From positions 34,882 to 98,881 of the forward strand of contig DIKK01000022.1 of the NCBI GenBank assembly GCA_002423605.1: a stretch of 64,000 nucleotides of DNA, read 5' to 3'. A program made the translations under genes and the position numbers. Shown here one piece after another: positions 1 through 64,000 of this stretch; the stretch's first letter is position 1, and the number at the start of each line of letters is the position of its first letter. Below the pieces are notes generated by a model. The model was not told the origin of the DNA and ran no database searches. It saw only the letters and a list, made by a program, of their open reading frames with translations. Source of the stretch: Dehalococcoidia bacterium UBA5620 (GTDB taxonomy: Bacteria > Chloroflexota > Dehalococcoidia > GIF9 > UBA5629).

Positions 1-402
1 AGGCATAAGTTCGCCATCTGTTGTAAGCTCATAGCCTTCTGTTCTAAACGCATCTGCAGCATTTGCTATGCAGTCAGGACCAATGTAGTTTGGTGATTCA
101 GGTCGAAACCCACCACACCCTTTAATTAACGAGATCAGATTGGCCACTAAAAGCTCACCTGCCTCAGGCGCATTCTGCATTGCCCACATTAAGGTACCAC
201 GGACGCGTTTTGCTTTGCCTACAACTTGGCCCGATGCCTTCGGGTCGCCATTCTGGAGTTGCGTACGATTTATTTGAAATTCGATGTCTGAGTGGCTAGG
301 CTCACGCGTGACCGATTGGGCGTCATCGACGAGACGAGCGACTGCTATTATGATAGCATCAGATAATGGCCCTCCAGTCTTTGATCCATCAGCATTCAGC
401 AT
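1..402 (-). CDS. Hypothetical protein, N-terminal 134 aa only; the gene runs off the window start. Possibly Abi-like, unverified.
   Basis: Open frame on the minus strand from ATG (complement of 400-402) to position 1 with no stop. GGGAG sits 6 nt upstream of the ATG. Translation MLNADGSKTGGPLSDAII...GTLMWAMQNAPEAGELLVANLISLIKGCGGF. Not in the ORF track because it is partial. Confidence 0.4.
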   Translation of the reverse strand, partial: MLNADGSKTGGPLSDAIIIAVARLVDDAQSVTREPSHSDIEFQINRTQLQNGDPKASGQVVGKAKRVRGTLMWAMQNAPEAGELLVANLISLIKGCGGFRPESPNYIGPDCIANAADAFRTEGYELTTDGELMP

Positions 403-621
403 TTGATGCTCCCTTACTCCTCCACTTCGATCTTTAACCCAGCACTTGACCAATTGGACACCGTCGTAATTGCCCAGATGGATTATACCACTCCTTAGAA
501 TCCCCTGGCACTGTTGTTGACTACTGTTATTCTTAGGGAGTAGGGAGCGATCACTGAACTTCTGGCTACAAGGTGTAGTAGACTGCGGGCGAATATTAAT
601 TTACCTGCACATTAAATGTCC

Positions 622-652
622 TTAAAAATATAACAGTTATTATTGTATAATA
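622..652 (+). promoter_or_regulatory. Candidate sigma70-type promoter with extended -10 (TGTATAAT) for the MTase-HNH operon
   Basis: TGnTATAAT at 644-651 and a weak -35 TTAAAA about 17 nt upstream. The start codon at 667 follows a GAGGAG RBS. Confidence 0.4.
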
Positions 653-666
653 CGAGGAGAACAAAT

Positions 667-1581
667 ATGCTGAATAAAACAAACGTCCCCCATCCGATAC
701 CCTACCAAGGAAGCAAACGTATGCTTGCCCCAATAATATTAGACTACTTCCCAAAAGATGTAAGCACGTTATATGAACCATTCGCAGGATCAGCTGCAGT
801 ATCCATTGCTGCGTTATTTTCAGATAAAGTAAAACGAGTGCATCTTAACGATATTAATAAGCCACTTATCAATTTGTGGAAAATGATAACTGACAATCCT
901 ATATCAATATCATCCGCATATAAATCAATGTGGCAGGAGCAGATAGGGAATGAACGTACCTACTATGATCTCGTGCGTGATCGCTTTAACGCTAATCAGC
1001 AAGAAGCAGATTTACTCTATTTAATGGCACGTTGTGTAAAAGCCTCAATACGGTATAATGCATGTGGTCAGTTTAATCAAAGTCCTGACAATAGACGTAA
1101 AGGAATGAATCCAACTACAATGACCTATCATATTCATTCCGCCTCTCGCTTATTAAAGGGCAGGGCTATTTTCACAGCGATAGATTACCTTGAGATATTG
1201 AACCAAGCAACCGTTAGCGACATTGTCTATATGGATCCGCCCTATCAGGGAGTATGCGGACAAAGAGATTCAAGGTATTCCAATAGTATAGCTTTTGACA
1301 GATTTGTTTCCGCTCTACAATCTCTATCGGATAACAATATCCCGTATATTGTTAGTTACGATGGTAGAACAGGTGACAAGACCTATGGCATGAAACTTCC
1401 TGAATCCCTGCGGTTAAATCATATCGAAGTTCATGCTGGACGTTCATCTCAAGCCACACTCTTGGGGAGGAATCATGATACGTATGAGTCTCTTTATATC
1501 TCGCCTGCCCTAATATCCCGTCTTAATGCGCATGACTCAAGACTCTCATCTGTTGGCCAAACACCACTATTTGTCTATTAG
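667..1581 (+). CDS. N6-adenine DNA methyltransferase, Dam/D12 class
   Basis: DPPY catalytic motif (VYMDPPYQG). N-terminal AdoMet region PYQGSKR...EPFAGSAAV. ATG at 667 preceded by GAGGAG; the track ORF begins at 643. Confidence 0.85.
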   Translation: MLNKTNVPHPIPYQGSKRMLAPIILDYFPKDVSTLYEPFAGSAAVSIAALFSDKVKRVHLNDINKPLINLWKMITDNPISISSAYKSMWQEQIGNERTYYDLVRDRFNANQQEADLLYLMARCVKASIRYNACGQFNQSPDNRRKGMNPTTMTYHIHSASRLLKGRAIFTAIDYLEILNQATVSDIVYMDPPYQGVCGQRDSRYSNSIAFDRFVSALQSLSDNNIPYIVSYDGRTGDKTYGMKLPESLRLNHIEVHAGRSSQATLLGRNHDTYESLYISPALISRLNAHDSRLSSVGQTPLFVY

Positions 1582-1583
1582 TT

Positions 1584-2318
1584 ATGAATAATCAAGATTT
1601 ACCCGAAGACTTTATCAGGAAATTGAAAGCCGTTACAAACAAACGTCCACGGACAGTAATCGACCATATATTGAAAAATGGATATATCACCACTGAGGAG
1701 CTCAAAACACTATATGGCTATCAACACCCCCCACGTGCAGCACGTGATGTACGTGAAGAAGGCATTCCTTTAGAAACATTCCGCGTTACAGATAGTTCAG
1801 GCCGATCTATAGGTGCTTATCGTTTTGCCAATATCTCTGAAGCACGTTTTGGTCGTCTGGGTGGTAGGAAGATATTCCCAAAAGATTTCAAGACCGGTCT
1901 TATTAAGTTGTTAGGATGCAAATGTTCCATATGCTTGGATGATTATGAAGATCGTTATTTGCAAGTTGATCATAGAGTTCCATATGAGGTTACAGGTGAC
2001 GATAAATCTTTAGAGCGAGATTATAATGGTTATATGCTATTATGCGGCTCTTGTAATCGAGCAAAATCATGGTCTTGTGAACATTGTGTTAATTGGTCCA
2101 AAAATAAGAAACCCGATATATGCGGAGACTGTTATTGGGCACAACCAGACTCATATAAACATATAGCTATGCGTGAAATAAGGAGACTCGATATTGTATG
2201 GCATGAAGAAGAGGTTGCCGATTATGAGGAGTTGAAGAGACAGTCTGATTCTGTTATGACGAACATTCCCGATTTTGTCAAAGCTGTTCTAAAAAAGCAC
2301 ATTAGACGAATCCCTTGA
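1584..2318 (+). CDS. HNH endonuclease, candidate cognate restriction enzyme of the upstream MTase
   Basis: ATG lies 2 nt after the MTase stop, suggesting translational coupling. Zn-finger/HNH core: CKCSICLDD...QVDHRVPY...CGSCNRAK...CEHC. Confidence 0.65.
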   Translation: MNNQDLPEDFIRKLKAVTNKRPRTVIDHILKNGYITTEELKTLYGYQHPPRAARDVREEGIPLETFRVTDSSGRSIGAYRFANISEARFGRLGGRKIFPKDFKTGLIKLLGCKCSICLDDYEDRYLQVDHRVPYEVTGDDKSLERDYNGYMLLCGSCNRAKSWSCEHCVNWSKNKKPDICGDCYWAQPDSYKHIAMREIRRLDIVWHEEEVADYEELKRQSDSVMTNIPDFVKAVLKKHIRRIP

Positions 2319-2579
2319 CATGGATTATGGTTCATATTAGATTGCACGGTAAGACATCACGCAATACTATTGCCTCCGTTGTTTATAGAATGCCCGATGT
2401 ACGCAGAGTAAGGCTTGCACGTTATTAAAAATATCAATAAAACAGCAACAAATCCTTTTCCGTGTTTCGCCCAATCATTCTTCTATATAATTGATGCCCT
2501 GTTTTAGACCCCCCTGTATCCCCATCTTCCCCTTCATCTGAGATTTCCAATTTTCCCTGGATGGTTTACGATTTTCAGC

Positions 2580-2753
2580 ATGGATAAACGCACTGAGCGT
2601 ATCTTTTACACGTTCAAAGAGGCCATGGAACATCTGGCGGTTAGCAGATACACGCTGCGCAAGCTGATGAGGTCAGGGCTACCGAGCCACAGGATAGGTA
2701 GGAAAATCGTGTTTCTGAAAGAAGATGTAGCGGACTGGATAAAAAGGCACTAA
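2580..2753 (+). CDS. Excisionase-like HTH DNA-binding protein, 57 aa, paralog 1
   Basis: MDKRTERIFYTFKEAMEHLAVSRYTLRKLMRSGLPSHRIGRKIVFLKEDVADWIKRH. Matches the excisionase/MerR-type HTH pattern. Shares a conserved leader (ttcccctggatggtttacgattttcagcaATG) with the copies at 6469 and 13351. Confidence 0.7.
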   Translation: MDKRTERIFYTFKEAMEHLAVSRYTLRKLMRSGLPSHRIGRKIVFLKEDVADWIKRH

Positions 2754-2878
2754 ATCTCATTCAGAACAGCAGTTTGATGCAAGAAACGCAAAATGATATT
2801 GTTAGGCACAGCCGGAGGCGCATAGTCGGTAAAGATAGTTTTCTGCTTACTTCTAAGTAAAAGGAGAATGCGATATAT

Positions 2879-3457
2879 ATGAGTGCAAGTATTATTGCGG
2901 CCATAGTAGTTATTATTGCCATTGAGTGTTACTACATAATATCGGAGATTAGGCTTGCCGCCCGCACTACACGGGGAACGGACAATACCCTTGATAAGGG
3001 AACGAGGCGACTTGTCTGGAGGCTTAGTGCAATCTCTTACAATATGGCGTGGATCCCCGTAATATTTGACTTCGGCCGCCTGATTATTCTGGGTGGCTGG
3101 CTAACATGGGTGGGCGTAGCTATCATGATTTTTGGTATTGTATTCCGGCAATATGCTATTTCTACCCTGGGGAAGTTCTTTACAGCAACAATACAGATTA
3201 AAAATGACCACGAATTAATCCAGACCGGCCCCTACCGCTATATCCGGCATCCGTCATACCTGGGAATACTCATCATGACCTTGGGTTTAGGAATTGCCCT
3301 AGCCAACTGGATTTCCCTGATACTATGTATAGTGCTTCCTACCATCGGCTTGATGCAGCGCATCAAGTTTGAGGAGAAGGAATTGGAACAGCACTTTGGT
3401 AACCAATACCAGGACTACAGGAAAAACACTTGGCGTGTTATCCCGTACATATATTAA
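2879..3457 (+). CDS. Isoprenylcysteine carboxyl methyltransferase (ICMT/PEMT) family membrane protein
   Basis: Multi-TM protein. C-terminal signature TGPYRYIRHPSYLGILI...EEKELEQHFG. Confidence 0.75.
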   Translation: MSASIIAAIVVIIAIECYYIISEIRLAARTTRGTDNTLDKGTRRLVWRLSAISYNMAWIPVIFDFGRLIILGGWLTWVGVAIMIFGIVFRQYAISTLGKFFTATIQIKNDHELIQTGPYRYIRHPSYLGILIMTLGLGIALANWISLILCIVLPTIGLMQRIKFEEKELEQHFGNQYQDYRKNTWRVIPYIY

Positions 3458-3514
3458 ATCGGGCTTATATATTGGACACAGGCCAGATGGAAGATGGGGA
3501 GGCACTACATCCCT

Positions 3515-3566
3515 CCTTTGACGCTTTCCCTGCCGCTTCCCGGCGGTGGTACTAACTGTGGCGACC
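3515..3566. repeat. R2 repeat copy: a highly degraded integrase 3'-end/att scar
   Basis: cctttgacgctttccctgccgcttcccggcggtggtactaactgtggcga. About 80% identical to the 3' tail of the integrase remnants (ttgacgctcccctgccgctcc...ccccgacggcagcac). Further copies at 4597-4648 and 8014-8065. Confidence 0.5.
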
Positions 3567-3652
3567 TGTCCCCTTAATCTACAGGCTGACATGGAAGCTG
3601 GACTGATTTTAGGGGGGCGGGTCAGGCTAGTACTACACGGGATGATGTGACT

Positions 3653-3817
3653 GTGTCTAGAAGTGACTTCAGCGAGAGCATGTGGTTTACATTTACCGAG
3701 ACCCAGGAGTTCTTGGATGTCAGACATCAGACTATATATAAGCTCATGGAATCGGGCTTGCCATCTCACAAGATAGGCAAGAAGCGGGTCTTTCTAAAGG
3801 ACGACCTGGTAGAATAG
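3653..3817 (+). CDS. Divergent excisionase-like HTH protein (GTG start 3653, or ATG 3680)
   Basis: ...MWFTFTETQEFLDVRHQTIYKLMESGLPSHKIGKKRVFLKDDLVE. Same fold signature (LPSH+IG+K+VFLK+D) as the 57-aa paralogs. Sits directly downstream of an R2 copy. Confidence 0.55.
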   Translation: MSRSDFSESMWFTFTETQEFLDVRHQTIYKLMESGLPSHKIGKKRVFLKDDLVE

Positions 3818-3917
3818 ATTAAAGAACACTAACCGAATTTAACTCCTAAACACTTAAGCTCTGTCATACTAAGGTTGCGATAGCGCTGTAATACTTTGTT
3901 ATGCCGCGACTCATTAC

Positions 3918-4334
3918 TTATTTAGTTAAGTGGTAGCCTTCATCAGTCAGTGCTTTTCTAGCAGCGTTTCTTTGGCCAAGAGAGGCTCCATTATTTCTGG
4001 CGAATATGAGCACCTTGTCGAGTATTGCCCTAATTCCAGCCTTATCATTGCGATCAGGTAATGTCCAAGAGGAGGAAGCACCGTCTTGGAATTCGATATG
4101 AAGCTGATTGTTATGAATCTGAGAGGTCATTCTTTGTTTGGCGATTGACCTACCACGTCCTGTTGAGGTTCGATAAGAACTTCCTCCGTCTCCAGTGAGC
4201 GTTTGAATTCCCTCATACGTCGAATTCGGAGGCAATTCAAATACACGTCTAAGAACGTCATCCTCAGTCTCTCCAAATTTACCACGACCTGCGATAGCTT
4301 GCCAGACTTCTTCAGATATTTTAATAGTACGCAT
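3918..4334 (-). CDS. Hypothetical protein, island cargo
   Basis: 138-aa ORF MRTIKISEEVWQAIAGRGKFGETEDDVLRRVFELPP.... No motif I can assign. Confidence 0.45.
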   Translation of the reverse strand: MRTIKISEEVWQAIAGRGKFGETEDDVLRRVFELPPNSTYEGIQTLTGDGGSSYRTSTGRGRSIAKQRMTSQIHNNQLHIEFQDGASSSWTLPDRNDKAGIRAILDKVLIFARNNGASLGQRNAARKALTDEGYHLTK

Positions 4335-4596
4335 AAGTAACTCCTTAATAAGTATTACTTCTTATATTATCACTACTTCTTATAGAAGTCAAGCGCCTTT
4401 TAAGATAAGTAAATCGGAATGTCCTATTTACAGGTAAGTTTTCCTACGTGTCGTTTGGTTGGGGGTGACTTCTATTGAATTAACTATTTAATAGCGAGGA
4501 TTGTATTTGAAATGATGACATGACGATGCAAGGGCACCAGCTTATACTGAGAGCACACATTATTAGGCCAACCTCATCTCAGCGGGTTCTCATCTC

Positions 4597-4648
4597 CCCT
4601 TTGCCGCTCCCGTGCCGCTTCCGCGCCGTGGTACTAACTGTGGCGATC
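4597..4648. repeat. R2 repeat copy
   Basis: ctttgccgctcccgtgccgcttccgcgccgtggtactaactgtggcga. Followed about 75 nt later by the tRNA-like fragment, the same arrangement as at 8014. Confidence 0.5.
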
Positions 4649-4728
4649 TGTGGTCACACGTATATTGGGCCAATACAGGACGGTATTTAATGATATTCCA
4701 CGGGATGGGACGGTATGTCTGGCTCATC

Positions 4729-4766
4729 GTTACGAAACCGCTGCTCTACCACTGAGCTACGCTGGC
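4729..4766 (-). other. tRNA 5'-half-like fragment (acceptor strand, D arm and anticodon loop; reads as Thr-CGU-like). Not an intact tRNA.
   Basis: Minus strand GCCAGCG TA GCTC AGTGGTA GAGC A GCGGT TTCGTAA, then no complementary anticodon-stem 3' strand, no T arm and no acceptor 3' strand. Lies 12 nt downstream of the integrase-remnant stop. Confidence 0.55.
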
Positions 4767-4781
4767 GCTCACGATGCAGGG

Positions 4782-4967
4782 TTAAAGTTTTGACGCTCCC
4801 CTGACGCTCCGGGCTACCCCCGACGGCAGCACTTCATCAAGTAACGCCATGGCATCTTCCTGCATGCCAGATATTATATGTGAATATGTATCCATGGTAA
4901 AGGCTACGCTGGCATGTCCCAGAGCCTCAGAAATCACCTTGGGCTTGGCTCCCACATGGAGTCCCAA
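4782..4967 (-). pseudogene. Tyrosine recombinase (phage-integrase family) C-terminal remnant
   Basis: ...KPKVISEALGHASVAFTMDTYSHIISGMQEDAMALLDEVLPSGVARSVRGASKL*. Carries the catalytic-Tyr box. Only about 60 aa; the upstream part is non-coding. Confidence 0.75.
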
Positions 4968-5250
4968 GTAATGGGAAACTATGCAGACCCGTCAGACCCT
5001 GCAGGTATGAATTTATAATCCTGGTGTGTGATGCAGCCCATTATTATTTTATTGCTATTGTCGCCATGTTTGAGACCCGGTGGGGGTCGCAGGAATCATC
5101 CGCATCCGTGGCATTATTGGAATACTGGATGCAGTCTGTGTGTGTTGCGGCCTGCTGTTTGAGCGTCAGCCGAGCGTCCGTGTATTTGGTCGTCAGGATG
5201 GACAGCGGGTTGGGAGACCGCCGTCCACTATACATCTCAATGCCCAGATT
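4968..5250. repeat. R3 conserved non-coding block, copy 1 of 2
   Basis: About 85% identical over ~250 nt to 11160-11400 (cagcccattatt.ttttattgc...ccatgtttgagacccggtgggggt.gcagga...). No convincing protein in any frame. Confidence 0.5.
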
Positions 5251-5439
5251 ATTGCATCTGGTGGGCAAAGGCCTATTCCAGATTGACCTGTTCTTGAGGT
5301 CATTGTGCTTGTGGGACTAGTTGAAAAAGTGGTATAAGTATTGACGGAAGGCTCAAGATGGCTTTGACAGGCGTTGACTTTGCATAACGTCAATATAGTT
5401 TATTACATCTATACAGTATAATATTGGCCCTGAGAATAG

Positions 5440-6201
5440 ATGCTAAAAAGAAAGAGGCAAAACTACTTCAGCCTAATTTTCTCAGTAATTACTGCCATCC
5501 TGTCGATAGCTGCCATCTGTATATCAATAATAGCTGTTCGTCAATCCGAAAAAGCAAACTTACTATCTGAAATCGTAAATTCACCTATTATCGTAGTGAC
5601 AAACACAAACGAATTTGATTTCGCTACCCGCCAAGGCACCGAGAAGGTATCCATCATGAATACTGGCGGCCCGATAAGAGAATATACCTCTGGTTTCGCG
5701 TATATAATAGAAATATACTGCGTCTGTAGAAATAGTGGAGGAATGTTTAATGAAGGGCTGGAGTTGGAATTTAACGGTTATTTCGATACGGTTCAACGAA
5801 GTAATTCTCTTCAAGGTATAATCGAAACTGCCTGGTGTGATAATAACTACGGTAAAGACCTGGCGCTAAGTGATGAATTTGACGACGCTGCTGCCAAAGA
5901 TGGCTATAGTTACAGCATCAGATCCCGTAAATTAGTATGGATTAGTTATAAAAATTTCTTAGGGAATGAATATATGAAAGCCTTTAGCATAAACCCTTAT
6001 ACTAATACGAATACGGCATCAGAAATACATTATCAATCTTTTAGAGACAAAGCGTTACTACCGTCCTTTATGAACGCGAATGAACCAAAAAGCAAAGGTG
6101 TATCTTGTGATTTAAATACAACCACAGGAACACAGCTATGGGACTGGTACAAAAATCGTGGATTAGGTGACGATTGTCGTTCTGATTGTGCTGGTAGATA
6201 G
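5440..6201 (+). CDS. Hypothetical membrane-anchored protein, island cargo
   Basis: 253-aa ORF with an N-terminal TM helix (LIFSVITAILSIAAICISIIAV), a Cys-rich C-terminus, and lower GC than the backbone. Confidence 0.45.
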   Translation: MLKRKRQNYFSLIFSVITAILSIAAICISIIAVRQSEKANLLSEIVNSPIIVVTNTNEFDFATRQGTEKVSIMNTGGPIREYTSGFAYIIEIYCVCRNSGGMFNEGLELEFNGYFDTVQRSNSLQGIIETAWCDNNYGKDLALSDEFDDAAAKDGYSYSIRSRKLVWISYKNFLGNEYMKAFSINPYTNTNTASEIHYQSFRDKALLPSFMNANEPKSKGVSCDLNTTTGTQLWDWYKNRGLGDDCRSDCAGR

Positions 6202-6468
6202 AATTGATAATCCGCTTCAGCACCTGACCTGCTTCCCAATACTCATACCATCTCTTAAGTCACTCCCACAAGCACTTAGGCATGCCAATAAACTGATTGG
6301 CATGCCCCCCGTGCTAGCTATAACATGCAGGGAAGGATCCGGGTTTGTTATTTAACCTATCATTGTTTATGCCGTTATCTCCAATGTTTTAGACCCACCC
6401 CCATATCTCCCATCTTCCCCTTCATCTTAGCTTTCCAATTTCCCCTGGATGGTTTACGATTTTCAGCA

Positions 6469-6651
6469 ATGGATAAACGCACTGGGCGTATCTTCTACAC
6501 GTTCAAAGAGGCTATGAATCATCTGGCGGTTAGCAGGTACACGTTGCGCAAGCTGATGAAGTCAGGGCTACCAAGCCACAGGATAGGTAGAAAGATCGTG
6601 TTCCTGAAAGAAGACGTGGCCGACTGGATAAAAAGGCAGAGCCCTCAGTAA
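6469..6651 (+). CDS. Excisionase-like HTH protein, paralog 2 (60 aa)
   Basis: MDKRTGRIFYTFKEAMNHLAVSRYTLRKLMKSGLPSHRIGRKIVFLKEDVADWIKRQSPQ. Same leader as paralog 1. Confidence 0.7.
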   Translation: MDKRTGRIFYTFKEAMNHLAVSRYTLRKLMKSGLPSHRIGRKIVFLKEDVADWIKRQSPQ

Positions 6652-6772
6652 TCCGAGCTTCCGCTAGATCGCATCACTGAAGGCCGGAGATGGCGATGCT
6701 ACCTGACTCGACGATTAAGAGTCCTTGTTGGCCATATTCTAGGCTTGCGTCAAATATATAAGCTAGGACTCT

Positions 6773-7933
6773 TTATTCGAACTTAAAGCCCTTATTCTTG
6801 AAAACTATCAAACAGGCATCCACTACATCGGCGTCGTAGAGTCTACCTCTGTTTTGTGAAATCTCCTCCAGTGCCTTATCTATGCCTAGCGCTGGGCGGT
6901 AAGGACGGTGAGAAGACATGGCCTCAACCACATCGGCAACAGCCAAGATTCTAGCCTCTAGGGAAATGTCTTCTCCAGAAAGACCGTTAGGATAGCCAGA
7001 ACCATTCAGCTTTTCATGGTGTTGGAGTATCGCCTGGGCAACTGGCCAAGGGAAATTTACCCCTTTCAGTATATCATGAGCGACTTGTGGATGAGTCTGA
7101 ATAATACCGAGTTCATGATTGCCTAACTTACCAGGTTTGCTCAAAATTTCGGATGGCACAGCTACTTTCCCAATGTCGTGGATGAGCCCTATAATACGTA
7201 TTCCCTCAATCTGGTCTTCTGAAAGACCCACCTCAGTGGCAATAGCACAAGAGAGCCGAGCTACTCGCTTTTGGTGAGATGCAGTATAGGGATCCCTGCT
7301 CTCACATAGGATTATTATGGAGTTAACGGTTTCACTAAACGTCACTCGTGAACTATCGAAATCTTGTAGAATTCCTGTTTCCCGTTTTGTTAGCCCTACT
7401 ACAGTAGCTGAGCGTCCTTCCATCTTGACAGAGAACTCAACCTTTCCATTAGTAATAACATTTCTGTCTTTGGCAGTAAAGAGCTTAATAGCTATATTAT
7501 CAGCCAGTTGCAGTTTATAAGTCTGTCCTTTATAAGCTTTGAACATCAGGAAAAACCATAGGAATAAGGTTAAGGCAATCACAATCCAGTACAAGACGAC
7601 TAGGAACCAATAGAGAGTATCATTGGCGATTTTAACTAAGCTCAGAACTATAATCGGCACGGTGAGTATTCCAAAGGTTACAATTGATTGACGAGCGTGG
7701 AAGCGAACGAAGCTATCTTCTCTCTTTATAATTAGCAGAATTATTCCAGATATCCAGCCAAGTGAATAGCAGAGAAGTCCAGCAATATTAGGTCGCAGGT
7801 AGGTAACAGCAGTTATATACCATACTCTTGTCTTACAGATCGCCACTTTACTGTTACGGTAAAGCTCTTTAATGTAATCGACTGCCTTTGTAACTATAAC
7901 GTTCACTGAATATCGCATCTCTCTAATTTGCAT
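6773..7933 (-). CDS. Membrane-anchored HD-GYP domain protein (predicted c-di-GMP phosphodiesterase)
   Basis: N-terminal TM helices. HD domain HDIGKVAVP ... HHEKLNGSGYP (HD-GYP signature). Confidence 0.75.
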   Translation of the reverse strand: MQIREMRYSVNVIVTKAVDYIKELYRNSKVAICKTRVWYITAVTYLRPNIAGLLCYSLGWISGIILLIIKREDSFVRFHARQSIVTFGILTVPIIVLSLVKIANDTLYWFLVVLYWIVIALTLFLWFFLMFKAYKGQTYKLQLADNIAIKLFTAKDRNVITNGKVEFSVKMEGRSATVVGLTKRETGILQDFDSSRVTFSETVNSIIILCESRDPYTASHQKRVARLSCAIATEVGLSEDQIEGIRIIGLIHDIGKVAVPSEILSKPGKLGNHELGIIQTHPQVAHDILKGVNFPWPVAQAILQHHEKLNGSGYPNGLSGEDISLEARILAVADVVEAMSSHRPYRPALGIDKALEEISQNRGRLYDADVVDACLIVFKNKGFKFE

Positions 7934-8013
7934 TATTATCCCATGCGCACTAAGCTGTCCCCAAGTATTTATACCACTTCCTAAGTTAGTCGTGCAAGAG
8001 ATTGAACTTACCC

Positions 8014-8065
8014 TATTTGGACGCTTTCCACGCCGCTCCCCGGCGGTGGTACGAACTGTGGCGAT
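8014..8065. repeat. R2 repeat copy
   Basis: tatttggacgctttccacgccgctccccggcggtggtacgaactgtggcga. Confidence 0.5.
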
Positions 8066-8147
8066 ATATGGTAACCCGTATATAAGACCAATACAGGGCT
8101 ATATCAAACAATATCTAACAGGATAGGATTGTATGTCTGGCTCCTCG

Positions 8148-8184
8148 TTACGAAACCGCTGCTCTACCACTGAGCTACGCTGGC
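8148..8184 (-). other. tRNA 5'-half-like fragment, copy 2
   Basis: Identical core to copy 1: GCCAGCGTAGCTCAGTGGTAGAGCAGCGGTTTCGTAA. Confidence 0.55.
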
Positions 8185-8199
8185 CCGCACGATGCGGGG

Positions 8200-8385
8200 T
8201 TAAAGTTTTGACGCTCCCCTGCCGCTCCGAGCTACCCCCGACGGCAGCACCTCATCAAGCAACGCCATGGCATCTTCCTGCAGCCCCGATATTATATGCG
8301 AGTAGACATCCATTGTAAAAGCTACGCTAGAATGTCCTAGGGCTTCTGAAATGACTTTAGGCTTTGCCCTACGCATCAAGGTCAC
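8200..8385 (-). pseudogene. Tyrosine recombinase C-terminal remnant
   Basis: MTLMRRAKPKVISEALGHSSVAFTMDVYSHIISGLQEDAMALLDEVLPSGVARSGRGASKL*. Confidence 0.75.
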
Positions 8386-8442
8386 TAGCGAAGATGTACC
8401 GTGGGTCGTGACTTATGCTCTCTAGGCTTGCCCGTCAGAGTG

Positions 8443-10665
8443 TCATTGACCATTTGATTCTGCAGTTCCTCTACTATAGCCTTCTTCTGCTAGCTTCTCC
8501 ATGATGCGGGCGGCTCTAGGGTAGCCGATACGTAGACGGCGCTGCAAAAAGGAACTTGAGATGTTTTTATGTTCTTGGGCTAACTGTCTGGCAGCTTCCA
8601 GCATTGCGTCTTCGCCGTTTTTTTCGGTTGAAGCAAGTTCACTCATCTCCTCGAATCTGAGTGGTTTCATCTCGGGTCTTTTTTGATTACCCCAGAACGA
8701 TACTATCCTCTCTATTTCAGCATCGGAGATAAAAGTCCCCTGAAGACGTTTTGGTTTGCTGGCATCTGTGGGCATATAAAGCATATCGCCTCTGCCCAGC
8801 AGCTTTTCAGCTCCAGCAGCATCAAGGATGGTTCTTGAGTCCACCTGTGAAGTGAGCGCAAAACTTATACGTGTTGGGAAGTTAGCTTTGATGAGACCGG
8901 TGACCACGTCGACAGACGGACGCTGGGTCGCTACGACCATATGGATACCGGTAGCCCGGGCTAGTTGAGCTAAACGGCAAAGAGTATGCTCCACCTCGTC
9001 GAAAGCTGCCATCATCAGGTCAGCTAGCTCGTCGATAACCACCACTATATAGGGCATTGTGTCTCCGTAATGTCGATTTGTGTTGTAGCTATCGATGTTA
9101 CGTGCGCCGGCCCGGGCGAACTTGTTATAGCGGTTGTCCATCTCCTGGTTAAGCCAACGTAACGCCAGGATTGCTTTATCAGAATCTACAACCACAGGAG
9201 CTGCCAGATGAGGCAGGCTATTAAAATTAACCAGCTCCACGCGTTTTGGATCAATCATAATGCACTGGACATCATCGGGGGTATTGTGGATAAGAAGGCA
9301 GCAGATGATCGAGTTGAGACAGGCGGTCTTACCACTGCCGGTGGCTCCAGCAATAAGCAGATGGGGCATTCTATCCAGATAGCCAGCTACTGTTTCTCCT
9401 CCAGCTCCCTTGCCCAAAGCCAGAGCCAGTTTTGATTTGGCATGCGCTTTTTGAAAGGCGGAGCTCTCAATTACGCCCCGCAGATTGACCAAACTAAAGG
9501 TAGTATTTGGTACCTCGATGCCTACCACTGATTTTCCTGGCACTGGAGCTTCGATTCTGATGCTTGGCGCAGCCAGTGCCAGAGCTAGGTCGTTAGCCAG
9601 GGCGCTAATACGGTCAACTTTAACTCTAGTTTTTGACACCTCCTCCAGGCGGGTTATATCATTGCCAAATTCATCGCGCTCTCGGATTTTTTTGTATTTG
9701 CGGTCCCATCCAGGCTCGACTCCGAACTGGGTTACGGTAGGGCCGACATTGATCTGGACTACTTTAGCCTCAACGCCGTAGCTGTTTATAGCTTCTTCGA
9801 TGAGCTGTGCACGCTTCTCAACATCACTCTGGTTTAGCTCTATTTCCGTGGGCTTATTCAGGATATTTACCGGGGGTAAGCACCAGCCACCGGTGGTAAA
9901 TATCGATTGGTATTTTCTTGGCTCCCATGACTCGGGAGCAGGTACTTTGCGTGTTGGTGGAGGGGTGACAAAAGGAGGTTCTGTGTTGGTCTGTTTTTCC
10001 TCGGGAACGTGCATCTCTGTTTTTAGAGGCGTGACACTAATGACTTCTGTAACCAGCTGTATTTCCCTGGGAGCTAGGGCTGCCAGTGCTGCTGCGGGTA
10101 TGATACTAAGGGCTTGCATAACTACCTGTATTTCCTTTGGGGAAGGCACTGCCGGTATTGCTGGGGGTATGATGCTAATGGCTTGTGAAACAGGTTGTTC
10201 TTCCTCGATAGCAGGTGCTTCGGCTGCAGGTTGAGGCGTGGCGATGATGTCTTGCATAGCTGGTTGCTCTTCCTCAGGAGCAGGCACTTCGTCTGTTGTT
10301 GGAGATGCACTACTGCGGGCTTGTGAAACAGGTTGTTCTTCCTCGGTAGCAGGTACTTCAGCTGCAGGTTGAGGCGTGATACTAGGGGTCTGCGTAACTG
10401 GCTGATTTTCCTCGACATTGGAAAGTCCGAAGAATTTTGTTACCGGGTCAGGTTTGGCTTTAGGCGGCCGATGGCCGGTGACACTTTGCGGTGTTGGTGT
10501 AGTTGATGGTCTGGTTGGTTGTGGCTTGTGAGGTTTCTGCTGCTGTTGTTCCGCTCGATGCTTGTTCCCAAAAAGTAAGCCACAACTCGGGCAGCGACCA
10601 GATGCCTTATTTGTCTTGATACCACATCGCGGGCAATCGTTAAGGTGGTTTGTAGCGTTGTCCAT
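8443..10665 (-). CDS. ftsK: FtsK/SpoIIIE-family DNA translocase with an N-terminal C4 zinc ribbon, no TM domain, and a long Pro/Glu-rich repeat linker
   Basis: CPRCG...CPSCG at the N-terminus. Walker A GATGSGKT, Walker B VVVIDELADL. C-terminal gamma-like winged helix (SSFLQRRLRIGYPRAARIMEKLAEEGY). Confidence 0.85.
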   Translation of the reverse strand: MDNATNHLNDCPRCGIKTNKASGRCPSCGLLFGNKHRAEQQQQKPHKPQPTRPSTTPTPQSVTGHRPPKAKPDPVTKFFGLSNVEENQPVTQTPSITPQPAAEVPATEEEQPVSQARSSASPTTDEVPAPEEEQPAMQDIIATPQPAAEAPAIEEEQPVSQAISIIPPAIPAVPSPKEIQVVMQALSIIPAAALAALAPREIQLVTEVISVTPLKTEMHVPEEKQTNTEPPFVTPPPTRKVPAPESWEPRKYQSIFTTGGWCLPPVNILNKPTEIELNQSDVEKRAQLIEEAINSYGVEAKVVQINVGPTVTQFGVEPGWDRKYKKIRERDEFGNDITRLEEVSKTRVKVDRISALANDLALALAAPSIRIEAPVPGKSVVGIEVPNTTFSLVNLRGVIESSAFQKAHAKSKLALALGKGAGGETVAGYLDRMPHLLIAGATGSGKTACLNSIICCLLIHNTPDDVQCIMIDPKRVELVNFNSLPHLAAPVVVDSDKAILALRWLNQEMDNRYNKFARAGARNIDSYNTNRHYGDTMPYIVVVIDELADLMMAAFDEVEHTLCRLAQLARATGIHMVVATQRPSVDVVTGLIKANFPTRISFALTSQVDSRTILDAAGAEKLLGRGDMLYMPTDASKPKRLQGTFISDAEIERIVSFWGNQKRPEMKPLRFEEMSELASTEKNGEDAMLEAARQLAQEHKNISSSFLQRRLRIGYPRAARIMEKLAEEGYSRGTAESNGQ
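10060..10420. repeat. Roughly 141-bp tandem DNA repeat, about 2.5 copies, encoding the FtsK linker repeats
   Basis: gcttgtgaaacaggttgttcttcctcg.tagcaggt.cttc.gctgcaggttgaggcgtg recurs at about 10178 and about 10319. Confidence 0.6.
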
Positions 10666-10907
10666 ATGGGATGGCTGTGGTGCCTTCTTTACGGCAGCCT
10701 TCTTCCTATAGCTTTTCCATGATTCTGGTGAAATGCATCAAATATTTGTACCACTTTTTGAGTTAGTCCTGCAAATATAATAGCCTAAGGAGCGAGTTAT
10801 CTTAGTTAGCATTCTTTAGTGCATGCCACTGTCTTTAACGATTCTCTGCCATTAAGGTTTAGTAGTGTTTTGTATTGTTACATAATTTGGGCTGTTGATG
10901 AGAGTAT

Positions 10908-10942
10908 CGCGAACCGCTGCTCTACCACTGAGCTACGCTGGC
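10908..10942 (-). other. tRNA 5'-half-like fragment, copy 3 (ends in the anticodon-loop region)
   Basis: GCCAGCGTAGCTCAGTGGTAGAGCAGCGGTTCG, then divergent. Confidence 0.5.
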
Positions 10943-10957
10943 ATGCACGATGCGGGG

Positions 10958-11179
10958 TTAAAGTTTTGACGCTCCCCTGCCGCTCCAGTCTACCCCCGGC
11001 GGCAGCACCTCATCAAGGAGCGAAATTGCATCTTCCTGCATCCCCGATATTATATGCGAATAGGTGTCCATGGTAAAGGCTACGCTGGCATGTCCCGGAG
11101 CCTCGGAAATGACCCTGGGCTTTGCTCCCACATGGAGTCCCAAGTAATGGGAAACTATGTAGACCCTGCAGGTATGCAT
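10958..11179 (-). pseudogene. Tyrosine recombinase C-terminal remnant
   Basis: ...IVSHYLGLHVGAKPRVISEAPGHASVAFTMDTYSHIISGMQEDAISLLDEVLPPGVDWSGRGASKL*. Confidence 0.7.
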
Positions 11180-11400
11180 CTATGCTCCGGGTTTGTGTTT
11201 CAGCCCATTATTGTTTTATTGCCATGTTTGAGACCCGGTGGGGGTAGCAGGAAACATCCTCACCTATGGCATTATTTGAATACTGGACGCGGTCTGTCGG
11301 TGTGTGTGTTGCGACCTGCTGTCCGAGCGTCAACCGAGCGTCAGGATATGTGGCTGTCAGGATAGACAGCGGATCAGCAGACCGCCGCTCAATATGCTGA
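11160..11400. repeat. R3 conserved non-coding block, copy 2
   Basis: See 4968-5250. Confidence 0.5.
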
Positions 11401-11786
11401 CGTTAATAACAGGTATAACATTAAGACCATTATCTGAAGCAGGCAGAATACAATACGGTATGACCTAATAGTGCACTTAGATATCGGCCTCCTGCTCTGG
11501 AAGCTGTATCGGTAGCATCTCCAACTCAAGAGGTGATACACTTCTTTGGGACAGGCCTAAGTAAATAATTCCGCTATAGTGAATCATTTTACGGGGCTAT
11601 CAGGACTCATCACTGGATATCGCTGACAGCACACCGGCATAGGTATTCATACTAGGCATTGAAAGAATAAATAAAGTATTGTAGAATTATGATGTAAGCG
11701 CAATTGAACCTATTCTTGGTGCAACCATTTTACTGGTCTAAGAATGTGTGTTATCTTATTTCTGGGTGTAAGATATTTAGTGGTAG

Positions 11787-13127
11787 ATGACGTTGAAACC
11801 TAGAGGACTGTTCGTAAAAAAGCAAGAAGCACCACTTCAACAGATTGCGGAACTTCCTATCCGTGAAGGTCTCCTGAATTATTTCGATGATCTTCCTATT
11901 GGCATAAATACCGTGGATATCCTGGGCAATTTTACCTATGTTAACAAGAGATTTCTGGAAGTATCAGGTTATTCCAAAGAGGAAGTTATTGGAAAGAACG
12001 GGTTAAAAATTGGCTTGTTTCCCCCAGATAGCTTAAAACGCTTAGCCAAAAGGATGCGGGCTAGGTTATCTGGAAAACCCTCGCAATATTTGGAGCTTCA
12101 GTTCAAATGCAAGGATGGCAGGTTGATCTGGGTAGAGCTTGAAGCTAGGTTGCTCAAAAATCATGGTTTTCCAATCGGCTTTCAAATTACTTCAAGGGAC
12201 ATCACCTATCGTAAGCAAGCTGAGGAGATGCTTGCCGACGAAGCGAACCGATGGCGTATGCTAATGCAACAGTCCAGAGACGGGATAGTTATCATCGATG
12301 AGGACGGCAAGGTGCATGAGGCAAACCAGCGTTTTGCCGAGATGCTCGGATATTCTCCCGATGAAGTCAGCCAGCTATACTTATGGGATTGGGATACTCA
12401 ATATACACGTGAGCAACTGCTCGAGATGGTGCGGACTGTTAGCGAGGCGGGCGACCATTTCGAGACATACCACCGTCGTAAGGACGGTACTACTATTGAT
12501 GTTGAAATCAGCAGCAATGGGGCTATGTTTGCAGGACATAAACTGATTTTCTGCGTGTGTCGTGATATAAGCGAACGCAAGAAGGCAGACGAGGCTATAA
12601 AGAGAGTTAATAAGCAGTTAATGGAATCGTCCAACCATGATATTATGACCGGCTTGCCAAATAGAAGGTTATTATATGAACATTTTGACATAGCACTGGC
12701 GAGTGCACAGCGAAACAAGAAAATACTGGCAACAATATCCCTCGATCTTGACAAATTCAAGGCTATAAATGACGCATTTGGTCATGACGTAGGAGATAAG
12801 CTATTAGTTGCCGCTGCAGACCGGATGACCAGCATTTTACGTAAGACTGATACAGTTGCCCGCATGGGCGGAGATGAATTTGTTGTGCTTTTATGGGATC
12901 TTGACCATAAAAGCACAACAGTTAAAGTTGCACAAAAAATATTAGAGGGGTTCCGACAACCGTTCAGTGTTGATGGTCACACGCTTAATAATACTGTCAG
13001 TGTGGGCGTCGCAATATATCCGGAAAATGGCAGTAACATCGAAGAATTGCTGAAGAGTTCCGATAAATCACTGTATCGAGTAAAAGAAAGTGGCAGGAAT
13101 AATTATCAATTGTCTGCTAGCAGCTAA
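11787..13127 (+). CDS. PAS-PAS-GGDEF diguanylate cyclase
   Basis: Two PAS blocks followed by GGDEF (RMGGDEFVVLL). The last ~450 nt are about 90% identical, in inverted orientation, to the 3' end of the 15469-18423 gene. Confidence 0.85.
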   Translation: MTLKPRGLFVKKQEAPLQQIAELPIREGLLNYFDDLPIGINTVDILGNFTYVNKRFLEVSGYSKEEVIGKNGLKIGLFPPDSLKRLAKRMRARLSGKPSQYLELQFKCKDGRLIWVELEARLLKNHGFPIGFQITSRDITYRKQAEEMLADEANRWRMLMQQSRDGIVIIDEDGKVHEANQRFAEMLGYSPDEVSQLYLWDWDTQYTREQLLEMVRTVSEAGDHFETYHRRKDGTTIDVEISSNGAMFAGHKLIFCVCRDISERKKADEAIKRVNKQLMESSNHDIMTGLPNRRLLYEHFDIALASAQRNKKILATISLDLDKFKAINDAFGHDVGDKLLVAAADRMTSILRKTDTVARMGGDEFVVLLWDLDHKSTTVKVAQKILEGFRQPFSVDGHTLNNTVSVGVAIYPENGSNIEELLKSSDKSLYRVKESGRNNYQLSASS

Positions 13128-13350
13128 TTCCGTAATTAAACGCAAAAGTAATCCCTTCTGCCATATCCGAGCAGATAACCTGTTTTACGCAGCGCTAGCT
13201 GGCTGTAACATGCATAGCTAAATCCGTGTTTGTCATTTGACCTGTCGTTCTTTATGCCGCCATCTCCCACGTTTTAGACCCCTGTATACCCCACCTTGCT
13301 ATTCATCTCAGCTTTCCAAATTTCCCCCGGATGGTTTACGATTTTCAGCA

Positions 13351-13523
13351 ATGGACAAGCGCACCGAACGGATCTTCTACACGTTCACAGAAGCTATGAA
13401 TCATTTGGCAGTCAGCAGGTACACGCTGCGCAAGCTGATGAAGTCAGGGCTACCGAGCCACAGATAGGTATAAAGATCGTGTTCCTTAAGGACGATGTGG
13501 CTGAGTGGATAAAGAGGCACTAG
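13351..13523 (+). pseudogene. Excisionase-like HTH gene, paralog 3, disrupted
   Basis: MDKRTERIFYTFTEAMNHLAVSRYTLRKLMKSGLPSHR* (TAG), then out of frame IGIKIVFLKDDVAEWIKRH. Confidence 0.6.
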
Positions 13524-13591
13524 ATTTTGTCACTGAAGGCTGGAGGCGAGCAGAGCAGTGATACTCCCTGAGTCGATGATTAAGATATAGT

Positions 13592-13879
13592 TTATGGGCG
13601 GTAAGTAGTCTCGGTACGGCGGGTTATCTGGATTATAAGCACCAACTTCTGAGAATCGTACACTTCGTAGACAACTCTGTAGTTGCCGGCTCTTATTCTA
13701 TAGGCTGCCTCGGCGCCTTTGATTTTTCTGACGCCATGGGGACGTGGTTCAACGGCTAAGGCTACAATGGAGAAGCTTAGACGCTCGAAATCGTGGAGTC
13801 GTATTCGGCCTTTCAGTTTTTGTAGGTCACGATCAGCGGCAGGTGATACTTCGATGCGGTACGCTTTTGGCTTGTTCAT
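13592..13879 (-). CDS. RelE/ParE-family toxin
   Basis: 95 aa, YRIEVSPAADRDLQKL...YRIRAGNYRVVYEV. Immediately downstream of a small RHH-like gene. Confidence 0.7.
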   Translation of the reverse strand: MNKPKAYRIEVSPAADRDLQKLKGRIRLHDFERLSFSIVALAVEPRPHGVRKIKGAEAAYRIRAGNYRVVYEVYDSQKLVLIIQITRRTETTYRP

Positions 13880-13887
13880 TGGCTGAA

Positions 13888-14148
13888 TTACGTTTTGCTT
13901 TCACGTTTGGTCAGCGCCTCTGTCATCTCCCTCTCTACCTCAGCCCAGGGACGACCACCTTTTTCCTCCCATTCAGCTCGGGCAGCATCGATTACAGGCA
14001 ATAGCTCAGCATCCTCCCTGTTTTCCAGCCACTCAAGTACAGCTTCACTGACTATATCGCTGGCAGGCTTGCGCCGCCTCACGGCCTCTACTTTCAGATT
14101 GGTGTAGAGGTCATCATCGTGAAAGACTACGGTCATTCTTCTGCTCAT
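13888..14148 (-). CDS. RHH/CopG-type antitoxin (start taken at MSRRM; the track ORF is longer)
   Basis: MTVVFHDDDLYTNLKVEAVRRRKPASDIVSEAVLEWLE. Confidence 0.55.
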   Translation of the reverse strand: MSRRMTVVFHDDDLYTNLKVEAVRRRKPASDIVSEAVLEWLENREDAELLPVIDAARAEWEEKGGRPWAEVEREMTEALTKRESKT

Positions 14149-14232
14149 CGGTATCCTCCATTCAAGCGTATAGGCATAAAAGCATACACGTGCATGTATT
14201 GTATCAATAGATGTTTTGGCAGTCAACTTCTA

Positions 14233-14502
14233 TCAGTCATATGTAGGTGGACTCGCCTCCTCCTTTGACATTTCCATGCCGCTCCGGGCCACCCCCGACG
14301 GCAGCACCTCATCTAATAGCGCCATGGCATCTTCCTGCATGCTATGATAGACGTCCATCGTAAAGGCAACGGAGGCATGCCTCAGGGCCTCGGAAATCAC
14401 CTTGGGCATTGATACCGAAGTGCGTGTTATAGATTTACGATACGATAACATTATGGGAATAGCCCATAATGTACTTGACAAAATATATAGTGTGCTGTAC
14501 AC
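14233..14502 (-). pseudogene. Tyrosine recombinase C-terminal remnant (diverged 3' tail, no adjacent tRNA-like piece)
   Basis: ...MPKVISEALRHASVAFTMDVYHSMQEDAMALLDEVLPSGVARSG.... Confidence 0.6.
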
Positions 14503-14534
14503 TTAGCATACGATACTATACAGGAGGCATCGGA

Positions 14535-14915
14535 ATGAAAATAAGTAGATATCGTATTTACAAGGCGATCATAGGAGGTGGGCTGGGTGCTGCTGTGGGA
14601 ATTGCGGTTGCTACTGACACCGCCATAATTGCGCTGGTGGCGGTTGTTGTAGCTATTGTAATTGCGGTTATTCTGGAACGTAGAAACAAGGAGATAGTTC
14701 GGGATGAGCGAATCTTGCAGATCGGCAGGAAAGCTACTTCTACCTCTTTCTATGGCATGCTTATTCTGGCGGGAGTCGCCTCATTGGGCACCGCCCTTTT
14801 CCGCAACCAGTTGCCGGAGAGTGTTGTTTTTGCTGGTTCTATCATGGGCTATTTTGTCTGTGTTGCATTAATACTATATATGTGTTTGTACGCCTATTTC
14901 AGCCGGAAGCTATAG
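14535..14915 (+). CDS. DUF2178-like small membrane protein
   Basis: MKISRYRIYKAIIGGGLGAAVGIAVAT..., three or four TM helices. Abuts an XRE regulator, the usual pairing for this family. Confidence 0.55.
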   Translation: MKISRYRIYKAIIGGGLGAAVGIAVATDTAIIALVAVVVAIVIAVILERRNKEIVRDERILQIGRKATSTSFYGMLILAGVASLGTALFRNQLPESVVFAGSIMGYFVCVALILYMCLYAYFSRKL

Positions 14916-14916
14916 G

Positions 14917-15162
14917 GTGCGACAGATGAAAAACAGGCTAAAGGTATTTCGTGCCATGCATGACCTCACACAGGAGGCGCTGGCCGATCAATTGCGCGTG
15001 ACCAGGCAGACGGTCGTTTCCATCGAAAATGGTAAATACGATCCTTCCCTGCCGCTTGCTTTTCGTATCGCCAATCTTTTTAATGTAAAAATTGAGGACG
15101 TCTTTTTATACGAAGGTGAACCGGGTGAATTTCATGGCTATCCACCCATGTCTAAGAAGTAG
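14917..15162 (+). CDS. XRE-family HTH transcriptional regulator
   Basis: LTQEALADQLRVTRQTVVSIENGKYDPSLPLAFRIANLF. Confidence 0.8.
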   Translation: MRQMKNRLKVFRAMHDLTQEALADQLRVTRQTVVSIENGKYDPSLPLAFRIANLFNVKIEDVFLYEGEPGEFHGYPPMSKK

Positions 15163-15227
15163 CGCCTATTTATATAGGGATACCATCTGCGCAGTTGTTA
15201 AAAGCCGTGCCAGGTGCAGAATCGATG

Positions 15228-15245
15228 CCACTGAGCTACGCTGGC
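15228..15245 (-). other. Truncated tRNA-like fragment (acceptor 5' strand plus start of D arm only)
   Basis: GCCAGCGTAGCTCAGTGG, then unrelated sequence. Confidence 0.4.
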
Positions 15246-15260
15246 ACGCACGATGCGTGG

Positions 15261-15420
15261 TTAAAGATTTGACGCTCCCCCTGCCGCTCCGTGCTACCCC
15301 CGACGGCAGCATCTCATCAAGGAGCGACATCGCATCTTCCTGCATGCTATGAGTAGACGTCCATTGTAAAAGCAGCTGAGCTATGTCCTAGCGCCTCCGA
15401 TATTACTTTAGGCTTTGCGT
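15261..15420 (-). pseudogene. Tyrosine recombinase C-terminal remnant, copy 5
   Basis: Complement encodes ...KPKVISEALGHSSAAFTMDVYSHSMQEDAMSLLDEM...; below the ORF-track size cutoff. Confidence 0.55.
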
Positions 15421-15468
15421 CTCTTAATGGCATATGACTGGCAAAGGTATTCTTAGGCTCTTTGATAA

Positions 15469-18423
15469 CTAGCAAGACTTATGTTTGGTGGGCTTTGTAT
15501 CTTGAGGTGGCGGGTTAAGGTTGCTGTAAGAGGAGAATTTATAGTTATCCCGGCCACTTTCCTTCACTCGATACATTGATTCATCGGAGCCCTTCAATAA
15601 ATCTCTAATGTCTTTGCCATCTTCCGGATATATTGCTATGCCCAAACTGATAGTGTTGTTAAGTGTATGACCATCGATAAGAAATGGTCGCCGAAATTCC
15701 TCTACTATCTTTTTTGCGACTTTGACCGCATCCTCCTTGTGGTCAACATCCCATAAAAGCAAAGCAAACTCATCTCCGCCCATCCGGGCAACTGTATCAA
15801 CCTTACGTAGAATGCTGGTCAGCCGGTCTGCAGCGGCAACTAATAGCTTATCTCCTACGTCATGACCAAGTGCGTCATTTATAGCCTTGAATTTGTCCAG
15901 ATCGAGGGACATTATTGCCAGCCTTTTCTTGTTTCGCTGTGCGCTTGCCAGTGCTATATCAAATCGGTCATATAATAACCTTCTATTAGGCAAGCCCGTA
16001 AGGGCATCATGGGTGACCAATTCTATTAACTCGTTACGGGCTTTTTCCAGACCTTTTTCTATCTCCTTGCGCTCGGTGATGTCCCTGGCTATACCGATGA
16101 CCGCTATAACCTTACCGTTGACATCTTTCACTGGGCTAAGGCTGGTGCTAGTCCACATACTTTTGCCACCGAGAAGCAGAGCCTCCTCTTTTTTAATATT
16201 CATTCCAGTTTCGAATACCTCCTGGATATTTTTTGACGTACTGGCAGCGATTTCGCTTGGGAATATTTCAGTAAGTGACTTACTGACCATATCTTCCGGC
16301 TTCTTGTGGAAAAGTCCGGCAGCGAAGATATTCATGGACAAAATTTTCATTTCACTATCGACCATAAATATTTGGTCAGATGCGGCTTCAATAATAGCCC
16401 TATATTTTGCTTCGCTTTCTTCTAGCTTCTCCCTCGCCTGCTTGCGCTCAGTGATGTCCCAGAAGATACCTATTAGGCCAGTGATATTGCCTTCTTCATC
16501 TCTGACGGGCACCTTAGTTGTGTGAACCCAGCTTTCTCTTTCGTCCTGTGTATACTCCTCTTCAATTTCTTCTATTCTGCCGGTTTCGATAATCTTTTTA
16601 TCGTCTTGCACATATTTTTCTGCCAATCCCTTGGGGTAGAAATCATAATCTGTCTTTCCAGCGATTTCTTCAGCTTTAATATTTAAAGCTCTAGCGTAAT
16701 TCTCACTGCAGGAAATATAAACTGAATTCTTATCTTTGAAAAATATCTTTTGGGGAAGATTCTGAAGAAGCATTCGATGCTTTTCCTCGCTCTGCCGCAG
16801 TGCTTCATCCGCCTTCTTGCGCTCGGTGATGTTTTCAAACACGACCACAAAATGGTCTCTTCGCGGACTATATATCGATATGGAAAGCCATATTCCCAGG
16901 GCATTAAAATAGGACTCAAAACTCTCTGGTATCCCGGTAGAAGCTACCCTACCATAGATTTCAAGGAATAGAGGGTCAGACTCTCTTATACCCGGAATAA
17001 CTTCGGATACCTTTTTCCCGGCAACATCCATCAAACCTGTTAGCTTTTCAAAAGCATCATTGACATCAAGATAGATAAAGTCTACGGGCTTATTTTCTTC
17101 GTCAACCAGTATCTTACAGAAGGCATACCCGTTGAGCATATTCTCAAACAAGGAGCGGTATTTCTCCCCTGATTCTCGTAATAACTCTTCTACCTGCTTG
17201 CGCTCAGTGATGTCAAGCAGCGTGCCAAACGTGAGCGTGGGTTTGCCGTCGACGTCATTGGATACAAAGCCAATGCTATGAACAAATCTAATGGCGCCAT
17301 CAGGCCTAACAACACGGTACGTAATATCGTGGGGTTTCGCTGCGTTTCCATCATATATATAAGTTTTGAATACGTCGGCACGATCATCTGGATGGACAAG
17401 ACTCTCCAGAATCTTCAGGTCAACCGGTGGCTTTTGGGATTGAATACCGAGGACGCGGCAGGCTCCATCAGACCAAGTTGTATAGCCACTTCTTAGGTCT
17501 TGACTCCAGAAGCCGAGATGTGCAGCCTGCTCGGCCAGCGTCTTATAAAGCTGTCCACTTTCCTGCGCCTTATCTTCGGCTTTAATACGGGATTCCGTAT
17601 ATAGGGATAGAATGTATCCGACTAAAGAGCCTGTGAAAATAAAAATAACTACTGAGATAAATTCATGAGCATCGCCAAATTGGAGTAAACTCTGAGGGAA
17701 TGTCTTATAAATAAAGATGCGATAAAAAATGTCTAATACATACCAAATCAGGATAGAACCAAGAAGTGATAAAATCATGATTTTCCCGTTTAAGCGGGAT
17801 TCCCTTTTTATTGCAAGGCCCAGCAATTGTCGAATGAATGGGACTTTCAGAATAGCTACATCAATGACTATATATAAATACATCAATGCCACACCTTTTG
17901 TTAACATCCCGGTTAGCACTGTTGCAGGTATTGATGTCTCAGCCTTTGGCTCCCAGAAAGGAGGATTAGACGAAAAGGCGACCGGATATAACAGGTAGCT
18001 GATACAGAAATATAGTAGTAAATAGGGGACGCTGATTAATAGGGGATTATTCCACAATGAAGGCCGCTTCTGCCTCAATTTTCCAAAATAACCCATCCAT
18101 GAAAACAATACAACATAGAGAATCGCCGTGACCAAATTGGCCCATCCGTTTGTTGGCCAAAGGATGAACGGGAAGAAGGCCCCCAATCCTACCACACCTG
18201 AAATTAAACCATATCTTCCACCGTATGCCATCCCTGCAAGAAGAGGGAACAGATAACTCCAAAGGATTGAAATAGAAAACGGTGGATTGTTGAATGACAA
18301 CGTGAATGAGGAGCATAAGAAACCTGCTAATCCAAGAATTATTGATATAACAAATTCTTTGGGTTTAAATAAACGCAGGTGAGAAGATTGCCGCTCGCCA
18401 ACCCTTTTGGTTTTACTGCCCAT
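15469..18423 (-). CDS. Membrane sensor diguanylate cyclase (multi-TM N-terminus, about four PAS, GGDEF)
   Basis: 984 aa with about 8 N-terminal TM helices, repeated PAS blocks and GGDEF (RMGGDEFALLL). Confidence 0.85.
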   Translation of the reverse strand: MGSKTKRVGERQSSHLRLFKPKEFVISIILGLAGFLCSSFTLSFNNPPFSISILWSYLFPLLAGMAYGGRYGLISGVVGLGAFFPFILWPTNGWANLVTAILYVVLFSWMGYFGKLRQKRPSLWNNPLLISVPYLLLYFCISYLLYPVAFSSNPPFWEPKAETSIPATVLTGMLTKGVALMYLYIVIDVAILKVPFIRQLLGLAIKRESRLNGKIMILSLLGSILIWYVLDIFYRIFIYKTFPQSLLQFGDAHEFISVVIFIFTGSLVGYILSLYTESRIKAEDKAQESGQLYKTLAEQAAHLGFWSQDLRSGYTTWSDGACRVLGIQSQKPPVDLKILESLVHPDDRADVFKTYIYDGNAAKPHDITYRVVRPDGAIRFVHSIGFVSNDVDGKPTLTFGTLLDITERKQVEELLRESGEKYRSLFENMLNGYAFCKILVDEENKPVDFIYLDVNDAFEKLTGLMDVAGKKVSEVIPGIRESDPLFLEIYGRVASTGIPESFESYFNALGIWLSISIYSPRRDHFVVVFENITERKKADEALRQSEEKHRMLLQNLPQKIFFKDKNSVYISCSENYARALNIKAEEIAGKTDYDFYPKGLAEKYVQDDKKIIETGRIEEIEEEYTQDERESWVHTTKVPVRDEEGNITGLIGIFWDITERKQAREKLEESEAKYRAIIEAASDQIFMVDSEMKILSMNIFAAGLFHKKPEDMVSKSLTEIFPSEIAASTSKNIQEVFETGMNIKKEEALLLGGKSMWTSTSLSPVKDVNGKVIAVIGIARDITERKEIEKGLEKARNELIELVTHDALTGLPNRRLLYDRFDIALASAQRNKKRLAIMSLDLDKFKAINDALGHDVGDKLLVAAADRLTSILRKVDTVARMGGDEFALLLWDVDHKEDAVKVAKKIVEEFRRPFLIDGHTLNNTISLGIAIYPEDGKDIRDLLKGSDESMYRVKESGRDNYKFSSYSNLNPPPQDTKPTKHKSC

Positions 18424-18712
18424 TACCGTACCAACACTCTTGGGGTTGATTTTGTTCTGCCACTAAACTACGCTGGTATGCCTTTATTATATCTGAATAC
18501 TATAAGGATGAGCAATGGCAAATCTTAGTCAATCTGATTTCTAATGAACGTATATTATTATGAGAAATGCGATGCCAATTTAAGGAGCGATACTGATGAT
18601 GACCGAAAGAGCAGGCTCGAGTTTGACAGAAGGGTTTGCAGGTATTTTTGTTTGAAGCGTGGAATTTGAAGTTTGGAACTTCATTCGATTGATATGTTAA
18701 TATTGACGAGCT

Positions 18713-19636
18713 TTGTCTGATATAGCTAGTTCAACGAGCAAGATAGAACAGGGCGTCAAGCGCAGCCGTGAGAGCTGGTTTGGCAGGATTGCCCGTCTCC
18801 TCGACCGGTCAGCAATAGGAGATGAGACATGGGATGAGCTGGAGGAGTTGCTCATCGCTGCGGATGTTGGCGTGGGTACCGCCAGCAAGCTTATTGGCAG
18901 GGTAAAGCAGCGGGCAAGGGCTGAGAAGTTGAACGATGGTGCGCAGATACGCTCTGCCCTGAAAGAGGAGATGGTGAATCTGCTGAGTGTTGATGCCACA
19001 GGGGAAAATCCGCCCGCTAACGGCGATGACAGACGCATACTTTTGGTGGTAGGAGTTAATGGCTCGGGCAAGACCACGAGTATTGCTAAGCTCGCCCGTA
19101 GCTTCAAAGATAACGGGGGAAAGGTTATCCTGGCTGCGGCTGATACCTTCAGGGCGGCTGCGGTTGACCAGCTTAAGCTGTGGGGTGATAGGGTGGGGGT
19201 AGATGTGGTAGCGCACCAGTCTGGCGGTGACCCTGGGGCGGTGGTATTCGATGCTCTGCAGGCAGCCCAGAACCGGCAAGCGGACGTGGTTATCGTCGAT
19301 ACTGCTGGCCGTCTCCACACTAAGTTTAACCTTATGGAGGAGCTTAAGAAGATAAAGCGCGTTGCTGGCAAATATGATACCTATCGTCAGGAGGTGCTTT
19401 TGGTAATTGATGCCACCACCGGCCAGAATGGGCTGTCCCAAGCCCGGAATTTCACCGAAGCAGCCGGCGTAAACGCCGTTTTCCTGACCAAACTCGATGG
19501 CACAGCCAAGGGTGGTATTGTATTTGCGATTTGCGATGAGTTGAAGATACCTATTGCCTATATTGGGACAGGCGAGCGGCTTGATGATATATCGATTTTT
19601 GATGCTAATACATTCGTTGAGGCGATTTTCAGTTAG
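18713..19636 (+). CDS. ftsY: Signal recognition particle receptor FtsY
   Basis: SRP GTPase motifs [35 protein letters not shown] start as given by the track. Confidence 0.85.
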
Positions 19637-19649
19637 ATAGGAGATAGAA

Positions 19650-20435
19650 ATGGTTACTATAGGAATCGATCCGGTTGCTTTCACCATCGGTACCCTTGAT
19701 GTGAGATGGTATGGAATTATGGTGACGCTGGGTGTATTGGCAACTATCTTGGTCTCTTTGCGGGAGGCCAAGCGTGTTGGCTTTCCTCAGGATGATATCT
19801 ATAATATCGCTCTGTGGGCGATTATCAGCGGCATATTGGTTTCCAGGCTGTTTCACGTTATCGACCGCTGGGACTACTACGTGCAGCATCCCGAGCAGCT
19901 TCTTAACTTTGCCGGCTTGACTATTTACGGTGCGGTTTTTGGCGCCATTCTGGCGATTATCATTTATTGTTGGATTAAGAAGCTCTCCTTCTGGAAATTA
20001 GGGGATATCGTGGCGCCGGGGGCAATTTTAGGGCAGGCTATAGGCCGGGTTGGTTGTCTTATAAATGGCTGCTGCTATGGTTTCGAAGACCCACCTGCTT
20101 GGGCTGGCGCGATAATATACACTCATCCTAATCACAGCCTTTTTGGCACACCACTGGGCGTGCCTCTGCTCCCCACAGCCTTTTATCATCTGGTGTGGAA
20201 CCTTGTAGTGTTCGGCATACTCTGGAGCTTGCGCCGCCGAATCAAGGTACCGGGAGTGCTTTTCCTTATATATCTTCCCCTTTATGCGCTGGGCGACCTG
20301 ACCATCAGGTCGTTCCGGGTGGGGGAGCCGTTCCTCTTTGGTCTGCAGCAGGCGCAGCTAATCGGCATAGTGGTCTTATTGATAACGGTACCCTGGCTGG
20401 CGGTAAAGCTCTGGCGTGGCAGGAAGGTTAGCTAG
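19650..20435 (+). CDS. lgt: Prolipoprotein diacylglyceryl transferase
   Basis: Polytopic membrane protein with Lgt signature region ...YGIMVTLGV...RLFHVID.... Confidence 0.75.
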   Translation: MVTIGIDPVAFTIGTLDVRWYGIMVTLGVLATILVSLREAKRVGFPQDDIYNIALWAIISGILVSRLFHVIDRWDYYVQHPEQLLNFAGLTIYGAVFGAILAIIIYCWIKKLSFWKLGDIVAPGAILGQAIGRVGCLINGCCYGFEDPPAWAGAIIYTHPNHSLFGTPLGVPLLPTAFYHLVWNLVVFGILWSLRRRIKVPGVLFLIYLPLYALGDLTIRSFRVGEPFLFGLQQAQLIGIVVLLITVPWLAVKLWRGRKVS

Positions 20436-22104
20436 AAGGCGGCGCAAAATCAATAAGGTTGAGCCTGAGTTTTTCTGCTCCGTTCCAGCGGTCCAGTTCC
20501 AGGCTGTAGGCTATGTCCAGGGGGTTGGTTATTTCCTGTGCCAGGTTGCCAAACCTGAAGCCAATGGCGTTCCAGACCACGCCGTGATGCCTTAGTTTCA
20601 GCTTCAGATGTTCGTTCTGGCTGCCGATCTGGTTTTGCTGCACTACTTCCACGTTACGGCTGACAAATGTAGGCACAGGGTTGCCGCAGCCGAAGGGCGC
20701 TAGCTGCTGTATCTTGTCGAATGTTCCCTGCGCGAATATGGATAGGGGCACCTCGGCATCGATGTCGAGATGGGGGCGGAGGTCGAGGCCAGCCAACTGG
20801 TCTTGAGCCATGGCCGTCATCCTTTCCTGGAACTCTGGCAGTTTATGCGACGGTAGACTGAAGCCAGCAGCTTTAGTATGGCCGCCGAAGTTAATCAATA
20901 TATCGCGGCACTTTTCTAGCGCCGCCATAAGGTTGAACTGAGTTATGCTTCTGCCGCTGCCGCGGCAGGTCTCCGCACCATATTTGAATAGGATTACCGG
21001 ACGGTTAAATTCATCTGCCAGCCTGCCGGCAACGAGCCCTATGACGCCGGGAGGGTAATCTTCTTCTCCTGCCATCAGCAGCGGCAGGTCGATTCCCATG
21101 GCTAATACCTTCTCTCTGGCTCTGCTCAGTAGGCTATCGGCAAGCTGCCTTCTCCTGGCATTCTTCTCTTCAAGCTCTGAAGCCAGTGCATTAGCTTCTT
21201 TTATGTCTTGGGTGAGAAGAAGCTGGTAGCTGGTGGTGGCATCGTCCAGCCTGCCTGCGGCATTGAGGCGAGGTCCCAATGTCCAGGATATGCGCTGGAC
21301 ATCGATATTGCCTGGTTCGATGTTGACACAGCGCATCAGTTCTTGCAGCCCAACGCGCTTGGTGCTGTTAATGAGTTGCAATCCCCGTTTTACCCAGTAG
21401 CGGTTTTCTCCGAAAAGGGGGACCATATCGGTTATGGTGCCCAGGGTTACCAGGTCAAGTACCTCGTCCGCCAGGTCATCACGTCCTCTATTCTGCAGTA
21501 ATGCTTGTAGAAATTTGAAAGCTACGCCTACGCCCGCCAACTCGGTATCGTGATAGTTGGAGTCGCTCCGTTTGGGGTCGACTACTGCATGGGCAGGCGG
21601 CAACGTGGCAGGCGGCAGATGGTGGTCGGTAATTACTATATCCAGCCCCATCTTTCGGGCTTTTGCCACCTCGGCACAGGCGCTGATACCGGTATCAACG
21701 GTTATGACCAGGCTAACGTCCTGGTCCTGGAGCTTTTTCAGGGCAGAGACATGCAGTCCATAGCCTTCGGAGGAACGGCGTGGGATATAGGGGATAACAT
21801 TGCCGCCGAGTGCGGATAGGCCCTGAACCAAAAGCGCTGTGGCAGTGACTCCATCGGCGTCGAAATCGCCATAGACTGCTATTTTTTCTCCTGAAAGCAG
21901 GGCATGATAGGTTCTATGCACAGCCTGATGCATATCTGGAAGGAGGAACGGGTCGGCTTCCAACCGCTGGTCAGCGCTGATAAAGGCGTCTGCCTGGGAT
22001 GGGTCAGTGATGCCACGGTTATAAAGTATTTGAGCTACTAGCGGATGGATTCCGGGGATGTTGTTTGCTTGCTGTGGTGGTAGTTTCCAGTGAGTATGCG
22101 CCAA
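20428..22104 (-). CDS. recJ: Single-stranded-DNA-specific exonuclease RecJ
   Basis: DHH motifs YGDFDADGVTA, ITVDTG, ITDHH, plus a DHHA1 region. Confidence 0.9.
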   Translation of the reverse strand: MAHTHWKLPPQQANNIPGIHPLVAQILYNRGITDPSQADAFISADQRLEADPFLLPDMHQAVHRTYHALLSGEKIAVYGDFDADGVTATALLVQGLSALGGNVIPYIPRRSSEGYGLHVSALKKLQDQDVSLVITVDTGISACAEVAKARKMGLDIVITDHHLPPATLPPAHAVVDPKRSDSNYHDTELAGVGVAFKFLQALLQNRGRDDLADEVLDLVTLGTITDMVPLFGENRYWVKRGLQLINSTKRVGLQELMRCVNIEPGNIDVQRISWTLGPRLNAAGRLDDATTSYQLLLTQDIKEANALASELEEKNARRRQLADSLLSRAREKVLAMGIDLPLLMAGEEDYPPGVIGLVAGRLADEFNRPVILFKYGAETCRGSGRSITQFNLMAALEKCRDILINFGGHTKAAGFSLPSHKLPEFQERMTAMAQDQLAGLDLRPHLDIDAEVPLSIFAQGTFDKIQQLAPFGCGNPVPTFVSRNVEVVQQNQIGSQNEHLKLKLRHHGVVWNAIGFRFGNLAQEITNPLDIAYSLELDRWNGAEKLRLNLIDFAPPSS

Positions 22105-22211
22105 TACTATTCCTTCGCTGTTCTGATTATGGCTTTATACCATAACCTGGCTCCACCTGCAAGTTATTGGTGGATTCATTGTTTGACCTTGCGAGTGTAT
22201 GACAAATATAA

Positions 22212-23495
22212 TTGCCTGCGGGAAGCATCATGGAAACTAAGCCCAAGGTAGCCATTCATACCCTTGGTTGCAAACTCAATCAGGCGGAGAGTGAGCTTTT
22301 AGCCCGTAAATTTACAGAAGCTGGATGCACTATGGCTAACGGGGAGAAGGCTGATATCTGCGTTGTCAATACCTGCACGGTGACCCATATTGCTGACCGC
22401 AAGTCCCGCCATCTGGTTAGGCTGCTACGCAGAAGAAACCAGGGAGCATTGATCGTCGCCACAGGCTGTTATGTGCACAGGATGCCTCAGGCCCTGGCTC
22501 AAGTTGGCGCCGACCTAATTGTGGACAATGAACAGAAGCCAGACCTGGTGAAGTTGATAATCGACAGGTGTATTCCAACGGCTGGCTTGGCGGTGTCAGG
22601 CGCTGGTGGCATTCAGCGTATCCGCAGCTTTATCAAGATACAGGACGGCTGCAGTAGCGCCTGTGCCTACTGTGTGGTCCCCCAGGTGCGGAGGCGGGAA
22701 TATAGCCTGCCTGTGGATGAGATAGTTGATATGATTAAGGGGAGGGTGGCTGATGGTTACCATGAAGTGGTACTCACCGGCACTAAAATCGGCACGTATA
22801 ACTATGAGGGGATAGACCTCAGGCATTTGCTAGAACGGATTCTTGCTGAGACGGAGGTGGTGCGGTTGCACCTTTCTTCATTGCAACCGCAGGAGATTTC
22901 TCCAGAGCTACTTGGCCTGTGGTTGAGCCCTCGTCTGTGTCGCCATTTTCATTTGGCGCTGCAGAGTGGCAGTGATATTGTGCTCAAGCGAATGAGGCGA
23001 CGTTACAGTATAGACGACTATATGAGAGCGGTGTCTCTGATTCGCCAGTTGGTACCAGCGGTAGCTATCACCACCGATATCATGGTTGGTTTTCCCGGCG
23101 AAAGCGATGCGGAATTTGAGGAAAGTTATAACTTCTGCAGGGGAATGGGCTTCGCTGATATCCACGTTTTTGCCTATTCTGCTCGTCCTGGAACTGTGGC
23201 AGTGGGGATGCAGAGACAAGTCCGTGACAAGGTGAAGAAGGAACGCACTCTGAAGATGCTGGAACTGGCACAGCAGGCAACTGCCGAATTTGCTGAGAAG
23301 TTGTTAGGGCGGACTACTCTGATATTATGGGAGAACGAAGTAACTCCGGGGAGCGGCGTATACTCCGGACTTAGCGATAACTACGTCAGAGTATTTACTC
23401 AAAGCTATGAGCTGTTGACCAACCGATTGTTGCCTACTAAGTTGCTTCGAGTACAGGAACAGGGATTATGGGGAAAGGTGATAGATGAGGATTAG
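22212..23495 (+). CDS. mtaB: MiaB-family radical-SAM tRNA methylthiotransferase (MtaB-like)
   Basis: UPF0004 N-domain (VAIHTLGCKLNQAESE), radical SAM CSSACAYC, C-terminal TRAM-like region. Confidence 0.8.
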   Translation: MPAGSIMETKPKVAIHTLGCKLNQAESELLARKFTEAGCTMANGEKADICVVNTCTVTHIADRKSRHLVRLLRRRNQGALIVATGCYVHRMPQALAQVGADLIVDNEQKPDLVKLIIDRCIPTAGLAVSGAGGIQRIRSFIKIQDGCSSACAYCVVPQVRRREYSLPVDEIVDMIKGRVADGYHEVVLTGTKIGTYNYEGIDLRHLLERILAETEVVRLHLSSLQPQEISPELLGLWLSPRLCRHFHLALQSGSDIVLKRMRRRYSIDDYMRAVSLIRQLVPAVAITTDIMVGFPGESDAEFEESYNFCRGMGFADIHVFAYSARPGTVAVGMQRQVRDKVKKERTLKMLELAQQATAEFAEKLLGRTTLILWENEVTPGSGVYSGLSDNYVRVFTQSYELLTNRLLPTKLLRVQEQGLWGKVIDED

Positions 23496-23724
23496 AGTTA
23501 GGGTAGCCCCTAATGCAAAACGTGAGGAAGTTACCGGGGAAGGTGATTATTTTGTGGTCAGGGTGAAGGAGCCGCCGAAGGAAGGGAAAGCCAACAGGGC
23601 GGTGATAAAAGCGTTAGCGCTCCATTTCAAAGTCCCGCAAAGCTCAGTAAGCATTTCCAGCGGCTTCAAGAGCAAGGATAAAATTGTCGAGATTTCGGGA
23701 CTGGACGCTGGATCATCTCGATGA
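23485..23724 (+). CDS. DUF167/YggU-family protein
   Basis: IRVRVAPNAKREEV...VKEPPKEGKANRAVIKALA. Confidence 0.7.
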   Translation: MRIRVRVAPNAKREEVTGEGDYFVVRVKEPPKEGKANRAVIKALALHFKVPQSSVSISSGFKSKDKIVEISGLDAGSSR

Positions 23725-23755
23725 TTTTGTGATAATACTTCAGTTTGTTGAAATT

Positions 23756-23790
23756 GCTCCCCCTCTGATACGGGGAGGTTTTACTTTTAG
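23756..23790. terminator. Candidate bidirectional intrinsic terminator between convergent genes
   Basis: CTCCCC-9-nt loop-GGGGAG followed by GTTTTACTTTT. Confidence 0.4.
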
Positions 23791-24260
23791 CCTTTGACCA
23801 CGCCATAGAAATCCCAGCGAATGCCGCACGGGAACTTCTTCTTATCGTCAACTGCCTCTACGTTCGGCTCCAATTCGCATATTTTAGTTCTCAAGACATC
23901 TTCTGCCGTCGCCTTGCTAAAAGTTGTGCTGGAACGCCCTCCGGCTTTTGCGCCGGTAGCCCCTGAGACCATGCCAGCACGATTCTTTCTCTTCTCGTCC
24001 TTTACTTTCTCCATGACCTGCTCCGGCAAATGTGCTAGTACAACTGTCACACACTCTTGAGCTTTATAGCTACTTTCCCATCGCCGCGCCCGGGATGCCA
24101 AATCCTCGTCCAGCACTACGAGATACCCCTGCGCACTCTCTCCTTGTGCCCGAAGGTCTTTAACGGTGTACACCAGGCGCAAGTAGTCGAGCTCCAGTTT
24201 TTCTCTCTTTGCACCATTAAGGTTCAAATGTGATTTTGCCATTCCAAGCACGTGTCTCAT
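23787..24260 (-). CDS. Hypothetical protein
   Basis: 157-aa ORF with no recognisable motif. Confidence 0.45.
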   Translation of the reverse strand: MRHVLGMAKSHLNLNGAKREKLELDYLRLVYTVKDLRAQGESAQGYLVVLDEDLASRARRWESSYKAQECVTVVLAHLPEQVMEKVKDEKRKNRAGMVSGATGAKAGGRSSTTFSKATAEDVLRTKICELEPNVEAVDDKKKFPCGIRWDFYGVVKG

Positions 24261-24364
24261 TTCCTACCCCCAAAAGTCATTTCTTCCCCAGCTTTATTAA
24301 CCATATGAAATGTCAGCAGATTCACAGTGGGATTTCGTCTCACCTCAACATCTCCATATTCTAC

Positions 24365-25645
24365 TTACGTGCCCGGGTTCAGGACGCGGCCGATGAACAG
24401 GACAGCGCCAGTCTGATTGTCACGGATGAGAAAGATAAATGGACGGTCGATAGTGACTGCTATAGGCGATGCCGGAGCAGAGGTCAATCTCATTATCACT
24501 GCGGTGGCAGCAGCTGCCTCGGTGCCTTCCTCGTCAACGGAGACAAACGCCTTATGGATCACGTCTGAGATATACAGGTCGCGCTTTCCGGTCATGCCCG
24601 AGAAATCAGCGCTACCTGTGAAGGCATCCACCATGCCCATAGCTGCCAGCGCTTCTTTAACGCTGAAGCCGGAGGTAAATTCAAACTTGGGCATGGTAAG
24701 TGCAATCTGCTTCGGAGATAATGCCTGGATAATATTGCTAGCTAGCTTTGCATCCAGGGCAAACGCTGAAAACTGGCCAGGCTGTGGCAGCAAGATGAGC
24801 ATAGAAAGCTCACGGCCGTCGTAGGGCAGCTCCACCGCTTGGTAACCATTGCCTTCTGTATATCTAAACGATTCGGTCTTACTCATCATGGGTACGGTGA
24901 TATCGTGCTCATCAAGCAGATGAAAACTGCCATCCTTGGTGGCATCCTTCTGAAAGGGGTATTGCCAGGCGGCATTGAAATAGATAGCGTTGGTCAGTAC
25001 CAGCCGGGTCAGGGTATCGATAGCGCCCTGCGGGATAAGGTCTTTTATCTTGCCCTCCGTCTGGTCGCTCACCCAGTTATTGATGGTGATGCGTGAAGGC
25101 TCCGGCGCTGTCATAAAATCGAGCGTTCTCAGCCCGGCGCCGTAGTTCAGTGCCAGGGCATCCAGAAACTCAGTGAGGAACTTATAGCCTTTCTGCCCCC
25201 AGATGGCGTTGACGATATTTAAGCGGAAGCCCTTCTCATCCTTGCCTTTGGCTCCCTGACCGCGCTGGCTTAGCTCCGTATCTAGGCCATTCATTGCCGG
25301 ATGCAGCCGATCCTGGGGTAGAGTGAAATGGAGCGTGTTCGCCATCTGCTGGGCAGTAGTGCCTCGGGCGCCGGCATAGGTCATGGCTAGCGCCACAGAG
25401 ATACTATATGGCGAATAAAACAGGTTATCCTCATCCTTGAGCGTATGGTACAGGTCAAAGGCAAAGGCATTGTTGCCCTCGACCAGCGCTGACAGGTCAG
25501 GTTGATTTACGACTGGAGAAGTCACACGTTGTTTATCTGATTTCAGTACCTCGCTTGATTGCAGCTGCGCAGGGACACAGGCTACAAGAGTTACTATCGC
25601 CGTAATCATCAATGTAATCGTATAAATCAAATTCTTCAATTTCAT
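24365..25645 (-). CDS. Serpin (serine protease inhibitor) with lipoprotein-type signal peptide
   Basis: Serpin core NAIYFNAAW..., C-terminal signature IDRPFIFLIRDNQTGAVLFIGRVLNP, signal plus lipobox LVAC. Confidence 0.85.
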   Translation of the reverse strand: MKLKNLIYTITLMITAIVTLVACVPAQLQSSEVLKSDKQRVTSPVVNQPDLSALVEGNNAFAFDLYHTLKDEDNLFYSPYSISVALAMTYAGARGTTAQQMANTLHFTLPQDRLHPAMNGLDTELSQRGQGAKGKDEKGFRLNIVNAIWGQKGYKFLTEFLDALALNYGAGLRTLDFMTAPEPSRITINNWVSDQTEGKIKDLIPQGAIDTLTRLVLTNAIYFNAAWQYPFQKDATKDGSFHLLDEHDITVPMMSKTESFRYTEGNGYQAVELPYDGRELSMLILLPQPGQFSAFALDAKLASNIIQALSPKQIALTMPKFEFTSGFSVKEALAAMGMVDAFTGSADFSGMTGKRDLYISDVIHKAFVSVDEEGTEAAAATAVIMRLTSAPASPIAVTIDRPFIFLIRDNQTGAVLFIGRVLNPGT

Positions 25646-25918
25646 GCCTGCTTTCTCCAGTTTAATTGTCTCTTAACTAAAACGAAGAATTCTGGCCAAG
25701 GTTTAGTATAATCACGCAGCGGAAAAAGTCAACGATAATAGGCAGCTAAAAACACGATGGACGAAGGTAAAAAAATTAATATTTCCCCTGTCATTGCAAG
25801 TAGTCCCTATATAATCGGGACAACGAAGCAATCTCGGAGGGAATTGGTAGCCCTGCCCTGAATATCGCTCAGCCAATGAGGGTGAATCTGAGACAAACCT
25901 GCCTCAGTGGGGAACCCC

Positions 25919-26110
25919 TCAGGTGGGGCGGCCTGGAGCACAGCTCCCGCCGGAAAAAGACGAAGGCCCCCTGGCAAATGCCGAGAAAACCCTCCGCGGC
26001 TCCTTAGCCCCACATTTGGGGCACTTCACCTTGCTATCGCTCTCAGCTATCCCGCGCTTCCGCTCAAACTTCTCTCCACAACTCTTACACTCATACTCAT
26101 AAACTGGCAT
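25919..26110 (-). CDS. FmdB-family zinc-ribbon protein
   Basis: MPVYEYECKSCGEKFE...CPKCG. Confidence 0.7.
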   Translation of the reverse strand: MPVYEYECKSCGEKFERKRGIAESDSKVKCPKCGAKEPRRVFSAFARGPSSFSGGSCAPGRPT

Positions 26111-26326
26111 CACAAAGCCTCCAAGATTCCAAACTAGCATAATTATAACGCAGGACTATCCAGCGGGTCAGATTCATTTGCCATCCCTAGCGGCAAACGT
26201 ATGGCCGTTTACAGAGTATGTAGGTGTGCCGAACATAAACTTTTTCTGGCAATCAAAGGGCGACATGCTCTTTTCAAGCAGATCACGGAGCTCCGGATAG
26301 ACTTTTTCCCACTCCATATTACATCC

Positions 26327-26554
26327 TCATTGGTCTGAGTATAATTTAACTCTTCCCTTTATCCATCCCCAATCTGGATCACCATGGTCAAAGAACGACT
26401 TGAAGTTATCCCTAAGCCACTCGGAAAGATCATCTTCTACATATCGGCAAAAGGTCTCTACCAGAGTCGCTTTTTCAATGTATTTGGGTATTTCCCATTC
26501 TCGTTCCTCAAATTCCCAGTCAAGGAACTCTTTTACAATATCTCTATCAAGCAT
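26327..26554 (-). CDS. Small acidic hypothetical protein (AT-rich patch)
   Basis: 75-aa ORF upstream-adjacent to the EVE-like gene; same AT-rich composition. Confidence 0.4.
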   Translation of the reverse strand: MLDRDIVKEFLDWEFEEREWEIPKYIEKATLVETFCRYVEDDLSEWLRDNFKSFFDHGDPDWGWIKGRVKLYSDQ

Positions 26555-26568
26555 AACTCACCTCCTGA

Positions 26569-27591
26569 CTACACCAACCTATCAAAGATAATCTCTCTGT
26601 CACCAAGACGATATGTGTAACAACTTAATGAGTATATCTTGTCGAAGTGTGCAATTCTATTGAGTACAGCTTCTCTAGCATCCACCTGCTTTCCAAAATC
26701 TCTACCGATAATGATGCCCTTAATCATCTCATGCTTAGCACCCGGTATTAACCTTGCAGTCCACTCGATATATCGAGTAAGTTGGTCAACGAAATACGGA
26801 ACAACCACACCTTTCTTTAGCTCAAAAACTGCAGCACTGAGAGTCAGCCAAATATCCAGCACTTTCTTCTTATATAGACAGGCAATATCTATTGCTCCGC
26901 CGGCTATAAAGGTACTCACCTGATTTAAAACATCAACTTGATATTTGTCATTAGAGAAGTCATTAAAACCAGCAATTTCGTGAAGCCTCCACGGATTCAT
27001 AAGAAGATAGGCCTCTAGATAGGCCTCCATGTTCAATTCCTGAACATCTTTGCCTTTAGCCTTCAGGAGATCAAAGGTCTTTTCTTCGAAATGGTGCCCC
27101 CTGTAGGGCGACTTATCTATTCCCGCGACTTGATTCGCCTGTAGCAAGGTCTGCATCAGAAGAACACCTTCCTGGTAAAGCAAGGTGTATACTGCCTTGT
27201 CTATTAAGGCTGAACTGTCAACAATGGATTTGATTTTACCCTCTTCTCTTAGATCCCAAAAAGCCTGAACTGGTACGGGATTTAAGCATACGTGTTCGTG
27301 TAGATACTTGATTTTGATACGGAAAGGATATTTGTCCCTGTTGCGATGTTTAGTGTCTGGCGTCCAAATGAGTTGGTCATTAAAGAAAATATCACTTATA
27401 ATTTCAAACGGACCATATATCACGCCCTCGGTTCTGGGTCCGGCCTTACGAGCAGTATAATAAAAAGCTACATCACCTTTCCTGATGTTGGCAAGCTGAT
27501 TCAGGTTTCTTTCACTTACACCAAATAGACCATACTCCAAGCTCTTCGAGAAGTATTTTGGGGAGATCAGTAAATGAAATCTACGTTCCAA
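26569..27591 (-). CDS. EVE/PUA-like domain protein with a C-terminal putative PD-(D/E)xK nuclease fold; candidate modification-dependent restriction enzyme
   Basis: N-terminus matches the EVE pattern (RNLNQLANIRKGDVAFYYTA ... GVIYGPFEIISDIFFND). C-terminus carries AID-x24-ELK. Markedly AT-rich relative to its neighbours. Confidence 0.5.
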   Translation of the reverse strand: MERRFHLLISPKYFSKSLEYGLFGVSERNLNQLANIRKGDVAFYYTARKAGPRTEGVIYGPFEIISDIFFNDQLIWTPDTKHRNRDKYPFRIKIKYLHEHVCLNPVPVQAFWDLREEGKIKSIVDSSALIDKAVYTLLYQEGVLLMQTLLQANQVAGIDKSPYRGHHFEEKTFDLLKAKGKDVQELNMEAYLEAYLLMNPWRLHEIAGFNDFSNDKYQVDVLNQVSTFIAGGAIDIACLYKKKVLDIWLTLSAAVFELKKGVVVPYFVDQLTRYIEWTARLIPGAKHEMIKGIIIGRDFGKQVDAREAVLNRIAHFDKIYSLSCYTYRLGDREIIFDRLV

Positions 27592-27676
27592 ATTTCACCC
27601 CCTATGCCAGAACTCGCTTTTCATAATCGAATGACTAATGCGTTGAATTTTGTCGAAGCGCTACCATTTTGCGATT

Positions 27677-29695
27677 TTACCTTAACTTCAGCTGCGCCTT
27701 AAGCGCCTCCGGCGTGGTGGTGGGGGCCTGGCAGGCGTTGTTCTGGCAGACGTAGGCCGTGGGTTTGCCGTTGAGCATCTCGCGGTTCTGTAGAAGCCTT
27801 AAGCCTGCCATCCGGGTAGAATCTGCGGGTTCATAGCAGGCAACTACCTTGTTGGGCAGCCACATGCTATACAGAGCCTCCAGGAGCTTTCTGGTGTCGG
27901 AGTCACTCCTGCTGCCGATAACGGCAATCTCTTTGGTATCTGATAAATAAAAGTCCAGGGCGCAGAGCCAGTTGCCAGCGGCAAACGGCTGGCGTCCCAT
28001 CAGCTCCTGCACCGACCTCAAGGAATGCTCTGCCACCTGTTGAAACCTGGCTTCTCCGGTCAACGCAGCCAGCTTGAGCAAAACAAAGGTGGCTGCAGAG
28101 GAACCGCAGGGTGCCGATGAGTCGAATATATGGCGGGGACGGACAAAAAGCTGCTGGTGACCATCCTCGGTATCATAGAAAACGCCGGCGCTGTTGTCCC
28201 AGAAGCGGTCAACCATGACATTCGCCAGCTTGATGGCTCGCCTCAGCCAATCTCCCTTGAACGTAGCCTGGTGCAGCATCACCAGACCTTCTATAATCAG
28301 CGCATAGTCATCGAGGTAGCCCTGTATCCGCGCTTTGCCGTCTTTGTACACGTGCTTTACATGTCCATCATGAACCATGTGCTTGACCAGGAATTCGCCA
28401 CTCTCCACGGCGGCAGCCAGGTAGTCCTTGCGTTCCAAAACGCAGGCAGCTTCAGCCAAACTGGCTAACATCAACCCGTTCCATGAAGCCAAGATTTTCT
28501 CGTCCAACGCCGGCTTGATTCTCCCCTCCCGCGCCTTCAACAAGGCTTCTTTTGCATTAGCTATCGGGCCTGACACCGCTATATCGGGGCTGGTGACATG
28601 CAGGATGTTCCCTCCTTCGAAATTGCCAGTGGTGGTAACGCCGAAATAGGGTAATACCTTGGAAGCATCGTCCTTGCCCAATACCTTGGTGATTTCCTGC
28701 TCCGTCCATAGGTAGTATTTGCCCTCGATGCCTTCGCTATCGGCGTCCTGGGTGCTATAGAATCCGCCTTTCTTATCGGTCATCTCACGGAGCACATAAT
28801 TCAGCGTCTCCTCCGCGACAACTCGATATAAGGGTTTACCTGTTTGCATATAGGCATGGAGATATAGTTGACTGAGCAGCGCCTGGTCATAGAGCATCTT
28901 CTCAAAATGGGGCACCAGCCAGTGCTGGTCGGTGGAATAGCGATGGAAGCCGCCGCCCACATGGTCATAGATGCCTCCCCTGGCTATTCTGCCCAGCGAT
29001 AGTTCCACCATCTCCAGCGAGGTTTCAATCTTGCTGCGCAGGTAATACCGCATGAGAAACTCCAGCGCCATTGGCTGGGGAAACTTGGGCGTGGTGCCGA
29101 AGCCACCATTGCGCTCATCGAAGCTTCTCTTAAGAATTACTTGTGCCTGTCTGATAGTGTCCGCTGTCACCATCTCATCGGTGGAACGGGCTTGCATGGT
29201 TGCCGATACCAATGCCACAATTCTGGCTGTTGTTTTATTGACATCATCACGTTGATTACGATAGGCATCTGCCACCGATGTGAGAACGCCGGGAAAGCCG
29301 GGCAGGCCATGCCTGTCCTCGGGCGGGAAATAAGTACCGCCATAGAAAGGTTTGCCATCCGGCGTCAGGAACATGGTAAGCGGCCAGCCGCCTCTGCCGG
29401 TCATAGCTTGCACCGCTTCCATGTAAACGCTATCGAGGTCAGGATGTTCTTCCCTGTCCACCTTGATGCTGATGAAGTTCTGATTTATTAGTTCGGCGAT
29501 TTCAGGGTTCTCGAAGCACTCGTGCGCCATGACATGGCACCAGTGGCATGCCGAATAACCGATGCTCAGCAATATGGGCTTATCTTCAACCTTGGCACGG
29601 AGGAACGCTTCTTCGCACCAGGGATACCATTCCACCGGATTATCGGCGTGTTGTAGTAGATAGGGACTTGTCTCTTTAGCCAGGGGGTTAGACAT
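27677..29695 (-). CDS. Thioredoxin-domain protein, YyaL/DUF255 family (thioredoxin-like N-domain plus six-hairpin glycosidase-like domain)
   Basis: [17 protein letters not shown]...[13 protein letters not shown]. Confidence 0.8.
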
Positions 29696-29797
29696 AATGG
29701 CTATATGTTACTACGCCTACTGCCACTTTACCACCCCAGCGCTGGAAATTTTTGACAGCAAGGGCTATAAGCCTATACAATTCTCAAGCCTCAAAGA

Positions 29798-31042
29798 ATG
29801 ACACCGACTCATTACAAGAAAGGACCTTCCCTAATGCATGCTGCTTATAATAGAAACCGATTTTGGTTTATCTTCTTGGTTATTTTGCTCAGCGCCTTAT
29901 CACCGGTAATAAGCTCTACTGTGGCCTTGGCTGACGAGCCTCTAGCCTTTGCCAGCACTCAGCCAACAGACGTATTGGAGGATGTGGAGTATTCCTGGCA
30001 GATAATAATCACAGGAGGGAAGGCACCCTATAGCTGCAACCTCACCGGCGCGCTGCCTCCAGGGCTGTTTCTGAACGCTGCAAGCTTGAGAATATATGGG
30101 AAGCTGCCAAGGGGCGCTGCCGTTGCCAGGTATGCTTTCAACATCAAAGCCGCAGATAGCTCTAACCCTCCCCGTTCCATTGAGTCGCCATTTATTATCA
30201 ATGCCCAGTATAGGTCAAACATCTCTATATCCCCTGCGCTCCCCGGCGAAACGAATGTGTATGTTGATGGCCAATACATGGCCAAGCTGCATGGCGGCGA
30301 GCAAACCAGCAGAATCTTCAATTCAGGAACAAAACATACAATCAGCGTTGATTCTTCTGTCTCAGCTGCCAATGAAGACGGCGTTAGACTGAAGCCGGTT
30401 ACAGACAAGATAGTGATCGATGGGCTTTCGCCTGATGCTGTCTTTGACTATTCCCCTGAGTATGAGATTCGTGTCAAGAGCAACCAGCCAGATATACTTC
30501 CTTTGCCCGGCTCTGGCTGGTATAAAACAGGTGTCCTGCTAGAATCCGCTGCTCCGGCTCAAATTGAAACTAAAGCTGGCACGCAGTATCGTTTTGCTCG
30601 CTGGCTGCTGCCCACGGGTGAGGTGATGGGAGACGCTAAGCTGAACTGGAAAGTAACCAAATCGGGAGATGCGACTGCTGTTTATGACATCTATTATCAA
30701 CTGACAATAAATTCTGAACACTGCGATGTGGAAGGTGATGGCTGGTATAAAGCTGGAGAAAAGGCTAGATGGAGGGTCAACTGCGCTCAATCAGTGCCTG
30801 TGCCCGGATTTTTGGGCCATCTGGGGGTTGAATTAAAAGCTGAGCAAGACACTGGCACTGTGCTCATGGATGCCCCCAAGGAAATAAATATAACCTGGGA
30901 AGCAGACTACTCCAGAATTATTATCCCCGTCGTCACTGGCGTCATCGCCGCAGTTGTTCTGGCCATCATCGGTCTGCTACATGACAGAAGCAAGAAAGTA
31001 GTGGCAAAGATAAAAGAAAAACGTGCCTCCCGCTGGCAGTAG
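29798..31042 (+). CDS. Hypothetical exported protein with C-terminal TM anchor
   Basis: N-terminal signal/TM helix, C-terminal TM helix plus KK-rich tail. Confidence 0.5.
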   Translation: MTPTHYKKGPSLMHAAYNRNRFWFIFLVILLSALSPVISSTVALADEPLAFASTQPTDVLEDVEYSWQIIITGGKAPYSCNLTGALPPGLFLNAASLRIYGKLPRGAAVARYAFNIKAADSSNPPRSIESPFIINAQYRSNISISPALPGETNVYVDGQYMAKLHGGEQTSRIFNSGTKHTISVDSSVSAANEDGVRLKPVTDKIVIDGLSPDAVFDYSPEYEIRVKSNQPDILPLPGSGWYKTGVLLESAAPAQIETKAGTQYRFARWLLPTGEVMGDAKLNWKVTKSGDATAVYDIYYQLTINSEHCDVEGDGWYKAGEKARWRVNCAQSVPVPGFLGHLGVELKAEQDTGTVLMDAPKEINITWEADYSRIIIPVVTGVIAAVVLAIIGLLHDRSKKVVAKIKEKRASRWQ

Positions 31043-31046
31043 GGGA

Positions 31047-31289
31047 CTATGTGTTGTTGCGTTTGCCTACACCTTGGTAAATGTGCAAAACTAACAACAC
31101 AACAAACGGCAGCCACAGATAATTATGAATCTGGAAAGATAGTGCCTTACCCAATAGCCCAAAAGTGGCTCCTTCAACGATCCTGAACTGAGTTATGCCC
31201 AATCCGCTGATCATATACAGGATGATAATGACTAACAGCATTACTTGGGTGATCCGCCGAGCCAAGCGTGACTTCAATGCATCACTCAT
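31047..31289 (-). CDS. Small two-TM membrane protein, translationally coupled to the upstream Mo-domain gene
   Basis: 80 aa; its start overlaps the stop of 31289-31954 by 1 nt. Confidence 0.45.
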   Translation of the reverse strand: MSDALKSRLARRITQVMLLVIIILYMISGLGITQFRIVEGATFGLLGKALSFQIHNYLWLPFVVLLVLHIYQGVGKRNNT

Positions 31290-31954
31290 TACTCGAAGAA
31301 GCCCTTATCCAAGTCTCCGCTATTTGAGTATCCTCTTTGTTCCCAATAACCCTTATAATTGACATCGTCAGATAGCTCGATCTGGCTTATCCATTTTATC
31401 CACTTGTAGCCCCATTTGCTCTCTGCCACCAGTTGAAACGGGAAACCTCGTTCCGAAGGAATAACTACGCCATTCATTTTATAGGCCATGATTATGCCAT
31501 TATCCAGGATATATTCGATGGGGAAAGAAGTGGTGTAGCCATCGTAGGCATGGAGAATGACCACCTTGGCATTGGGCAGAGGCTCTGCCTTAGCCAGCAA
31601 GTCTTTTACCAGCACGCCTTCCCAGAGAATCTTTACGCTCCATCCCTCGACGCAGTCCAGCGTCACCAGTTTCTCGTAGCCCTTATAGTTGCTGAGGACA
31701 TCGGTATACTTGTATTCTTCAGGGTTTTGCACCAGCCCGGTTATGCTAAGCCGGTATTTCTTGGCATCAATCTGCTGCGGACCCGCTATTGAATTCTCCC
31801 TGAAATCATTTATGGAGGATAGATTTTCTCCTTGATACTCTTTGACCTCCACCGACGCCAAGCTGCCCGTCGAAGATAGAGCACAGCTACCCGTAGACAG
31901 AAGGACAACAAGAAGGATGCCCACCGAAACTAAAACTCGCAATTTACGCCACAT
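31289..31954 (-). CDS. Sulfite-oxidase-family molybdopterin-binding domain lipoprotein (YedY/MsrP-like)
   Basis: LVTLDCVEGWSVKILWEG (Mo-domain Cys motif). Signal peptide with lipobox STGSC. No twin-arginine motif. Confidence 0.65.
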   Translation of the reverse strand: MWRKLRVLVSVGILLVVLLSTGSCALSSTGSLASVEVKEYQGENLSSINDFRENSIAGPQQIDAKKYRLSITGLVQNPEEYKYTDVLSNYKGYEKLVTLDCVEGWSVKILWEGVLVKDLLAKAEPLPNAKVVILHAYDGYTTSFPIEYILDNGIIMAYKMNGVVIPSERGFPFQLVAESKWGYKWIKWISQIELSDDVNYKGYWEQRGYSNSGDLDKGFFE

Positions 31955-32144
31955 ATGTCACCTCTTCTATGAAGCACATCAATTTAGATTGATTTTAACG
32001 GGTGATGTGGCAATCGTATGTGACTTTTGTCGCTATGTGATGACATAATGTAAATATCGGCCTAAGGAGCAAATGCCGCGCGCGCTTTTTTGACTCCCGA
32101 CTTCTCCGCCCTTTTATTGAATACCCGCTCAAAACATATCCCGA

Positions 32145-32387
32145 TTAAAACGGTATGCCAAAGAAGGCAATTGCCAGGGTGGCATGGAGGAATACCGATG
32201 GCCAGAATATGCACCAGATATAGCAGTGATACTTGCTGAACTTCTGATAAGCACGATATTTCGTTAATTTTCCCATTATTTTGGCGCCAGGGATACACCT
32301 GCAGGAAAATAATATAGCCGCACCCGTAATTAAGTTCAATATACCTAAGATGAATATCAATCTGGCTACTAGTATCGTTTGAAACAT
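32145..32387 (-). CDS. Small two-TM membrane protein, His/Cys-rich
   Basis: 80 aa, between the DOMON and Mo-domain genes on the same strand. Confidence 0.4.
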   Translation of the reverse strand: MFQTILVARLIFILGILNLITGAAILFSCRCIPGAKIMGKLTKYRAYQKFSKYHCYIWCIFWPSVFLHATLAIAFFGIPF

Positions 32388-32422
32388 GCTTCCTCCTGCG
32401 CCATCAAAAGACTACCAGGTAA

Positions 32423-33058
32423 TTAAAGGGTTATTTCACCATAGCCACGGTTAACGTGTTTGGATGTTGCTGTATCATCCGGGCCATAGGACCACAGTAT
32501 CTGGTTCTTCCCCTTAGCAAGCGGATTATCGTACTTATCGCCGGTATCGAGCTTGCGCTTGAATTCGATGGTGGTATATCCACCTTCCTCTTTGCCAGCG
32601 AACTCAAGTATATCATTGGTTCCGCCAAGCTCCGTATCCTGGGGATGGGGACCAAAATCAACATCGCTGAACTGGTCATATACAGTTGCCTTACCATCCT
32701 TAACAAAGCCGAGCACGATATCGGCGTTCTTCATCCTGGAACCGGGCTGAATCGCCATTGCCACCCAGCCAGTGGTTTTAGCTTTCATGCCGATGTAAAT
32801 GTATTGCCCATCGCTGAGCCAGCTTAGCTCACAGTCAGTATAGCTCTGCATGCCGGCATATTCGCCGGGTTGGATAACACCATCTGCCGACCAGCTTACT
32901 GCTGATGCCGTCTGCGCAGGCAGTGGAGGGGCCGGCGCTGGTGTCGGCGAAGGAACCGCCGGTTGAACACACGACATAAGGAAAGCCAGGGACAGCATCA
33001 TAATTAAAGAAAATCCTATCAGGAATCTAGCTGCCATTTTGCTGGCGACTTGTCTCAA
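32423..33058 (-). CDS. DOMON-like domain lipoprotein
   Basis: Lipobox LMSC, Pro-rich linker, then a beta-rich domain consistent with DOMON/heme-binding folds (tentative). Confidence 0.45.
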   Translation of the reverse strand: MRQVASKMAARFLIGFSLIMMLSLAFLMSCVQPAVPSPTPAPAPPLPAQTASAVSWSADGVIQPGEYAGMQSYTDCELSWLSDGQYIYIGMKAKTTGWVAMAIQPGSRMKNADIVLGFVKDGKATVYDQFSDVDFGPHPQDTELGGTNDILEFAGKEEGGYTTIEFKRKLDTGDKYDNPLAKGKNQILWSYGPDDTATSKHVNRGYGEITL

Positions 33059-33068
33059 GTGATTTACC

Positions 33069-33497
33069 TCACGTCTTTTTGCCGATTTTAACGGCGTGAT
33101 TTTGACCGCTTAAGTTTATAAGCTGCTTGCGCATACACTTGCCCATAACGACCAGCAGGCCGGCATCCTTGGCCCGGGCTGCTGCTTCTTCGTTTACGAT
33201 TCCTTCTTGCATCCAAACTGCCTTGACGCCGATCTCGATAGCCTGGCCAATGATAGGCATCACCTGGTCTGGCTTGCGAAAAATATCTACCACCTCAACC
33301 TCCCCCGGTATAGAAAGAAGGTCGGGATAGCTGGTTTTGCCCATTACCTCCTGCTCGTTCGGATTCACCGGAATCACATTGTAGCCCTGCAGGGTTAGAT
33401 AAGAAAAAACCCTGAAGCTGGGATGTTCCTCGTTGGACGATACGCCTACCATGGCCACATTGTGGTAGTTTTTTAATATAGTTTCTTCTGGGCTCAT
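33069..33497 (-). CDS. CoA-binding domain protein (YccU family)
   Basis: NVAMVGVSSNEEHPSFRVFSYLTLQGYNVIPVNP. Confidence 0.7.
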   Translation of the reverse strand: MSPEETILKNYHNVAMVGVSSNEEHPSFRVFSYLTLQGYNVIPVNPNEQEVMGKTSYPDLLSIPGEVEVVDIFRKPDQVMPIIGQAIEIGVKAVWMQEGIVNEEAAARAKDAGLLVVMGKCMRKQLINLSGQNHAVKIGKKT

Positions 33498-33511
33498 AAT
33501 TCAGCCGGCAC

Positions 33512-34366
33512 CTACAAAAACTCATCCAGCAATTTCTCCACTCTGGTAGGTTCGATTGGCTGTTTCACCAGCGCTCCTTTCTGCAAAGCCGGCAACTGCT
33601 CCTCAAATGTAGGGGATTCTTTGTTATAAATAATCCCGATGGGTATGCGGTCGCCCCATTCCTGTGCTTTCTGAAAAGCCTTCAGCTTATCACCCGGGTC
33701 ATAGCCAGCATCCTGCTCCAGCTTGTATACTCTCTCCTGATACCAGCTATAGGTATTTTTATGGTTGAATGTAACGCATGGCTGCAAAATGTCGATCAGG
33801 GCAAAACCCTTGTGCCTGATGCCCGCTATTATCAGGTTAGCCAGATGTTCTATGTCACCGGCAAACCCCCTGGCCACAAAGCCGGCACCGGCGGCTATGG
33901 CTATTGCCATAGGATTAAGCGGCACACCCGCTCCTTCCAGCGTTGTCTTGGTGACAAAGCCGAGGTCGCTGGTGGGAGACGCCTGCCCCTTAGTTAGGCT
34001 ATATATCTGGTTATCATGCACCAGATAGGTTATATCGTGGTTACGCCGCATGGCATGGAGAAAGTGATTTCCACCCTCGGCATAGCCGTCACCATCGCCA
34101 CCCACAGCGATGACAAAAAGCTCCTGATTGGCTATCTTGGCTCCTGCTGCCGAGGGCAATGCCCTGCCGTGAAGAACATTGAGCACATTGCACCTGGTAT
34201 AGTGGGGCAGCTTGCCAGCCTGCCCTATGCCAGAGACCATGAGGACCTGGTGTGGTTTAATACTGAGGCCAACCAGTGCCTGGTTAACGGCGCGTAAGAT
34301 GCCGAAGTTGCCGCAACCGGGACACCATGCCGTGGGGCCGCCTACGTAATCATCCATTGTTATCAT
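33512..34366 (-). CDS. korB: 2-oxoacid:ferredoxin oxidoreductase, beta (TPP-binding) subunit
   Basis: WCPGCGNFGIL ... GGDGDGYAEG TPP motif. Confidence 0.85.
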   Translation of the reverse strand: MITMDDYVGGPTAWCPGCGNFGILRAVNQALVGLSIKPHQVLMVSGIGQAGKLPHYTRCNVLNVLHGRALPSAAGAKIANQELFVIAVGGDGDGYAEGGNHFLHAMRRNHDITYLVHDNQIYSLTKGQASPTSDLGFVTKTTLEGAGVPLNPMAIAIAAGAGFVARGFAGDIEHLANLIIAGIRHKGFALIDILQPCVTFNHKNTYSWYQERVYKLEQDAGYDPGDKLKAFQKAQEWGDRIPIGIIYNKESPTFEEQLPALQKGALVKQPIEPTRVEKLLDEFL

Positions 34367-34367
34367 C

Positions 34368-36077
34368 TCAACATCCCCTCTTTTTCACCTGTTCCACAAT
34401 CTGCGACGGCGTAAAGGGACGACCGTCGAACTTCAATATCTTATCATCGACTTCTTTGCCTGTCTCCGACCGGATAAGGCGAGCCAATTGTCCCGTGGCA
34501 TTGTTTTCCACTACGTAGTTGTTCTTCGAACTGGATAGGACATCGGCAACAGCCTCGGCAGGGAATGGCCATATCTCGCTCAGGTGAAGCAGATTGACAC
34601 TGGTTTTTTCCTTTCGCAAGATGTCAATGGCTTCACGCAAAGCTCCGTAGGTGCTGCCCCAGCCTATCAGCGTATTATCTGCTCTTTCAGTACCATATAG
34701 TCTGGGAGGAGCGATGTCTTGTTTCAAACCGAAGAGCTTGCGCAGCCGCTTTTGTACCATCCGTGTCCTGGTCTCAGCGTCCTCGATGATATGACCTACC
34801 TCGTTATGTTCATCGGCATCTGCTACCACCAACGCACCCTCCTGTCCTGGAAACGCCCTGGGTGAGATGCCCGAATCTGTTATTTTATAACGCAGGTACT
34901 CACCTGATATACCAGAAAAGAGGAGCCCTCTATCGATAGTTACCTTGGAAACGTTGAAACGTTCTACCGTGGCGTATGAACTGGCAAGGTAGTGGTCGGT
35001 AAGCATAATGACCGGCAGTTGGTATTTTTCTGCCAGATTGAATGCTTTTACTGTGAGCCAGAAGGCGTCTTCGACGTTGGCTGGAGCCAGCACAGCCCGC
35101 GGGAAATCACCATGGTGTGCATGAAGCACGAACTGGAGGTCGCCCTGCTCTGTCCGCGTAGGCAATCCGACGGCTGGGCCAGATCTTTGACCATCCACGA
35201 TAACCACCGGCGTCTCAGTGATTCCTGCCAATCCCAGACCTTCTACCATAAGGCAGAAGCCGCTGCCGGAGGTAGCTGTCATAGCCCTGGCGCCGGCATA
35301 GCCCGCGCCGACTATCATGTTTATCGCCGCTATCTCATCCTCCGGCTGTACTACCACCAGGTCGAATTCCCTGGCTTTAGCCTCCAGATATTCCATGATA
35401 GGAGTGGATGGCGTCATGGGATAGGCGGCTATGAATTTGCAGCCGGCTGCTATGGCGCCAAGGGCTATAGCTTCATTCCCATTCAGCAGCATACGCTTTG
35501 AATCGCCCAGGGGACTGATGCGCTGGTTGAAGATACCCTTGAAATTACGCTGGGTATAGTCATAACCTGCTCTAGCTGCTCTGGCATTGTCCTCTCCTGC
35601 TTCCTCAGCGCCGAAGTGGTCACGCAAGACCTTTTCAATTATCCCAAAATCGTATCCCACCAACCCCAGAGCGGCAGCAAGAGCTACAGTGTTAGCCATC
35701 ACCTTGTTCCCAGTCCTCTCCTCAGCTATGCTAGCCAGTGGTACTCCAAACAGATTGCCTCCAGTACTTATATCCTTGACCGACTCAGCATCAAACACTA
35801 TTACGCCATCGTTGGTCACCTCTTTCCGATGCAAGTCAATGCTTTCCTTGTTCAAAGCAATCAAGACATCGACCGGCTCGGCGGCGGCCATAACCTGCGA
35901 TTCCTTCACCCTGACACGGAAGAAGTTGTGGCCGCCCCTCACCCTGGACTCATAGTCCTGGTCAGCAAAAACGTGGTAACCACTACGAGCGAAGACTTTA
36001 GCCAGAAGGAAACCTACCGACTGGACTCCCTGACCGGCTTCTCCTCCAACCATAAAATTGATGTTATGAGTCATCAC
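34368..36077 (-). CDS. korA: 2-oxoacid:ferredoxin oxidoreductase, fused gamma-alpha subunit
   Basis: 569 aa: gamma-like N-domain (GGEAGQGVQS) fused to alpha (pyruvate-flavodoxin oxidoreductase N-domain). Start overlaps korB. Confidence 0.85.
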   Translation of the reverse strand: MMTHNINFMVGGEAGQGVQSVGFLLAKVFARSGYHVFADQDYESRVRGGHNFFRVRVKESQVMAAAEPVDVLIALNKESIDLHRKEVTNDGVIVFDAESVKDISTGGNLFGVPLASIAEERTGNKVMANTVALAAALGLVGYDFGIIEKVLRDHFGAEEAGEDNARAARAGYDYTQRNFKGIFNQRISPLGDSKRMLLNGNEAIALGAIAAGCKFIAAYPMTPSTPIMEYLEAKAREFDLVVVQPEDEIAAINMIVGAGYAGARAMTATSGSGFCLMVEGLGLAGITETPVVIVDGQRSGPAVGLPTRTEQGDLQFVLHAHHGDFPRAVLAPANVEDAFWLTVKAFNLAEKYQLPVIMLTDHYLASSYATVERFNVSKVTIDRGLLFSGISGEYLRYKITDSGISPRAFPGQEGALVVADADEHNEVGHIIEDAETRTRMVQKRLRKLFGLKQDIAPPRLYGTERADNTLIGWGSTYGALREAIDILRKEKTSVNLLHLSEIWPFPAEAVADVLSSSKNNYVVENNATGQLARLIRSETGKEVDDKILKFDGRPFTPSQIVEQVKKRGC

Positions 36078-36108
36078 ATCTCCCTATACCCATTTTTGAT
36101 AAAGATGC

Positions 36109-36459
36109 CTAAATCTCTGCCAGTATGGAGTCGCCCTCGACTTTGACCTTGTAGACGCCAAGCTGCTTAGACCCTTTTAGAACCTTAATTGTGGCAGAGA
36201 GGACACCGGAGCCTCTCAACCACCTGGACACATGCCCATCTTTGAGGTCGAACTGTGATCCGTGAAGCGGGCAGGTGACCACCGTGCCCTCCAGCTTGCC
36301 TTGCGCTAACCTGCCACCCATGTGAAGACAACGGCCATCAGCAACATAGTATTTGCCCCCGGCCATAGCCAGCAGAAACTCATGCCCCTGCACCTTCACC
36401 TCCTTCATTGTCCCATCAGTAAGCTCACCAACCTTGGCGATTGAGATAAAGCTACTCAT
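36109..36459 (-). CDS. Rieske [2Fe-2S] domain protein
   Basis: CLHMGGRL...CPLHGSQF (CxH...CxxH). Confidence 0.75.
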   Translation of the reverse strand: MSSFISIAKVGELTDGTMKEVKVQGHEFLLAMAGGKYYVADGRCLHMGGRLAQGKLEGTVVTCPLHGSQFDLKDGHVSRWLRGSGVLSATIKVLKGSKQLGVYKVKVEGDSILAEI

Positions 36460-36509
36460 AACCTACCTCCAAGCTAAATGTATGTTGACAAAAATTATAA
36501 GAAACCCGA

Positions 36510-37088
36510 CTATTTCAAGCGGTTCTCTGCTGCAGCCCAGTCAACATTATTGAAGAAAGCCTCGATGTAGTCAGCCCGCTTCAAGCCGTAATCGGTGATG
36601 AAGGCGTGCTCGAAGACGTCCAATATCAGGATAGGGATACAGCCGGCAGGATGCCCTACATCATGTTCATTTATCCATTGGTTTATTAACTTACCGCTGA
36701 CATTATCCTGATATTGGATAGTCCAGCCGATGCCGCGCATGGTCCCTGTACCCTTGAAGTCCTGAAGCCAGGCCTCGTAGCTGCCAAAGTCCTGAGCCAG
36801 CTTTCTGCCCAGTTTGCTTGCTGGGTCCAATGCCTTCTTACCGCCCAAATTTCCAAAATAAAGCTCGTGCAGGCGCATGCCGTTGAATTCCCAACCCAGA
36901 CGCCGCTTAAGCTCGGCATACTCCGGCGTGCCCACCTTGCCATCCTTAAGCATGGCTGCCAGCGTATCCATGACATTATTGGTGTTGGTTACATAGCCCT
37001 TATAGAGCGTGAAGTGATTGTTCAGTAAGGTATCGCTGAACCCCTGCATACCGATTAATTTGCTATAGTCCTTTGCCTCGTAAGCCAT
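36510..37088 (-). CDS. Fe/Mn superoxide dismutase
   Basis: Fe/Mn-SOD signature DVFEHAFITDY plus N-terminal His ligand region. Confidence 0.85.
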   Translation of the reverse strand: MAYEAKDYSKLIGMQGFSDTLLNNHFTLYKGYVTNTNNVMDTLAAMLKDGKVGTPEYAELKRRLGWEFNGMRLHELYFGNLGGKKALDPASKLGRKLAQDFGSYEAWLQDFKGTGTMRGIGWTIQYQDNVSGKLINQWINEHDVGHPAGCIPILILDVFEHAFITDYGLKRADYIEAFFNNVDWAAAENRLK

Positions 37089-37194
37089 TTTCTTTGCCTC
37101 CTATCTCATTCTATGTTTTGCCAAATATGTCTTCAGCGTTCAATTTCGCCAACAGGCGACAGTTTACTAATTGGCTTATGGTAACCGAAACCCC

Positions 37195-37428
37195 TCAATT
37201 TTTCTTCGAGGAAAAGCGGAAGGGCAGATAAAGAGGGCAGAAGCCGATGATGCTGGTGATGAGAAGGATGATCGCTATGATGCCCAGGACTATTGCGAAT
37301 ACACCATTTATTACGCCCGTAAAGCACAAGATACCGATAACAACGGCTACAATTGCTCGAATGATTCGGTCAAGCGTTCCCATGTTCTGTTTCATTTTAT
37401 TTCTCCTCTTTCGTTTTATTGATATCAT
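37195..37428 (-). CDS. DUF2892 (YgaP-like) small membrane protein
   Basis: MGTLDRIIRAIVAVVIGILCF...FCPLY. Confidence 0.6.
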   Translation of the reverse strand: MISIKRKRRNKMKQNMGTLDRIIRAIVAVVIGILCFTGVINGVFAIVLGIIAIILLITSIIGFCPLYLPFRFSSKKN

Positions 37429-37457
37429 TAGTTTGCCGTAGCAAACCAGTTAACCAC

Positions 37458-38297
37458 CTACTTCTCTACTTCCTTAAGTAAGTCGCTGAAGACATCCGCA
37501 TGATAAACCTCGTGGTCTCTTATCCGTGTAAGCAGCTTTTTCAGCCCGGCATCCGCAACTTCCCTGGCAGCGCGGTCATATTCGGCAGCCACCTCTTTCT
37601 CAATCTTGATATCTGCCTTGAGCATATCGCTCATCTTGACTGATTTATCAACTCCCATATGCTCCAGCCTGGGCGTTCCCTTGCCGCCCACCATCTCCTC
37701 AGCCAGCCAGCCCATGTGCTGCATCTCATTGACAGCCTGGTCCTGCATTTCCTTTTTCATTTCCTCATTCTTCGCTATATATGAGTGCAACAGATACTGC
37801 AACACCACGGTATATTCATGTTCAATGCCCCAGTTCAATATGTCCGTCTCTTTGCCTTTGTGGTCTCCTCTCAGGTCCTTAGCACCTTCCTTCACCGCCT
37901 TATCTACGAAATGGGCAAAGTCGCCATGGTGTGACTCCTCGTCCGATAGAATACGCTTCAGTAAACGTTTAATCGTATGGTCATCGATCATCTCAATATG
38001 CTTCTTATAGAGGGAGATGGCATCCTCTTCCAAAAGCACACCGTTCTTCATCCAGTCAGAAACAGTTTTCCCTTCCATACGCATTTTGCCTCGTTGCAAG
38101 CTGGGCATACCCCCTAACCCAACTACGGCTTCAGCCAGCCAGTCGAGATGGCGCATCTCTTCTCTGCTGATCGCTTCGATCTCGCAGGCCATCTCACCTT
38201 CGCCCATAGCATAAGCGTGGGTTAAATACTGGATGATGGCTCCATGTTCTCCCTCAAGGTCTTCATTCAGCATAACGACGATTTCTTCTTTTTTCAT
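37458..38297 (-). CDS. Tandem ferritin-like diiron-domain protein
   Basis: Two repeats, each with E..H diiron ligand motifs (EEMRHLDWLAE / NEMQHMGWLAE). Confidence 0.6.
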   Translation of the reverse strand: MKKEEIVVMLNEDLEGEHGAIIQYLTHAYAMGEGEMACEIEAISREEMRHLDWLAEAVVGLGGMPSLQRGKMRMEGKTVSDWMKNGVLLEEDAISLYKKHIEMIDDHTIKRLLKRILSDEESHHGDFAHFVDKAVKEGAKDLRGDHKGKETDILNWGIEHEYTVVLQYLLHSYIAKNEEMKKEMQDQAVNEMQHMGWLAEEMVGGKGTPRLEHMGVDKSVKMSDMLKADIKIEKEVAAEYDRAAREVADAGLKKLLTRIRDHEVYHADVFSDLLKEVEK

Positions 38298-38340
38298 TCA
38301 CCCCTCCTTGATTTTTTAAGCAATGAGTTCAGCTTACAGT

Positions 38341-38472
38341 AATCATCGCCTCACTTTTTCTCTCTGGACAGATACTTCTCGGGATTCTGGTCGAAAGCCT
38401 TCTTACAGCCAACAGCGCAGAAGAAGTACCGCTCTCCCTTGTAGTCTGATGTGGCTGGGGCTTTCCTCTCGT
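38341..38472 (-). CDS. YHS/TRASH-like mini-protein (43 aa), putative copper-binding partner of CopA
   Basis: MEVDERKAPATSDYKGERYFFCAVGCKKAFDQNPEKYLSREKK; YFFC..GC...F matches YHS. Below the ORF-track size cutoff. Lies 48 nt upstream of copA. Confidence 0.5.
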
Positions 38473-38520
38473 CGACTTCCATCTTGCATACTGGATCGAT
38501 CGCTATAGTGACACCTCCTC

Positions 38521-41019
38521 TTATTTACTCACTTTAGCCGGCTTGAACCGTCTCAAGCGCAACGAATTTGAAACTACTGTGATGGAGCTGGCTGCCATAG
38601 CCGCCGCCGCCATAATCGGGTTCAAAAAACCATAGTCACCAAAGATAAAGTGCAATCCCTCAGGAACACCAGTGCGCGAAAAAATAGGATATAGCACGCC
38701 CGCTGCCACCGGGATAAGGAGAACGTTGTAGGTAAAAGCCCAGAACAGGTTCTGCTTGATTATGCGCATGGTGCTCTTGCTCAGTGAGATGGCGGTCACA
38801 ATCCCCATCAAATCTCCTCGCATCAGCGTCACCTCTGCGGTCTCCATCGCAACGTCGGTGCCGGTGCCGATGGCAATGCCCACATCTGCCTGTGCCAGCG
38901 CCGGCGCGTCATTGATACCATCGCCTACCATCGCCACCACCTTACCCTGCTGCAGTTTCTTAACCTCACTTGCCTTATGCTCCGGCAGCACCTCGGCCAG
39001 GACCCGCTCGATGCCCGCTTCCCGTGCAATGGCCTCAGCCGTGCGCCTGTTATCACCAGTGATCATTGCCGTCTCTATGCCCATCTTATGTAAGGCCTGC
39101 ACCGCATCCCTGGCGTTGGGCTTAATAGTATCAGCCATGGCAATGATACCTGCCAACTCATTATCTAAGCTCAGGAACATTGCTGTCTTGCCTTCGGCAA
39201 AAAGCCTCTCGGCTCTCTCATCCAATGCTCCCAAGGAAATGCCTCTCTCCTGCATCAACCTGAGGTTGCCCAGCAGAAGCTTTTTGTCATCCACCACAGC
39301 TTCCACACCATGACCGGGAATAGCCTTGAAATCCGAAACTGGTGATACTTCCAGTTTCTTTTCCGCAGCCGCCCTGACTATAGCCTCACCCAGGGGATGC
39401 TCCGACACGCGCTCGGCAGACGCTGCTAGGCGTAGAACCTCGCCTTCAGACGATGCTGGAACAGCTACCACATCGGTAACCTCCGGCTTGCCGCCGGTCA
39501 GCGTTCCTGTTTTATCCAGCAACACCGTATTTATCTGGTGCGACCTCTCCAGAGATTCGCTGCTCCGGAAAAGGATGCCGTTCTCAGCGCCTTTGCCTGT
39601 GCCCACTATAATAGCCGTGGGGGTTGCCAATCCCAGAGCACAGGGGCAGGCGATAATAAGTACGGCTACAAAGTTCAGTAGGGACAAAGTAAGCGTTGGA
39701 GGCGGGCCAGCAAAATACCAGACACTGAAGGTAACTATAGCAATCCCAATCACCGTTGGCACAAAATAGCTGGCAATGACATCAGCCAGACGCTGGATAG
39801 GGGCCTTGCTGCCCTGCGCCTCATCTACCAGCCTGATGATACGTGCCAGCGTGGTATCTTTACCCACGCGTGTCGCCTCGAACTGAAAACTGCCTGTTTT
39901 GTTGATAGTGGCGCCGATAACCTCATCGTCCACCTTCTTATCCACCGGTATGCTCTCTCCTGTGATCATGGACTCGTCAACGCTGGAATAGCCCTGCTTG
40001 ACGGTGCCATCCACAGGTATGCGTTCTCCAGGGCGCACCACGATGATATCACCCACCTGGACGTCCTCCACTGGAATCTCTTTCTCCTGTCCCTGGCGTA
40101 TGACCACTGCGGTCTTGGGATTCAGGCCGATGAGCTTCTTTATCGCCTCCGATGTCTGCCCCTTAGCTCTGGTCTCCAAATAGCGCCCCAATAAAATAAG
40201 GGCGATAATCATGGCTGAGGTATCGAAATAAAGATGAGCTTCCATGCTGGCGGCAGTAAAAATGCCGGGGAACAGGACAGCCACCACACTATAGAAATAT
40301 GCTGCCGAAGTGCCTACGGCGATCAAGGTATTCATATCGGCAGTCTTGTGTTTGAGTGCCCCCCAAGCCCCTCTATAGAACCGCCAACCCGCCCAGAACT
40401 GTACCGGCGTGGCTAACGACCAGAGCAGATAAGGCATATATGGCTGTATCATTAAATAAGGCACAAAGCCCAATACCATGATCAACGAGCCAAGGGCGAT
40501 AGACACGATGAGTCGGTTTCTCACAATCCTGAGATCCCGCTGCGAAGCTGTGGTCACATCCTCCAATGTCTCCGCTTCCGCTCCCAGGTCGTAGCCGGCA
40601 TCTTTCACCGCCTTACGCAAGTCGGTTACCTTGGTATCCTCGGTATATTCCACGGTAGCCCTCTCGGAACCCAGGTTGACGCTGGCAGAAATAACCCCGG
40701 GCACACTGGATAAGGCCTCTTCGACGCGGGCAACGCAAGAGGCACAGGTCATGCCGCTAACCGGGAAGATTGACTTCTTGCTGGCTATCCCATAGCCTAG
40801 CTGCGATATGGTATCCTTGAGCTTGGCGAGTCCTACTTTGTTAGGGTCATATTCGACAGATGCTTCCTCCGAGGCAAAATTGATGTTCGCCCGCTCCACG
40901 CCAGGCGTCTCAGTCAGTCCCTTCTCGATAGTACCGGCGCAGGTAGTGCAGGTCATGCCAGTGATGTGAATCCGAGCCTTCTCAGGCTTCTTAGAACCCG
41001 TTTTCTCCAATGTATTCAA
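38521..41019 (-). CDS. copA: Copper-translocating P1B-type ATPase with two N-terminal HMA domains
   Basis: [12 protein letters not shown] and [12 protein letters not shown] (HMA), [18 protein letters not shown]. Confidence 0.9.
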
Positions 41020-41030
41020 CTCCTCAAGCC

Positions 41031-41351
41031 TTACGCCTCAACTCTGATATCCCAACTATCTATTTTCTTGTCTACATCTTTTAGCGAAGAGATAAGCGCA
41101 GTTAAAGTATTGCATATAATATCGTTGGGGAAAGGTGTCAGAGGAACGTCTTCATCGTTAGCAGTAATCTTGACATTACCTCTCTCTTGATGGATTTCTA
41201 GGCTCTGTATCTTATCCACACCTCGCAGTGAGGAGACCATGCCAACTACTATCCTAGCCAAAAAGTCTTCCACGAAGGCGTTCACTTCTATGGTTATCTT
41301 GCCCACCCATAGTTTTGTCTTAAAACTGCCTGCCATATTATACCTCCTCAA
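41031..41351 (-). CDS. Hypothetical protein
   Basis: 106-aa ORF directly downstream of copA; no motif. Confidence 0.4.
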
Positions 41352-41571
41352 CCAAAATCAGGGCTTGACACTTTCTTTGGCGTATTTCATATTTTCCCCA
41401 CCGCTAGCCTGGTCATAAGACAGGCAGGTTCGCTGGTAGGGTTATAGAATTAATCTCCTAGTCGTTTAGCATATTTCTTAATGTTATCTACTATCCTCTG
41501 CACATAGCTACTCTTTATAGCTATTAAAATACACATCCAACCTACTCCCTTGCCGATAATATAAAACGCTG

Positions 41572-42792
41572 CTAGGCGAACTTATTCTCCTTATGTTTGG
41601 CCGCAATGGTATCTGCCAGGTTGTCCAGAGCCTCGAAATCGGTCTCCCTGGGGAACCCTTTAGCCATCACAGGGGTCAGAACCTCCACCTTCAGATTAGG
41701 TATCAGCCCAGCAATGACCTCCACTGTTTTGCCACCCCAGCCGTATGAGCCGATAATAGACGCGAACTTCAAGTTAGGCCTGAGGGCATTAGCTATGAAG
41801 ACGGCATAGACCACGTTGGGATGCGGACCAGCGAACACCGTAGGCGTTCCGATAACGATTGTGGCCGCATCCACCAGTGCCATTGCCAGCTTGCCCAGGT
41901 CGGTCACCGTCAGGTCGAACTGCTTCACCGTTACGCCTCGCTGTGCCAGGGCTTCAACGAAGTACTTCACCATCTCGCGTGTGCTATCATGCATAGAGAT
42001 ATAGGGCAACACCACGATGTTCTTGGGATCATCGAATACCCAGCTATGGTAGGCATTGATAATAAATTCTGGCTTCTTATGCATAGGACCATGGCTTGGT
42101 GCGATGATGTCGATAGCGTAGTCCTTCAGCCTTTCCAGGTTCTTTTGGATGTTGGTGCGAAAGGGCATCATTATCTCGGCAAAATACCTCTTAGCCGCCT
42201 CGTATACCTGTCCCTCATCCGTAACATATAAGTCGGTGGTTGCCAGATGCGAGCCGAAGAAGTCGCAGGAGAATAAAATCTTGTCCTCCTTTAAGTAAGT
42301 AACTATCGTCTCCGGCCAATGCACCCACGGGGTGTAGATAAACTCCAGAGTTTTGTCTCCCAGAGATATAGTGCCCTTGTCCTCGATGGTTATAAACTGT
42401 TCCTCCGGAACCTGAAGCAGATCGATAAGCGTTCCTTTGCATTTAGGTGAGCATACCACCTTGGCATTGGGGTACAGGTCAAGGACGCAAGTGATAGAAC
42501 CAGAATGGTCCTGCTCGGCATGATGAGACACCACATAATCTATCTTCTTCACGCCTAGCTGCATAAGGTGCTCCACCAGCACGTCCTCCTTGGTGGGGTC
42601 TACTGTATCGATCAGAGCAGTCTTATCTTTTCCCTTGATAAGATAAGAGTTATAGCTGGTGCCATCGGGAAGCGGTATCAGAGAGTCGAATAATCGCCTG
42701 TCCCAGTCAGCAGCACCTACAAAGTAGATATTTGGCTTCATCTCCACCGGTTTCATTATGTTCTCCTCCTCTGTTATTTCAGTTCTTTTCAC
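41572..42792 (-). CDS. Flavodiiron protein (FprA-type: MBL-like diiron domain plus flavodoxin domain)
   Basis: HHAEQDHSGS diiron motif region; C-terminal flavodoxin-like domain. Confidence 0.8.
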   Translation of the reverse strand: MKRTEITEEENIMKPVEMKPNIYFVGAADWDRRLFDSLIPLPDGTSYNSYLIKGKDKTALIDTVDPTKEDVLVEHLMQLGVKKIDYVVSHHAEQDHSGSITCVLDLYPNAKVVCSPKCKGTLIDLLQVPEEQFITIEDKGTISLGDKTLEFIYTPWVHWPETIVTYLKEDKILFSCDFFGSHLATTDLYVTDEGQVYEAAKRYFAEIMMPFRTNIQKNLERLKDYAIDIIAPSHGPMHKKPEFIINAYHSWVFDDPKNIVVLPYISMHDSTREMVKYFVEALAQRGVTVKQFDLTVTDLGKLAMALVDAATIVIGTPTVFAGPHPNVVYAVFIANALRPNLKFASIIGSYGWGGKTVEVIAGLIPNLKVEVLTPVMAKGFPRETDFEALDNLADTIAAKHKENKFA

Positions 42793-42878
42793 ATCTGTGA
42801 TGCCCCGAGTAGCTTTCAGACATCCCAGAGGCCTGCTTTCCTACCTTTCACAGGTTTACTCTCTCCTTAATGCTTCCT

Positions 42879-43568
42879 TTAGCCCGCCATTTTCTCGAAC
42901 TTGTCTTTGCTGGCACCGCACACAGGGCATGTCCAGTTATCCGGTATGTCTTCAAAGGCTGTGCCTGGCTTTATGCCACTATCTGGGTCACCCAGTTCGG
43001 GGTCATAGATATAATTACAAACAGAACATTGATATTTTGCCATCTTAGGCTTTTCCTCCTTTTTTATATCAACATAGCTCGGGGCCGTCTTAGGAGTGGT
43101 ACCTCTTTTGACAATTTGGTAATAAGCATAGGTCATTGGCTCGCCTTCCTTCACCACATCTGCTCCCATAATCTCGCCCACGAAGATGGTGTGCGTCACG
43201 ATGTCTAGATGGTCTATCACTTTAGCCTCAAGATAGGCTAGGGTATTGTCCAGCACCAGCGGCACATTGGTTTCGCCCAGCTTGTAGTCGATATCTTTAA
43301 ATTTATCCACGTCCCTGCCCGACCTGAAGCCGAAACTACCGATAAAATTCAGCGGTGTGCCCTGAGAAAGGATGGAAACGGTGAAAACCTTGCTCTTGGA
43401 AATAAACGTATGGGTCAAATTGCTCCTGTTGATAGCCACCGCAATAATAGGTGGCTCAGAGCAAACCTGGAAAACCGTGTTGGCAATCTGGCCATTGAAC
43501 TTGCCATCATTCCTGGAACAGACAACATAGAGACCGTAACCTAGCTGATAAAGAGCCTTAAGATTCAT
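42879..43568 (-). CDS. Flavin-reductase-domain/rubredoxin fusion (high-molecular-weight rubredoxin-like)
   Basis: Flavin_Reduct N-domain; C-terminal rubredoxin CSVCNYIYD...CPVCG. Confidence 0.75.
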
Positions 43569-43570
43569 TA

Positions 43571-44101
43571 TTAACCTCCATCCAGCGAATGGTGTTCGGT
43601 TTTGCGAAACCAGCCTGCAGGGTCGATGAGATATTCCCTATAATCCACCAGGGCCAGGTAGTGCCCCATCTCCTCCATGGCTAAAGCCTTATAGAAATTA
43701 CTCTCGGCTTCATATGTGGCCTCCTCATTTTGGCTCTTATAAAAGTCCCGTGTCTTATTCTCCATCTCCATAGCCTTGGCTATGGCATTCAGCTCAGCCT
43801 GTTGCGCTTCCCCTTTAGGAACAGCCTTATTTTTAGCCTTGGAGAATAAAGTGCTCAACTTTATCCCCTTGCCGGGCTGCATATCCATTTCAGGCCAGGC
43901 TTTATTGGCCTCGATAGCCTTATATATTTGTTCAAATTTCCGCCGGTGTTTATCCTCTTCTCCAGCTAACCATTGGAAAAGCTCCTTGCCCGTCTTACCG
44001 CTGCTTTCACGGCTTGCCTGCTGGTAATATTCCTTGCCGTCAATCTCCATCTGGATGGAAAATCGAAGCGCCTCTATGGTTTTATCTTGTTCGTCTTTCA
44101 T
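43571..44101 (-). CDS. Rubrerythrin-family ferritin-like protein (no rubredoxin tail)
   Basis: Paired E..H-type helices (EIDGKEYY ... EEMGHYLAL). Confidence 0.5.
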
Positions 44102-44125
44102 TAATCGGCCTCCTTTTCCGTAAAC

Positions 44126-44407
44126 CTATCCTGTTTTTCTCACAAAGACATGGTAGATGCCTTCTCTTTCCGCGATGTCCAGGAACTCATTGCCCGTAGT
44201 TTTGCACCAGCTAGGCATATCTTGCTTGATGCCTGCATCATCAGCTAGTAACTCCAGCACCTGCCCGACCTTCATCTCCTTCATCTTTTTAGCCACATTA
44301 ACAATTGGCATAGGGCAATATAATCCAACACAGTCAAGCGTTTCTTCCGGTTTAATCTTCTCCTGTTCAGCCATTCCACGCCTCATTGCTTCAGCGGTGC
44401 ACCGCAC
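44126..44407 (-). CDS. TusA-like sulfurtransferase
   Basis: CVGLYCPMP motif. Confidence 0.75.
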   Translation of the reverse strand: MRCTAEAMRRGMAEQEKIKPEETLDCVGLYCPMPIVNVAKKMKEMKVGQVLELLADDAGIKQDMPSWCKTTGNEFLDIAEREGIYHVFVRKTG

Positions 44408-44580
44408 TCAGGACATGTGGTGGCTTTCTTGTCCAGCAGCACCACCTTACAGGCAGCACAGCGATAAAAGGTTACCTCGCAAAGCTGGCAAAAAGGGGAT
44501 TCGGCAACAATCAATTTCTCTTCACAGTAAGGGCAGAAACATCCTTCTTTCTTAGCAGACATTTTCTTCTTTTCCTTCAT
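44383..44580 (-). CDS. Small Cys-rich zinc-ribbon protein
   Basis: Four CxxC pairs in 65 aa. Confidence 0.45.
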   Translation of the reverse strand: MKEKKKMSAKKEGCFCPYCEEKLIVAESPFCQLCEVTFYRCAACKVVLLDKKATTCPECGAPLKQ

Positions 44581-44989
44581 CTTCCTCTCCTTTCTCTTCT
44601 AGACCTTGAATTTTGATACCTTTTTTGGTGGCGTAGTCGCGTATCGCCTTATGCAAAGCCTGAGCCCCAAGGTTGGAGCAGTGAAATTTCTGCTTAGGCA
44701 GGCCCTCTAGCTCCGTGGCTACCGAAGCCGGCGTTATAGTTAAAGCTTCTTCCAAGGTCTTGCCCTTTGCCATCTCGCTGACCATGCTAGAGACTGCAAT
44801 AGCAGCACCACAGCCGAACGTTTGGTATTTAACGTCCTCAAGGTGGTTATCTTTCACCTTGATATAGAATGTCATCATATCGCCGCAGACAGGATTGCCC
44901 ACCTCACCAATTCCATCGGCATCCTTAATCTCGCCAACGTTTCGCGGCTTCATAAAATGGTCCATCACCTTTTCGCTATATATCGGCAT
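44552..44989 (-). CDS. iscU: Fe-S cluster scaffold IscU/NifU-like
   Basis: GNPVCGDMM...FGCGAAIA...HCS. Confidence 0.85.
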   Translation of the reverse strand: MPIYSEKVMDHFMKPRNVGEIKDADGIGEVGNPVCGDMMTFYIKVKDNHLEDVKYQTFGCGAAIAVSSMVSEMAKGKTLEEALTITPASVATELEGLPKQKFHCSNLGAQALHKAIRDYATKKGIKIQGLEEKGEEDEGKEENVC

Positions 44990-44992
44990 AAC

Positions 44993-46183
44993 TTAACCCC
45001 CTCTTTGTTTCATAAATTTGGCGTATAACGGAGACATTTGCCTCAGCCTATCCACGATATGCGGCAATTTCTCCAAAACATAATTTATATCATCTTCACT
45101 GGTATCTAAGCCCAGACCAAAAAGCAAAGAGCCCTGGGCAATCTCGTGCGATATGCCCATGGCGATAAGAACGTGTGAGGCTTTAAGCGCCCTTGAGGTG
45201 CAAGCCGAGCCGCTGGAGACTGCGATGCCCTGGCTGTTGAGCAGCATAAGCATAGCCTCGCCCTCAATGAACTCGATGCAAAAGCTGGCATGGTGTGGCA
45301 GTCGCTTGGTAGGATGCCCAGTGAGGGTAGCATGGTCTATATTAGTCAAAACGCCATTTACCAGTCGGTCTCTGATGCGAGAAAGCTTCTGAGATCGGGA
45401 ATCCATGTCCCGTTTAGCTAGCTCGGCAGCCTTGCCTATGCCAACTATAGCCGGCACGTCCTCGGTGCCCGGTCTCCTGCCACCTTCTTGGATGCCTCCA
45501 TCCATCAATGGTATGAGCCTCAGTCCCGTACGTATCCATAAAGCACCAGAACCTGTAGGGCCATAAAACTGGTTGCCTGCCAGGCTCAGTGCGTCTACCC
45601 CTAGCCCCTTCACGTCTATAGGTACATGGCCGGCGCTGGCCACAGCATCGGTGTGGAAAACTATCCCGGCTTCTTTTACTTTTTTAGCTATTTCAGCCAG
45701 AGGTTGAATTGTACCTACTTCACCATTGGTGTGCATGACGGACACCAATATCGTGTCCTTTCTGATCTGTCTGGCTACCTCAACTGGGTCAACCAGGCCA
45801 TAGTTATCCACTGGCAATAAAGTCAGTTCAAAGCCGGCTTTCTCCAGAGTCCTTGCAGTATTGAGCACAGAAAAGTGCTCAATAGCAGAAACGATTATAT
45901 GCTTGCCTTTACTGGACTGCGCTTGTGCCAGTCCCTTGAGCGCTAGGTTATTAGATTCACTGCCGCTGGAGGTGAAGATTATCTCATCAGGGCTACCTCC
46001 AATAAGATTGGCGACCTGCTCTCTGGCACCTTCTATAGCCTCTCTGGTTTGGTCACCCCATGCATGTATTGACTGTGGGTTACCGTATATTTCCCGGAGG
46101 TAGGGCAACATTGCATCCACAACCTCAGGCAATAGCGGAGCAGCAGCAGTGTAATCTAAATATACCTTTCGCTCAGCTTCCAT
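44993..46183 (-). CDS. iscS: Cysteine desulfurase (class V aminotransferase, NifS/IscS)
   Basis: [12 protein letters not shown] ... PLP-Lys region; catalytic-Cys loop SSGSACTS. Confidence 0.9.
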
Positions 46184-46262
46184 TTCTCACCTCACTTAGC
46201 AATTTAGACCAAAACGAAGCATCAGTCTGTGACTTTTGTCGCATAGAAATTATGCAGAATCT

Positions 46263-47174
46263 TTACCTTAGCCTTTGTAGGTAGTGATTTGCCCTGAGAG
46301 CGGCTTTAGCGCCCTCGCCAGCTGCTACTACTATCTGCTTCTCAGGAACGGTGGTTACATCGCCTGCGGCGAACAGTCCCGGCACATTTGTCTCATTGTC
46401 GCAATTCACTACAATCTCACTATACTGATTCCGAGCAACAACACCTTCAGCCAGAGTTGAGTTAGGTATAAGCCCTATCTCTACAAAGACGCCGCTGACC
46501 TGCAACGTCCTCTCCGCCTTGTCATTCAAGCCCTTTATTTTTATCCCGTCAACAAACTTGTCGCCAGTTATCTCCATCACCTCGTGCTCCAGAAGCATGG
46601 TCAGGTTACTGGCCGCCTTCACTTTGTCTATCAAAATGGAGTCGCCGGTGATAGGAGTCAGCGACACCAGATAAACGTGCTCAGCGATCTTGAGCATGTC
46701 ATCAACTGCTTCTAATGCCGAGTTGCCGCCACCGATGACCGCTACCTTCATATCGGAAAACAAGGGACCATCGCAGCTAGCACAATAGGCAACTCCCCTT
46801 CCCTTGAGCCTTTCCTCCCCTGGTACGTTCAACTGCCGGGGGCGTTTGCCTGAGGCAATTATCACTGCCTTCGACTGATATGCTTCGCCTTTATCCGTCC
46901 TGACTTCAAATATACCATCCTTCTGAGATAAACTGGGAACACTTTCTCCCAGTTTTATATCCAGTGGAAACTGCTTTACCTGTTCTTCAAACTTGCGTAT
47001 CAGCTCAGCCCCCTCAATAAACTGGTAGCCCATGTAGTTCTCTATGCCCATCGTCCAGTTCACCTGACCGCCTATGTCTTTGCTGATGAGCAAGGCCTTC
47101 AGCTTCTTCCGCGCGGCATATACCGCTGCGGTCATGCCTGCGGGGCCGCCTCCGATAATGATTAACTCATACAT
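46263..47174 (-). CDS. trxB: Thioredoxin-disulfide reductase
   Basis: GGGPAGMTAA FAD motif; redox-active CASCDG. Confidence 0.9.
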   Translation of the reverse strand: MYELIIIGGGPAGMTAAVYAARKKLKALLISKDIGGQVNWTMGIENYMGYQFIEGAELIRKFEEQVKQFPLDIKLGESVPSLSQKDGIFEVRTDKGEAYQSKAVIIASGKRPRQLNVPGEERLKGRGVAYCASCDGPLFSDMKVAVIGGGNSALEAVDDMLKIAEHVYLVSLTPITGDSILIDKVKAASNLTMLLEHEVMEITGDKFVDGIKIKGLNDKAERTLQVSGVFVEIGLIPNSTLAEGVVARNQYSEIVVNCDNETNVPGLFAAGDVTTVPEKQIVVAAGEGAKAALRANHYLQRLR

Positions 47175-47190
47175 CTTCGCTAGCTTTCCC

Positions 47191-47466
47191 TCACAAACTC
47201 AGCTTTTCTCTAAGCCACTTTTCATCGAAGCCGACCGATATATCACTATCAACTTCAATTACCGGTACACCGATTTGTCCTGTCTTGGCTATCATCTCAT
47301 CGCGGGCGGCCTTATCAGCAGCCACATCAATATTTTGATAGTAAATTTTGTTGTCATCGAGGAATTGCTTTGTCCTTTTGCACCAGGGACAGGTTGTCGT
47401 GGAGTAGACCTTAACTTGATGTGCCATTATGTTCTCCTCAGCTTCCGTGATTAGGGGATAGGACAA
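47191..47466 (-). CDS. Glutaredoxin-like protein (YruB/NrdH-like)
   Basis: VKVYSTTTCPWCKRTKQFL. Confidence 0.7.
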   Translation of the reverse strand: MSYPLITEAEENIMAHQVKVYSTTTCPWCKRTKQFLDDNKIYYQNIDVAADKAARDEMIAKTGQIGVPVIEVDSDISVGFDEKWLREKLSL

Positions 47467-47683
47467 ATAAAGCTTGTCCCATCCTTATAATCCCTTAAAC
47501 TTAAATAAAAAATGCCAACTCCTATGTTGGCAGCATAACACGAGCACCTACTTCACAAAATAACTTTTGTCACAAATTACGGGCGCATTTACCATCACGA
47601 ATCTACATCCGAAAAGCATCACCTGTATGTAATCACTATAGACATTAGCAAATTTATTGTCAATAGGTCGAAACTCGTCTTGT

Positions 47684-47857
47684 CTAGGTAGGGTATTTCC
47701 GCAACTTATCTATGCCGCAGCGGGTATTTTGAGTGGCTTTAACCCTTGCCCTTATTTCAGCCAATAGCTCCCATGCCCCTTTCTCATCGCGGTCTATCAT
47801 AATCTGCTCCAGCCTGGTTATTTGCTGCTCATCCAGCGTTATCACAGCCTTGGGCAT
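47684..47857 (-). CDS. Small hypothetical protein (57 aa)
   Basis: ORF MPKAVITLDEQQITRLEQIM...; below the track cutoff; weak support. Confidence 0.25.
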   Translation of the reverse strand: MPKAVITLDEQQITRLEQIMIDRDEKGAWELLAEIRARVKATQNTRCGIDKLRKYPT

Positions 47858-47880
47858 AAATCACCTCCATGTTTCATTGT

Positions 47881-48558
47881 CTACCTTCGCAACCTTTTCT
47901 GAACTGCATCACTGATCAGCTCTCTGATTGCGTCAGAGGCGATCCACTTGGCGCTGGCTGAGTCAATTTGCTTTATCTCAGTCGCCATTTTGATTGCCAC
48001 CTCATTCAGAGCATGGCTGCGCTTGCCGAGCTGGCGTAACGCCCAGTTAACTGCCTTTTTCACAAATGTTCTGCTGTCACAGGCCTCCCTTTCTATAACA
48101 GGCAAAAACTTGAGAAATTCCCTGTCATCTGTTTTCTTATCGCTGACAGCCAAGCAAGCCATCAACACGAACCCCGCCCGCTTCACAAACTCCTCATCGC
48201 AAGCGCCCCACTCAACAGCTTTCGTGTAGGCGAACCTGGTTCTTTTAAATAGTTTCATGCAGCACTGGTCACACACCTCCCAACTATCGAGGTCTTTAGC
48301 CCAGCTTTCCATCTGGTCTTCGGTGACCAACCTCGGGTCATCTATCATCGCCGCCAGTATCCGCGCCTCTCTGATACCTGCATTCCAGAGTTGCTGCGCC
48401 AGAAGATGGTCCTTGCCGATTTCCTTAGCAAGCTCGGTCAGCTTCGGCATGGATACGCCGAAGTTTTTCTCCGCGGCTATGCCATACCTGGCCATACCTT
48501 TTACAGCTTCGGGGTTAGACAGCATCCTTAGTCGCTCAAGTATATCTTTGTACTGCAT
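47881..48558 (-). CDS. DNA alkylation repair enzyme family protein (AlkD-like HEAT repeats)
   Basis: All-alpha HEAT-like repeats with the family pattern ...LAQQLWNAGIREARILAA.... Confidence 0.55.
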   Translation of the reverse strand: MQYKDILERLRMLSNPEAVKGMARYGIAAEKNFGVSMPKLTELAKEIGKDHLLAQQLWNAGIREARILAAMIDDPRLVTEDQMESWAKDLDSWEVCDQCCMKLFKRTRFAYTKAVEWGACDEEFVKRAGFVLMACLAVSDKKTDDREFLKFLPVIEREACDSRTFVKKAVNWALRQLGKRSHALNEVAIKMATEIKQIDSASAKWIASDAIRELISDAVQKRLRR

Positions 48559-48560
48559 AC

Positions 48561-48971
48561 TTATCTTTGCAACATATCCTTCGGACGGACAACCAGCGTC
48601 ATGCCTTCAACCCCCAGCACCTCGACCACATCGCCATTTCTGCATTCGTATCCTTCACATATTGCCTTCCACAGCTCGCTCCTGACCTTTATGTACCCCG
48701 CCGGAGCTAGTGGTTTGACCACCACACCTTCGTACCCAATCAAGGCTTCAAGGGTACCCCTCGGCTTGATAAAAAAGGTCCCTCTGCCGATACGATAGGT
48801 AACATAGGCAACTATGGCCAGAGCTAGCATCAGGAGACCTAGTCCCCACCAGGGAACATGTATGTCAAAAATGGGCAGCACCCAGAGTGCAATGAACACC
48901 AGTCCGGCTTCCTCCACCAGCGTGCCCAATACTGCCTGTAGCGTATACCACAACGGTGTCCTAGTTCTCAT
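48561..48971 (-). CDS. NfeD-like membrane protein (C-terminal OB domain)
   Basis: Two TM helices plus ALIGYEGVVVKPLAPAGYIKVRSELWKA. Confidence 0.65.
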   Translation of the reverse strand: MRTRTPLWYTLQAVLGTLVEEAGLVFIALWVLPIFDIHVPWWGLGLLMLALAIVAYVTYRIGRGTFFIKPRGTLEALIGYEGVVVKPLAPAGYIKVRSELWKAICEGYECRNGDVVEVLGVEGMTLVVRPKDMLQR

Positions 48972-49558
48972 TTTCTCGTATATGATAGCTCATTATACTA
49001 ATTTGGCTATCGCAGCAAAAGGCTGATGTCGCCCAATTTAGCCTGCATTTCCCATATCAAGCTGGCACCAACCTGTCTGCGAGAGATTCGAGGGGGCAGG
49101 TTGGTGCAAGATGAACTGGTGCCGCTGTTGCGTCAGTCGGTGTACAGTCGCCTGGCAGAGCATGAAGACGCCAACGATGCGGTGAGGCTGACGCTGAATT
49201 GGGAAATTCCAGTGTAATACCCCAGACTAGTTTTGAAGTAGTAACAGGCCGTTTTAGAAAATCTTTAAGACCGATACGAAGTAAATAGCAGTGTTGATTG
49301 CTATGTGCTACAATTCATGATGTGGAACGTCTATGAGACGAGATAGTGTGGGCCAGTTGGGGCGAACCTTTTACCCGCAATCAGTAGGTTTTTATTATTT
49401 GCCGCTGCCCAAAGGAAAGCGAGTTGGCATTGTCGATAGACAGGGTGGTTTTGCAGTAACTACCTGTGATGCCTGCGCCGGGTTTGGTCTTAACCTTGTC
49501 GGGCTTTCATCCCAAATTAAAAGTATATGAACAATCAATAAGGAAAGGGGGAACTACC

Positions 49559-51649
49559 GTGAGCGATAAAATTAAGGCTTTTTGTGGGCGGATGTGTGCC
49601 GGAAGCTGTGGTGTATTAGTAACACTAGACCAAGGTAAAGTAGCCAAAGTTGAAGGCGACCCGGATTGCCCTTTAAACCTCGGGACGCTTTGCCCTAAAG
49701 GCTTAGCTATACCTGAACTGCTCTACCATCCGAACCGACTCTTATATCCTTTGAAGCGTGTTGGAAATAAGGGCGAGGGCAAATGGCAGCGAATCTCATG
49801 GAGTGAAGCTTTAACCTCAATCAGCGACCGACTGAAGAGCTTTAAGCAGCAGTTCGGGGGTGAATCTATCTTGCTAATGCTAGGAGCCCCCAAAGGTTTA
49901 GAGTTAGCTTTCACACAGAGATTCGCCAATGTCTTTGGCATACCTAATGTAATCAGCTCAGGCGATGTCTGTCACATGCCTCGTGACCAAGCTGCTACCT
50001 TTACTTTTGGTGGGCCTTCCTTTCCTGATTTCGACCACCCTCCGCGTTGCCTAATAGTTTGGGGTAGTAATCCTCAGACCACCCACGAAGGTGCCATATC
50101 CGCTCCTCGCTTTCGCCCAGCTTACACCAAAGGGACAAAATTTATCGTCATCGACCCAAGAAAGACTGCGCTAGTTTCTCGAGCTGATATCTGGCTTAAA
50201 CCGAGACCAGGCAGCGATGGGTTATTAGCATTGGGGATGCTCAAAGTAATAATTGATAAGAAGCTTTATGATGCCGAGTTTGTGGCTAAATGGACTATCG
50301 GTCTTGATCAACTTCAAGCCCATTTAAAAAATTACTCCTTAGAGCAGATTGAGAGGTTAACCTGGGTCCCTAAAGCCCAAATTGAACAGGTTGCCGAGAC
50401 GTTTGCTACTATTAAACCTGCAGCTATCCACTGGGGCAATGCATTAGACCAGACTAGCAACAGCTTTCAGAACTGCCGAGCTATATCAATACTGCGTGCC
50501 ATCACCGGTAATCTGGATATCCCTGGGGGCGATATACTTGCAGAAATGCCATCCCTCATGAGACCGGGTGATTTTATGCAGGTCAGGACATTCCCCAGAA
50601 GCCAAGAGAAAATGTTGGGTAATAACTTTAAGGTGGCTACTCGGTCGCTAGTTACTCCGGGACAAGCAGCAATTAGAGCTATTTTGGAACAGAAGCCACA
50701 TCCGGTTAAGGCAGCCATGATAATGGGTACCAACCCGCTGCTTAGTTACGGCGATGCCAGGCAGAGCTATGAGGCATTCAGGAATCTTGAGTTTCTAGTA
50801 GTGTCAGAGCTTTTCTTGACTCCTACCGCTGAGCTCGCCGATATAGTTTTGCCTGTGGCAACAAATTTCGAATTCGATGAAATAGGTCATTATGGGGTCA
50901 GGCTAGGTTTTGTGGTGCCCAGGCCTAAAATAGTAGAGCCGCCAGGTGAATGCTGGTCAGATATAAAGATAATAAATGAGCTGGCTAAAAAGTTGGAAAT
51001 AGGAGAGTATTTCTGGGATGACGAGAGGGAAGCCGTTGACCTTATTCTAAAACCTAGCGGCATGAGCTTTGACCAATTCTCGAAATCGGGTATCCTTTAT
51101 GCCGATAAGACATATTACAAGCATGAAGAAGGTGGCTTTAGAACACCTTCTCATAAGGTCGAAATATATTCTTCTAAACTTAAGGAGATGGGATATGAGC
51201 CACTACCTGTTTTCGTAGATCCGCCTGAAACGCCTTTTGGGTCTGCTGAACTTTATGAAAAATACCCTTTGGTGCTAACTAATAACAAAAATCCCTACTT
51301 TTTCCATTCCACTGGTAGAGGTATAGCCAGACTACGCCGACTATCTCCAGAGCCGGTAGCTGAATTGAATCCACAAACTGCAGCCAAACTGGGAATAAAA
51401 GATGGGGACTGGATATATATTGAAACCCCCAGAGGTAGGATAAAACAGAAACTTAAAATAAATGAGGCACTTGACGCACGGGTCATCTTCGCTGCCTTTG
51501 GTTGGTGGTTTCCTGAGAAACCTGCATCCGAGCTGCATGGCTGGCAAGAGTCTAACCTAAATATTTTGACTACCAGTGATCCTCGCGACCCAGCTCTGGG
51601 CTCACCCAACTTACGAGGCGGCTTATGTAGAGTTTATAAGGCAGATTAA
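49559..51649 (+). CDS. Molybdopterin oxidoreductase (MopB superfamily), cytoplasmic, no Tat signal
   Basis: N-terminal 4Fe-4S motif CGRMCAGSCG...C. GTG start at 49559 after a GGAAAGGGGG RBS; the track ORF starts at 49466. Confidence 0.75.
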   Translation: MSDKIKAFCGRMCAGSCGVLVTLDQGKVAKVEGDPDCPLNLGTLCPKGLAIPELLYHPNRLLYPLKRVGNKGEGKWQRISWSEALTSISDRLKSFKQQFGGESILLMLGAPKGLELAFTQRFANVFGIPNVISSGDVCHMPRDQAATFTFGGPSFPDFDHPPRCLIVWGSNPQTTHEGAISAPRFRPAYTKGTKFIVIDPRKTALVSRADIWLKPRPGSDGLLALGMLKVIIDKKLYDAEFVAKWTIGLDQLQAHLKNYSLEQIERLTWVPKAQIEQVAETFATIKPAAIHWGNALDQTSNSFQNCRAISILRAITGNLDIPGGDILAEMPSLMRPGDFMQVRTFPRSQEKMLGNNFKVATRSLVTPGQAAIRAILEQKPHPVKAAMIMGTNPLLSYGDARQSYEAFRNLEFLVVSELFLTPTAELADIVLPVATNFEFDEIGHYGVRLGFVVPRPKIVEPPGECWSDIKIINELAKKLEIGEYFWDDEREAVDLILKPSGMSFDQFSKSGILYADKTYYKHEEGGFRTPSHKVEIYSSKLKEMGYEPLPVFVDPPETPFGSAELYEKYPLVLTNNKNPYFFHSTGRGIARLRRLSPEPVAELNPQTAAKLGIKDGDWIYIETPRGRIKQKLKINEALDARVIFAAFGWWFPEKPASELHGWQESNLNILTTSDPRDPALGSPNLRGGLCRVYKAD

Positions 51650-52013
51650 AGGCTGTAGTCTAAATAGGGATTTCCTATTTCAATTGACGATAAGGCGCTT
51701 CTGCTTTCGTCATTTCTGGCGTAAAGTCTACCCCCATAGCACAGCATCTGCGTAGCCATCCGACCATCAATTTTTAGAGGGCTGGCAGTTCGCGCTCCTG
51801 GAGCAGCGCTTCCCTCGTCAGGGCGAAGCCTGAAGCCTGTACCAGACAGTCTCCACCTCCTTAACCAAGCTATTAACCTGCAAGGGGCAAATCTCTTTCA
51901 GAAAAGAAGTAGTATGGCGGAAAGACTAGCACTGGACGAGGTAAAATATACTTACGATTCAGAAGGTGATGTACTGTATATCAGCAAATGCCTCTATTTG
52001 ACATAGATTGTTT

Positions 52014-52292
52014 TTATGCCTCATACCGCCCATCACCACATAAATAGGCACAACTGGGGCAATATCTGGAATCAGCGGGGACAGCAGAGCCGCAGTTAGG
52101 GCAATTGGTATTCAGCTTAACGCCGCACATTCCGCAAAACCTGTAATTGGCAGGATTTTGCGCTGCACACTTTGAACAGGCCTTCGGCGAGTCACTTTTC
52201 TCAGCAGCAAGCCTTGCCCCACAATCAGCGCAGAATCTAGCATTCATAGCGTTTTCCGCACCACACTGAGGGCAAATAAAGTTTTGTGTCAT
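52014..52292 (-). CDS. Double zinc-ribbon (DZR) protein
   Basis: CPQCG..C..CG..CSKC..C..CG..CPNCG..CPSC. Confidence 0.5.
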   Translation of the reverse strand: MTQNFICPQCGAENAMNARFCADCGARLAAEKSDSPKACSKCAAQNPANYRFCGMCGVKLNTNCPNCGSAVPADSRYCPSCAYLCGDGRYEA

Positions 52293-52373
52293 ACTGTCAC
52301 CGTTCCAAAACTATTGCGTGAATCACCAAATTTTAACTGTTTACTGCTGATATCTCAAGATTAACCTGATTGC

Positions 52374-53084
52374 CTATACCTTGGCTCTACGATTAAGCTC
52401 TGACATCAGCTCTGTCTGAATCTCCTGGATTTCCAAAAGTCGTTGCCACTGGTTCACCAAGAGATGGTCTAACTTCTCATGCAAATGGCGAATCTCCAGC
52501 TCCGCCTTCAAATTAACCCGATAGTCATATTCGGCCCGCAAGCGGTCCTTAGCCTCCACACGATTCTGACTCATCAGGATAATCGGGGCCTGTACAGCAG
52601 CAATGCAAGAAAGGACCAGATTTAGCAGGATAAAAGGGTATGGGTCAAATGGTTTAAAAATGAGCACGATAGAATTCATCACCACCCATATCACCAATAC
52701 AATAGCAAAGCCTATGAGAAAGCCCCAGCTTCCCGCCGTATCAGAAAACGTGTCAGCCAGACGCTCTCCAAATGTCAACGTCTGATCAAATGCCACATTC
52801 ATGTCCTGAGATAAGACTGCCTGATCTTCCATAGATTTAACCACCTGCTCCTCGGCAGAAGAAAGCTCTCCCTTTTCCCTCTCCAGAACATCTCTGACAT
52901 ACTTCGCTCTGAAGCTGTTAAGGTCAGGGATGCAGATAAAACCGCTGGATGACCAGTCCGGATGTGTCTTCTGTATTGTCTCCACCAAGGATGGGCGAAC
53001 AGACTCCGCCGGCAAAACCTCACTCAGCTTCTTCGTTTTCTTACAAATCTGACATACGACTGTCTTTGGCTGTCCTTTGCTCAT
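52374..53084 (-). CDS. DUF1003-like membrane protein
   Basis: GSWGFLIGFAIVLVIWVV...; C-terminal DRLRAEYDYRVNLKAELEIRHLHEKLD coiled coil. Confidence 0.5.
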   Translation of the reverse strand: MSKGQPKTVVCQICKKTKKLSEVLPAESVRPSLVETIQKTHPDWSSSGFICIPDLNSFRAKYVRDVLEREKGELSSAEEQVVKSMEDQAVLSQDMNVAFDQTLTFGERLADTFSDTAGSWGFLIGFAIVLVIWVVMNSIVLIFKPFDPYPFILLNLVLSCIAAVQAPIILMSQNRVEAKDRLRAEYDYRVNLKAELEIRHLHEKLDHLLVNQWQRLLEIQEIQTELMSELNRRAKV

Positions 53085-53117
53085 CTACTTGCCTCCATTT
53101 ACTTCGCTATAAGATGA

Positions 53118-54707
53118 TTAAATCGTGATTGTCCCGCCGACATCAGGCAATATGACTTCTATCTCACTGCTGCCCAGATGCTCAGAGTAAAACTCCGGCT
53201 CTTCGGAATGCACTGGGATTAGTATCTCTGGCTTGATACTAAGTGCCACCTCCAGTAAATCTGGCCCACAGGCATGGCCAGAGGCATGCAAGCCCCTTCC
53301 TGCCTCAGGGATTTCCCATTTGTCACCAACTTCTATAGGTAACCCCACCCCCTTAAGCCCGAAGTACTTAATCCATCTGTGCAACCGACGGAAGTCGATC
53401 TCTTGCTCTTCATCATGGGGCTCGCTGGAGCTGAACACATACAGGCTTCCCTGCCCGGGACGGATACTGGGCAGCTCATTTATGTCCCAGAAGCTGAAAC
53501 AGAGGATGAATTTATCCTGCGCCGACCGCACGTCCTCGGCCAGTACCATCTTGCTCCCATACTCCTTACACAAGTTCTGCACCCACATATTAGGGCTTTT
53601 GCTGGCGATAGTATCCTGATAAATAACCAGAGAATCTTCATGCGCAATATCCGGCACTTCCGGCTCCAGCAGGCGCATGGTCTTCAATAGATACGCATCT
53701 TTGGGCAAGATTGCCAGCTTTCTGCCCATCTCCCGGGCAATGTCCAGAAAAGTAAGCAGCCGATATACATCACGAGGGGGAAAGTCAGCGATAACCAGAC
53801 CTGTGGCATCTTTTATGGCTTTCAGTCCGTTCTTATACACTTCATCCTCATATACATTCTCAGTACGTTTTACGTTCGTTCCCTCCAGTACCAGCGCCCT
53901 GGGATGCAATTTGCCTGCTTCTTCCATGAATTCCCTGGTACGATCGCCTTGCCTGCCATGCAACCGCAGGTCGCCGCTATATATAACCCAGCCTGAACTG
54001 GTCTCGATACCCCAAGCGCAGGCACCAGGGATGGAATGGTCAACGGGAAATGAGCGTAGGGGCAAGCTGCAACTGCTATGGCCTAGTAAGGAACAGGATA
54101 TAAGAGGTCTCCGCCCTGGTGGCTTGTGCCAGAATATCCTGGCGTCATCGCTCAAATTTGCTACATCAGCATCGTTAATACAGAACTGCCGTTGCTGCTT
54201 GGTATCGGTAGTAAGCAATGCATCCTGTTTCCAACCAGCAGGACGCCCCGGTTGCTTGTAATCAAAGTAGCTTACCTGCTGGTCAAAGTCCGCTTTTCCT
54301 GAGTCCTGAACAGCCTTGGCAATGAATGCCGTGGTCATAGTGGAATAGACAGGGATGTCCTCCCTGAGGAAGGCTATGTTCCCGGAATGATCGAGGTGAG
54401 CGTGAGAAAGCAGCACGCCGTCAACGCAGTCGAGCTTACGATAGTAAGGAGCCTGGCGGAACTGCTGCCACAAACTAGGTGGCTCGAGGTCAGCGCGGTA
54501 AAGCCCCTCCAATGGTGGAATCAGCCCTATAGACAACGGGTCGAGCAGCCCTGCGCCGCCTCGAGGCTTTAAGTATTCTTCATAAAACTCTTTATGCCGC
54601 TTGTAGGGAAAGCCGAAATCGAGGAATAGCCTTAGCTCGCCGTCCTCCAGCAGTATCTTATTGCCGCCGATCTCATTTATGCCGCCATAGAAGGTCAAAC
54701 TAACCAT
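53118..54707 (-). CDS. MBL-fold metallo-hydrolase with beta-CASP-like extension (RNase J-like)
   Basis: YGGINEIGGNKILL N-terminus; HAHLDHSGN (HxHxDH). Confidence 0.5.
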   Translation of the reverse strand: MVSLTFYGGINEIGGNKILLEDGELRLFLDFGFPYKRHKEFYEEYLKPRGGAGLLDPLSIGLIPPLEGLYRADLEPPSLWQQFRQAPYYRKLDCVDGVLLSHAHLDHSGNIAFLREDIPVYSTMTTAFIAKAVQDSGKADFDQQVSYFDYKQPGRPAGWKQDALLTTDTKQQRQFCINDADVANLSDDARIFWHKPPGRRPLISCSLLGHSSCSLPLRSFPVDHSIPGACAWGIETSSGWVIYSGDLRLHGRQGDRTREFMEEAGKLHPRALVLEGTNVKRTENVYEDEVYKNGLKAIKDATGLVIADFPPRDVYRLLTFLDIAREMGRKLAILPKDAYLLKTMRLLEPEVPDIAHEDSLVIYQDTIASKSPNMWVQNLCKEYGSKMVLAEDVRSAQDKFILCFSFWDINELPSIRPGQGSLYVFSSSEPHDEEQEIDFRRLHRWIKYFGLKGVGLPIEVGDKWEIPEAGRGLHASGHACGPDLLEVALSIKPEILIPVHSEEPEFYSEHLGSSEIEVILPDVGGTITI

Positions 54708-54917
54708 GGATTTATTATAACATCTTGTATGGGCACAGATGACCGAAAGACAAAGTTCGGTAACGGTGCCTTTCCGAATGGCTCCGGCGAGGGGTTCCTA
54801 AACTTTCTGTTTTCGTCCTCGTTTTAACTATCTGAAACTGCCCTTCAAGGAGGAAATAGATGAGTACATGAGCAGTACGATATGGTAATTCAAGCACTAT
54901 ATAAAAGGAGGTTCTAA

Positions 54918-56663
54918 TTGAAAAAGGTTTTTCTTAGTTTATTCTCAGCAGTTCTGGCACTAGCCATGATACTGCCCTTGGCCACACCGGCGATGGCTGA
55001 CTCTGAGCAGGAGGCAAAGGTGCAGGCCATAGCAAAGGCTGCCCTGATGCTCAGGAACCCCAGCGTCGCAGATGTGAGTCAGCCGGTAACCATCACCGTC
55101 TTCGGAAAGTACAACCACGAACCAGTTGACGGGGCCGGGGTTTATGCGCTGAAGACCAATGAATTGGCTATCACGGCTGACGATTCTGATTCTACCATAA
55201 TTGCCAACTATGCAGCTATAGTCACCGAAAAAGGAAAATTACTGGGCTATACGGGCGATGACGGCACCGTAAACTACAAGTTCACGGAGAACGGTAAATA
55301 TATGCTGGTTGCGGTCAAAAGTGGTTTTACTGCAGGCTTCTCACAGATTACTATTACCCTTTCTGCAAGCCAGGGACTGGACGTCAAAGCGCCAGGCGCT
55401 GCCAAAGTTGGAGAGGCAATTACCATAACTGTAAGTGAGATATTTTCAGGTCAACCGGTGGAGGGCGCTGCAGTCTACGCCAGGAAGATAAAAGAAATCA
55501 GTCTGCCACAGGTCGTACGGCAAAGCAATGTGGTTCAAGCCAAAGGTATTGCTGGAATCATTCACCCGTTATGGGAAGTACTGCAAAAAAAGGTCAGACC
55601 CAATGCTATCGCTGCTACCAGCGATAATGAAGCGGTGCAATCTTCAGTGGAGGCGGTTGAAACTGCTCCAGAGGAAACCCTAAAGTACGCAGCAGATATA
55701 AAGGGGACCGGCATCTTCATCGGCAACACCGACTACAAAGGTGAAGTAAGCTATGCCTTTGCTCAATCAGGCATGTATGTCCTAATAGCCACTAGGGATG
55801 GCTATGCGCCTGGGTTTGCCAGAATTACGGTGAACCCAGGCAACCAGGATAAACTGGGCATCAAGGCACCGGCCACAGCAAATGTAGGCAAACCGGTCAC
55901 CATTACAGTTATTGAGAGGAACACAGGTAATCCGGTAGGCGGAGCCGCAGTCTACGCCGTGAAAATAGACAACGCAGACGGCTATCCTCTACCTCTGGAG
56001 TCAGCCACCAGCGCCGATGCTTTCGGTGCTGCTGAAGTCGAGAAATATGCCACAGTGGCCCGGGAAAGAGGCGCCTTCATCGGCAACACCAATGACTCCG
56101 GCCAGTTGATGCATACTTTCAATGAAACCGGACGGTATATTCTGATGACAACGAAGGATAACTATATGCCCGGCTTCGCTCGTCTCACCATAACGCTGGC
56201 AGTGGCTAAGGCACTGTTCATTAAGGCTCCTGGTGAGGCGAACACTGGCCAGGAGATACCTATTGCAGTATACACGCGCCAAGGATACCAGCCAGTGGAA
56301 AATGCAGCGGTATATGCCATAAAGTGGGAGATACTATCAGCGCCTATGCCCATAGAGAACGGCACCGCTACCCAAATTCTTAAACCACAACCACCTTATA
56401 CTACCGAGGCGGAGAAATATGCTGCCCTGGCTGCGGAGGAAGGCATCTTCATCGGCTACACCGATGGCAATGGCCAGGTATTCCACACTTTCGATGAAGC
56501 CGGCAGATATACGCTGGTAGTCATCAAGGACGGGTACACCCCTGCGTTTACAACTATAAACATCGGGCAGTACAGGGTGATGAATCTTAAGAAGCCTGAA
56601 GAAGCAAAGACGGCTATACTTCAAAGCACCTTAGGCTCATCAAATTCAAAGAAGCCCAAATAA
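54918..56663 (+). CDS. Secreted protein of five tandem ~85-100 aa beta-rich repeats (CarbopepD_reg/Ig-like)
   Basis: Signal peptide; recurring blocks ...GAAVYA.K...G.Y.L.A.KDGY.PGFA.ITV.... Confidence 0.6.
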   Translation: MKKVFLSLFSAVLALAMILPLATPAMADSEQEAKVQAIAKAALMLRNPSVADVSQPVTITVFGKYNHEPVDGAGVYALKTNELAITADDSDSTIIANYAAIVTEKGKLLGYTGDDGTVNYKFTENGKYMLVAVKSGFTAGFSQITITLSASQGLDVKAPGAAKVGEAITITVSEIFSGQPVEGAAVYARKIKEISLPQVVRQSNVVQAKGIAGIIHPLWEVLQKKVRPNAIAATSDNEAVQSSVEAVETAPEETLKYAADIKGTGIFIGNTDYKGEVSYAFAQSGMYVLIATRDGYAPGFARITVNPGNQDKLGIKAPATANVGKPVTITVIERNTGNPVGGAAVYAVKIDNADGYPLPLESATSADAFGAAEVEKYATVARERGAFIGNTNDSGQLMHTFNETGRYILMTTKDNYMPGFARLTITLAVAKALFIKAPGEANTGQEIPIAVYTRQGYQPVENAAVYAIKWEILSAPMPIENGTATQILKPQPPYTTEAEKYAALAAEEGIFIGYTDGNGQVFHTFDEAGRYTLVVIKDGYTPAFTTINIGQYRVMNLKKPEEAKTAILQSTLGSSNSKKPK

Positions 56664-56689
56664 CCGTAGGCATCTGCTGCTATAGTGCT

Positions 56690-56730
56690 AAGGAGGAGCC
56701 GGTCTAAAACCGGCTCCTCCTTGTTATTTC
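56690..56730 (+). terminator. Rho-independent terminator
   Basis: GGAGGAGCCGGT-ctaaa-ACCGGCTCCTCC followed by TTGTTATTT. Confidence 0.7.
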
Positions 56731-56949
56731 ATATTAGAATATAGGGACAGATCTGGCTCTTATCAGTATCATCACTATGTCCCAGGGTTTAATCTTGTAG
56801 CCGATTTTATCCAGCACTTTCCGTAGTGTCAGCTTTGCCGAACTCTCTTAGCCCCAGATGTCCAGTTTCAGGGGGTCACTCCACTATACGGCTCCGAAGT
56901 GGTTTGACAACCAGGCACAGATGGTCATATATTTCAGGTGACAGGGGCG

Positions 56950-56982
56950 ATGAGGGATAAATATCGACTTATCGTGAATTGA
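56950..56982 (+). other. Conserved 10-codon upstream mini-ORF, copy 1: MRDKYRLIVN
   Basis: atgagggataaatatcgacttatcgtgaattga. Its paralog at 60450-60482 encodes MRGKYYLIVS. About 60 nt of flanking leader are also similar. Confidence 0.4.
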
Positions 56983-57099
56983 AATGGGGAATCCCGGTTA
57001 AATCCCGAGCGTGAGAGGGTTGTAACGAAAAGGTTTCTTTTAGTTGCCACAGCACTTTTAGCCCTGTTTTTCGGTGGCATAAGTTGTGCACCCTCGGCT

Positions 57100-57459
57100 T
57101 TGCCGATTCCGGCATCCATGCCTACTCCCACCCCCGCTCCTCCAAAGGCTCCAAGTGTAATTTCTTGGGATAAGGCTAAAGATCATATCGGCGAGAGGAC
57201 GAGTGTATATGGGGCTGTCGTTGATGTAAAATGGGCCAGTGGTAGTAAGGGTCAGCCTACTTTCCTGAACATAGGTAATCCTTATCCTGACCCAAGCCGA
57301 TTTACAGCGGTTATCTGGATTCAAAATCGTAGTAAATTCCCTGAAGCCCCAGAAGTCTACTATTTAGGTAAAACCATTCATGTCACTGGACTAATAACAG
57401 AGTATAAGGGGGTTGCCCAGATTGAAGTCAAGGACCCGTCTCAAATTCAAGAACGGTAA
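57100..57459 (+). CDS. OB-fold-like protein (possible lipoprotein whose signal/lipobox is encoded upstream in frame without a canonical start)
   Basis: TTG start per the track. In-frame upstream sequence ...KRFLLVATALLALFFGGISCAPS has no ATG/GTG/TTG. Confidence 0.4.
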   Translation: MPIPASMPTPTPAPPKAPSVISWDKAKDHIGERTSVYGAVVDVKWASGSKGQPTFLNIGNPYPDPSRFTAVIWIQNRSKFPEAPEVYYLGKTIHVTGLITEYKGVAQIEVKDPSQIQER

Positions 57460-57922
57460 GCTGGCCGTTTTGGCGGTTTTCCTCCTGGGGCTGGCCATAG
57501 GTTTGGGCGCAGGGTACATTTATGGGCACACCAGGGCAGCGCCCTACATGGAGCAAGCATTCGTAGCTCGGGTCATAGACGGGGATACAATAGAACTGGC
57601 GGATGGTCAGCGCGTTCGCTACCTCGGCATAGACACCCCAGAGAGCGGAGATCTCTATGCTGATGAAGCTACCGCTGAGAATAAAGAGCTTGTAGAACGA
57701 AAGATGGTTGAATTGCAGCGGGGTAAACGAGACAAAGATGAATATGGGCGTCTCCTTAGATATGTTTATATAGACGGCATATTTGTAAACGCTGAACTGG
57801 TTGTGCAAGGTTGCGCAAAAGCCTATATATTTGACGCTGATGAACGATACAGTCAAATTCTAGTCCAGTTGGAGCAATATGCCAAGATGGCCAAACGAGG
57901 TCTATGGACGGTTAAAGAGTAG
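57413..57922 (+). CDS. Staphylococcal-nuclease-like (SNase/thermonuclease) protein with N-terminal TM anchor
   Basis: ARVIDGDTIEL...VRYLGIDTPE...RLLRYVYIDG; overlaps the upstream ORF in another frame. Confidence 0.75.
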   Translation: MPRLKSRTRLKFKNGKLAVLAVFLLGLAIGLGAGYIYGHTRAAPYMEQAFVARVIDGDTIELADGQRVRYLGIDTPESGDLYADEATAENKELVERKMVELQRGKRDKDEYGRLLRYVYIDGIFVNAELVVQGCAKAYIFDADERYSQILVQLEQYAKMAKRGLWTVKE

Positions 57923-58247
57923 ACGCCGCTTCGGTGCATTTGGAGATGGCAAAGGATAGCCCTCACAACTCAGCCTTTCGCATTGTCTCACCGTGCTCAG
58001 GGTCCCGTATAGGAGGGCACAGGCTGACGTCTTGTGTAATTTGTTCGTTTGATTTTCTCGGTTCGCAGGTGTATAGTTAACAGCGATTTGAAACTATGGT
58101 ATATCTCCTTTAACAAAATACCTGCACCTCTTCGAAGGTCTATTGCACAAAATTAACAGAATTTTGACATTTGCTTAGCACATGTTTAACAGTCCCCCTG
58201 TAAGATAAAATTATGTCCAGACATATAGACAACTCAAAGACTACCAT

Positions 58248-58838
58248 ATGGCAATTTATGATTTTCTGCTAGTTCCTCTTGGCTATCTACTAGGTTCCAT
58301 CCCATCCGCATATATTATAGGCCGGCTGGCCAAGGGCGTTGATGTGCGAACCGAGGCTGATGGCCGTATAAGTGCTGCTGCTGTATACAGAAGGGCTGGT
58401 GTTATTCCCTTCCTGGCGGTTATCGCAATGGATGTAGGTCAGGGAGCCGCTGCTATCCTAATAGCCAAATTCCTTACTGATTCTCTTTTGGTTATATTGC
58501 TTGCCGGCTTGGCTGCAGTGGTCGGCCACAATTGGTCGGTTTTCCTAAAATTCAGGGGTGGACTTGGTGCTACCACAACCTACGGGGTATTAGCTGGTCT
58601 GGCTATATGGCAATTATTAATTGCGGGACTGGTAGCAGTGGTGCCTTTTGTAGTGACACGCAAATCGGGGCTAAGCACCGGGGTTTTGATTGGTACCATA
58701 TCTATAATATTTTTAGTCCAGAGGATATTCTTCGACCAAGAGATCTCCGTGTTTTTGATCGTTTACCCGCCTATGCTTATCGCCTGTATGCTGTTAAAAC
58801 GTTTCCAGATAAGGAGGCCAGTTTCAAATAGTATATGA
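58248..58838 (+). CDS. plsY: PlsY-family (G3P acyltransferase fold) membrane protein, divergent
   Basis: GYLLGSIPSAYIIGRL ... GHNWSVFLKFRGGLGATT, but the GSGNxGATN motif is replaced by ADGRISAAA. Confidence 0.5.
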   Translation: MAIYDFLLVPLGYLLGSIPSAYIIGRLAKGVDVRTEADGRISAAAVYRRAGVIPFLAVIAMDVGQGAAAILIAKFLTDSLLVILLAGLAAVVGHNWSVFLKFRGGLGATTTYGVLAGLAIWQLLIAGLVAVVPFVVTRKSGLSTGVLIGTISIIFLVQRIFFDQEISVFLIVYPPMLIACMLLKRFQIRRPVSNSI

Positions 58839-59437
58839 ACAATTTAGTTAGGATAGCCGTTTTATCTGATACACACGCTGGTAAAGTCAACGAGCTACCG
58901 CTCGCTTTAGTGGATGCTTTGATAGGTATGGATATGGTTGTTCATCTTGGTGATTACTCTTCTGGGGGGTTGGTGAACGAGCTAAAAAAGACAGGCAAAT
59001 TCCGTGGTGTCCGGGGCAACCATGACCTTGGGGATATTCATACCATGTTACCCAAAAAGGACGTCGTTGAAGTAAATGGGAGAAGGATAGGTCTTCTTCA
59101 TGGCCACGGTTGTTCTTTTCCCAGGGGGCTTCATAAAGGGTTGATAGCCCAGTTCAAAGAAGAAAAGATGGATGTTATACTTTTTGGGCATACTCATATA
59201 GCGTCGAGTAAGGTTGTGGAAGATGTCCTGCTTTTCAACCCTGGCAGTGCCGCTGGCAGATTTCCTGCCCGTAATAGGACATACGGCATTCTGACTATCG
59301 GGGAAACCGTCAACGCAGATATAGTCAATATAGCCGGAGGGCATCACTGGGCGCATAACGCTTCTATACCGGAGCCCATACGCTATCTAGTTCACCGCAT
59401 GGCGTACGATTGGGGCATTTTAATCAAAAATATCTAG
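58835..59437 (+). CDS. Metallophosphoesterase (YfcE/MJ0936 family)
   Basis: LSDTHAG...HLGDY...GNHD...GHTH. Confidence 0.8.
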   Translation: MNNLVRIAVLSDTHAGKVNELPLALVDALIGMDMVVHLGDYSSGGLVNELKKTGKFRGVRGNHDLGDIHTMLPKKDVVEVNGRRIGLLHGHGCSFPRGLHKGLIAQFKEEKMDVILFGHTHIASSKVVEDVLLFNPGSAAGRFPARNRTYGILTIGETVNADIVNIAGGHHWAHNASIPEPIRYLVHRMAYDWGILIKNI

Positions 59438-59561
59438 ACACATTATGTGATAAGCTCTTCCCACTACGGAGCAAGTTTGCTGTCCTACTATAGTCTTAGC
59501 CATTTTCTGCTCAGTAAAATAAATCGGATTCCCTGAATGGTATACTATACCACCAAGCGCT

Positions 59562-60200
59562 ATGTACTCTATGGATGTCTGGTTTAACCAACTTGTTTCC
59601 CAGGCTATGGATGCTCTTAACCAGGGCAGCGCTGCAGGTCTGGTAGCTTTGTTCTGCGTGGTAGCCTTTACCGAGATGGGTGTGCCTTTCCCTTACTTGC
59701 TGGATAGCGTTATCTTTCTGACCAGCTATGAAAACGGCCCGTTATCTGTCCAGGTAGTCCGCACAGTCTTGGTTGTATTTCTGGGGCGGCAATCTGGAGC
59801 CGCCATTATTTACCGGCTGACGCATTTCCTGGGCGATCGACTTATTGGCCGGTTGGAAAAGCGCTTTGCTTCGCTCCGCAGTAATATCGAGCGGATTACA
59901 TGTAGGCTCAGCAGCCAGACATATTTCGCTGTGGCTATAACCAGGCTGACAGGGCTTCTGACTTTAGTCTCTGCTACCGCAGGGGCTTTGCGCTTACGCT
60001 ATCGTTCCTTTTTCTTGGGCGTTGCCTTGTCAGCGTTTATCTTTGATGGCAGCCTGGTTATCTTGGGTTTTGTTACTCGGCAGTCGTTTAAGTGGCTGGG
60101 GTTCACACCTCCGCTATGGATGGTTGTCATCGGGTTTATCTTGGTTACCCTGGCTTGGACACTACGCCAGTTTGTGTTCAAACGTAGATTGCCCACATAA
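59562..60200 (+). CDS. DedA/TVP38-like membrane protein (tentative)
   Basis: Multi-TM with F.E.G.PFP... motif region. Confidence 0.4.
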   Translation: MYSMDVWFNQLVSQAMDALNQGSAAGLVALFCVVAFTEMGVPFPYLLDSVIFLTSYENGPLSVQVVRTVLVVFLGRQSGAAIIYRLTHFLGDRLIGRLEKRFASLRSNIERITCRLSSQTYFAVAITRLTGLLTLVSATAGALRLRYRSFFLGVALSAFIFDGSLVILGFVTRQSFKWLGFTPPLWMVVIGFILVTLAWTLRQFVFKRRLPT

Positions 60201-60449
60201 AACTAGCATCTAGATAGGTTGGTAGAGTAAGATAGCTTCAGAAGCCTGCCTGTCCAAACCGAACAGACGAGGCTATCTGGAGGAACCCAATAGGTGAAAA
60301 GACTCAGGAGGCGATAAGATACAATTTGACGGGTGGTTGAGGTTGGAGTTCCACGGGGTCAGGGGTACCTCAGATGCAGGGCTACTGGACTAGCACAGTT
60401 GTTTGGCAAACCAGTCCCAAAGGATCACGTACTCTAGATGGCAGGAGCG

Positions 60450-60482
60450 ATGAGGGGTAAATATTATCTTATCGTGAGTTGA
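60450..60482 (+). other. Conserved 10-codon upstream mini-ORF, copy 2: MRGKYYLIVS
   Basis: atgaggggtaaatattatcttatcgtgagttga, 72 nt upstream of the SDR start. Confidence 0.4.
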
Positions 60483-60554
60483 GATGTAATTGTGTCCACA
60501 GGCAAGTCCGGCAACCTAGGTGTAGCCTGTTTAATAAATTTAAGGAGGTGTAAT

Positions 60555-61346
60555 ATGGACTTGAATCTGGCTGGCAAAACAGTGGTGATTACCGGCGGCG
60601 GTTCCAACATCGGTCGGGGTATGGTCTTGGCTTTTGCACGGGAAAAAGCCCGCGTGGTAATTGCTGACATAGATGAGTCACAGGGGCAGAAGGTGGCTCG
60701 GGAAGCTGGTGGCTTAGGTGGCAAGGCGGTGGCCATCAAAGTAGATGTTACCGATGTTGACTCGGTCACTGCCATGGTCAAGAAAACGCTCGAGCAGTTC
60801 GGCAAAATAGATATACTGGTCAACAATGCCGGCTGGGTCATGGACCGGCTATTTATTGAGAAGCCGAGGGCAGAATGGGAGAAAGAAGTAAATATCAATT
60901 TCTGGGGGGTTATAAACTGCACCAGGGCGGCCTTAGACCATATGATTGAGCGGAAATACGGAAAGATTATCAACATCGGTTCTGATGCTGGCAGGATGGG
61001 GGAGTACAGGGAGGTAGTCTATGCGGGTACCAAAGGTGGCATTATTGCTATGTCTAAAGCCTTGGCCCGAGAATTAGGTCGCTTTGGCATAAATGTCAAT
61101 GTTGTCTGTCCTGGAACTACTATGCCTGAAAGCCTAGAGCATTCTGGCGAGCTAAGTATGTGGAAAGGCCCGATGGGGCAAATATTCACCACGGCAGCTC
61201 AGGAGAAAGCAGCCAAATTATATCCTTTGCGCCGTCTAGGCAAGCCAGAAGACATGGCTAACCTGGCCATCTTCTTAGCTTCGGACGCTGCTGGCTATAT
61301 TACAGGACAGACTATCAGCGTTAGCGGCGGCTATACTATGATGTAA
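60555..61346 (+). CDS. Short-chain dehydrogenase/reductase (SDR)
   Basis: TGGGSNIGRG...NNAG...YAGTKGG (Y...K); strong RBS AAGGAGG. Confidence 0.85.
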   Translation: MDLNLAGKTVVITGGGSNIGRGMVLAFAREKARVVIADIDESQGQKVAREAGGLGGKAVAIKVDVTDVDSVTAMVKKTLEQFGKIDILVNNAGWVMDRLFIEKPRAEWEKEVNINFWGVINCTRAALDHMIERKYGKIINIGSDAGRMGEYREVVYAGTKGGIIAMSKALARELGRFGINVNVVCPGTTMPESLEHSGELSMWKGPMGQIFTTAAQEKAAKLYPLRRLGKPEDMANLAIFLASDAAGYITGQTISVSGGYTMM

Positions 61347-61361
61347 CAGGAGGTTTTCAAG

Positions 61362-62224
61362 ATGAAAGCTATTGATGTCCATGTTCACCCCAGCACAGCA
61401 GCCTTTGACCGTAAGCGTATCTGGGGTCATGAGCTGATGGAGTATACCTCCAAATACTACGGAGTCGAATATAAAGTTAAGACGGATGAGGAGATGGCCC
61501 AGGATTTCAGGGCGCTGGATTTAAAAGCTATCTTGATAGGCTGGGACACCCAGACCAATAGTGGCATTGATTCCAATAACTCCAATGACGAGGTTGCAAA
61601 GCTAATCAAGAAGTTTCCAGATGTATTCATCGGCGGTTGGGCTATGATTGACCCTTGGAAAGGGAAAGCAGCCATAAAAGAATTGGAGAGATGCGTTAAG
61701 GAGCTAGGGTTAATAGGGCTGAAGTTCCAGCAAGCTCTCCAGGCTTTCTACCCTAACGATAGGCGGTTTTATCCTCTATATGAGAAGTGTGTGGAGTTGA
61801 AGATACCGGTTTCCTTCCACACCGGGACCACTGGTGCTGGTGTGGAATGCCCGGAGGCCACGGCATACACTTGAGCTATGCTATGCCTATCCCCCATATC
61901 GATGATGTGGCTGCCGATTTTCCTGAACTGACTATAATCATGATTCACCCTGCCTGGCCCTGGCATGAGGAGCAGATCGCCGTCTTGTTGCATAAGGGGA
62001 ATGTCTACGCTGACCTCTCTGGCTGGGCGCCGAAGTATTTTCCTGAGGTTATCAGGCGTGAGGTAAATGGGCGTCTGCAGAATAAGTTCATGTACGGCTC
62101 TGACTATCCTGAGATTCTGCCCCAGCGCTGGCTACGGGAATTTGAAACTGGCGGCTACAAACTGGAGGTTATCGAGAAAGTTTTTTATAAAAACGCCCAG
62201 AGGATACTGAAACTCAAGGTTTGA
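61362..62224 (+). pseudogene. Amidohydrolase-2-family gene split by a frameshift near 61840-61870
   Basis: Frame 1 runs MKAIDVHVHP...SFHTGTTGAG then stops. Frame 2 continues ...HPAWPWHEEQIAV...YGSDYP. Confidence 0.6.
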
Positions 62225-62475
62225 AGGCTGTAATCAGCATGGCCAAGACAGGCGACCCCTACGATAATGCTATGATGGAGATCTTCTTCAGGACATTAAA
62301 ATACGAGGAGATGTACCTGTACGAGTTTTAGACTATGGGGGACGTGATAACCATGCCCCCTTATTTTATTGAGGAGGTCTATGATAAGAAGTGCCTACAT
62401 TCAGCCCTGAATTATTGTTCACCTAATGAATTTGAGGGACTATTGTTTATGCAACAGAAAAAAGAAGGTAGCTAC
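62225..62475 (+). mobile_element. IS3-family transposase 3' remnant, frameshifted
   Basis: ...AKTGDPYDNAMMEIFFRTLKYEEMYLYEF* then ...YFIEEVYDKKCLHSALNYCSPNEFE. Confidence 0.65.
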
Positions 62476-62547
62476 CAGACTCTCCTAACCTTTTCTGTAC
62501 CAGCCATAAGGATGCAGTCCAAGGCTATATCGGTTTGTCCAACTTGC

Positions 62548-63252
62548 TCAGTTAAAATCTTCGGTGACGTAGACTTTGTTGTCGGCTGATATACCTGCTC
62601 CAATGCCCTGGGATGTCCAAAACCCGTTGAGGATATTATTTCTATGTCCCGGGCTATCCATCCAACCTTGCACCACCAGCGAGGCGATGTTATCCTGACT
62701 GTGATAATCTGAGTGGGAATAAACGTTATTGACATACCAGTTGACCCTGGCCTGGGGACAGAGAAAGATATTCTCGGCACAGCCCCGGATGGTGAGTCCA
62801 GCTTGTTCACAGCGCTCCATAGGTCCATAACCTTCCGGGCTGGTGTGGTCGAAGTAGTTTCGTTGCACCATATCTTCACTGTGCTTTCTGGCGATCATGC
62901 TGAGACTGTCATTCCAGGCCAGTGGTGGCAAACCCTGCTTTGTCCTCTCGGTATTGATAAGACTGTGGATTTGTGTCTCAAGCTCTGCTACGTTTATCCC
63001 CGGAACTTTTGCCACTGAAGCACCAGGTGACATTTTATTCACCGGAGGTGTTGGATTTAGTTTAGTATCGGCTTCTGGGCCGGTCTCATCTGGCTTGTTG
63101 GTTGGTGGATTCTGGGTGATGGTTGACTGGTTGACTTCAAGGGTTATCTCTTCGATAGGACCTGATGTCTGAGGTGGTTCAGCAGCGGCACAGCTCGCCA
63201 GTAAACTGGTCAGCAACAGAAACAGACTTACTATAGCTATGCGCCGCTGCAT
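62548..63252 (-). CDS. CAP/SCP (YkwD-like) domain secreted lipoprotein
   Basis: Signal plus lipobox LASC; CAP motifs HSEDMVQRNYFDHTSPEG...GCAENI. Confidence 0.75.
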   Translation of the reverse strand: MQRRIAIVSLFLLLTSLLASCAAAEPPQTSGPIEEITLEVNQSTITQNPPTNKPDETGPEADTKLNPTPPVNKMSPGASVAKVPGINVAELETQIHSLINTERTKQGLPPLAWNDSLSMIARKHSEDMVQRNYFDHTSPEGYGPMERCEQAGLTIRGCAENIFLCPQARVNWYVNNVYSHSDYHSQDNIASLVVQGWMDSPGHRNNILNGFWTSQGIGAGISADNKVYVTEDFN

Positions 63253-63267
63253 CGTATGATTTAGTGT

Positions 63268-64000
63268 TCAATAAGCGGAGATGGTTTCTGATGGCAGCTT
63301 GTCAGCAGAAACCATCTCGCGAGCCGATACATCTACCTGGGGCATGCTGTCGGTATAGTGCGGTTTGGGCGGCGTTAGCTCTTGCTCGAGCTTGTACATC
63401 TTCACCTCGGTGACGGTATTGATTAGGCTGTAGACTATCTGTACCGACCCGTCGTGCTTTCCTTCGTGTCCGCGTTGCAACCAGCAGGTTAGTATCTCCC
63501 ACTCTTGGTAGATATCACGTGCCCAGACCACCACGGGACCGGAGGCGCCTTCTCCAGTTTCTTCTTCAGATTGCTGTGGCGCATCTTTGCTTGCCATCTT
63601 TCTCCAATTAACGGACACTACCCTCAGCGGTCTTTTTGAAGCATAGTCGCACTGTGCGTTTTCTTTTTCCGAAGCAATCTCTGATTCCACAAAGCTTGGA
63701 GGAGGTAATTCGGGCGCTGGCGGCGCTTTGGCTTCCGCGATCGCCTTCATTCCGGGCATCCCCTCGGGAGAAATCTTAGTTTTGATTTCGTCTTCATATT
63801 TTTCGAGGAGTTCACCGAACTTCTCCATAAGCTGCTCTCTGGTTGATGGCGGACCAAGCCTTTGCTTTTCTCCCCCTATCATTACCACGGTAGCTGGTGG
63901 AGGTGGCATCTGTGGTGGCATAGGCTGGAATGGTGGCTGGAAATACGGTGGGAAAGGCGCTGGCCTGTGAGGCCTGTTAGATAGTTTATAAATGCCATAG
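63268..64000 (-). CDS. Pro-rich hypothetical protein, probably continuing past the window end
   Basis: Track ORF starts at 63921 (MPPQMPPPP), but the frame stays open upstream to 63999 (…PFPPYFQPPFQP). Confidence 0.4.
   Translation of the reverse strand, partial: YGIYKLSNRPHRPAPFPPYFQPPFQPMPPQMPPPPATVVMIGGEKQRLGPPSTREQLMEKFGELLEKYEDEIKTKISPEGMPGMKAIAEAKAPPAPELPPPSFVESEIASEKENAQCDYASKRPLRVVSVNWRKMASKDAPQQSEEETGEGASGPVVVWARDIYQEWEILTCWLQRGHEGKHDGSVQIVYSLINTVTEVKMYKLEQELTPPKPHYTDSMPQVDVSAREMVSADKLPSETISAY

Follow-up and report, generated by a model that had tools for sequence, protein, structure and literature searches.

The window analysed here, a stretch of 64,000 nt, holds two convergent genes, A and B, which both carry GGDEF domains, and the coding sequences of these domains form the arms of an inverted repeat around a segment of small genes. 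These features are as follows.

11787-13127, plus strand: gene A, predicted 446-aa PAS-PAS-GGDEF diguanylate cyclase (Pfam GGDEF, E 2.7e-48, and PAS domains)
15469-18423, minus strand: gene B, predicted 984-aa membrane sensor with four PAS domains and a GGDEF domain (Pfam)
12616-13114, plus strand: left arm of the repeat, linker and GGDEF-coding part of gene A (blastn)
15533-16031, minus strand: right arm of the repeat, linker and GGDEF-coding part of gene B (blastn)
12651-12905, plus strand: tract of low divergence, putative gene-conversion patch, covering the I-site and the GGDEF active site (counterpart in gene B at about 15742-15996)
13198-13525, plus strand: decayed copy of an excisionase-like HTH_17 gene (truncated ORF 13354-13467; Pfam HTH_17, PHROG excisionase)
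13592-13879, minus strand: ParE/RelE-family toxin (Pfam ParE_toxin, E 1.4e-10, 42 bits against a cut-off of 23)
13888-14226, minus strand: putative antitoxin (ORF of 86-112 aa, 8 nt upstream of the toxin gene)
14469-14915, plus strand: DUF2178 membrane protein (Pfam DUF2178, E 5.8e-10)
14917-15162, plus strand: XRE-family HTH regulator (Pfam HTH_3, E 3e-14)

Motifs and profile scores predict that A and B are diguanylate cyclases that synthesise c-di-GMP. The PF00990 scores are 164.2 bits for A and 167.4 bits for B (cut-off 23.8), and A matches TIGR00254 with 153 bits. The translations read RKTD-TVARM-GGDEF in A, the I-site followed by the GGDEF active site, and RKVD-TVARM-GGDEF in B, so that in both proteins an RxxD inhibitory site lies five residues upstream of an intact GG[DE]EF motif; B also has a transmembrane part. 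Both are canonical members of the modular PAS-GGDEF sensor diguanylate cyclases (PF00990 with PAS families), and their architecture is not unusual. What sets them apart from typical PAS-GGDEF cyclases is that related organisms carry one output module, at 70-86% nucleotide identity, joined to several different sensor parts. The sensor parts differ among A, B and the homologous proteins, and the PAS sensors of A are its own, unrelated to those of B. The module belongs to a lineage-specific clade, probably of Chloroflexota. By amino acid identity the domain of B matches P0151 (82%), P0138 (80%), P0001 (78%), P0208 (76%) and gene A (72%), and overall it is closer to the foreign homologue P0151 (86% nucleotide identity) than to A. 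The 5' and 3' halves of gene B appear to have different relatives: its first 1,225 nt are 88% identical to another contig (L059), a match that the C-terminal half lacks. Species-representative genomes yielded no close orthologue or syntenic locus of B, the best matches being Dehalococcoidia proteins at 33% identity, and a scan of metagenome contigs with the alignment of the A and B domains returned only 8 loci, the source locus not among them, so that it gave no alternative orientation.

The spacer that separates the arms measures 2,418 nt, in agreement with the 2.4 kb of the preliminary description. That description had placed a RelE/RHH pair, an integrase scar and a DUF2178-XRE pair between the arms; the toxin and the DUF2178-XRE genes are indeed there, the RHH assignment is weak, the integrase scars number two rather than one, and an HTH_17 pseudogene has to be added to the list. 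This decayed copy is 83-84% identical to 6313-6638 and 2501-2755 (self-blastn), and intact excisionase-like HTH_17 copies occur at 2580-2753 and 6469-6651. The ParE/RelE toxin gene and the small gene upstream of it have the position typical of a type II pair, in which the latter would be the antitoxin; its RH3_dom match is weak (E 5.8e-4, 20.3 bits, under the gathering cut-off of 27), and NCBIfam gave no match for it. A copy of the XRE regulator with 88% amino acid identity stands beside another GGDEF gene of the clade on contig L049. Counts of promoters and terminators in a scan of the spacer were not above those in shuffled sequence. The contents support the view that the spacer is mobile-element debris.

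The inverted repeat is a shared output module

In blastn the two arms align over 500 nt with 82.8% identity and 2 gaps (E 5e-147), far above chance expectation, and a repeat finder splits the same match into pieces of 347 nt (84%) and 204 nt (76%). As first described, the arms correspond to the 3' ends of a pair of GGDEF genes in inverted orientation. The length of about 450 bp first given is nearer 500 nt, and near-identity of about 90% holds only for the central 255 nt, at 12651-12905 (91.4%), the flanks being at about 71%. The longest perfect match between the arms is 47 nt, among further identical runs of 20-47 bases. The homology between A and B is in frame and gapless across the GGDEF domain; it sets in exactly at the domain linker and ends at the stop codon of gene A, and non-coding DNA is not shared. 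DNA homology is bounded by the domain limits because the module of this clade sits on many different PAS sensors. Two convergent, paralogous genes for diguanylate cyclases share one output module, linker plus GGDEF, and this module makes up the inverted repeat, which is no element boundary.

Decayed elements at tRNA-Thr

The spacer belongs to a tandem array, about 20 kb long, of decayed integrative elements at tRNA-Thr(CGU). An intact integrase and the tRNA lie 5.3 kb to the left of the window (on contig L060, tRNA-Thr(cgt) at 3098-3172 and a 384-aa Phage_integrase at 3188-4342), and inside the window are five integrase remnants, all five of which match the C-terminus of the intact integrase in tblastn.

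4730-5231, minus strand: E2 scar, integrase remnant and tRNA-Thr 5' half (90.6% nucleotide identity; tblastn E 2.5e-28; self-blastn match to 10912-11395)
8148-8410, minus strand: E3 scar, integrase remnant and tRNA-Thr 5' half (83% nucleotide identity; tblastn E 9e-29)
10912-11395, minus strand: E4 scar, integrase remnant and tRNA-Thr 5' half (89.9% nucleotide identity with the junction of intact integrase and tRNA; tblastn E 2e-24)
14263-14406, minus strand: E5 integrase 3' remnant, tRNA fragment not retained (tblastn, residues 332-383, E 1e-17)
15228-15454, minus strand: E6 scar, integrase 3' remnant at 15268-15454 and a tRNA piece (tblastn, residues 318-383, E 2e-19)

Successive element boundaries carry direct repeats of part of the tRNA: its 5' half persists at about 4740-4790, 8150-8200 and 10912-10960. 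ARAGORN found no tRNA within the window and one just outside it. Rfam gave no match in 1-19 kb (threshold E<=1); the tRNA halves are too short to score. The integrase remnants have no Pfam match and the best E value in a PDB sequence search was 1.4; their identity was confirmed instead through PHROGs and tblastn with the intact integrase. Another integrase, on contig L058, matches the intact one at 75% and has no match in the window, because the L058 copy is without the C-terminus.

The E4 scar is the left boundary of the remnant element that bears gene A, and the gene is located between the integrase remnants at 10964-11143 and 14263-14406; gene A is cargo of the decayed element E4. At the other end, the E6 scar begins 15 nt past the stop codon of gene B and keeps about 20 nt from the 5' end of tRNA-Thr (15228-15258). 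E6 is the oldest scar and gene B abuts it. The GC content of gene B is 43%, like that of gene A, against 50-55% in the sequence from 19 kb onward. Given this GC content and the adjoining integrase remnant, the status of B as a backbone gene is doubtful.

Mosaic divergence in the GGDEF domain

We find that mismatches between the arms are clustered, with 22 in the 255 nt of the central tract against 75 in 258 nt outside it (clustering permutation p<=0.002). Synonymous divergence between A and B is about 0.10 in a 180-nt core (12726-12905) versus 0.49 and 1.13 in the flanks, and the ratio of middle to 3' divergence is 0.32 for A and B versus 0.59-1.29 in 14 other pairs. Trees and triplet counts were built on seven DNA sequences of the GGDEF clade. 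Outside the tract, the triplets are evenly split between A joining B and A joining an outsider (16:15, 25:26, 23:25); within it, they place A with B (23:4, 36:8, 39:5, 41:5). Likewise, neighbour-joining bootstraps in the tract are 94% for (A,B,P0151) and only 71% for (A,B), versus 0% for both groups in the flanks, where (B,P0151) reaches 68%. Divergence between A and P0151 is 16% in the tract versus 27-39% in the flanks, whereas that between B and P0151 is far steadier, at 11-18% across both. A two-breakpoint max-chi-square test with free breakpoints gave permutation p values of 0.001, 0.027, 0.059 and 0.12 across four references, significant with two only; a 3SEQ-like maximum-rise statistic was uninformative, its walk drifting upward overall.

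The disagreement between core and flank trees favours an old, short conversion patch that A would have received from B or from another, B-like gene; a short central stretch was probably copied between the genes long ago. The direction into A is suggested because the tract of A shifts towards P0151 while the distance between B and P0151 changes far less. The preliminary description had spoken of recent gene conversion. The signal of exchange stands, both in dS (about 0.10 versus 0.5-1.1) and in tree conflict (94% versus 0%), but the event is not recent, because the tract has diverged by about 9% (8.6% between A and B, comparable with the 11.4% that separate B from a homologue in another metagenome). 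The reading that we prefer, at a probability of roughly 60%, is that two convergent paralogues with a shared output module were brought together by accretion at tRNA-Thr, that gene A later received an old B-like conversion patch, and that no inversion is involved. Integrative elements would have inserted successively at tRNA-Thr(CGU), gene A arriving as cargo of E4 and gene B standing at the distal end, the oldest part of the array; the array itself is observed directly, and the order in which its elements arrived we infer. Once the genes were neighbours, a short non-reciprocal exchange may have overwritten about 255 nt of A with B-like sequence, inhibitory I-site and GGDEF active site included, and this copy would since have diverged by about 9%. 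Such ectopic gene conversion would have had B as its donor, or an unsampled B-like paralogue, the part of the source genome read being 64 kb plus flanks.

Could the tract simply be the most constrained part of the GGDEF domain, slower to diverge between two old paralogues that never exchanged sequence? For most pairs conservation within the domain does peak in the central tract, where divergence is below that of the 3' flank (ratios mostly 0.7-0.95), and the free-breakpoint tests against P0151 and P0208 are the two that were not significant (p 0.12 and 0.059). However, protein constraint does not cut dS elevenfold (0.10 against 1.13), the ratio for A and B falls outside the range of the 14 other pairs, and the topology switches between tract and flanks; we regard constraint without exchange as unlikely. 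Far more improbable is the earlier proposal that the GGDEF end of A arose by a recent duplication in which the island captured the 3' end of a backbone gene B. Gene A is island cargo adjoining B, and no other single sequence matches its domain better than B does (72% amino acid identity), but the flanks are only about 71% identical with dS near saturation in the 3' part, A is there equidistant from B and from homologues of other organisms, B is nearer to P0151 than to A, and the homology reaches no further than the domain boundary and the stop codon, non-coding DNA not being shared; A also has PAS sensors of its own. That assemblers blended two paralogous sequences into a mosaic has a negligible probability: the source is metagenome-derived and the identical runs of 20-47 bases in the arms might have misled them, yet six assemblies, made in different projects with different assemblers, all contain this sequence at 99.94-100% identity, on contigs of up to 344 kb.

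Ectopic, or non-allelic, gene conversion between bacterial paralogues has been described for duplicated tuf genes and rRNA operons. Our preferred reading of an old patch resembles these cases in the short tract of raised nucleotide and synonymous identity within diverged paralogues, in the conflict between tract and flank trees, and in that the two copies lie close together, here inverted. It differs in that the tract is old (about 9% diverged) and part of one domain, that the genes are not kept homogeneous, that the recipient, A, is cargo of a mobile element, and that the donor is uncertain.

Orientation of the segment and its cargo

Inverted repeats around a short regulator-bearing segment also recall the invertible segments of phase-variation switches and shufflons, and the repeat had been put forward as a substrate for inversion. 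In principle this holds: the longest perfect match is 47 nt, and the arms share one codon register, so that a crossover would flip the 2.4-kb segment and swap the GGDEF ends while leaving both genes intact, giving two forms in the population. The end of one contig, L005, falls 17 nt inside the right arm. Against this, the locus is present in six metagenome assemblies at 99.9% identity or more, on ten contigs that are all collinear with the window, and none of these contigs has the segment in the opposite orientation; L005 (11443-15549), L004 and L010 jointly span it, and the remaining contig breaks are at the HTH_17 repeat, not at the arms. Homologous recombination is expected to be strongly suppressed at a divergence such as the 17% between the arms. 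Unlike switches and shufflons, which use short recombination sites, the repeats here are diverged coding sequences of 500 nt, and no intact recombinase lies in or beside the segment, only integrase C-terminal remnants of 52-66 residues, the intact integrase being about 19 kb away. A working inversion substrate is therefore exceedingly improbable.

The locus is a case of ordinary paralogue evolution amid stacked decayed mobile elements, and its annotation needs correction: neither an island boundary nor a recent capture event nor an inversion switch should be seen in the repeat. Nothing in it will surprise a specialist; it is a small example of mosaic evolution in multi-domain c-di-GMP signalling genes, with sensors that share an output module, a putative conversion patch over the active site, and 5' and 3' halves of B that have different relatives. 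It is a long shot that elements of this tRNA-Thr family routinely bring c-di-GMP turnover genes (PAS-GGDEF and HD-GYP) as cargo, and that the cyclase among them, once it has arrived, is overwritten in part by the catalytic and I-site core of a resident one, a recombination-based plug-in. If so, a new sensor would be fitted to the existing output module of the host, and exchange would recur at the conserved 'DITERK' inter-domain junctions and at the linker.

The array invites comparison with the tandem genomic islands at ssrA in Dehalococcoides, which arose by successive site-specific integrations, termed accretion, and form a row in which direct repeats of the target stand between neighbouring islands and integration genes, many of them decayed, adjoin each repeat (McMurdie et al. 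2011, PMC3146451). Common to both are serial integration at one small-RNA gene, target repeats and decayed integration genes. The target here is tRNA-Thr(CGU) rather than ssrA, with crossover near the anticodon loop and duplication of the 5' half, and the integrase is a tyrosine recombinase, whereas the ssrA islands use the serine recombinase DsiB. The cargo differs as well: the ssrA islands carry reductive dehalogenases, and in the tRNA-Thr array, in an uncultured lineage that is probably Chloroflexota, c-di-GMP signalling genes travel together with toxin-antitoxin and regulator genes.

An inverted repeat made of one GGDEF module

The repeat is formed by the 3' parts of two convergent genes:

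11787-13127, plus strand, gene A, PAS-PAS-GGDEF protein, 446 aa
15469-18423, minus strand, gene B, membrane sensor with four PAS domains and GGDEF, 984 aa

When A is compared with the reverse complement of B, blastn returns a single match, joining 12616-13114 to 16031-15533 over 500 nt with 82.8% identity and 2 gap openings (E 5e-147); a repeat search splits it into one piece of 347 nt (84%) and one of 204 nt (76%). The two arms are 2,418 nt apart, and self-comparison of the whole window yields no further copies. There is a genuine inverted repeat, much stronger than chance would give, and to this extent the preliminary description holds, but with 82.8% over 500 nt it is not near-identical. 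In Pfam the GGDEF domain occupies residues 282-439 of A and 804-959 of B, with PAS domains ahead of it in both. Given that both proteins carry RxxD, five residues and then GGDEF, both appear to be functional diguanylate cyclases under product inhibition. The two proteins align without gaps from residue 254 of A and 775 of B through the final residue of A. Ahead of this stretch, the last PAS domains are only ~20% identical in amino acids and 39% in nucleotides, and dS there is saturated; past it, A ends while B continues for 17 more codons; the DNA homology thus comprises exactly one protein module, linker plus GGDEF, and no non-coding DNA. The C-terminal tail of B, 17-19 residues (NLNPPPQDTKPTKHKSC, 15469-15525), is absent from A and from P0151, a homologous GGDEF protein of another organism. 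It ends 15 nt short of an integrase remnant, so the tail may have arisen through the deletion that cut off this integrase.

Mosaic identity and a probable exchange

Identity between the arms, taken in 45-nt steps, is 82-84% at 12636-12725, 89-98% at 12726-12905, where third-codon-position identity is 0.87-1.0, and drops to 62-80% beyond 12905. A two-breakpoint scan selects the tract 12651-12905, with 22 mismatches in 255 nt versus 75 in the other 258, a deficit that none of 500 shuffles of sites or codons matched (p<=0.002). By the Nei-Gojobori method, a 180-nt core has a dS of 0.10, against 0.49 on its 5' side and 1.13 on its 3' side; the two longest runs of uninterrupted identity measure 47 and 27 nt.

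A homologue search with full-length A and B retrieves a clade of GGDEF modules fused to differing sensor parts. The module of B shares 82% of its amino acids with P0151, 80% with P0138, 78% with P0001, 76% with P0208 and only 72% with A; the top match of A is B, narrowly (72% vs 70.5% for P0151). In an ungapped codon alignment of 513 nt, for which the DNA of five clade members was fetched, B and P0151 are closer over the whole module (86.4%, dS 0.36) than are A and B (81.1%, dS 0.46), and divergence varies along it as follows.

Divergence along the GGDEF module (5' flank; tract; 3' flank)
A and B: 0.39; 0.086; 0.266
A and the other four close members: 0.33-0.43; 0.16-0.23; 0.26-0.31
B and P0151: 0.18; 0.11; 0.16

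The ratio of tract to 3' divergence is 0.32 for A and B and 0.59-1.29 for the 14 other pairs. In triplet counts, A agrees with B and with X about equally often in the flanks (16:15, 25:26, 23:25) and mostly with B in the tract (23:4, 36:8, 39:5, 41:5). Likewise, neighbour-joining bootstraps for the tract are 94% for (A,B,P0151) and 71% for (A,B); for the flanks both groupings receive 0% and (B,P0151) 68%. With free breakpoints, the permutation p varies with the reference sequence (0.001, 0.027, 0.059, 0.12).

A signal of the sequence exchange that had been proposed is seen in the dS of tract and flanks, in the triplets and in the bootstraps. The best reading of these alignments is that the GGDEF module of A would belong to an old branch at the base of the clade and would have received a B-like patch of ~255 nt. 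The direction would be into A, since its tract is shifted toward P0151 while the distance between B and P0151 is much steadier from one end of the module to the other. A recent capture, as first suggested, is not borne out: the exchange would not be recent, because A and B still differ by 8.6% in the tract, roughly the distance there between B and P0151, whose source is a metagenome with no recorded A and B. The repeat is a case of ordinary paralogue and mobile-element biology. Gene B is itself a recombinant mosaic, because its first 1,225 nt (17194-18418) are 88% identical to 383-1607 of L059, a locus with a gene from a Logan assembly, and the C-terminal PAS-GGDEF half of that gene is unrelated (only ~37% aa identity to B).

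An array of integrative elements at tRNA-Thr

The spacer between the arms belongs to a larger structure. Self-comparison of the window reveals two repeat families, the first at 4730-5231, 8148-8410, 10912-11395, 14263-14406 and 15228-15454, the second at 2500-2755, 6313-6638 and 13198-13525. The first family closes with a peptide that shows the box II pattern of tyrosine recombinases (…GHASVAFTMDTYSH…), after which come the initial 20-38 nt of a tRNA. This structure therefore predicted an intact integrase and a tRNA left of the window, and the DNA there bears the prediction out, with integrase, tRNA and then hisS. L060 is the stretch extending left, its coordinates being those of the window + 8417.

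L060 3188-4342, minus strand, intact tyrosine integrase (Phage_integrase), 384 aa
L060 3098-3172, minus strand, tRNA-Thr(cgt)
643-2318 and L060 5284-8819, cargo of the newest element: Prim-Pol/AAA_25 primase-helicase, Abi_C protein, Dam-type methyltransferase, HNH protein
6773-7933, HD-GYP (c-di-GMP phosphodiesterase) gene, cargo of another remnant element
8443-10665, FtsK, full length with alpha, motor and gamma domains, inside the array
24365-25645, serpin gene, 426 aa (Pfam Serpin E 1.6e-121), in the backbone part of the window

Integrase and tRNA (L060 3098-4342) sit 5.3-4.1 kb to the left of the first window base. Each of the five remnants aligns to integrase residues 318-383 or to part of them (E 1e-17 to 9e-29), with nucleotide identities to the intact gene of 90.6, 83.0, 89.9, 78.8 and 73.7%. 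Four of the five retain tRNA sequence, and what they retain is the 5' part, up to the anticodon loop, where a 3' part would be usual. Copies of the element's excisionase-like HTH_17 gene make up the second family, two of them intact and the one at 13354-13467 truncated. Given the five integrase remnants and, at one end, an intact integrase with its tRNA, the DNA from the tRNA to 15454 is a tandem array of ~20.7 kb from repeated integration at tRNA-Thr(CGU), in which every arriving element brought a new tRNA 5' half. In the literature, the tandem islands at ssrA in Dehalococcoides come closest to this array (PMC3146451).

Among the decayed elements, E4 comprises gene A, the HTH_17 pseudogene and a ParE pair, and the DUF2178-XRE pair is assigned to the next, E5. 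Gene B begins 15 nt past E6, the oldest integrase remnant; because its GC content (43.2%) resembles that of A (43.7%) and not the 50-55% found from 19 kb onward, B may be old cargo too, instead of backbone. The FtsK protein matches NCBIfam FtsK at E 7e-102 versus 1e-16 for TraB; its gene is flanked on both sides by integrase/tRNA remnants in direct orientation and has a backbone-like GC of 50%, and could be either the housekeeping copy or cargo of an element. In its linker (10032-10378), a tandem repeat of 69 nt differs in copy number among metagenomes, and the protein measures 740 aa in the window versus 786 aa in JGI 3300000558 (L003).

Orientation in other assemblies and mobility of sensor genes

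Contigs of six metagenome assemblies contain the locus (JGI 3300035454, 3300002220, 3300000558, 3300035640 and 3300035638; ENA ERZ27315071); in all six they are collinear with the window at 99.94-100% identity, and repeat and mosaic are no artefact. Inversion between the arms, as the preliminary description envisaged, is unsupported, no second orientation being seen in the assembled contigs of these six assemblies. Individual contigs span 11443-15549 (L005), 10204-14923 (L004) and 14910-18558 (L010). Several break at 13296-13627, in the HTH_17 repeat family and outside the arms; the remaining ends fall only at ~14910-14923, between DUF2178 and XRE, and at 15549, and L005 alone ends within an arm, 17 nt inside. 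An arm-arm crossover would preserve both reading frames. Frequent inversion is unlikely, because the arms are 17% diverged and an intact recombinase is absent nearby.

Related sensor genes have comparable neighbours elsewhere. In L058, from a Chloroflexota MAG (GCA_042572845.1), 7264-9236 holds a 5' integrase fragment, 75% aa identical to that of the array, directly upstream of the gene for clade member P0208 and overlapping its start. An HD-GYP gene similar to 6773-7933 adjoins a clade GGDEF gene in three further loci (L056, 49-2148 and 6790-7050; L057, 1-759; L049, 4201-5637), and L049 has in addition an XRE gene whose product shares 88% of its amino acids with that of 14917-15162. Together with the halves of B and the L059 gene, these neighbourhoods indicate that the sensor genes of the clade are generally mosaic and travel with the tRNA-Thr element family.

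A 22-nt motif encoding DITERKQ is found at every PAS-PAS or PAS-GGDEF junction of B with a period of 375-381 nt, and in inverted copies in A:

16062-16083, gene B
16437-16458, gene B
16812-16833, gene B
17193-17214, gene B
12195-12232, gene A, inverted copy
12554-12595, gene A, inverted copy

Two of the copies are identical, and the motifs could be sites at which crossovers recur in domain shuffling.

Follow-up and report, generated by a model that had tools for sequence, protein, structure and literature searches.

A one-strand block of oxygen-defence, copper-export and Fe-S maintenance genes in an uncultured Dehalococcoidales bacterium, and a CRP-like promoter element that probably helps to drive it

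The 64-kb window analysed here, meaning the whole stretch of DNA under study, comes from an uncultured anaerobic Dehalococcoidales bacterium and carries on its minus strand a block of stress-defence genes. On balance, it is rather probable that this block is specific to the lineage, maintained by selection and placed in part under promoters bearing a CRP/FNR-type palindrome. It is made mostly of known parts and is a variant of the oxidative-stress clusters known from anaerobes; the window sequence is also found on contigs from oil-sands tailings and other metagenomes. A first-pass annotation had described positions 36109-47466 as seventeen consecutive minus-strand genes. The open reading frames are all present, consecutive and on that strand, yet they number 16, and the supposed tandem ferritin-like genes are a single frame of 279 aa with two domains of the expected family. 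Every family named in that description was upheld by Pfam, NCBIfam and PDB searches. All features located below lie on the minus strand.

The thiol, sulfur and Fe-S assembly functions begin with a glutaredoxin-like protein of the YruB/Cp9 type with a CPWC active site (grx, 47191..47427; Pfam Glutaredoxin, E 1e-17). Its frame reaches a TTG at 47466, while the ATG at 47427 gives 78 aa, the length of the JGI gene call, and it scores 86.9 against NCBIfam TIGR02196 GlrX_YruB (cut-off 88.55). Across a gap of 16 nt, grx is paired with trxB (46263..47174; Pfam Pyr_redox_2, E 1e-43), which codes for a low-molecular-weight flavoprotein with a CASC redox motif, resembling thioredoxin reductase and the AhpF C-terminus and matching NCBIfam AhpF (E 3e-99) and TRX_reduct (E 8e-90), each under its cut-off. 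The NifS/IscS-type cysteine desulfurase iscS (44993..46183; Pfam Aminotran_5, E 4e-75; NCBIfam FeS_nifS, E 7.5e-150) is accompanied by iscU, an Fe-S scaffold of the NifU N-terminal/IscU type (44552..44989; Pfam NifU_N, E 5e-47; NCBIfam NifU_clost score 196.9, above the cut-off of 187.9). A double zinc ribbon of 65 aa with four CxxC pairs (44383..44580; weak Pfam Zn_ribbon_3/DZR match) is placed by synteny between IscU and TusA in relatives with the NifS/NifU module, and a TusA-family sulfur carrier completes this group (44126..44386, frame to 44407; Pfam TusA, E 1e-25; NCBIfam TusA, E 2e-16).

The genes for oxygen, iron and copper handling include a 176-aa rubrerythrin-like diiron four-helix protein with two ExxH motifs and without a rubredoxin domain (43571..44101; Pfam Rubrerythrin, E 3e-11), whose sole PDB sequence match is 2fzf (E 1e-4). 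Next to it lies a flavin reductase-rubredoxin fusion (42879..43568; Pfam Flavin_Reduct, E 1e-34, and Rubredoxin, E 2e-24), which matches PDB entry 1i0r (E 1e-50) as well as rubredoxins and has the same architecture as the Moorella "high-molecular-weight rubredoxin" (Hrb). In Moorella, Hrb works with the flavodiiron protein (FDP) as its redox partner. The class A FDP of the block, an O2/NO reductase (41572..42756, frame to 42792; Pfam ODP/Lactamase_B), carries the diiron ligand motif HAEQDH and matches Moorella FprA over its full length (PDB 1ycf, E 3e-64); a preference for O2 or NO is not decidable from sequence. Hyp101 (41031..41336), a protein of 101 aa from an uncharacterised family, consists of two beta-beta-alpha-beta units without conserved Cys or His, and in relatives it likewise stands between FDP and CopA. 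CopA itself is a P1B-1 copper-exporting ATPase with two HMA domains (38521..41019; Pfam E1-E2_ATPase, Hydrolase and HMA twice), scoring 642 against NCBIfam ATPase-IB1_Cu (cut-off 397) and showing the motifs CPC, YN, MxxSS and DKTGT. The adjacent YHS mini-protein (38351..38506; Pfam YHS, E 1e-12) forms the C-terminal end of CopA in several relatives; L087 and L089, for example, encode CopA-YHS fusions of 886-888 aa. All other YHS orthologues start ATG-GCx-ATx-GAy-CCx (MAIDPVC); here the ancestral start codon has become ATA (38506-38504) and the first ATG lies 8 codons in (38482). The double ferritin-like protein carries two four-helix domains of the bacterioferritin type on a single polypeptide (37458..38297; Pfam Ferritin in two stretches; full-length PDB match 9viw, E 2e-38) and belongs to a class already described (bioRxiv 10.64898/2026.08.25.747088). 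The series is completed by a small DUF2892/YgaP-like membrane protein (37195..37428; Pfam YgaP-like_TM, E 4e-20), confined to this lineage's version of the block and missing from related loci, by a Fe/Mn superoxide dismutase (SOD) with a divergent N-terminal domain (36510..37088; Pfam Sod_Fe_C, E 2e-23; NCBIfam Superox_dis_Halo, E 4e-30, under cut-off), and by a soluble Rieske [2Fe-2S] ferredoxin whose CxH and CxxH motifs were read from the translation (36109..36459; Pfam Rieske, E 5e-17).

The limits 36109-47466 are arbitrary, as the same-strand run is longer and comprises about 25 genes from 48971 to 31047. Downstream lie the alpha (34368-36077) and beta (33512-34366) subunits of a 2-oxoacid:ferredoxin oxidoreductase (OFOR; NCBIfam OAFO_sf score 707, above cut-off), which also come after the block in L009, L013 and L017, and then a CoA_binding_2 protein (33069-33497; Pfam CoA_binding_2) and a DOMON-domain protein (32423-33058; Pfam DOMON, E 7e-26), both of which come after it in L089. 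They are followed by an open reading frame for an 80-aa membrane protein (32145-32387), an MsrP-like molybdoenzyme (31289-31954; Pfam Oxidored_molyb, E 1e-33; NCBIfam MsrP, E 7e-20, under cut-off) and an 80-aa cytochrome b561-like membrane protein (31047-31289; weak Ni_hydr_CYTB match, E 3e-4). The last two resemble the MsrPQ methionine-sulfoxide repair pair and also close the block in L087 and L090. Upstream, the run extends through h57, AlkD and NfeD to 48971. The h57 gene (47684..47857) codes for 57 aa with an invariant Cys47, belongs to an uncharacterised family and has 94 homologues; a Pfam search gave no match, nor did a fold search with its AlphaFold2 model (pLDDT 79).

The same families are kept together despite rearrangement on about 15 related contigs, so that the block is shared, in shuffled form, among uncultured Dehalococcoidales; it is found in L007-L015, L017, L020, L023, L087, L089-L091 and L094. 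Several gene orders occur, that of the window, that of L014/L015 and that of L010-L012, and the gap between FDP and hyp101 shrinks to 26-34 nt in L087 and L090. In L009, L020, L040 and L091 the Fe-S module is SufC/SufBD instead of NifS/NifU at the same position of the cluster, a non-orthologous replacement. Gaps in the relatives are filled with genes of the same theme, namely reverse rubrerythrin, peroxiredoxin, AhpD-like, bacterioferritin, desulforedoxin-like, DsrE-like and universal stress (Usp) proteins. Beside FDP orthologues of other phyla (63-69% identity) the block neighbours are almost entirely missing, the exceptions being an occasional IscS/IscU, FlrRd or Rbr. Since the families stay together in relatives and almost none stands beside FDP outside the Dehalococcoidales, the clustering appears selected rather than accidental, and the claim that it is functional and more than chance is supported.

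Much of the conservation is seen among fairly close relatives, whose FDPs are 67-80% identical and whose flanking genes are syntenic too, so that part of the gene order could be mere inheritance. That inheritance accounts for all of it, with collinear close genomes hiding unrelated promoters and regulation, is quite improbable. Such a reading gains from the synteny of NfeD and the OFOR subunits, which have no obvious stress role, from the lack of an operator common to all spacers of the block, and from four spacers exceeding 100 nt (256, 122, 235 and 106 nt), which leave room for independent promoters. It fits poorly with genes that remain together through different orders, with a Fe-S module replaced non-orthologously in place, with insertions that are thematically coherent, and with the window's mostly short gaps (2-60 nt), some junctions being tight or overlapping. 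The block contains a single internal terminator-like hairpin (37213-37191, at the DUF2892 stop).

A further point against inheritance alone is a palindrome that precedes two or three of the putative units with constant spacing to a -10-like hexamer. This 16-bp element, TG[C/T]GAC-N4-GTC[G/A]CA, is centred at -41.5 relative to the starts predicted upstream of iscS and of the MsrP-like gene; a weaker instance stands before grx. Site A (TGCGACAAAAGTCACA, 46228..46243) lies 45 nt upstream of iscS/nifS, and its hexamer TAAATT (46206-46201) begins 30 nt past the palindrome centre; the orthologous positions before Dx-iscS in L013 (5870) and L017 (5844) hold the conserved site TGTGACAGAAGTCGCA. Site B (AGCGACAAAAGTCACA, 32019..32034), upstream of the MsrP-like gene, has TAAAAT (31997-31992) at 30 nt. 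The weak site C (TGTGACAAAAGTTATT, 47574-47559), with three mismatches, has TATGCT (47537-47532) at the equal offset; it lies in the grx leader (47513..47663), which also contains a near-consensus sigma-70 promoter, TTGACA-17-TATAGT (47663-47635), and a terminator-like hairpin (47532-47513). In L114 a perfect copy lies 85 nt upstream of grx-trxB. Within the window an identical 15-mer occurs at two intergenic sites with a related third, three hits against 0.23 expected, a statistic inflated by a search pattern taken from the data themselves. The palindrome was not found in the window before FDP, hyp101/copA or sod.

Beyond the window, the palindrome is present on at least 120 metagenome contigs and is intergenic in 63 of the 80 examined, the -10-like hexamer starting exactly 30 nt past the centre in 42 of 72 unique instances. 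This fixed distance would also suit an alternative sigma factor, for which the recurring 16-20-bp element would be the upstream part of a promoter and not a transcription-factor site. The element precedes the heat-shock genes hrcA, grpE and hsp20, a class of genes often under sigma-factor control, and two contigs have ECF sigma genes beside it. A near-perfect inverted repeat, however, fits a dimeric regulator instead, -41.5 is the canonical class II activator position, and the recurrent regulatory neighbour is not a sigma gene, so that a sigma factor is very unlikely. Crp/Fnr-family genes lie within 1 kb of the palindrome on 10 or more of the 80 contigs, a link by gene proximity in contigs other than the window, and stress genes adjoin it there (Nfu, Hsp20, HrcA, GrpE, grx-trxB, reverse rubrerythrin and MsrP-like). 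Class II promoters, at which a CRP/FNR-family dimer acts as activator, have this layout. A CRP-like promoter element, for which no published description was found, thus probably helps to drive the block, and the sites make co-regulation of part of it plausible.

The geometry, akin to the TGTGA-N6-TCACA of CRP/HcpR-type sites, also bears on the proposal that the core serves primarily against nitrosative stress, in which FDP and Hrb would scavenge NO by reducing it, under the control of an HcpR-like, NO-responsive member of the CRP family. FprA, the best solved FDP homologue, was deposited as "nitric oxide reductase", and the Moorella FprA/Hrb pair is reported to have NO reductase activity. The SOD, rubrerythrin-like and MsrP-like proteins of the window, like the peroxiredoxin, AhpD-like and desulforedoxin-type genes of relatives, target oxygen species instead; neither hcp nor an NO-specific gene was found in the window, and the heat-shock genes in the palindrome's wider neighbourhood suggest a general stress circuit. 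A primarily nitrosative role is therefore unlikely.

The first-pass annotation had suggested a coordinated regulon and a search for PerR-, Rex- or CsoR-like operators. The regulon idea finds partial support: the functional clustering is supported, these regulators are not. No transcription-factor gene was found in or near the cluster in the window, nor does the window encode the CRP-like regulator. Consensus scans of the window for Rex, CsoR, CopY, CueR, IscR and OxyR gave chance-level hits. The spacers singled out earlier for a common operator (37090-37195, 38300-38340 and 41352-41571) share none, and the last is not conserved in relatives. PerR is a Fur-family peroxide sensor with regulons in Bacillus, Clostridium and Desulfovibrio, and a PerR encoded elsewhere in the genome could repress all block promoters through shared Fur-type boxes. 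In its favour, L008, L013, L091, L093 and L094 carry just upstream of h57/grx a Fur-family gene that best matches PerR models (NCBIfam, E 2e-35); a PerR-like gene lies upstream of FDP in nine loci of other phyla, mostly 0.4-2 kb off; and relatives have a clear Fur-type box, GATAACGATAACTATTATTAATA, downstream of their perR promoter. That box, however, stands there before perR only and not before the cluster operons, L009 being the one moderate exception. A weight matrix built from the relatives' boxes has a best score of no more than 12 bits over the 64-kb window, which most shuffled controls exceed, and the B. subtilis PerR and Fur consensuses give only 3-mismatch hits. The window also lacks the Fur-family gene: in relatives h57 always directly follows it (L008, L091, L093 and L094), whereas here h57 follows the DNA-alkylation-repair gene AlkD (47881-48558), which has replaced the PerR-like repressor gene before the block. 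Control by PerR is accordingly very doubtful.

For the favoured reading, a selectively maintained block partly under palindrome promoters, spacing and promoter- or terminator-like sites lead us to infer operon boundaries and co-regulation as follows. Grx-trxB would form one unit; iscS through FDP a second, probably continuing through hyp101-copA-YHS-ferritin-DUF2892; sod-Rieske-OFOR and onward a third; and the MsrP-like pair a fourth. The iscS and MsrP-like units, and weakly grx, would begin at the palindrome promoters. On the known biochemistry of the families, the YruB-type glutaredoxin-like protein and the TrxR/AhpF-like reductase would supply thiol reducing power, while NifS, NifU, the zinc ribbon and TusA would rebuild Fe-S clusters and relay sulfur. 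Electrons from NAD(P)H may pass through the Hrb-like flavin reductase-rubredoxin to FDP, which would turn O2 into water (or NO into N2O); removal of H2O2 would fall to the rubrerythrin-like protein and that of superoxide to SOD. Cu(I) destroys exposed Fe-S clusters, and CopA with its detached YHS domain would expel it; the double ferritin-like protein would sequester Fe(II), and the downstream MsrPQ-like pair would repair oxidised envelope proteins. Taken together, the block would be a single-strand set of enzymes that protects iron-sulfur proteins against intruding oxygen and against reactive oxygen or nitrogen species.

The minus-strand block of oxygen-stress, Fe-S and copper genes keeps the composition given to it by the first-pass annotation, each family named there being borne out by Pfam, NCBIfam and PDB sequence searches, and it keeps its uniform orientation. 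The number of genes changes: the 17 consecutive genes counted at 36109-47466 are 16 open reading frames, because the 279-aa double ferritin-like protein (37458-38297) had been taken as two genes. This protein is a single reading frame with two ferritin domains and aligns over its full length to PDB 9viw (E 2e-38). The ends of the block also lie further out in both directions. Upstream, the same strand continues with the 57-aa protein h57 (47684-47857, minus), AlkD and NfeD; downstream it continues, also on the minus strand, with a 2-oxoacid:ferredoxin oxidoreductase (OFOR alpha/beta), CoA_binding_2, DOMON and an 80-aa membrane protein, and closes with an MsrP-like molybdoenzyme (31289-31954) and an 80-aa cytochrome b-like protein that reaches 31047. 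CoA_binding_2 and DOMON also trail the block in L089, and the Oxidored_molyb/cytochrome b pair in L087 and L090 (L-numbers denote related genome loci or metagenome contigs compared with the window); since these genes follow the block in more distant relatives, they are considered part of the conserved unit. Elsewhere in the window, a full-length bacterial serpin (24365-25645, minus; Pfam Serpin, E 2e-121) adjoins a 157-aa protein without a family match, and a 672-aa DUF255/thioredoxin-domain (DsbH-like) protein is encoded further along the same strand (27677-29695, minus).

Several assignments were refined. NCBIfam places the IscS and IscU proteins in the NifS/NifU (clostridial) type and the glutaredoxin-like protein in the YruB family (TIGR02196), and for the protein labelled TrxB the C-terminal half of AhpF scores slightly above TrxR. 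The translations carry CxH and CxxH motifs (Rieske), CPWC (glutaredoxin-like) and CASC (reductase), and by Pfam and PDB the rubrerythrin-like protein is without a rubredoxin domain. The flavodiiron protein (FDP; length 394-406 aa, with a weak flav_short match at residues 262-396) has a diiron domain (Pfam ODP, E 3e-28; HAEQDH, VHW, CDFF and SHGP in the translation) and a two-domain layout, its matches to 1ycf, 1e5d and 6frm covering whole chains of ~400 aa. Its residues 2-387 align to 1ycf; it is of class A, and its closest solved homologue is Moorella FprA. The gene adjoining that of the FDP encodes a flavin reductase-rubredoxin (FlrRd, or Hrb), with Flavin_Reduct at residues 7-151 and Rubredoxin at 178-224 (Pfam), and matches PDB 1i0r and rubredoxins. 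CopA is a P1B-1 ATPase by its Pfam domains (two HMA, E1-E2_ATPase and Hydrolase), by its TIGR01511 score of 642 against a cut-off of 397, and by the motifs GMTCTTC, GMTCASC, ACPCAL, TYNV, MAASS and DKTGT in its translation. The MsrP-like protein belongs to Oxidored_molyb (E 1e-33) and matches the MsrP model at E 7e-20, far under the cut-off; it is shorter, at 221 aa, and its 80-aa partner has only a weak Ni_hydr_CYTB match.

Several metagenome contigs from JGI and ENA, the longest of 344 kb, carry exact copies of the locus, and the nearest genomes are uncultured Dehalococcoidales (Chloroflexota), whose FDPs are at most 80% identical to that of the window. An archaeal (methanogen) origin was considered and rejected, the organism being a bacterium of the Dehalococcoidales. 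Clustering was assessed by tblastn of the window proteins against 80 FDP-anchored genome loci, among which the block neighbours were found only at Dehalococcoidales and Chloroflexi loci. Fourteen of the 16 window cluster families are kept in L008, and likewise in L013; in Desulfobacterota, Planctomycetota, Bacteroidota and other phyla, where the FDP orthologues are 63-69% identical, almost none of the block neighbours accompany them. Within the order, the genes cohere in differing arrangements, the window type among them. L014 reads Rieske-Rbr-IscS-IscU-Znr-DsrE-TusA-FlrRd-Fer2x-FDP (Znr, zinc ribbon; Fer2x, double ferritin-like), L015 reads the same without a detected Fer2x, and L012 reads Rbr-FlrRd-FDP-Fer2x-SOD. 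The gaps in relatives hold genes of like theme, namely reverse rubrerythrin, rubrerythrin-thioesterase, 1-Cys peroxiredoxin, AhpD-like, bacterioferritin, desulforedoxin-like, DsrE-like, universal stress, DUF438-hemerythrin-PAS and DJ-1/PfpI proteins. At four loci (L009, L020, L040, L091) SufC-SufBD stands in place of NifS-NifU; this is a non-orthologous replacement of Fe-S assembly in the same place, and it is the strongest argument that the clustering is not due to chance. The functional clustering of stress genes proposed at first thus holds, the families cohering through rearrangement and the Fe-S module being swapped in place. A reading of the block as a horizontal island found no support: neither within the block nor next to it was an integrase, transposase or tRNA gene seen, and its GC content is unremarkable. 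No tRNAs were found in the window, and Rfam searches detected no RNA family, either across the window at gathering thresholds or at 36-48 kb with E of at most 1.

Traces of gene turnover are seen within the block. In L087 and L089 the C-terminus of CopA carries a fused YHS domain, and the reading frames indicate the same fusion in L007 and L008; the YHS mini-protein of the window therefore represents a detached CopA domain. Its ancestral ATG is lost (38482-38506, minus), the window reading ATA-GCG-ATC-GAT-CCA at the place where all 10 of the other YHS orthologues examined start ATG-GCx-ATx-GAy-CCx (MAIDPVC); the window protein either uses ATA as a rare start or starts eight codons on, losing the first Cys of the DPVC motif. 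Directly past the double ferritin stop lies a desulforedoxin relic of ~60 nt (37396-37465, minus). L007 has an intact desulforedoxin-like gene in this position, and the relic can be aligned with the 3' half of that gene; in the relic, one Cys codon is now TAC and the 5' half is deleted. The long spacers of the window contain no relics of the peroxiredoxin, PAS, cupin, DsrE, reverse rubrerythrin or Rbr-4HBT genes of relatives. Spacers in relatives carry short REP/MITE-like repeats (TCATTCTGAGCGCAGCGAAGAATCT; TCATTGCGAGCGAAGCGTGGCAAT) that yield spurious small ORFs, at 2640-2670 in L007, 11210-11240 and 4600-4700 in L008, and 4470-4500 in L091.

All genes of the block are on the minus strand, and 12 of the 15 internal junctions overlap or are no longer than 80 nt; the other three measure 106-235 nt (DUF2892-SOD, 106 nt; FlrRd-FDP, 122 nt; FDP to hyp101, a 101-aa protein, 235 nt), and the spacer before grx is 256 nt. 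The larger gaps are tight in relatives: FlrRd-FDP is 4-51 nt in L013, L017, L028 and L040, FDP-hyp101 is 26-34 nt in L087 and L090, FDP-CopA is 22 nt in L013, and FDP to CopA or hyp101 is 22-78 nt in five relatives. Terminator-like hairpins occur once inside the block, at the DUF2892 stop, and once in the grx leader. On the basis of this junction spacing and of the hairpin positions, the predicted transcription units are grx-trxB; a long unit from iscS to DUF2892, within which hyp101 may have a promoter of its own; the genes from sod onward; and the MsrP-like pair.

As the organism is bacterial, sigma-70 logic applies. Right past h57 (span 47513-47663, minus) there is a near-consensus sigma-70 promoter, TTGACA-17-TATAGT, followed after ~100 nt, and 85 nt before grx, by the terminator-like hairpin with its T-run. 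This promoter and hairpin could give a short leader RNA, act as an attenuator, or include the terminator of an upstream operon. A riboswitch is not claimed for the grx leader, its fold only modestly beating shuffled sequence (z -2.1) and having no Rfam match. In the alignment of the h57-grx spacer, the conserved TTGACA promoter alone is common to the window and L013.

Neither the block nor the ~10 kb to each side of it contains a transcription-factor gene. In relatives, a Fur-family gene of 125-131 aa, whose best matches are PerR models, is found directly upstream of the block and is followed by h57 within 0-35 nt. The PerR-like gene lies between NfeD and h57 in L008 (2578-2955) and L094 (4606-5001), and further FUR-h57 pairs occur in L091 (PerR-like gene 4586-4966) and L093. 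The order is NfeD-FUR-h57 in L008 and L094 and NfeD-AlkD-h57 in the window, AlkD (47881-48558) filling the Fur slot; the window keeps h57 without its usual PerR-like neighbour, and tblastn with the L008 PerR-like protein detects no PerR-like gene in the window. In four species the perR promoter is followed by a clear Fur-type box (consensus GATAACGATAACTATTATTAATA; L008 2550, L013 3986, L091 4562, L094 4578), in a conserved autoregulatory layout of TTGACA, a spacer of ~17 nt, a -10 element (TATAAT, TACAAT or TAAAAT) and the box straight after. A weight matrix built from these four boxes scores at most 12 bits in the 64-kb window, below most shuffled controls, and in relatives the Fur-type box is found only before perR, matrix and core pattern showing no enrichment. 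The B. subtilis PerR consensus finds only matches with three mismatches in the window. Neither mark of a PerR regulon, a PerR gene beside the locus or Fur boxes at the member promoters, is present in the window.

Other known operators gave little. Consensus scans for Rex, HcpR, CsoR (two types), CopY, CueR, IscR (two types), OxyR and FNR returned matches at chance level or in coding sequence only, with the exception of two matches that led to the palindrome described below. The intergenic stretches put forward as sites of shared operators (37090-37195, 38300-38340 and 41352-41571) contain no common operator. In the intergenic DNA of 16 loci (13.9 kb), neither an exact dyad search nor a k-mer enrichment analysis brought out anything but ribosome-binding sites and start contexts, and the motif leads TTATAATTTT and GGGAAAATTA failed on inspection. 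The 235-nt spacer before hyp101/copA holds a perfect 7-7-7 inverted repeat, ATAGCTATAAAGAGTAGCTAT (ATAGCTAT-N5-TAGCTAT; 41524-41504, minus), built of the self-complementary octamer ATAGCTAT and its near copy GTAGCTAT. It was discarded as an operator, being not conserved, the FDP-hyp101 spacers of relatives holding REP/MITE-like repeats. The coordinated regulon suggested by the first-pass annotation is thus retained in its functional clustering and abandoned in its operators; a different shared promoter element is seen instead.

This element is a 15-mer, GCGACAAAAGTCACA, that occurs without change in two spacers of the block, before iscS (site A, 46243-46228, minus) and before the MsrP-like gene (site B, 32034-32019, minus), with a related, weak copy in the grx leader (site C). 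It is a 6-4-6 inverted repeat with the CRP geometry TGYGA-N6-TCRCA, and the pattern, which was picked after viewing the data, has three matches in the window where 0.23 are expected. No palindrome precedes FDP, hyp101/copA or sod in the window. In L013 and L017 the orthologous position, which precedes a desulforedoxin-like gene and iscS, is occupied by TGTGACAGAAGTCGCA, and L009 has a copy with two mismatches before its rubrerythrin gene. A metagenome scan with TGYGACARAAGTCRCAKAC matched at least 120 contigs, 80 of which were used for context counts; the palindrome is intergenic in 63 of these 80. A TAnnnT hexamer lies exactly 30 nt past the palindrome centre in 42 of 72 unique instances (background ~2-3 per position), and sites A, B and C have the -10-like hexamers TAAATT, TAAAAT and TATGCT, all at this offset, the centre being 29.5 nt upstream of the -10 hexamer in the three sites and in the 42 metagenomic instances. 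The shared offset therefore puts the palindrome centre at -41.5 of the predicted starts, the class II activator position, and the 5-N6-5 repeat accordingly falls near -41.5 relative to predicted transcription starts. Within 1 kb of the palindrome, at least 10 of the 80 contigs encode a Crp/Fnr-family protein (cNMP_binding plus HTH_Crp_2), 33-51% identical to the product of the Crp/Fnr gene that follows h57 in L009 (4644-5357). Recurrent neighbours include Nfu, Hsp20, HrcA, GrpE, small zinc-ribbon proteins, reverse rubrerythrin, the MsrP-like protein and grx-trxB, the last with a perfect site 85 nt upstream in L114.

Two further observations concern this element. A zinc-ribbon protein of 77-92 aa (MxxxKCPGQDMRxLRV...) is encoded inside the cluster in L014 (8904-9137), and its gene lies directly downstream of the palindrome in L131 (92 aa), L153 and L164. 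A weaker relative of the palindrome, TCGACAAAATTCA, is located at 27644-27656 (minus), just past the stop of the DUF255/thioredoxin gene and upstream of an EVE-domain gene.

No Crp/Fnr gene is present in the window. At the level of sequence, the evidence supports a model in which a candidate CRP-like protein encoded outside the window would co-regulate at least two units, those of iscS and of the MsrP-like gene, and, with weaker support, grx-trxB; in such an activator model the palindrome sequence TGCGACAAAAGTCACA would be the target of this protein. Class II CRP/FNR promoters have a dimer site centred at -41.5, and the CRP consensus is TGTGA-N6-TCACA. The palindrome resembles them in its geometry, its -41.5 centre and its recurrent Crp/Fnr neighbours, yet its preferred half-site is TGCGAC rather than TGTGA, its spacer is conserved and rich in A, and a TACA flank lies on the 3' side. 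The best NCBIfam match of the neighbouring Crp/Fnr regulator is CRP, far under the cut-off.

Among the members of the block are conserved proteins that are uncharacterised. The hyp101 protein (41031-41336) represents a family of roughly 100-aa proteins without a Pfam match, for which a profile search returned 581 clusters. Its domain also occurs in fusions, at the C-terminus of MobB, which is a GTPase in the synthesis of the molybdenum cofactor (in one case with the PF04060 FeS motif as well), and in a single case with a metallophosphoesterase (fusion proteins P0245, P0300 and P0325); these fusions point to a possible part in the handling of cofactors or metal centres. Conserved Cys and His residues are absent from hyp101, which makes a classical copper-chaperone role unlikely. 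For h57, 94 close homologues share an invariant Cys47, and no Pfam, PDB or Foldseek match was found. Its AlphaFold2 model has an extended N-terminus and two helices; the N-terminus resembles a ribbon-helix-helix, and the hhalign probabilities against the N-termini of NikR (13.6%) and CopG (3%) are not significant. Relatives bearing the NifS/NifU module also encode a 65-aa double zinc ribbon between IscU and TusA.

One of the closest likenesses to part of the block is the rbr-fprA-hrb oxidative-stress operon of Moorella thermoacetica (Clostridium thermoaceticum), reportedly described by Das et al. in 2001 and Silaghi-Dumitrescu et al. in 2003. In both, a rubrerythrin-type protein, a class A FDP and a flavin reductase-rubredoxin are encoded adjacently on one strand. 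The window differs in its order, Rbr-Hrb-FDP, in a rubrerythrin without a rubredoxin domain, and in embedding the trio inside a block of ~25 genes, among them those for Fe-S assembly, CopA, ferritin, SOD and the MsrP-like protein. In the Clostridia, the genes of the PerR regulon are mostly scattered round the genome, not gathered in one block. Relatives of the window resemble these regulons and O2-reductase loci in bearing a PerR-like gene at the block head, whereas the window has neither the gene nor the box. The adjacent small Grx-like CxxC protein and AhpF/TrxR-like flavoprotein recall Cp34/Cp9 of Clostridium pasteurianum, a TrxR-like and Grx-like pair that reduces peroxiredoxin; however, the window block has no peroxiredoxin, which is present in the relatives L009 and L089. 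In C. difficile, FDPs and reverse rubrerythrins reduce O2 and H2O2 in an anaerobe (PMC7482061).

As in CopA-CopZ/CsoR or CueR operons, the window has a P1B-1 Cu(I) ATPase with two HMA domains and all signature motifs, adjoined by an accessory metal-binding mini-protein (YHS), but it contains no CsoR, CopY or CueR gene or operator and no CopZ gene, and CopA is probably co-transcribed with the O2-defence genes in which it is embedded. The double ferritin-like protein resembles the recently described DFLPs/dFTNs (bioRxiv 10.64898/2026.08.25.747088) in having two bacterioferritin-type four-helix domains in one chain, the N-terminal one matching mini-bacterioferritin 9qq4; its bacterial (Chloroflexota) stress-block setting was not found described in the literature consulted. 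What is distinctive here, compared with the known systems, is the scale of the block, in which Fe-S assembly genes, a Cu(I) pump, a double ferritin and also the MsrP-like pair are fixed components, and its three conserved uncharacterised proteins; control in this genome, moreover, appears to be of CRP type and not of PerR type. A limited search of the Dehalococcoidia oxidative-stress literature returned no report of such a cluster, which does not imply that none exists.

A wider and more doubtful proposal is that the block may be one output of an undescribed global stress circuit, in which a CRP-like activator at TGCGAC-N4-GTCGCA (-41.5) would drive oxidative-stress, Fe-S, MsrP-like and heat-shock genes, atop a half-lost PerR-like/h57 module, and of which h57 and hyp101 would be members. 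Such a circuit would reach across uncultured Dehalococcoidia and other anaerobes, and its targets would include Fe-S assembly (NifS/NifU, Nfu), envelope repair (the MsrP-like protein) and heat shock (hrcA, grpE, hsp20). Beneath it would lie the two-gene PerR-like/h57 module, half of which would have been lost in this genome.

The present analysis does not overturn current understanding, and it is of use for annotation and for experimental design. Its main weight is carried by the regulatory element and the uncharacterised conserved members, which offer testable leads: the promoter element with its candidate CRP-like family, the PerR-associated 57-aa protein, and the MobB-associated domain protein encoded between the O2 reductase and the copper pump. 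The Dehalococcoidales are strict anaerobes, mostly uncultured and important in subsurface carbon and organohalide cycling, and to our knowledge little is known of how they survive oxygen intrusion. The block provides a compact parts list for oxygen defence, backed by comparative genomics, in which Fe-S assembly and Cu(I) export are tied genomically to the removal of O2 and ROS, consistent with exposed Fe-S clusters being what the defence protects.
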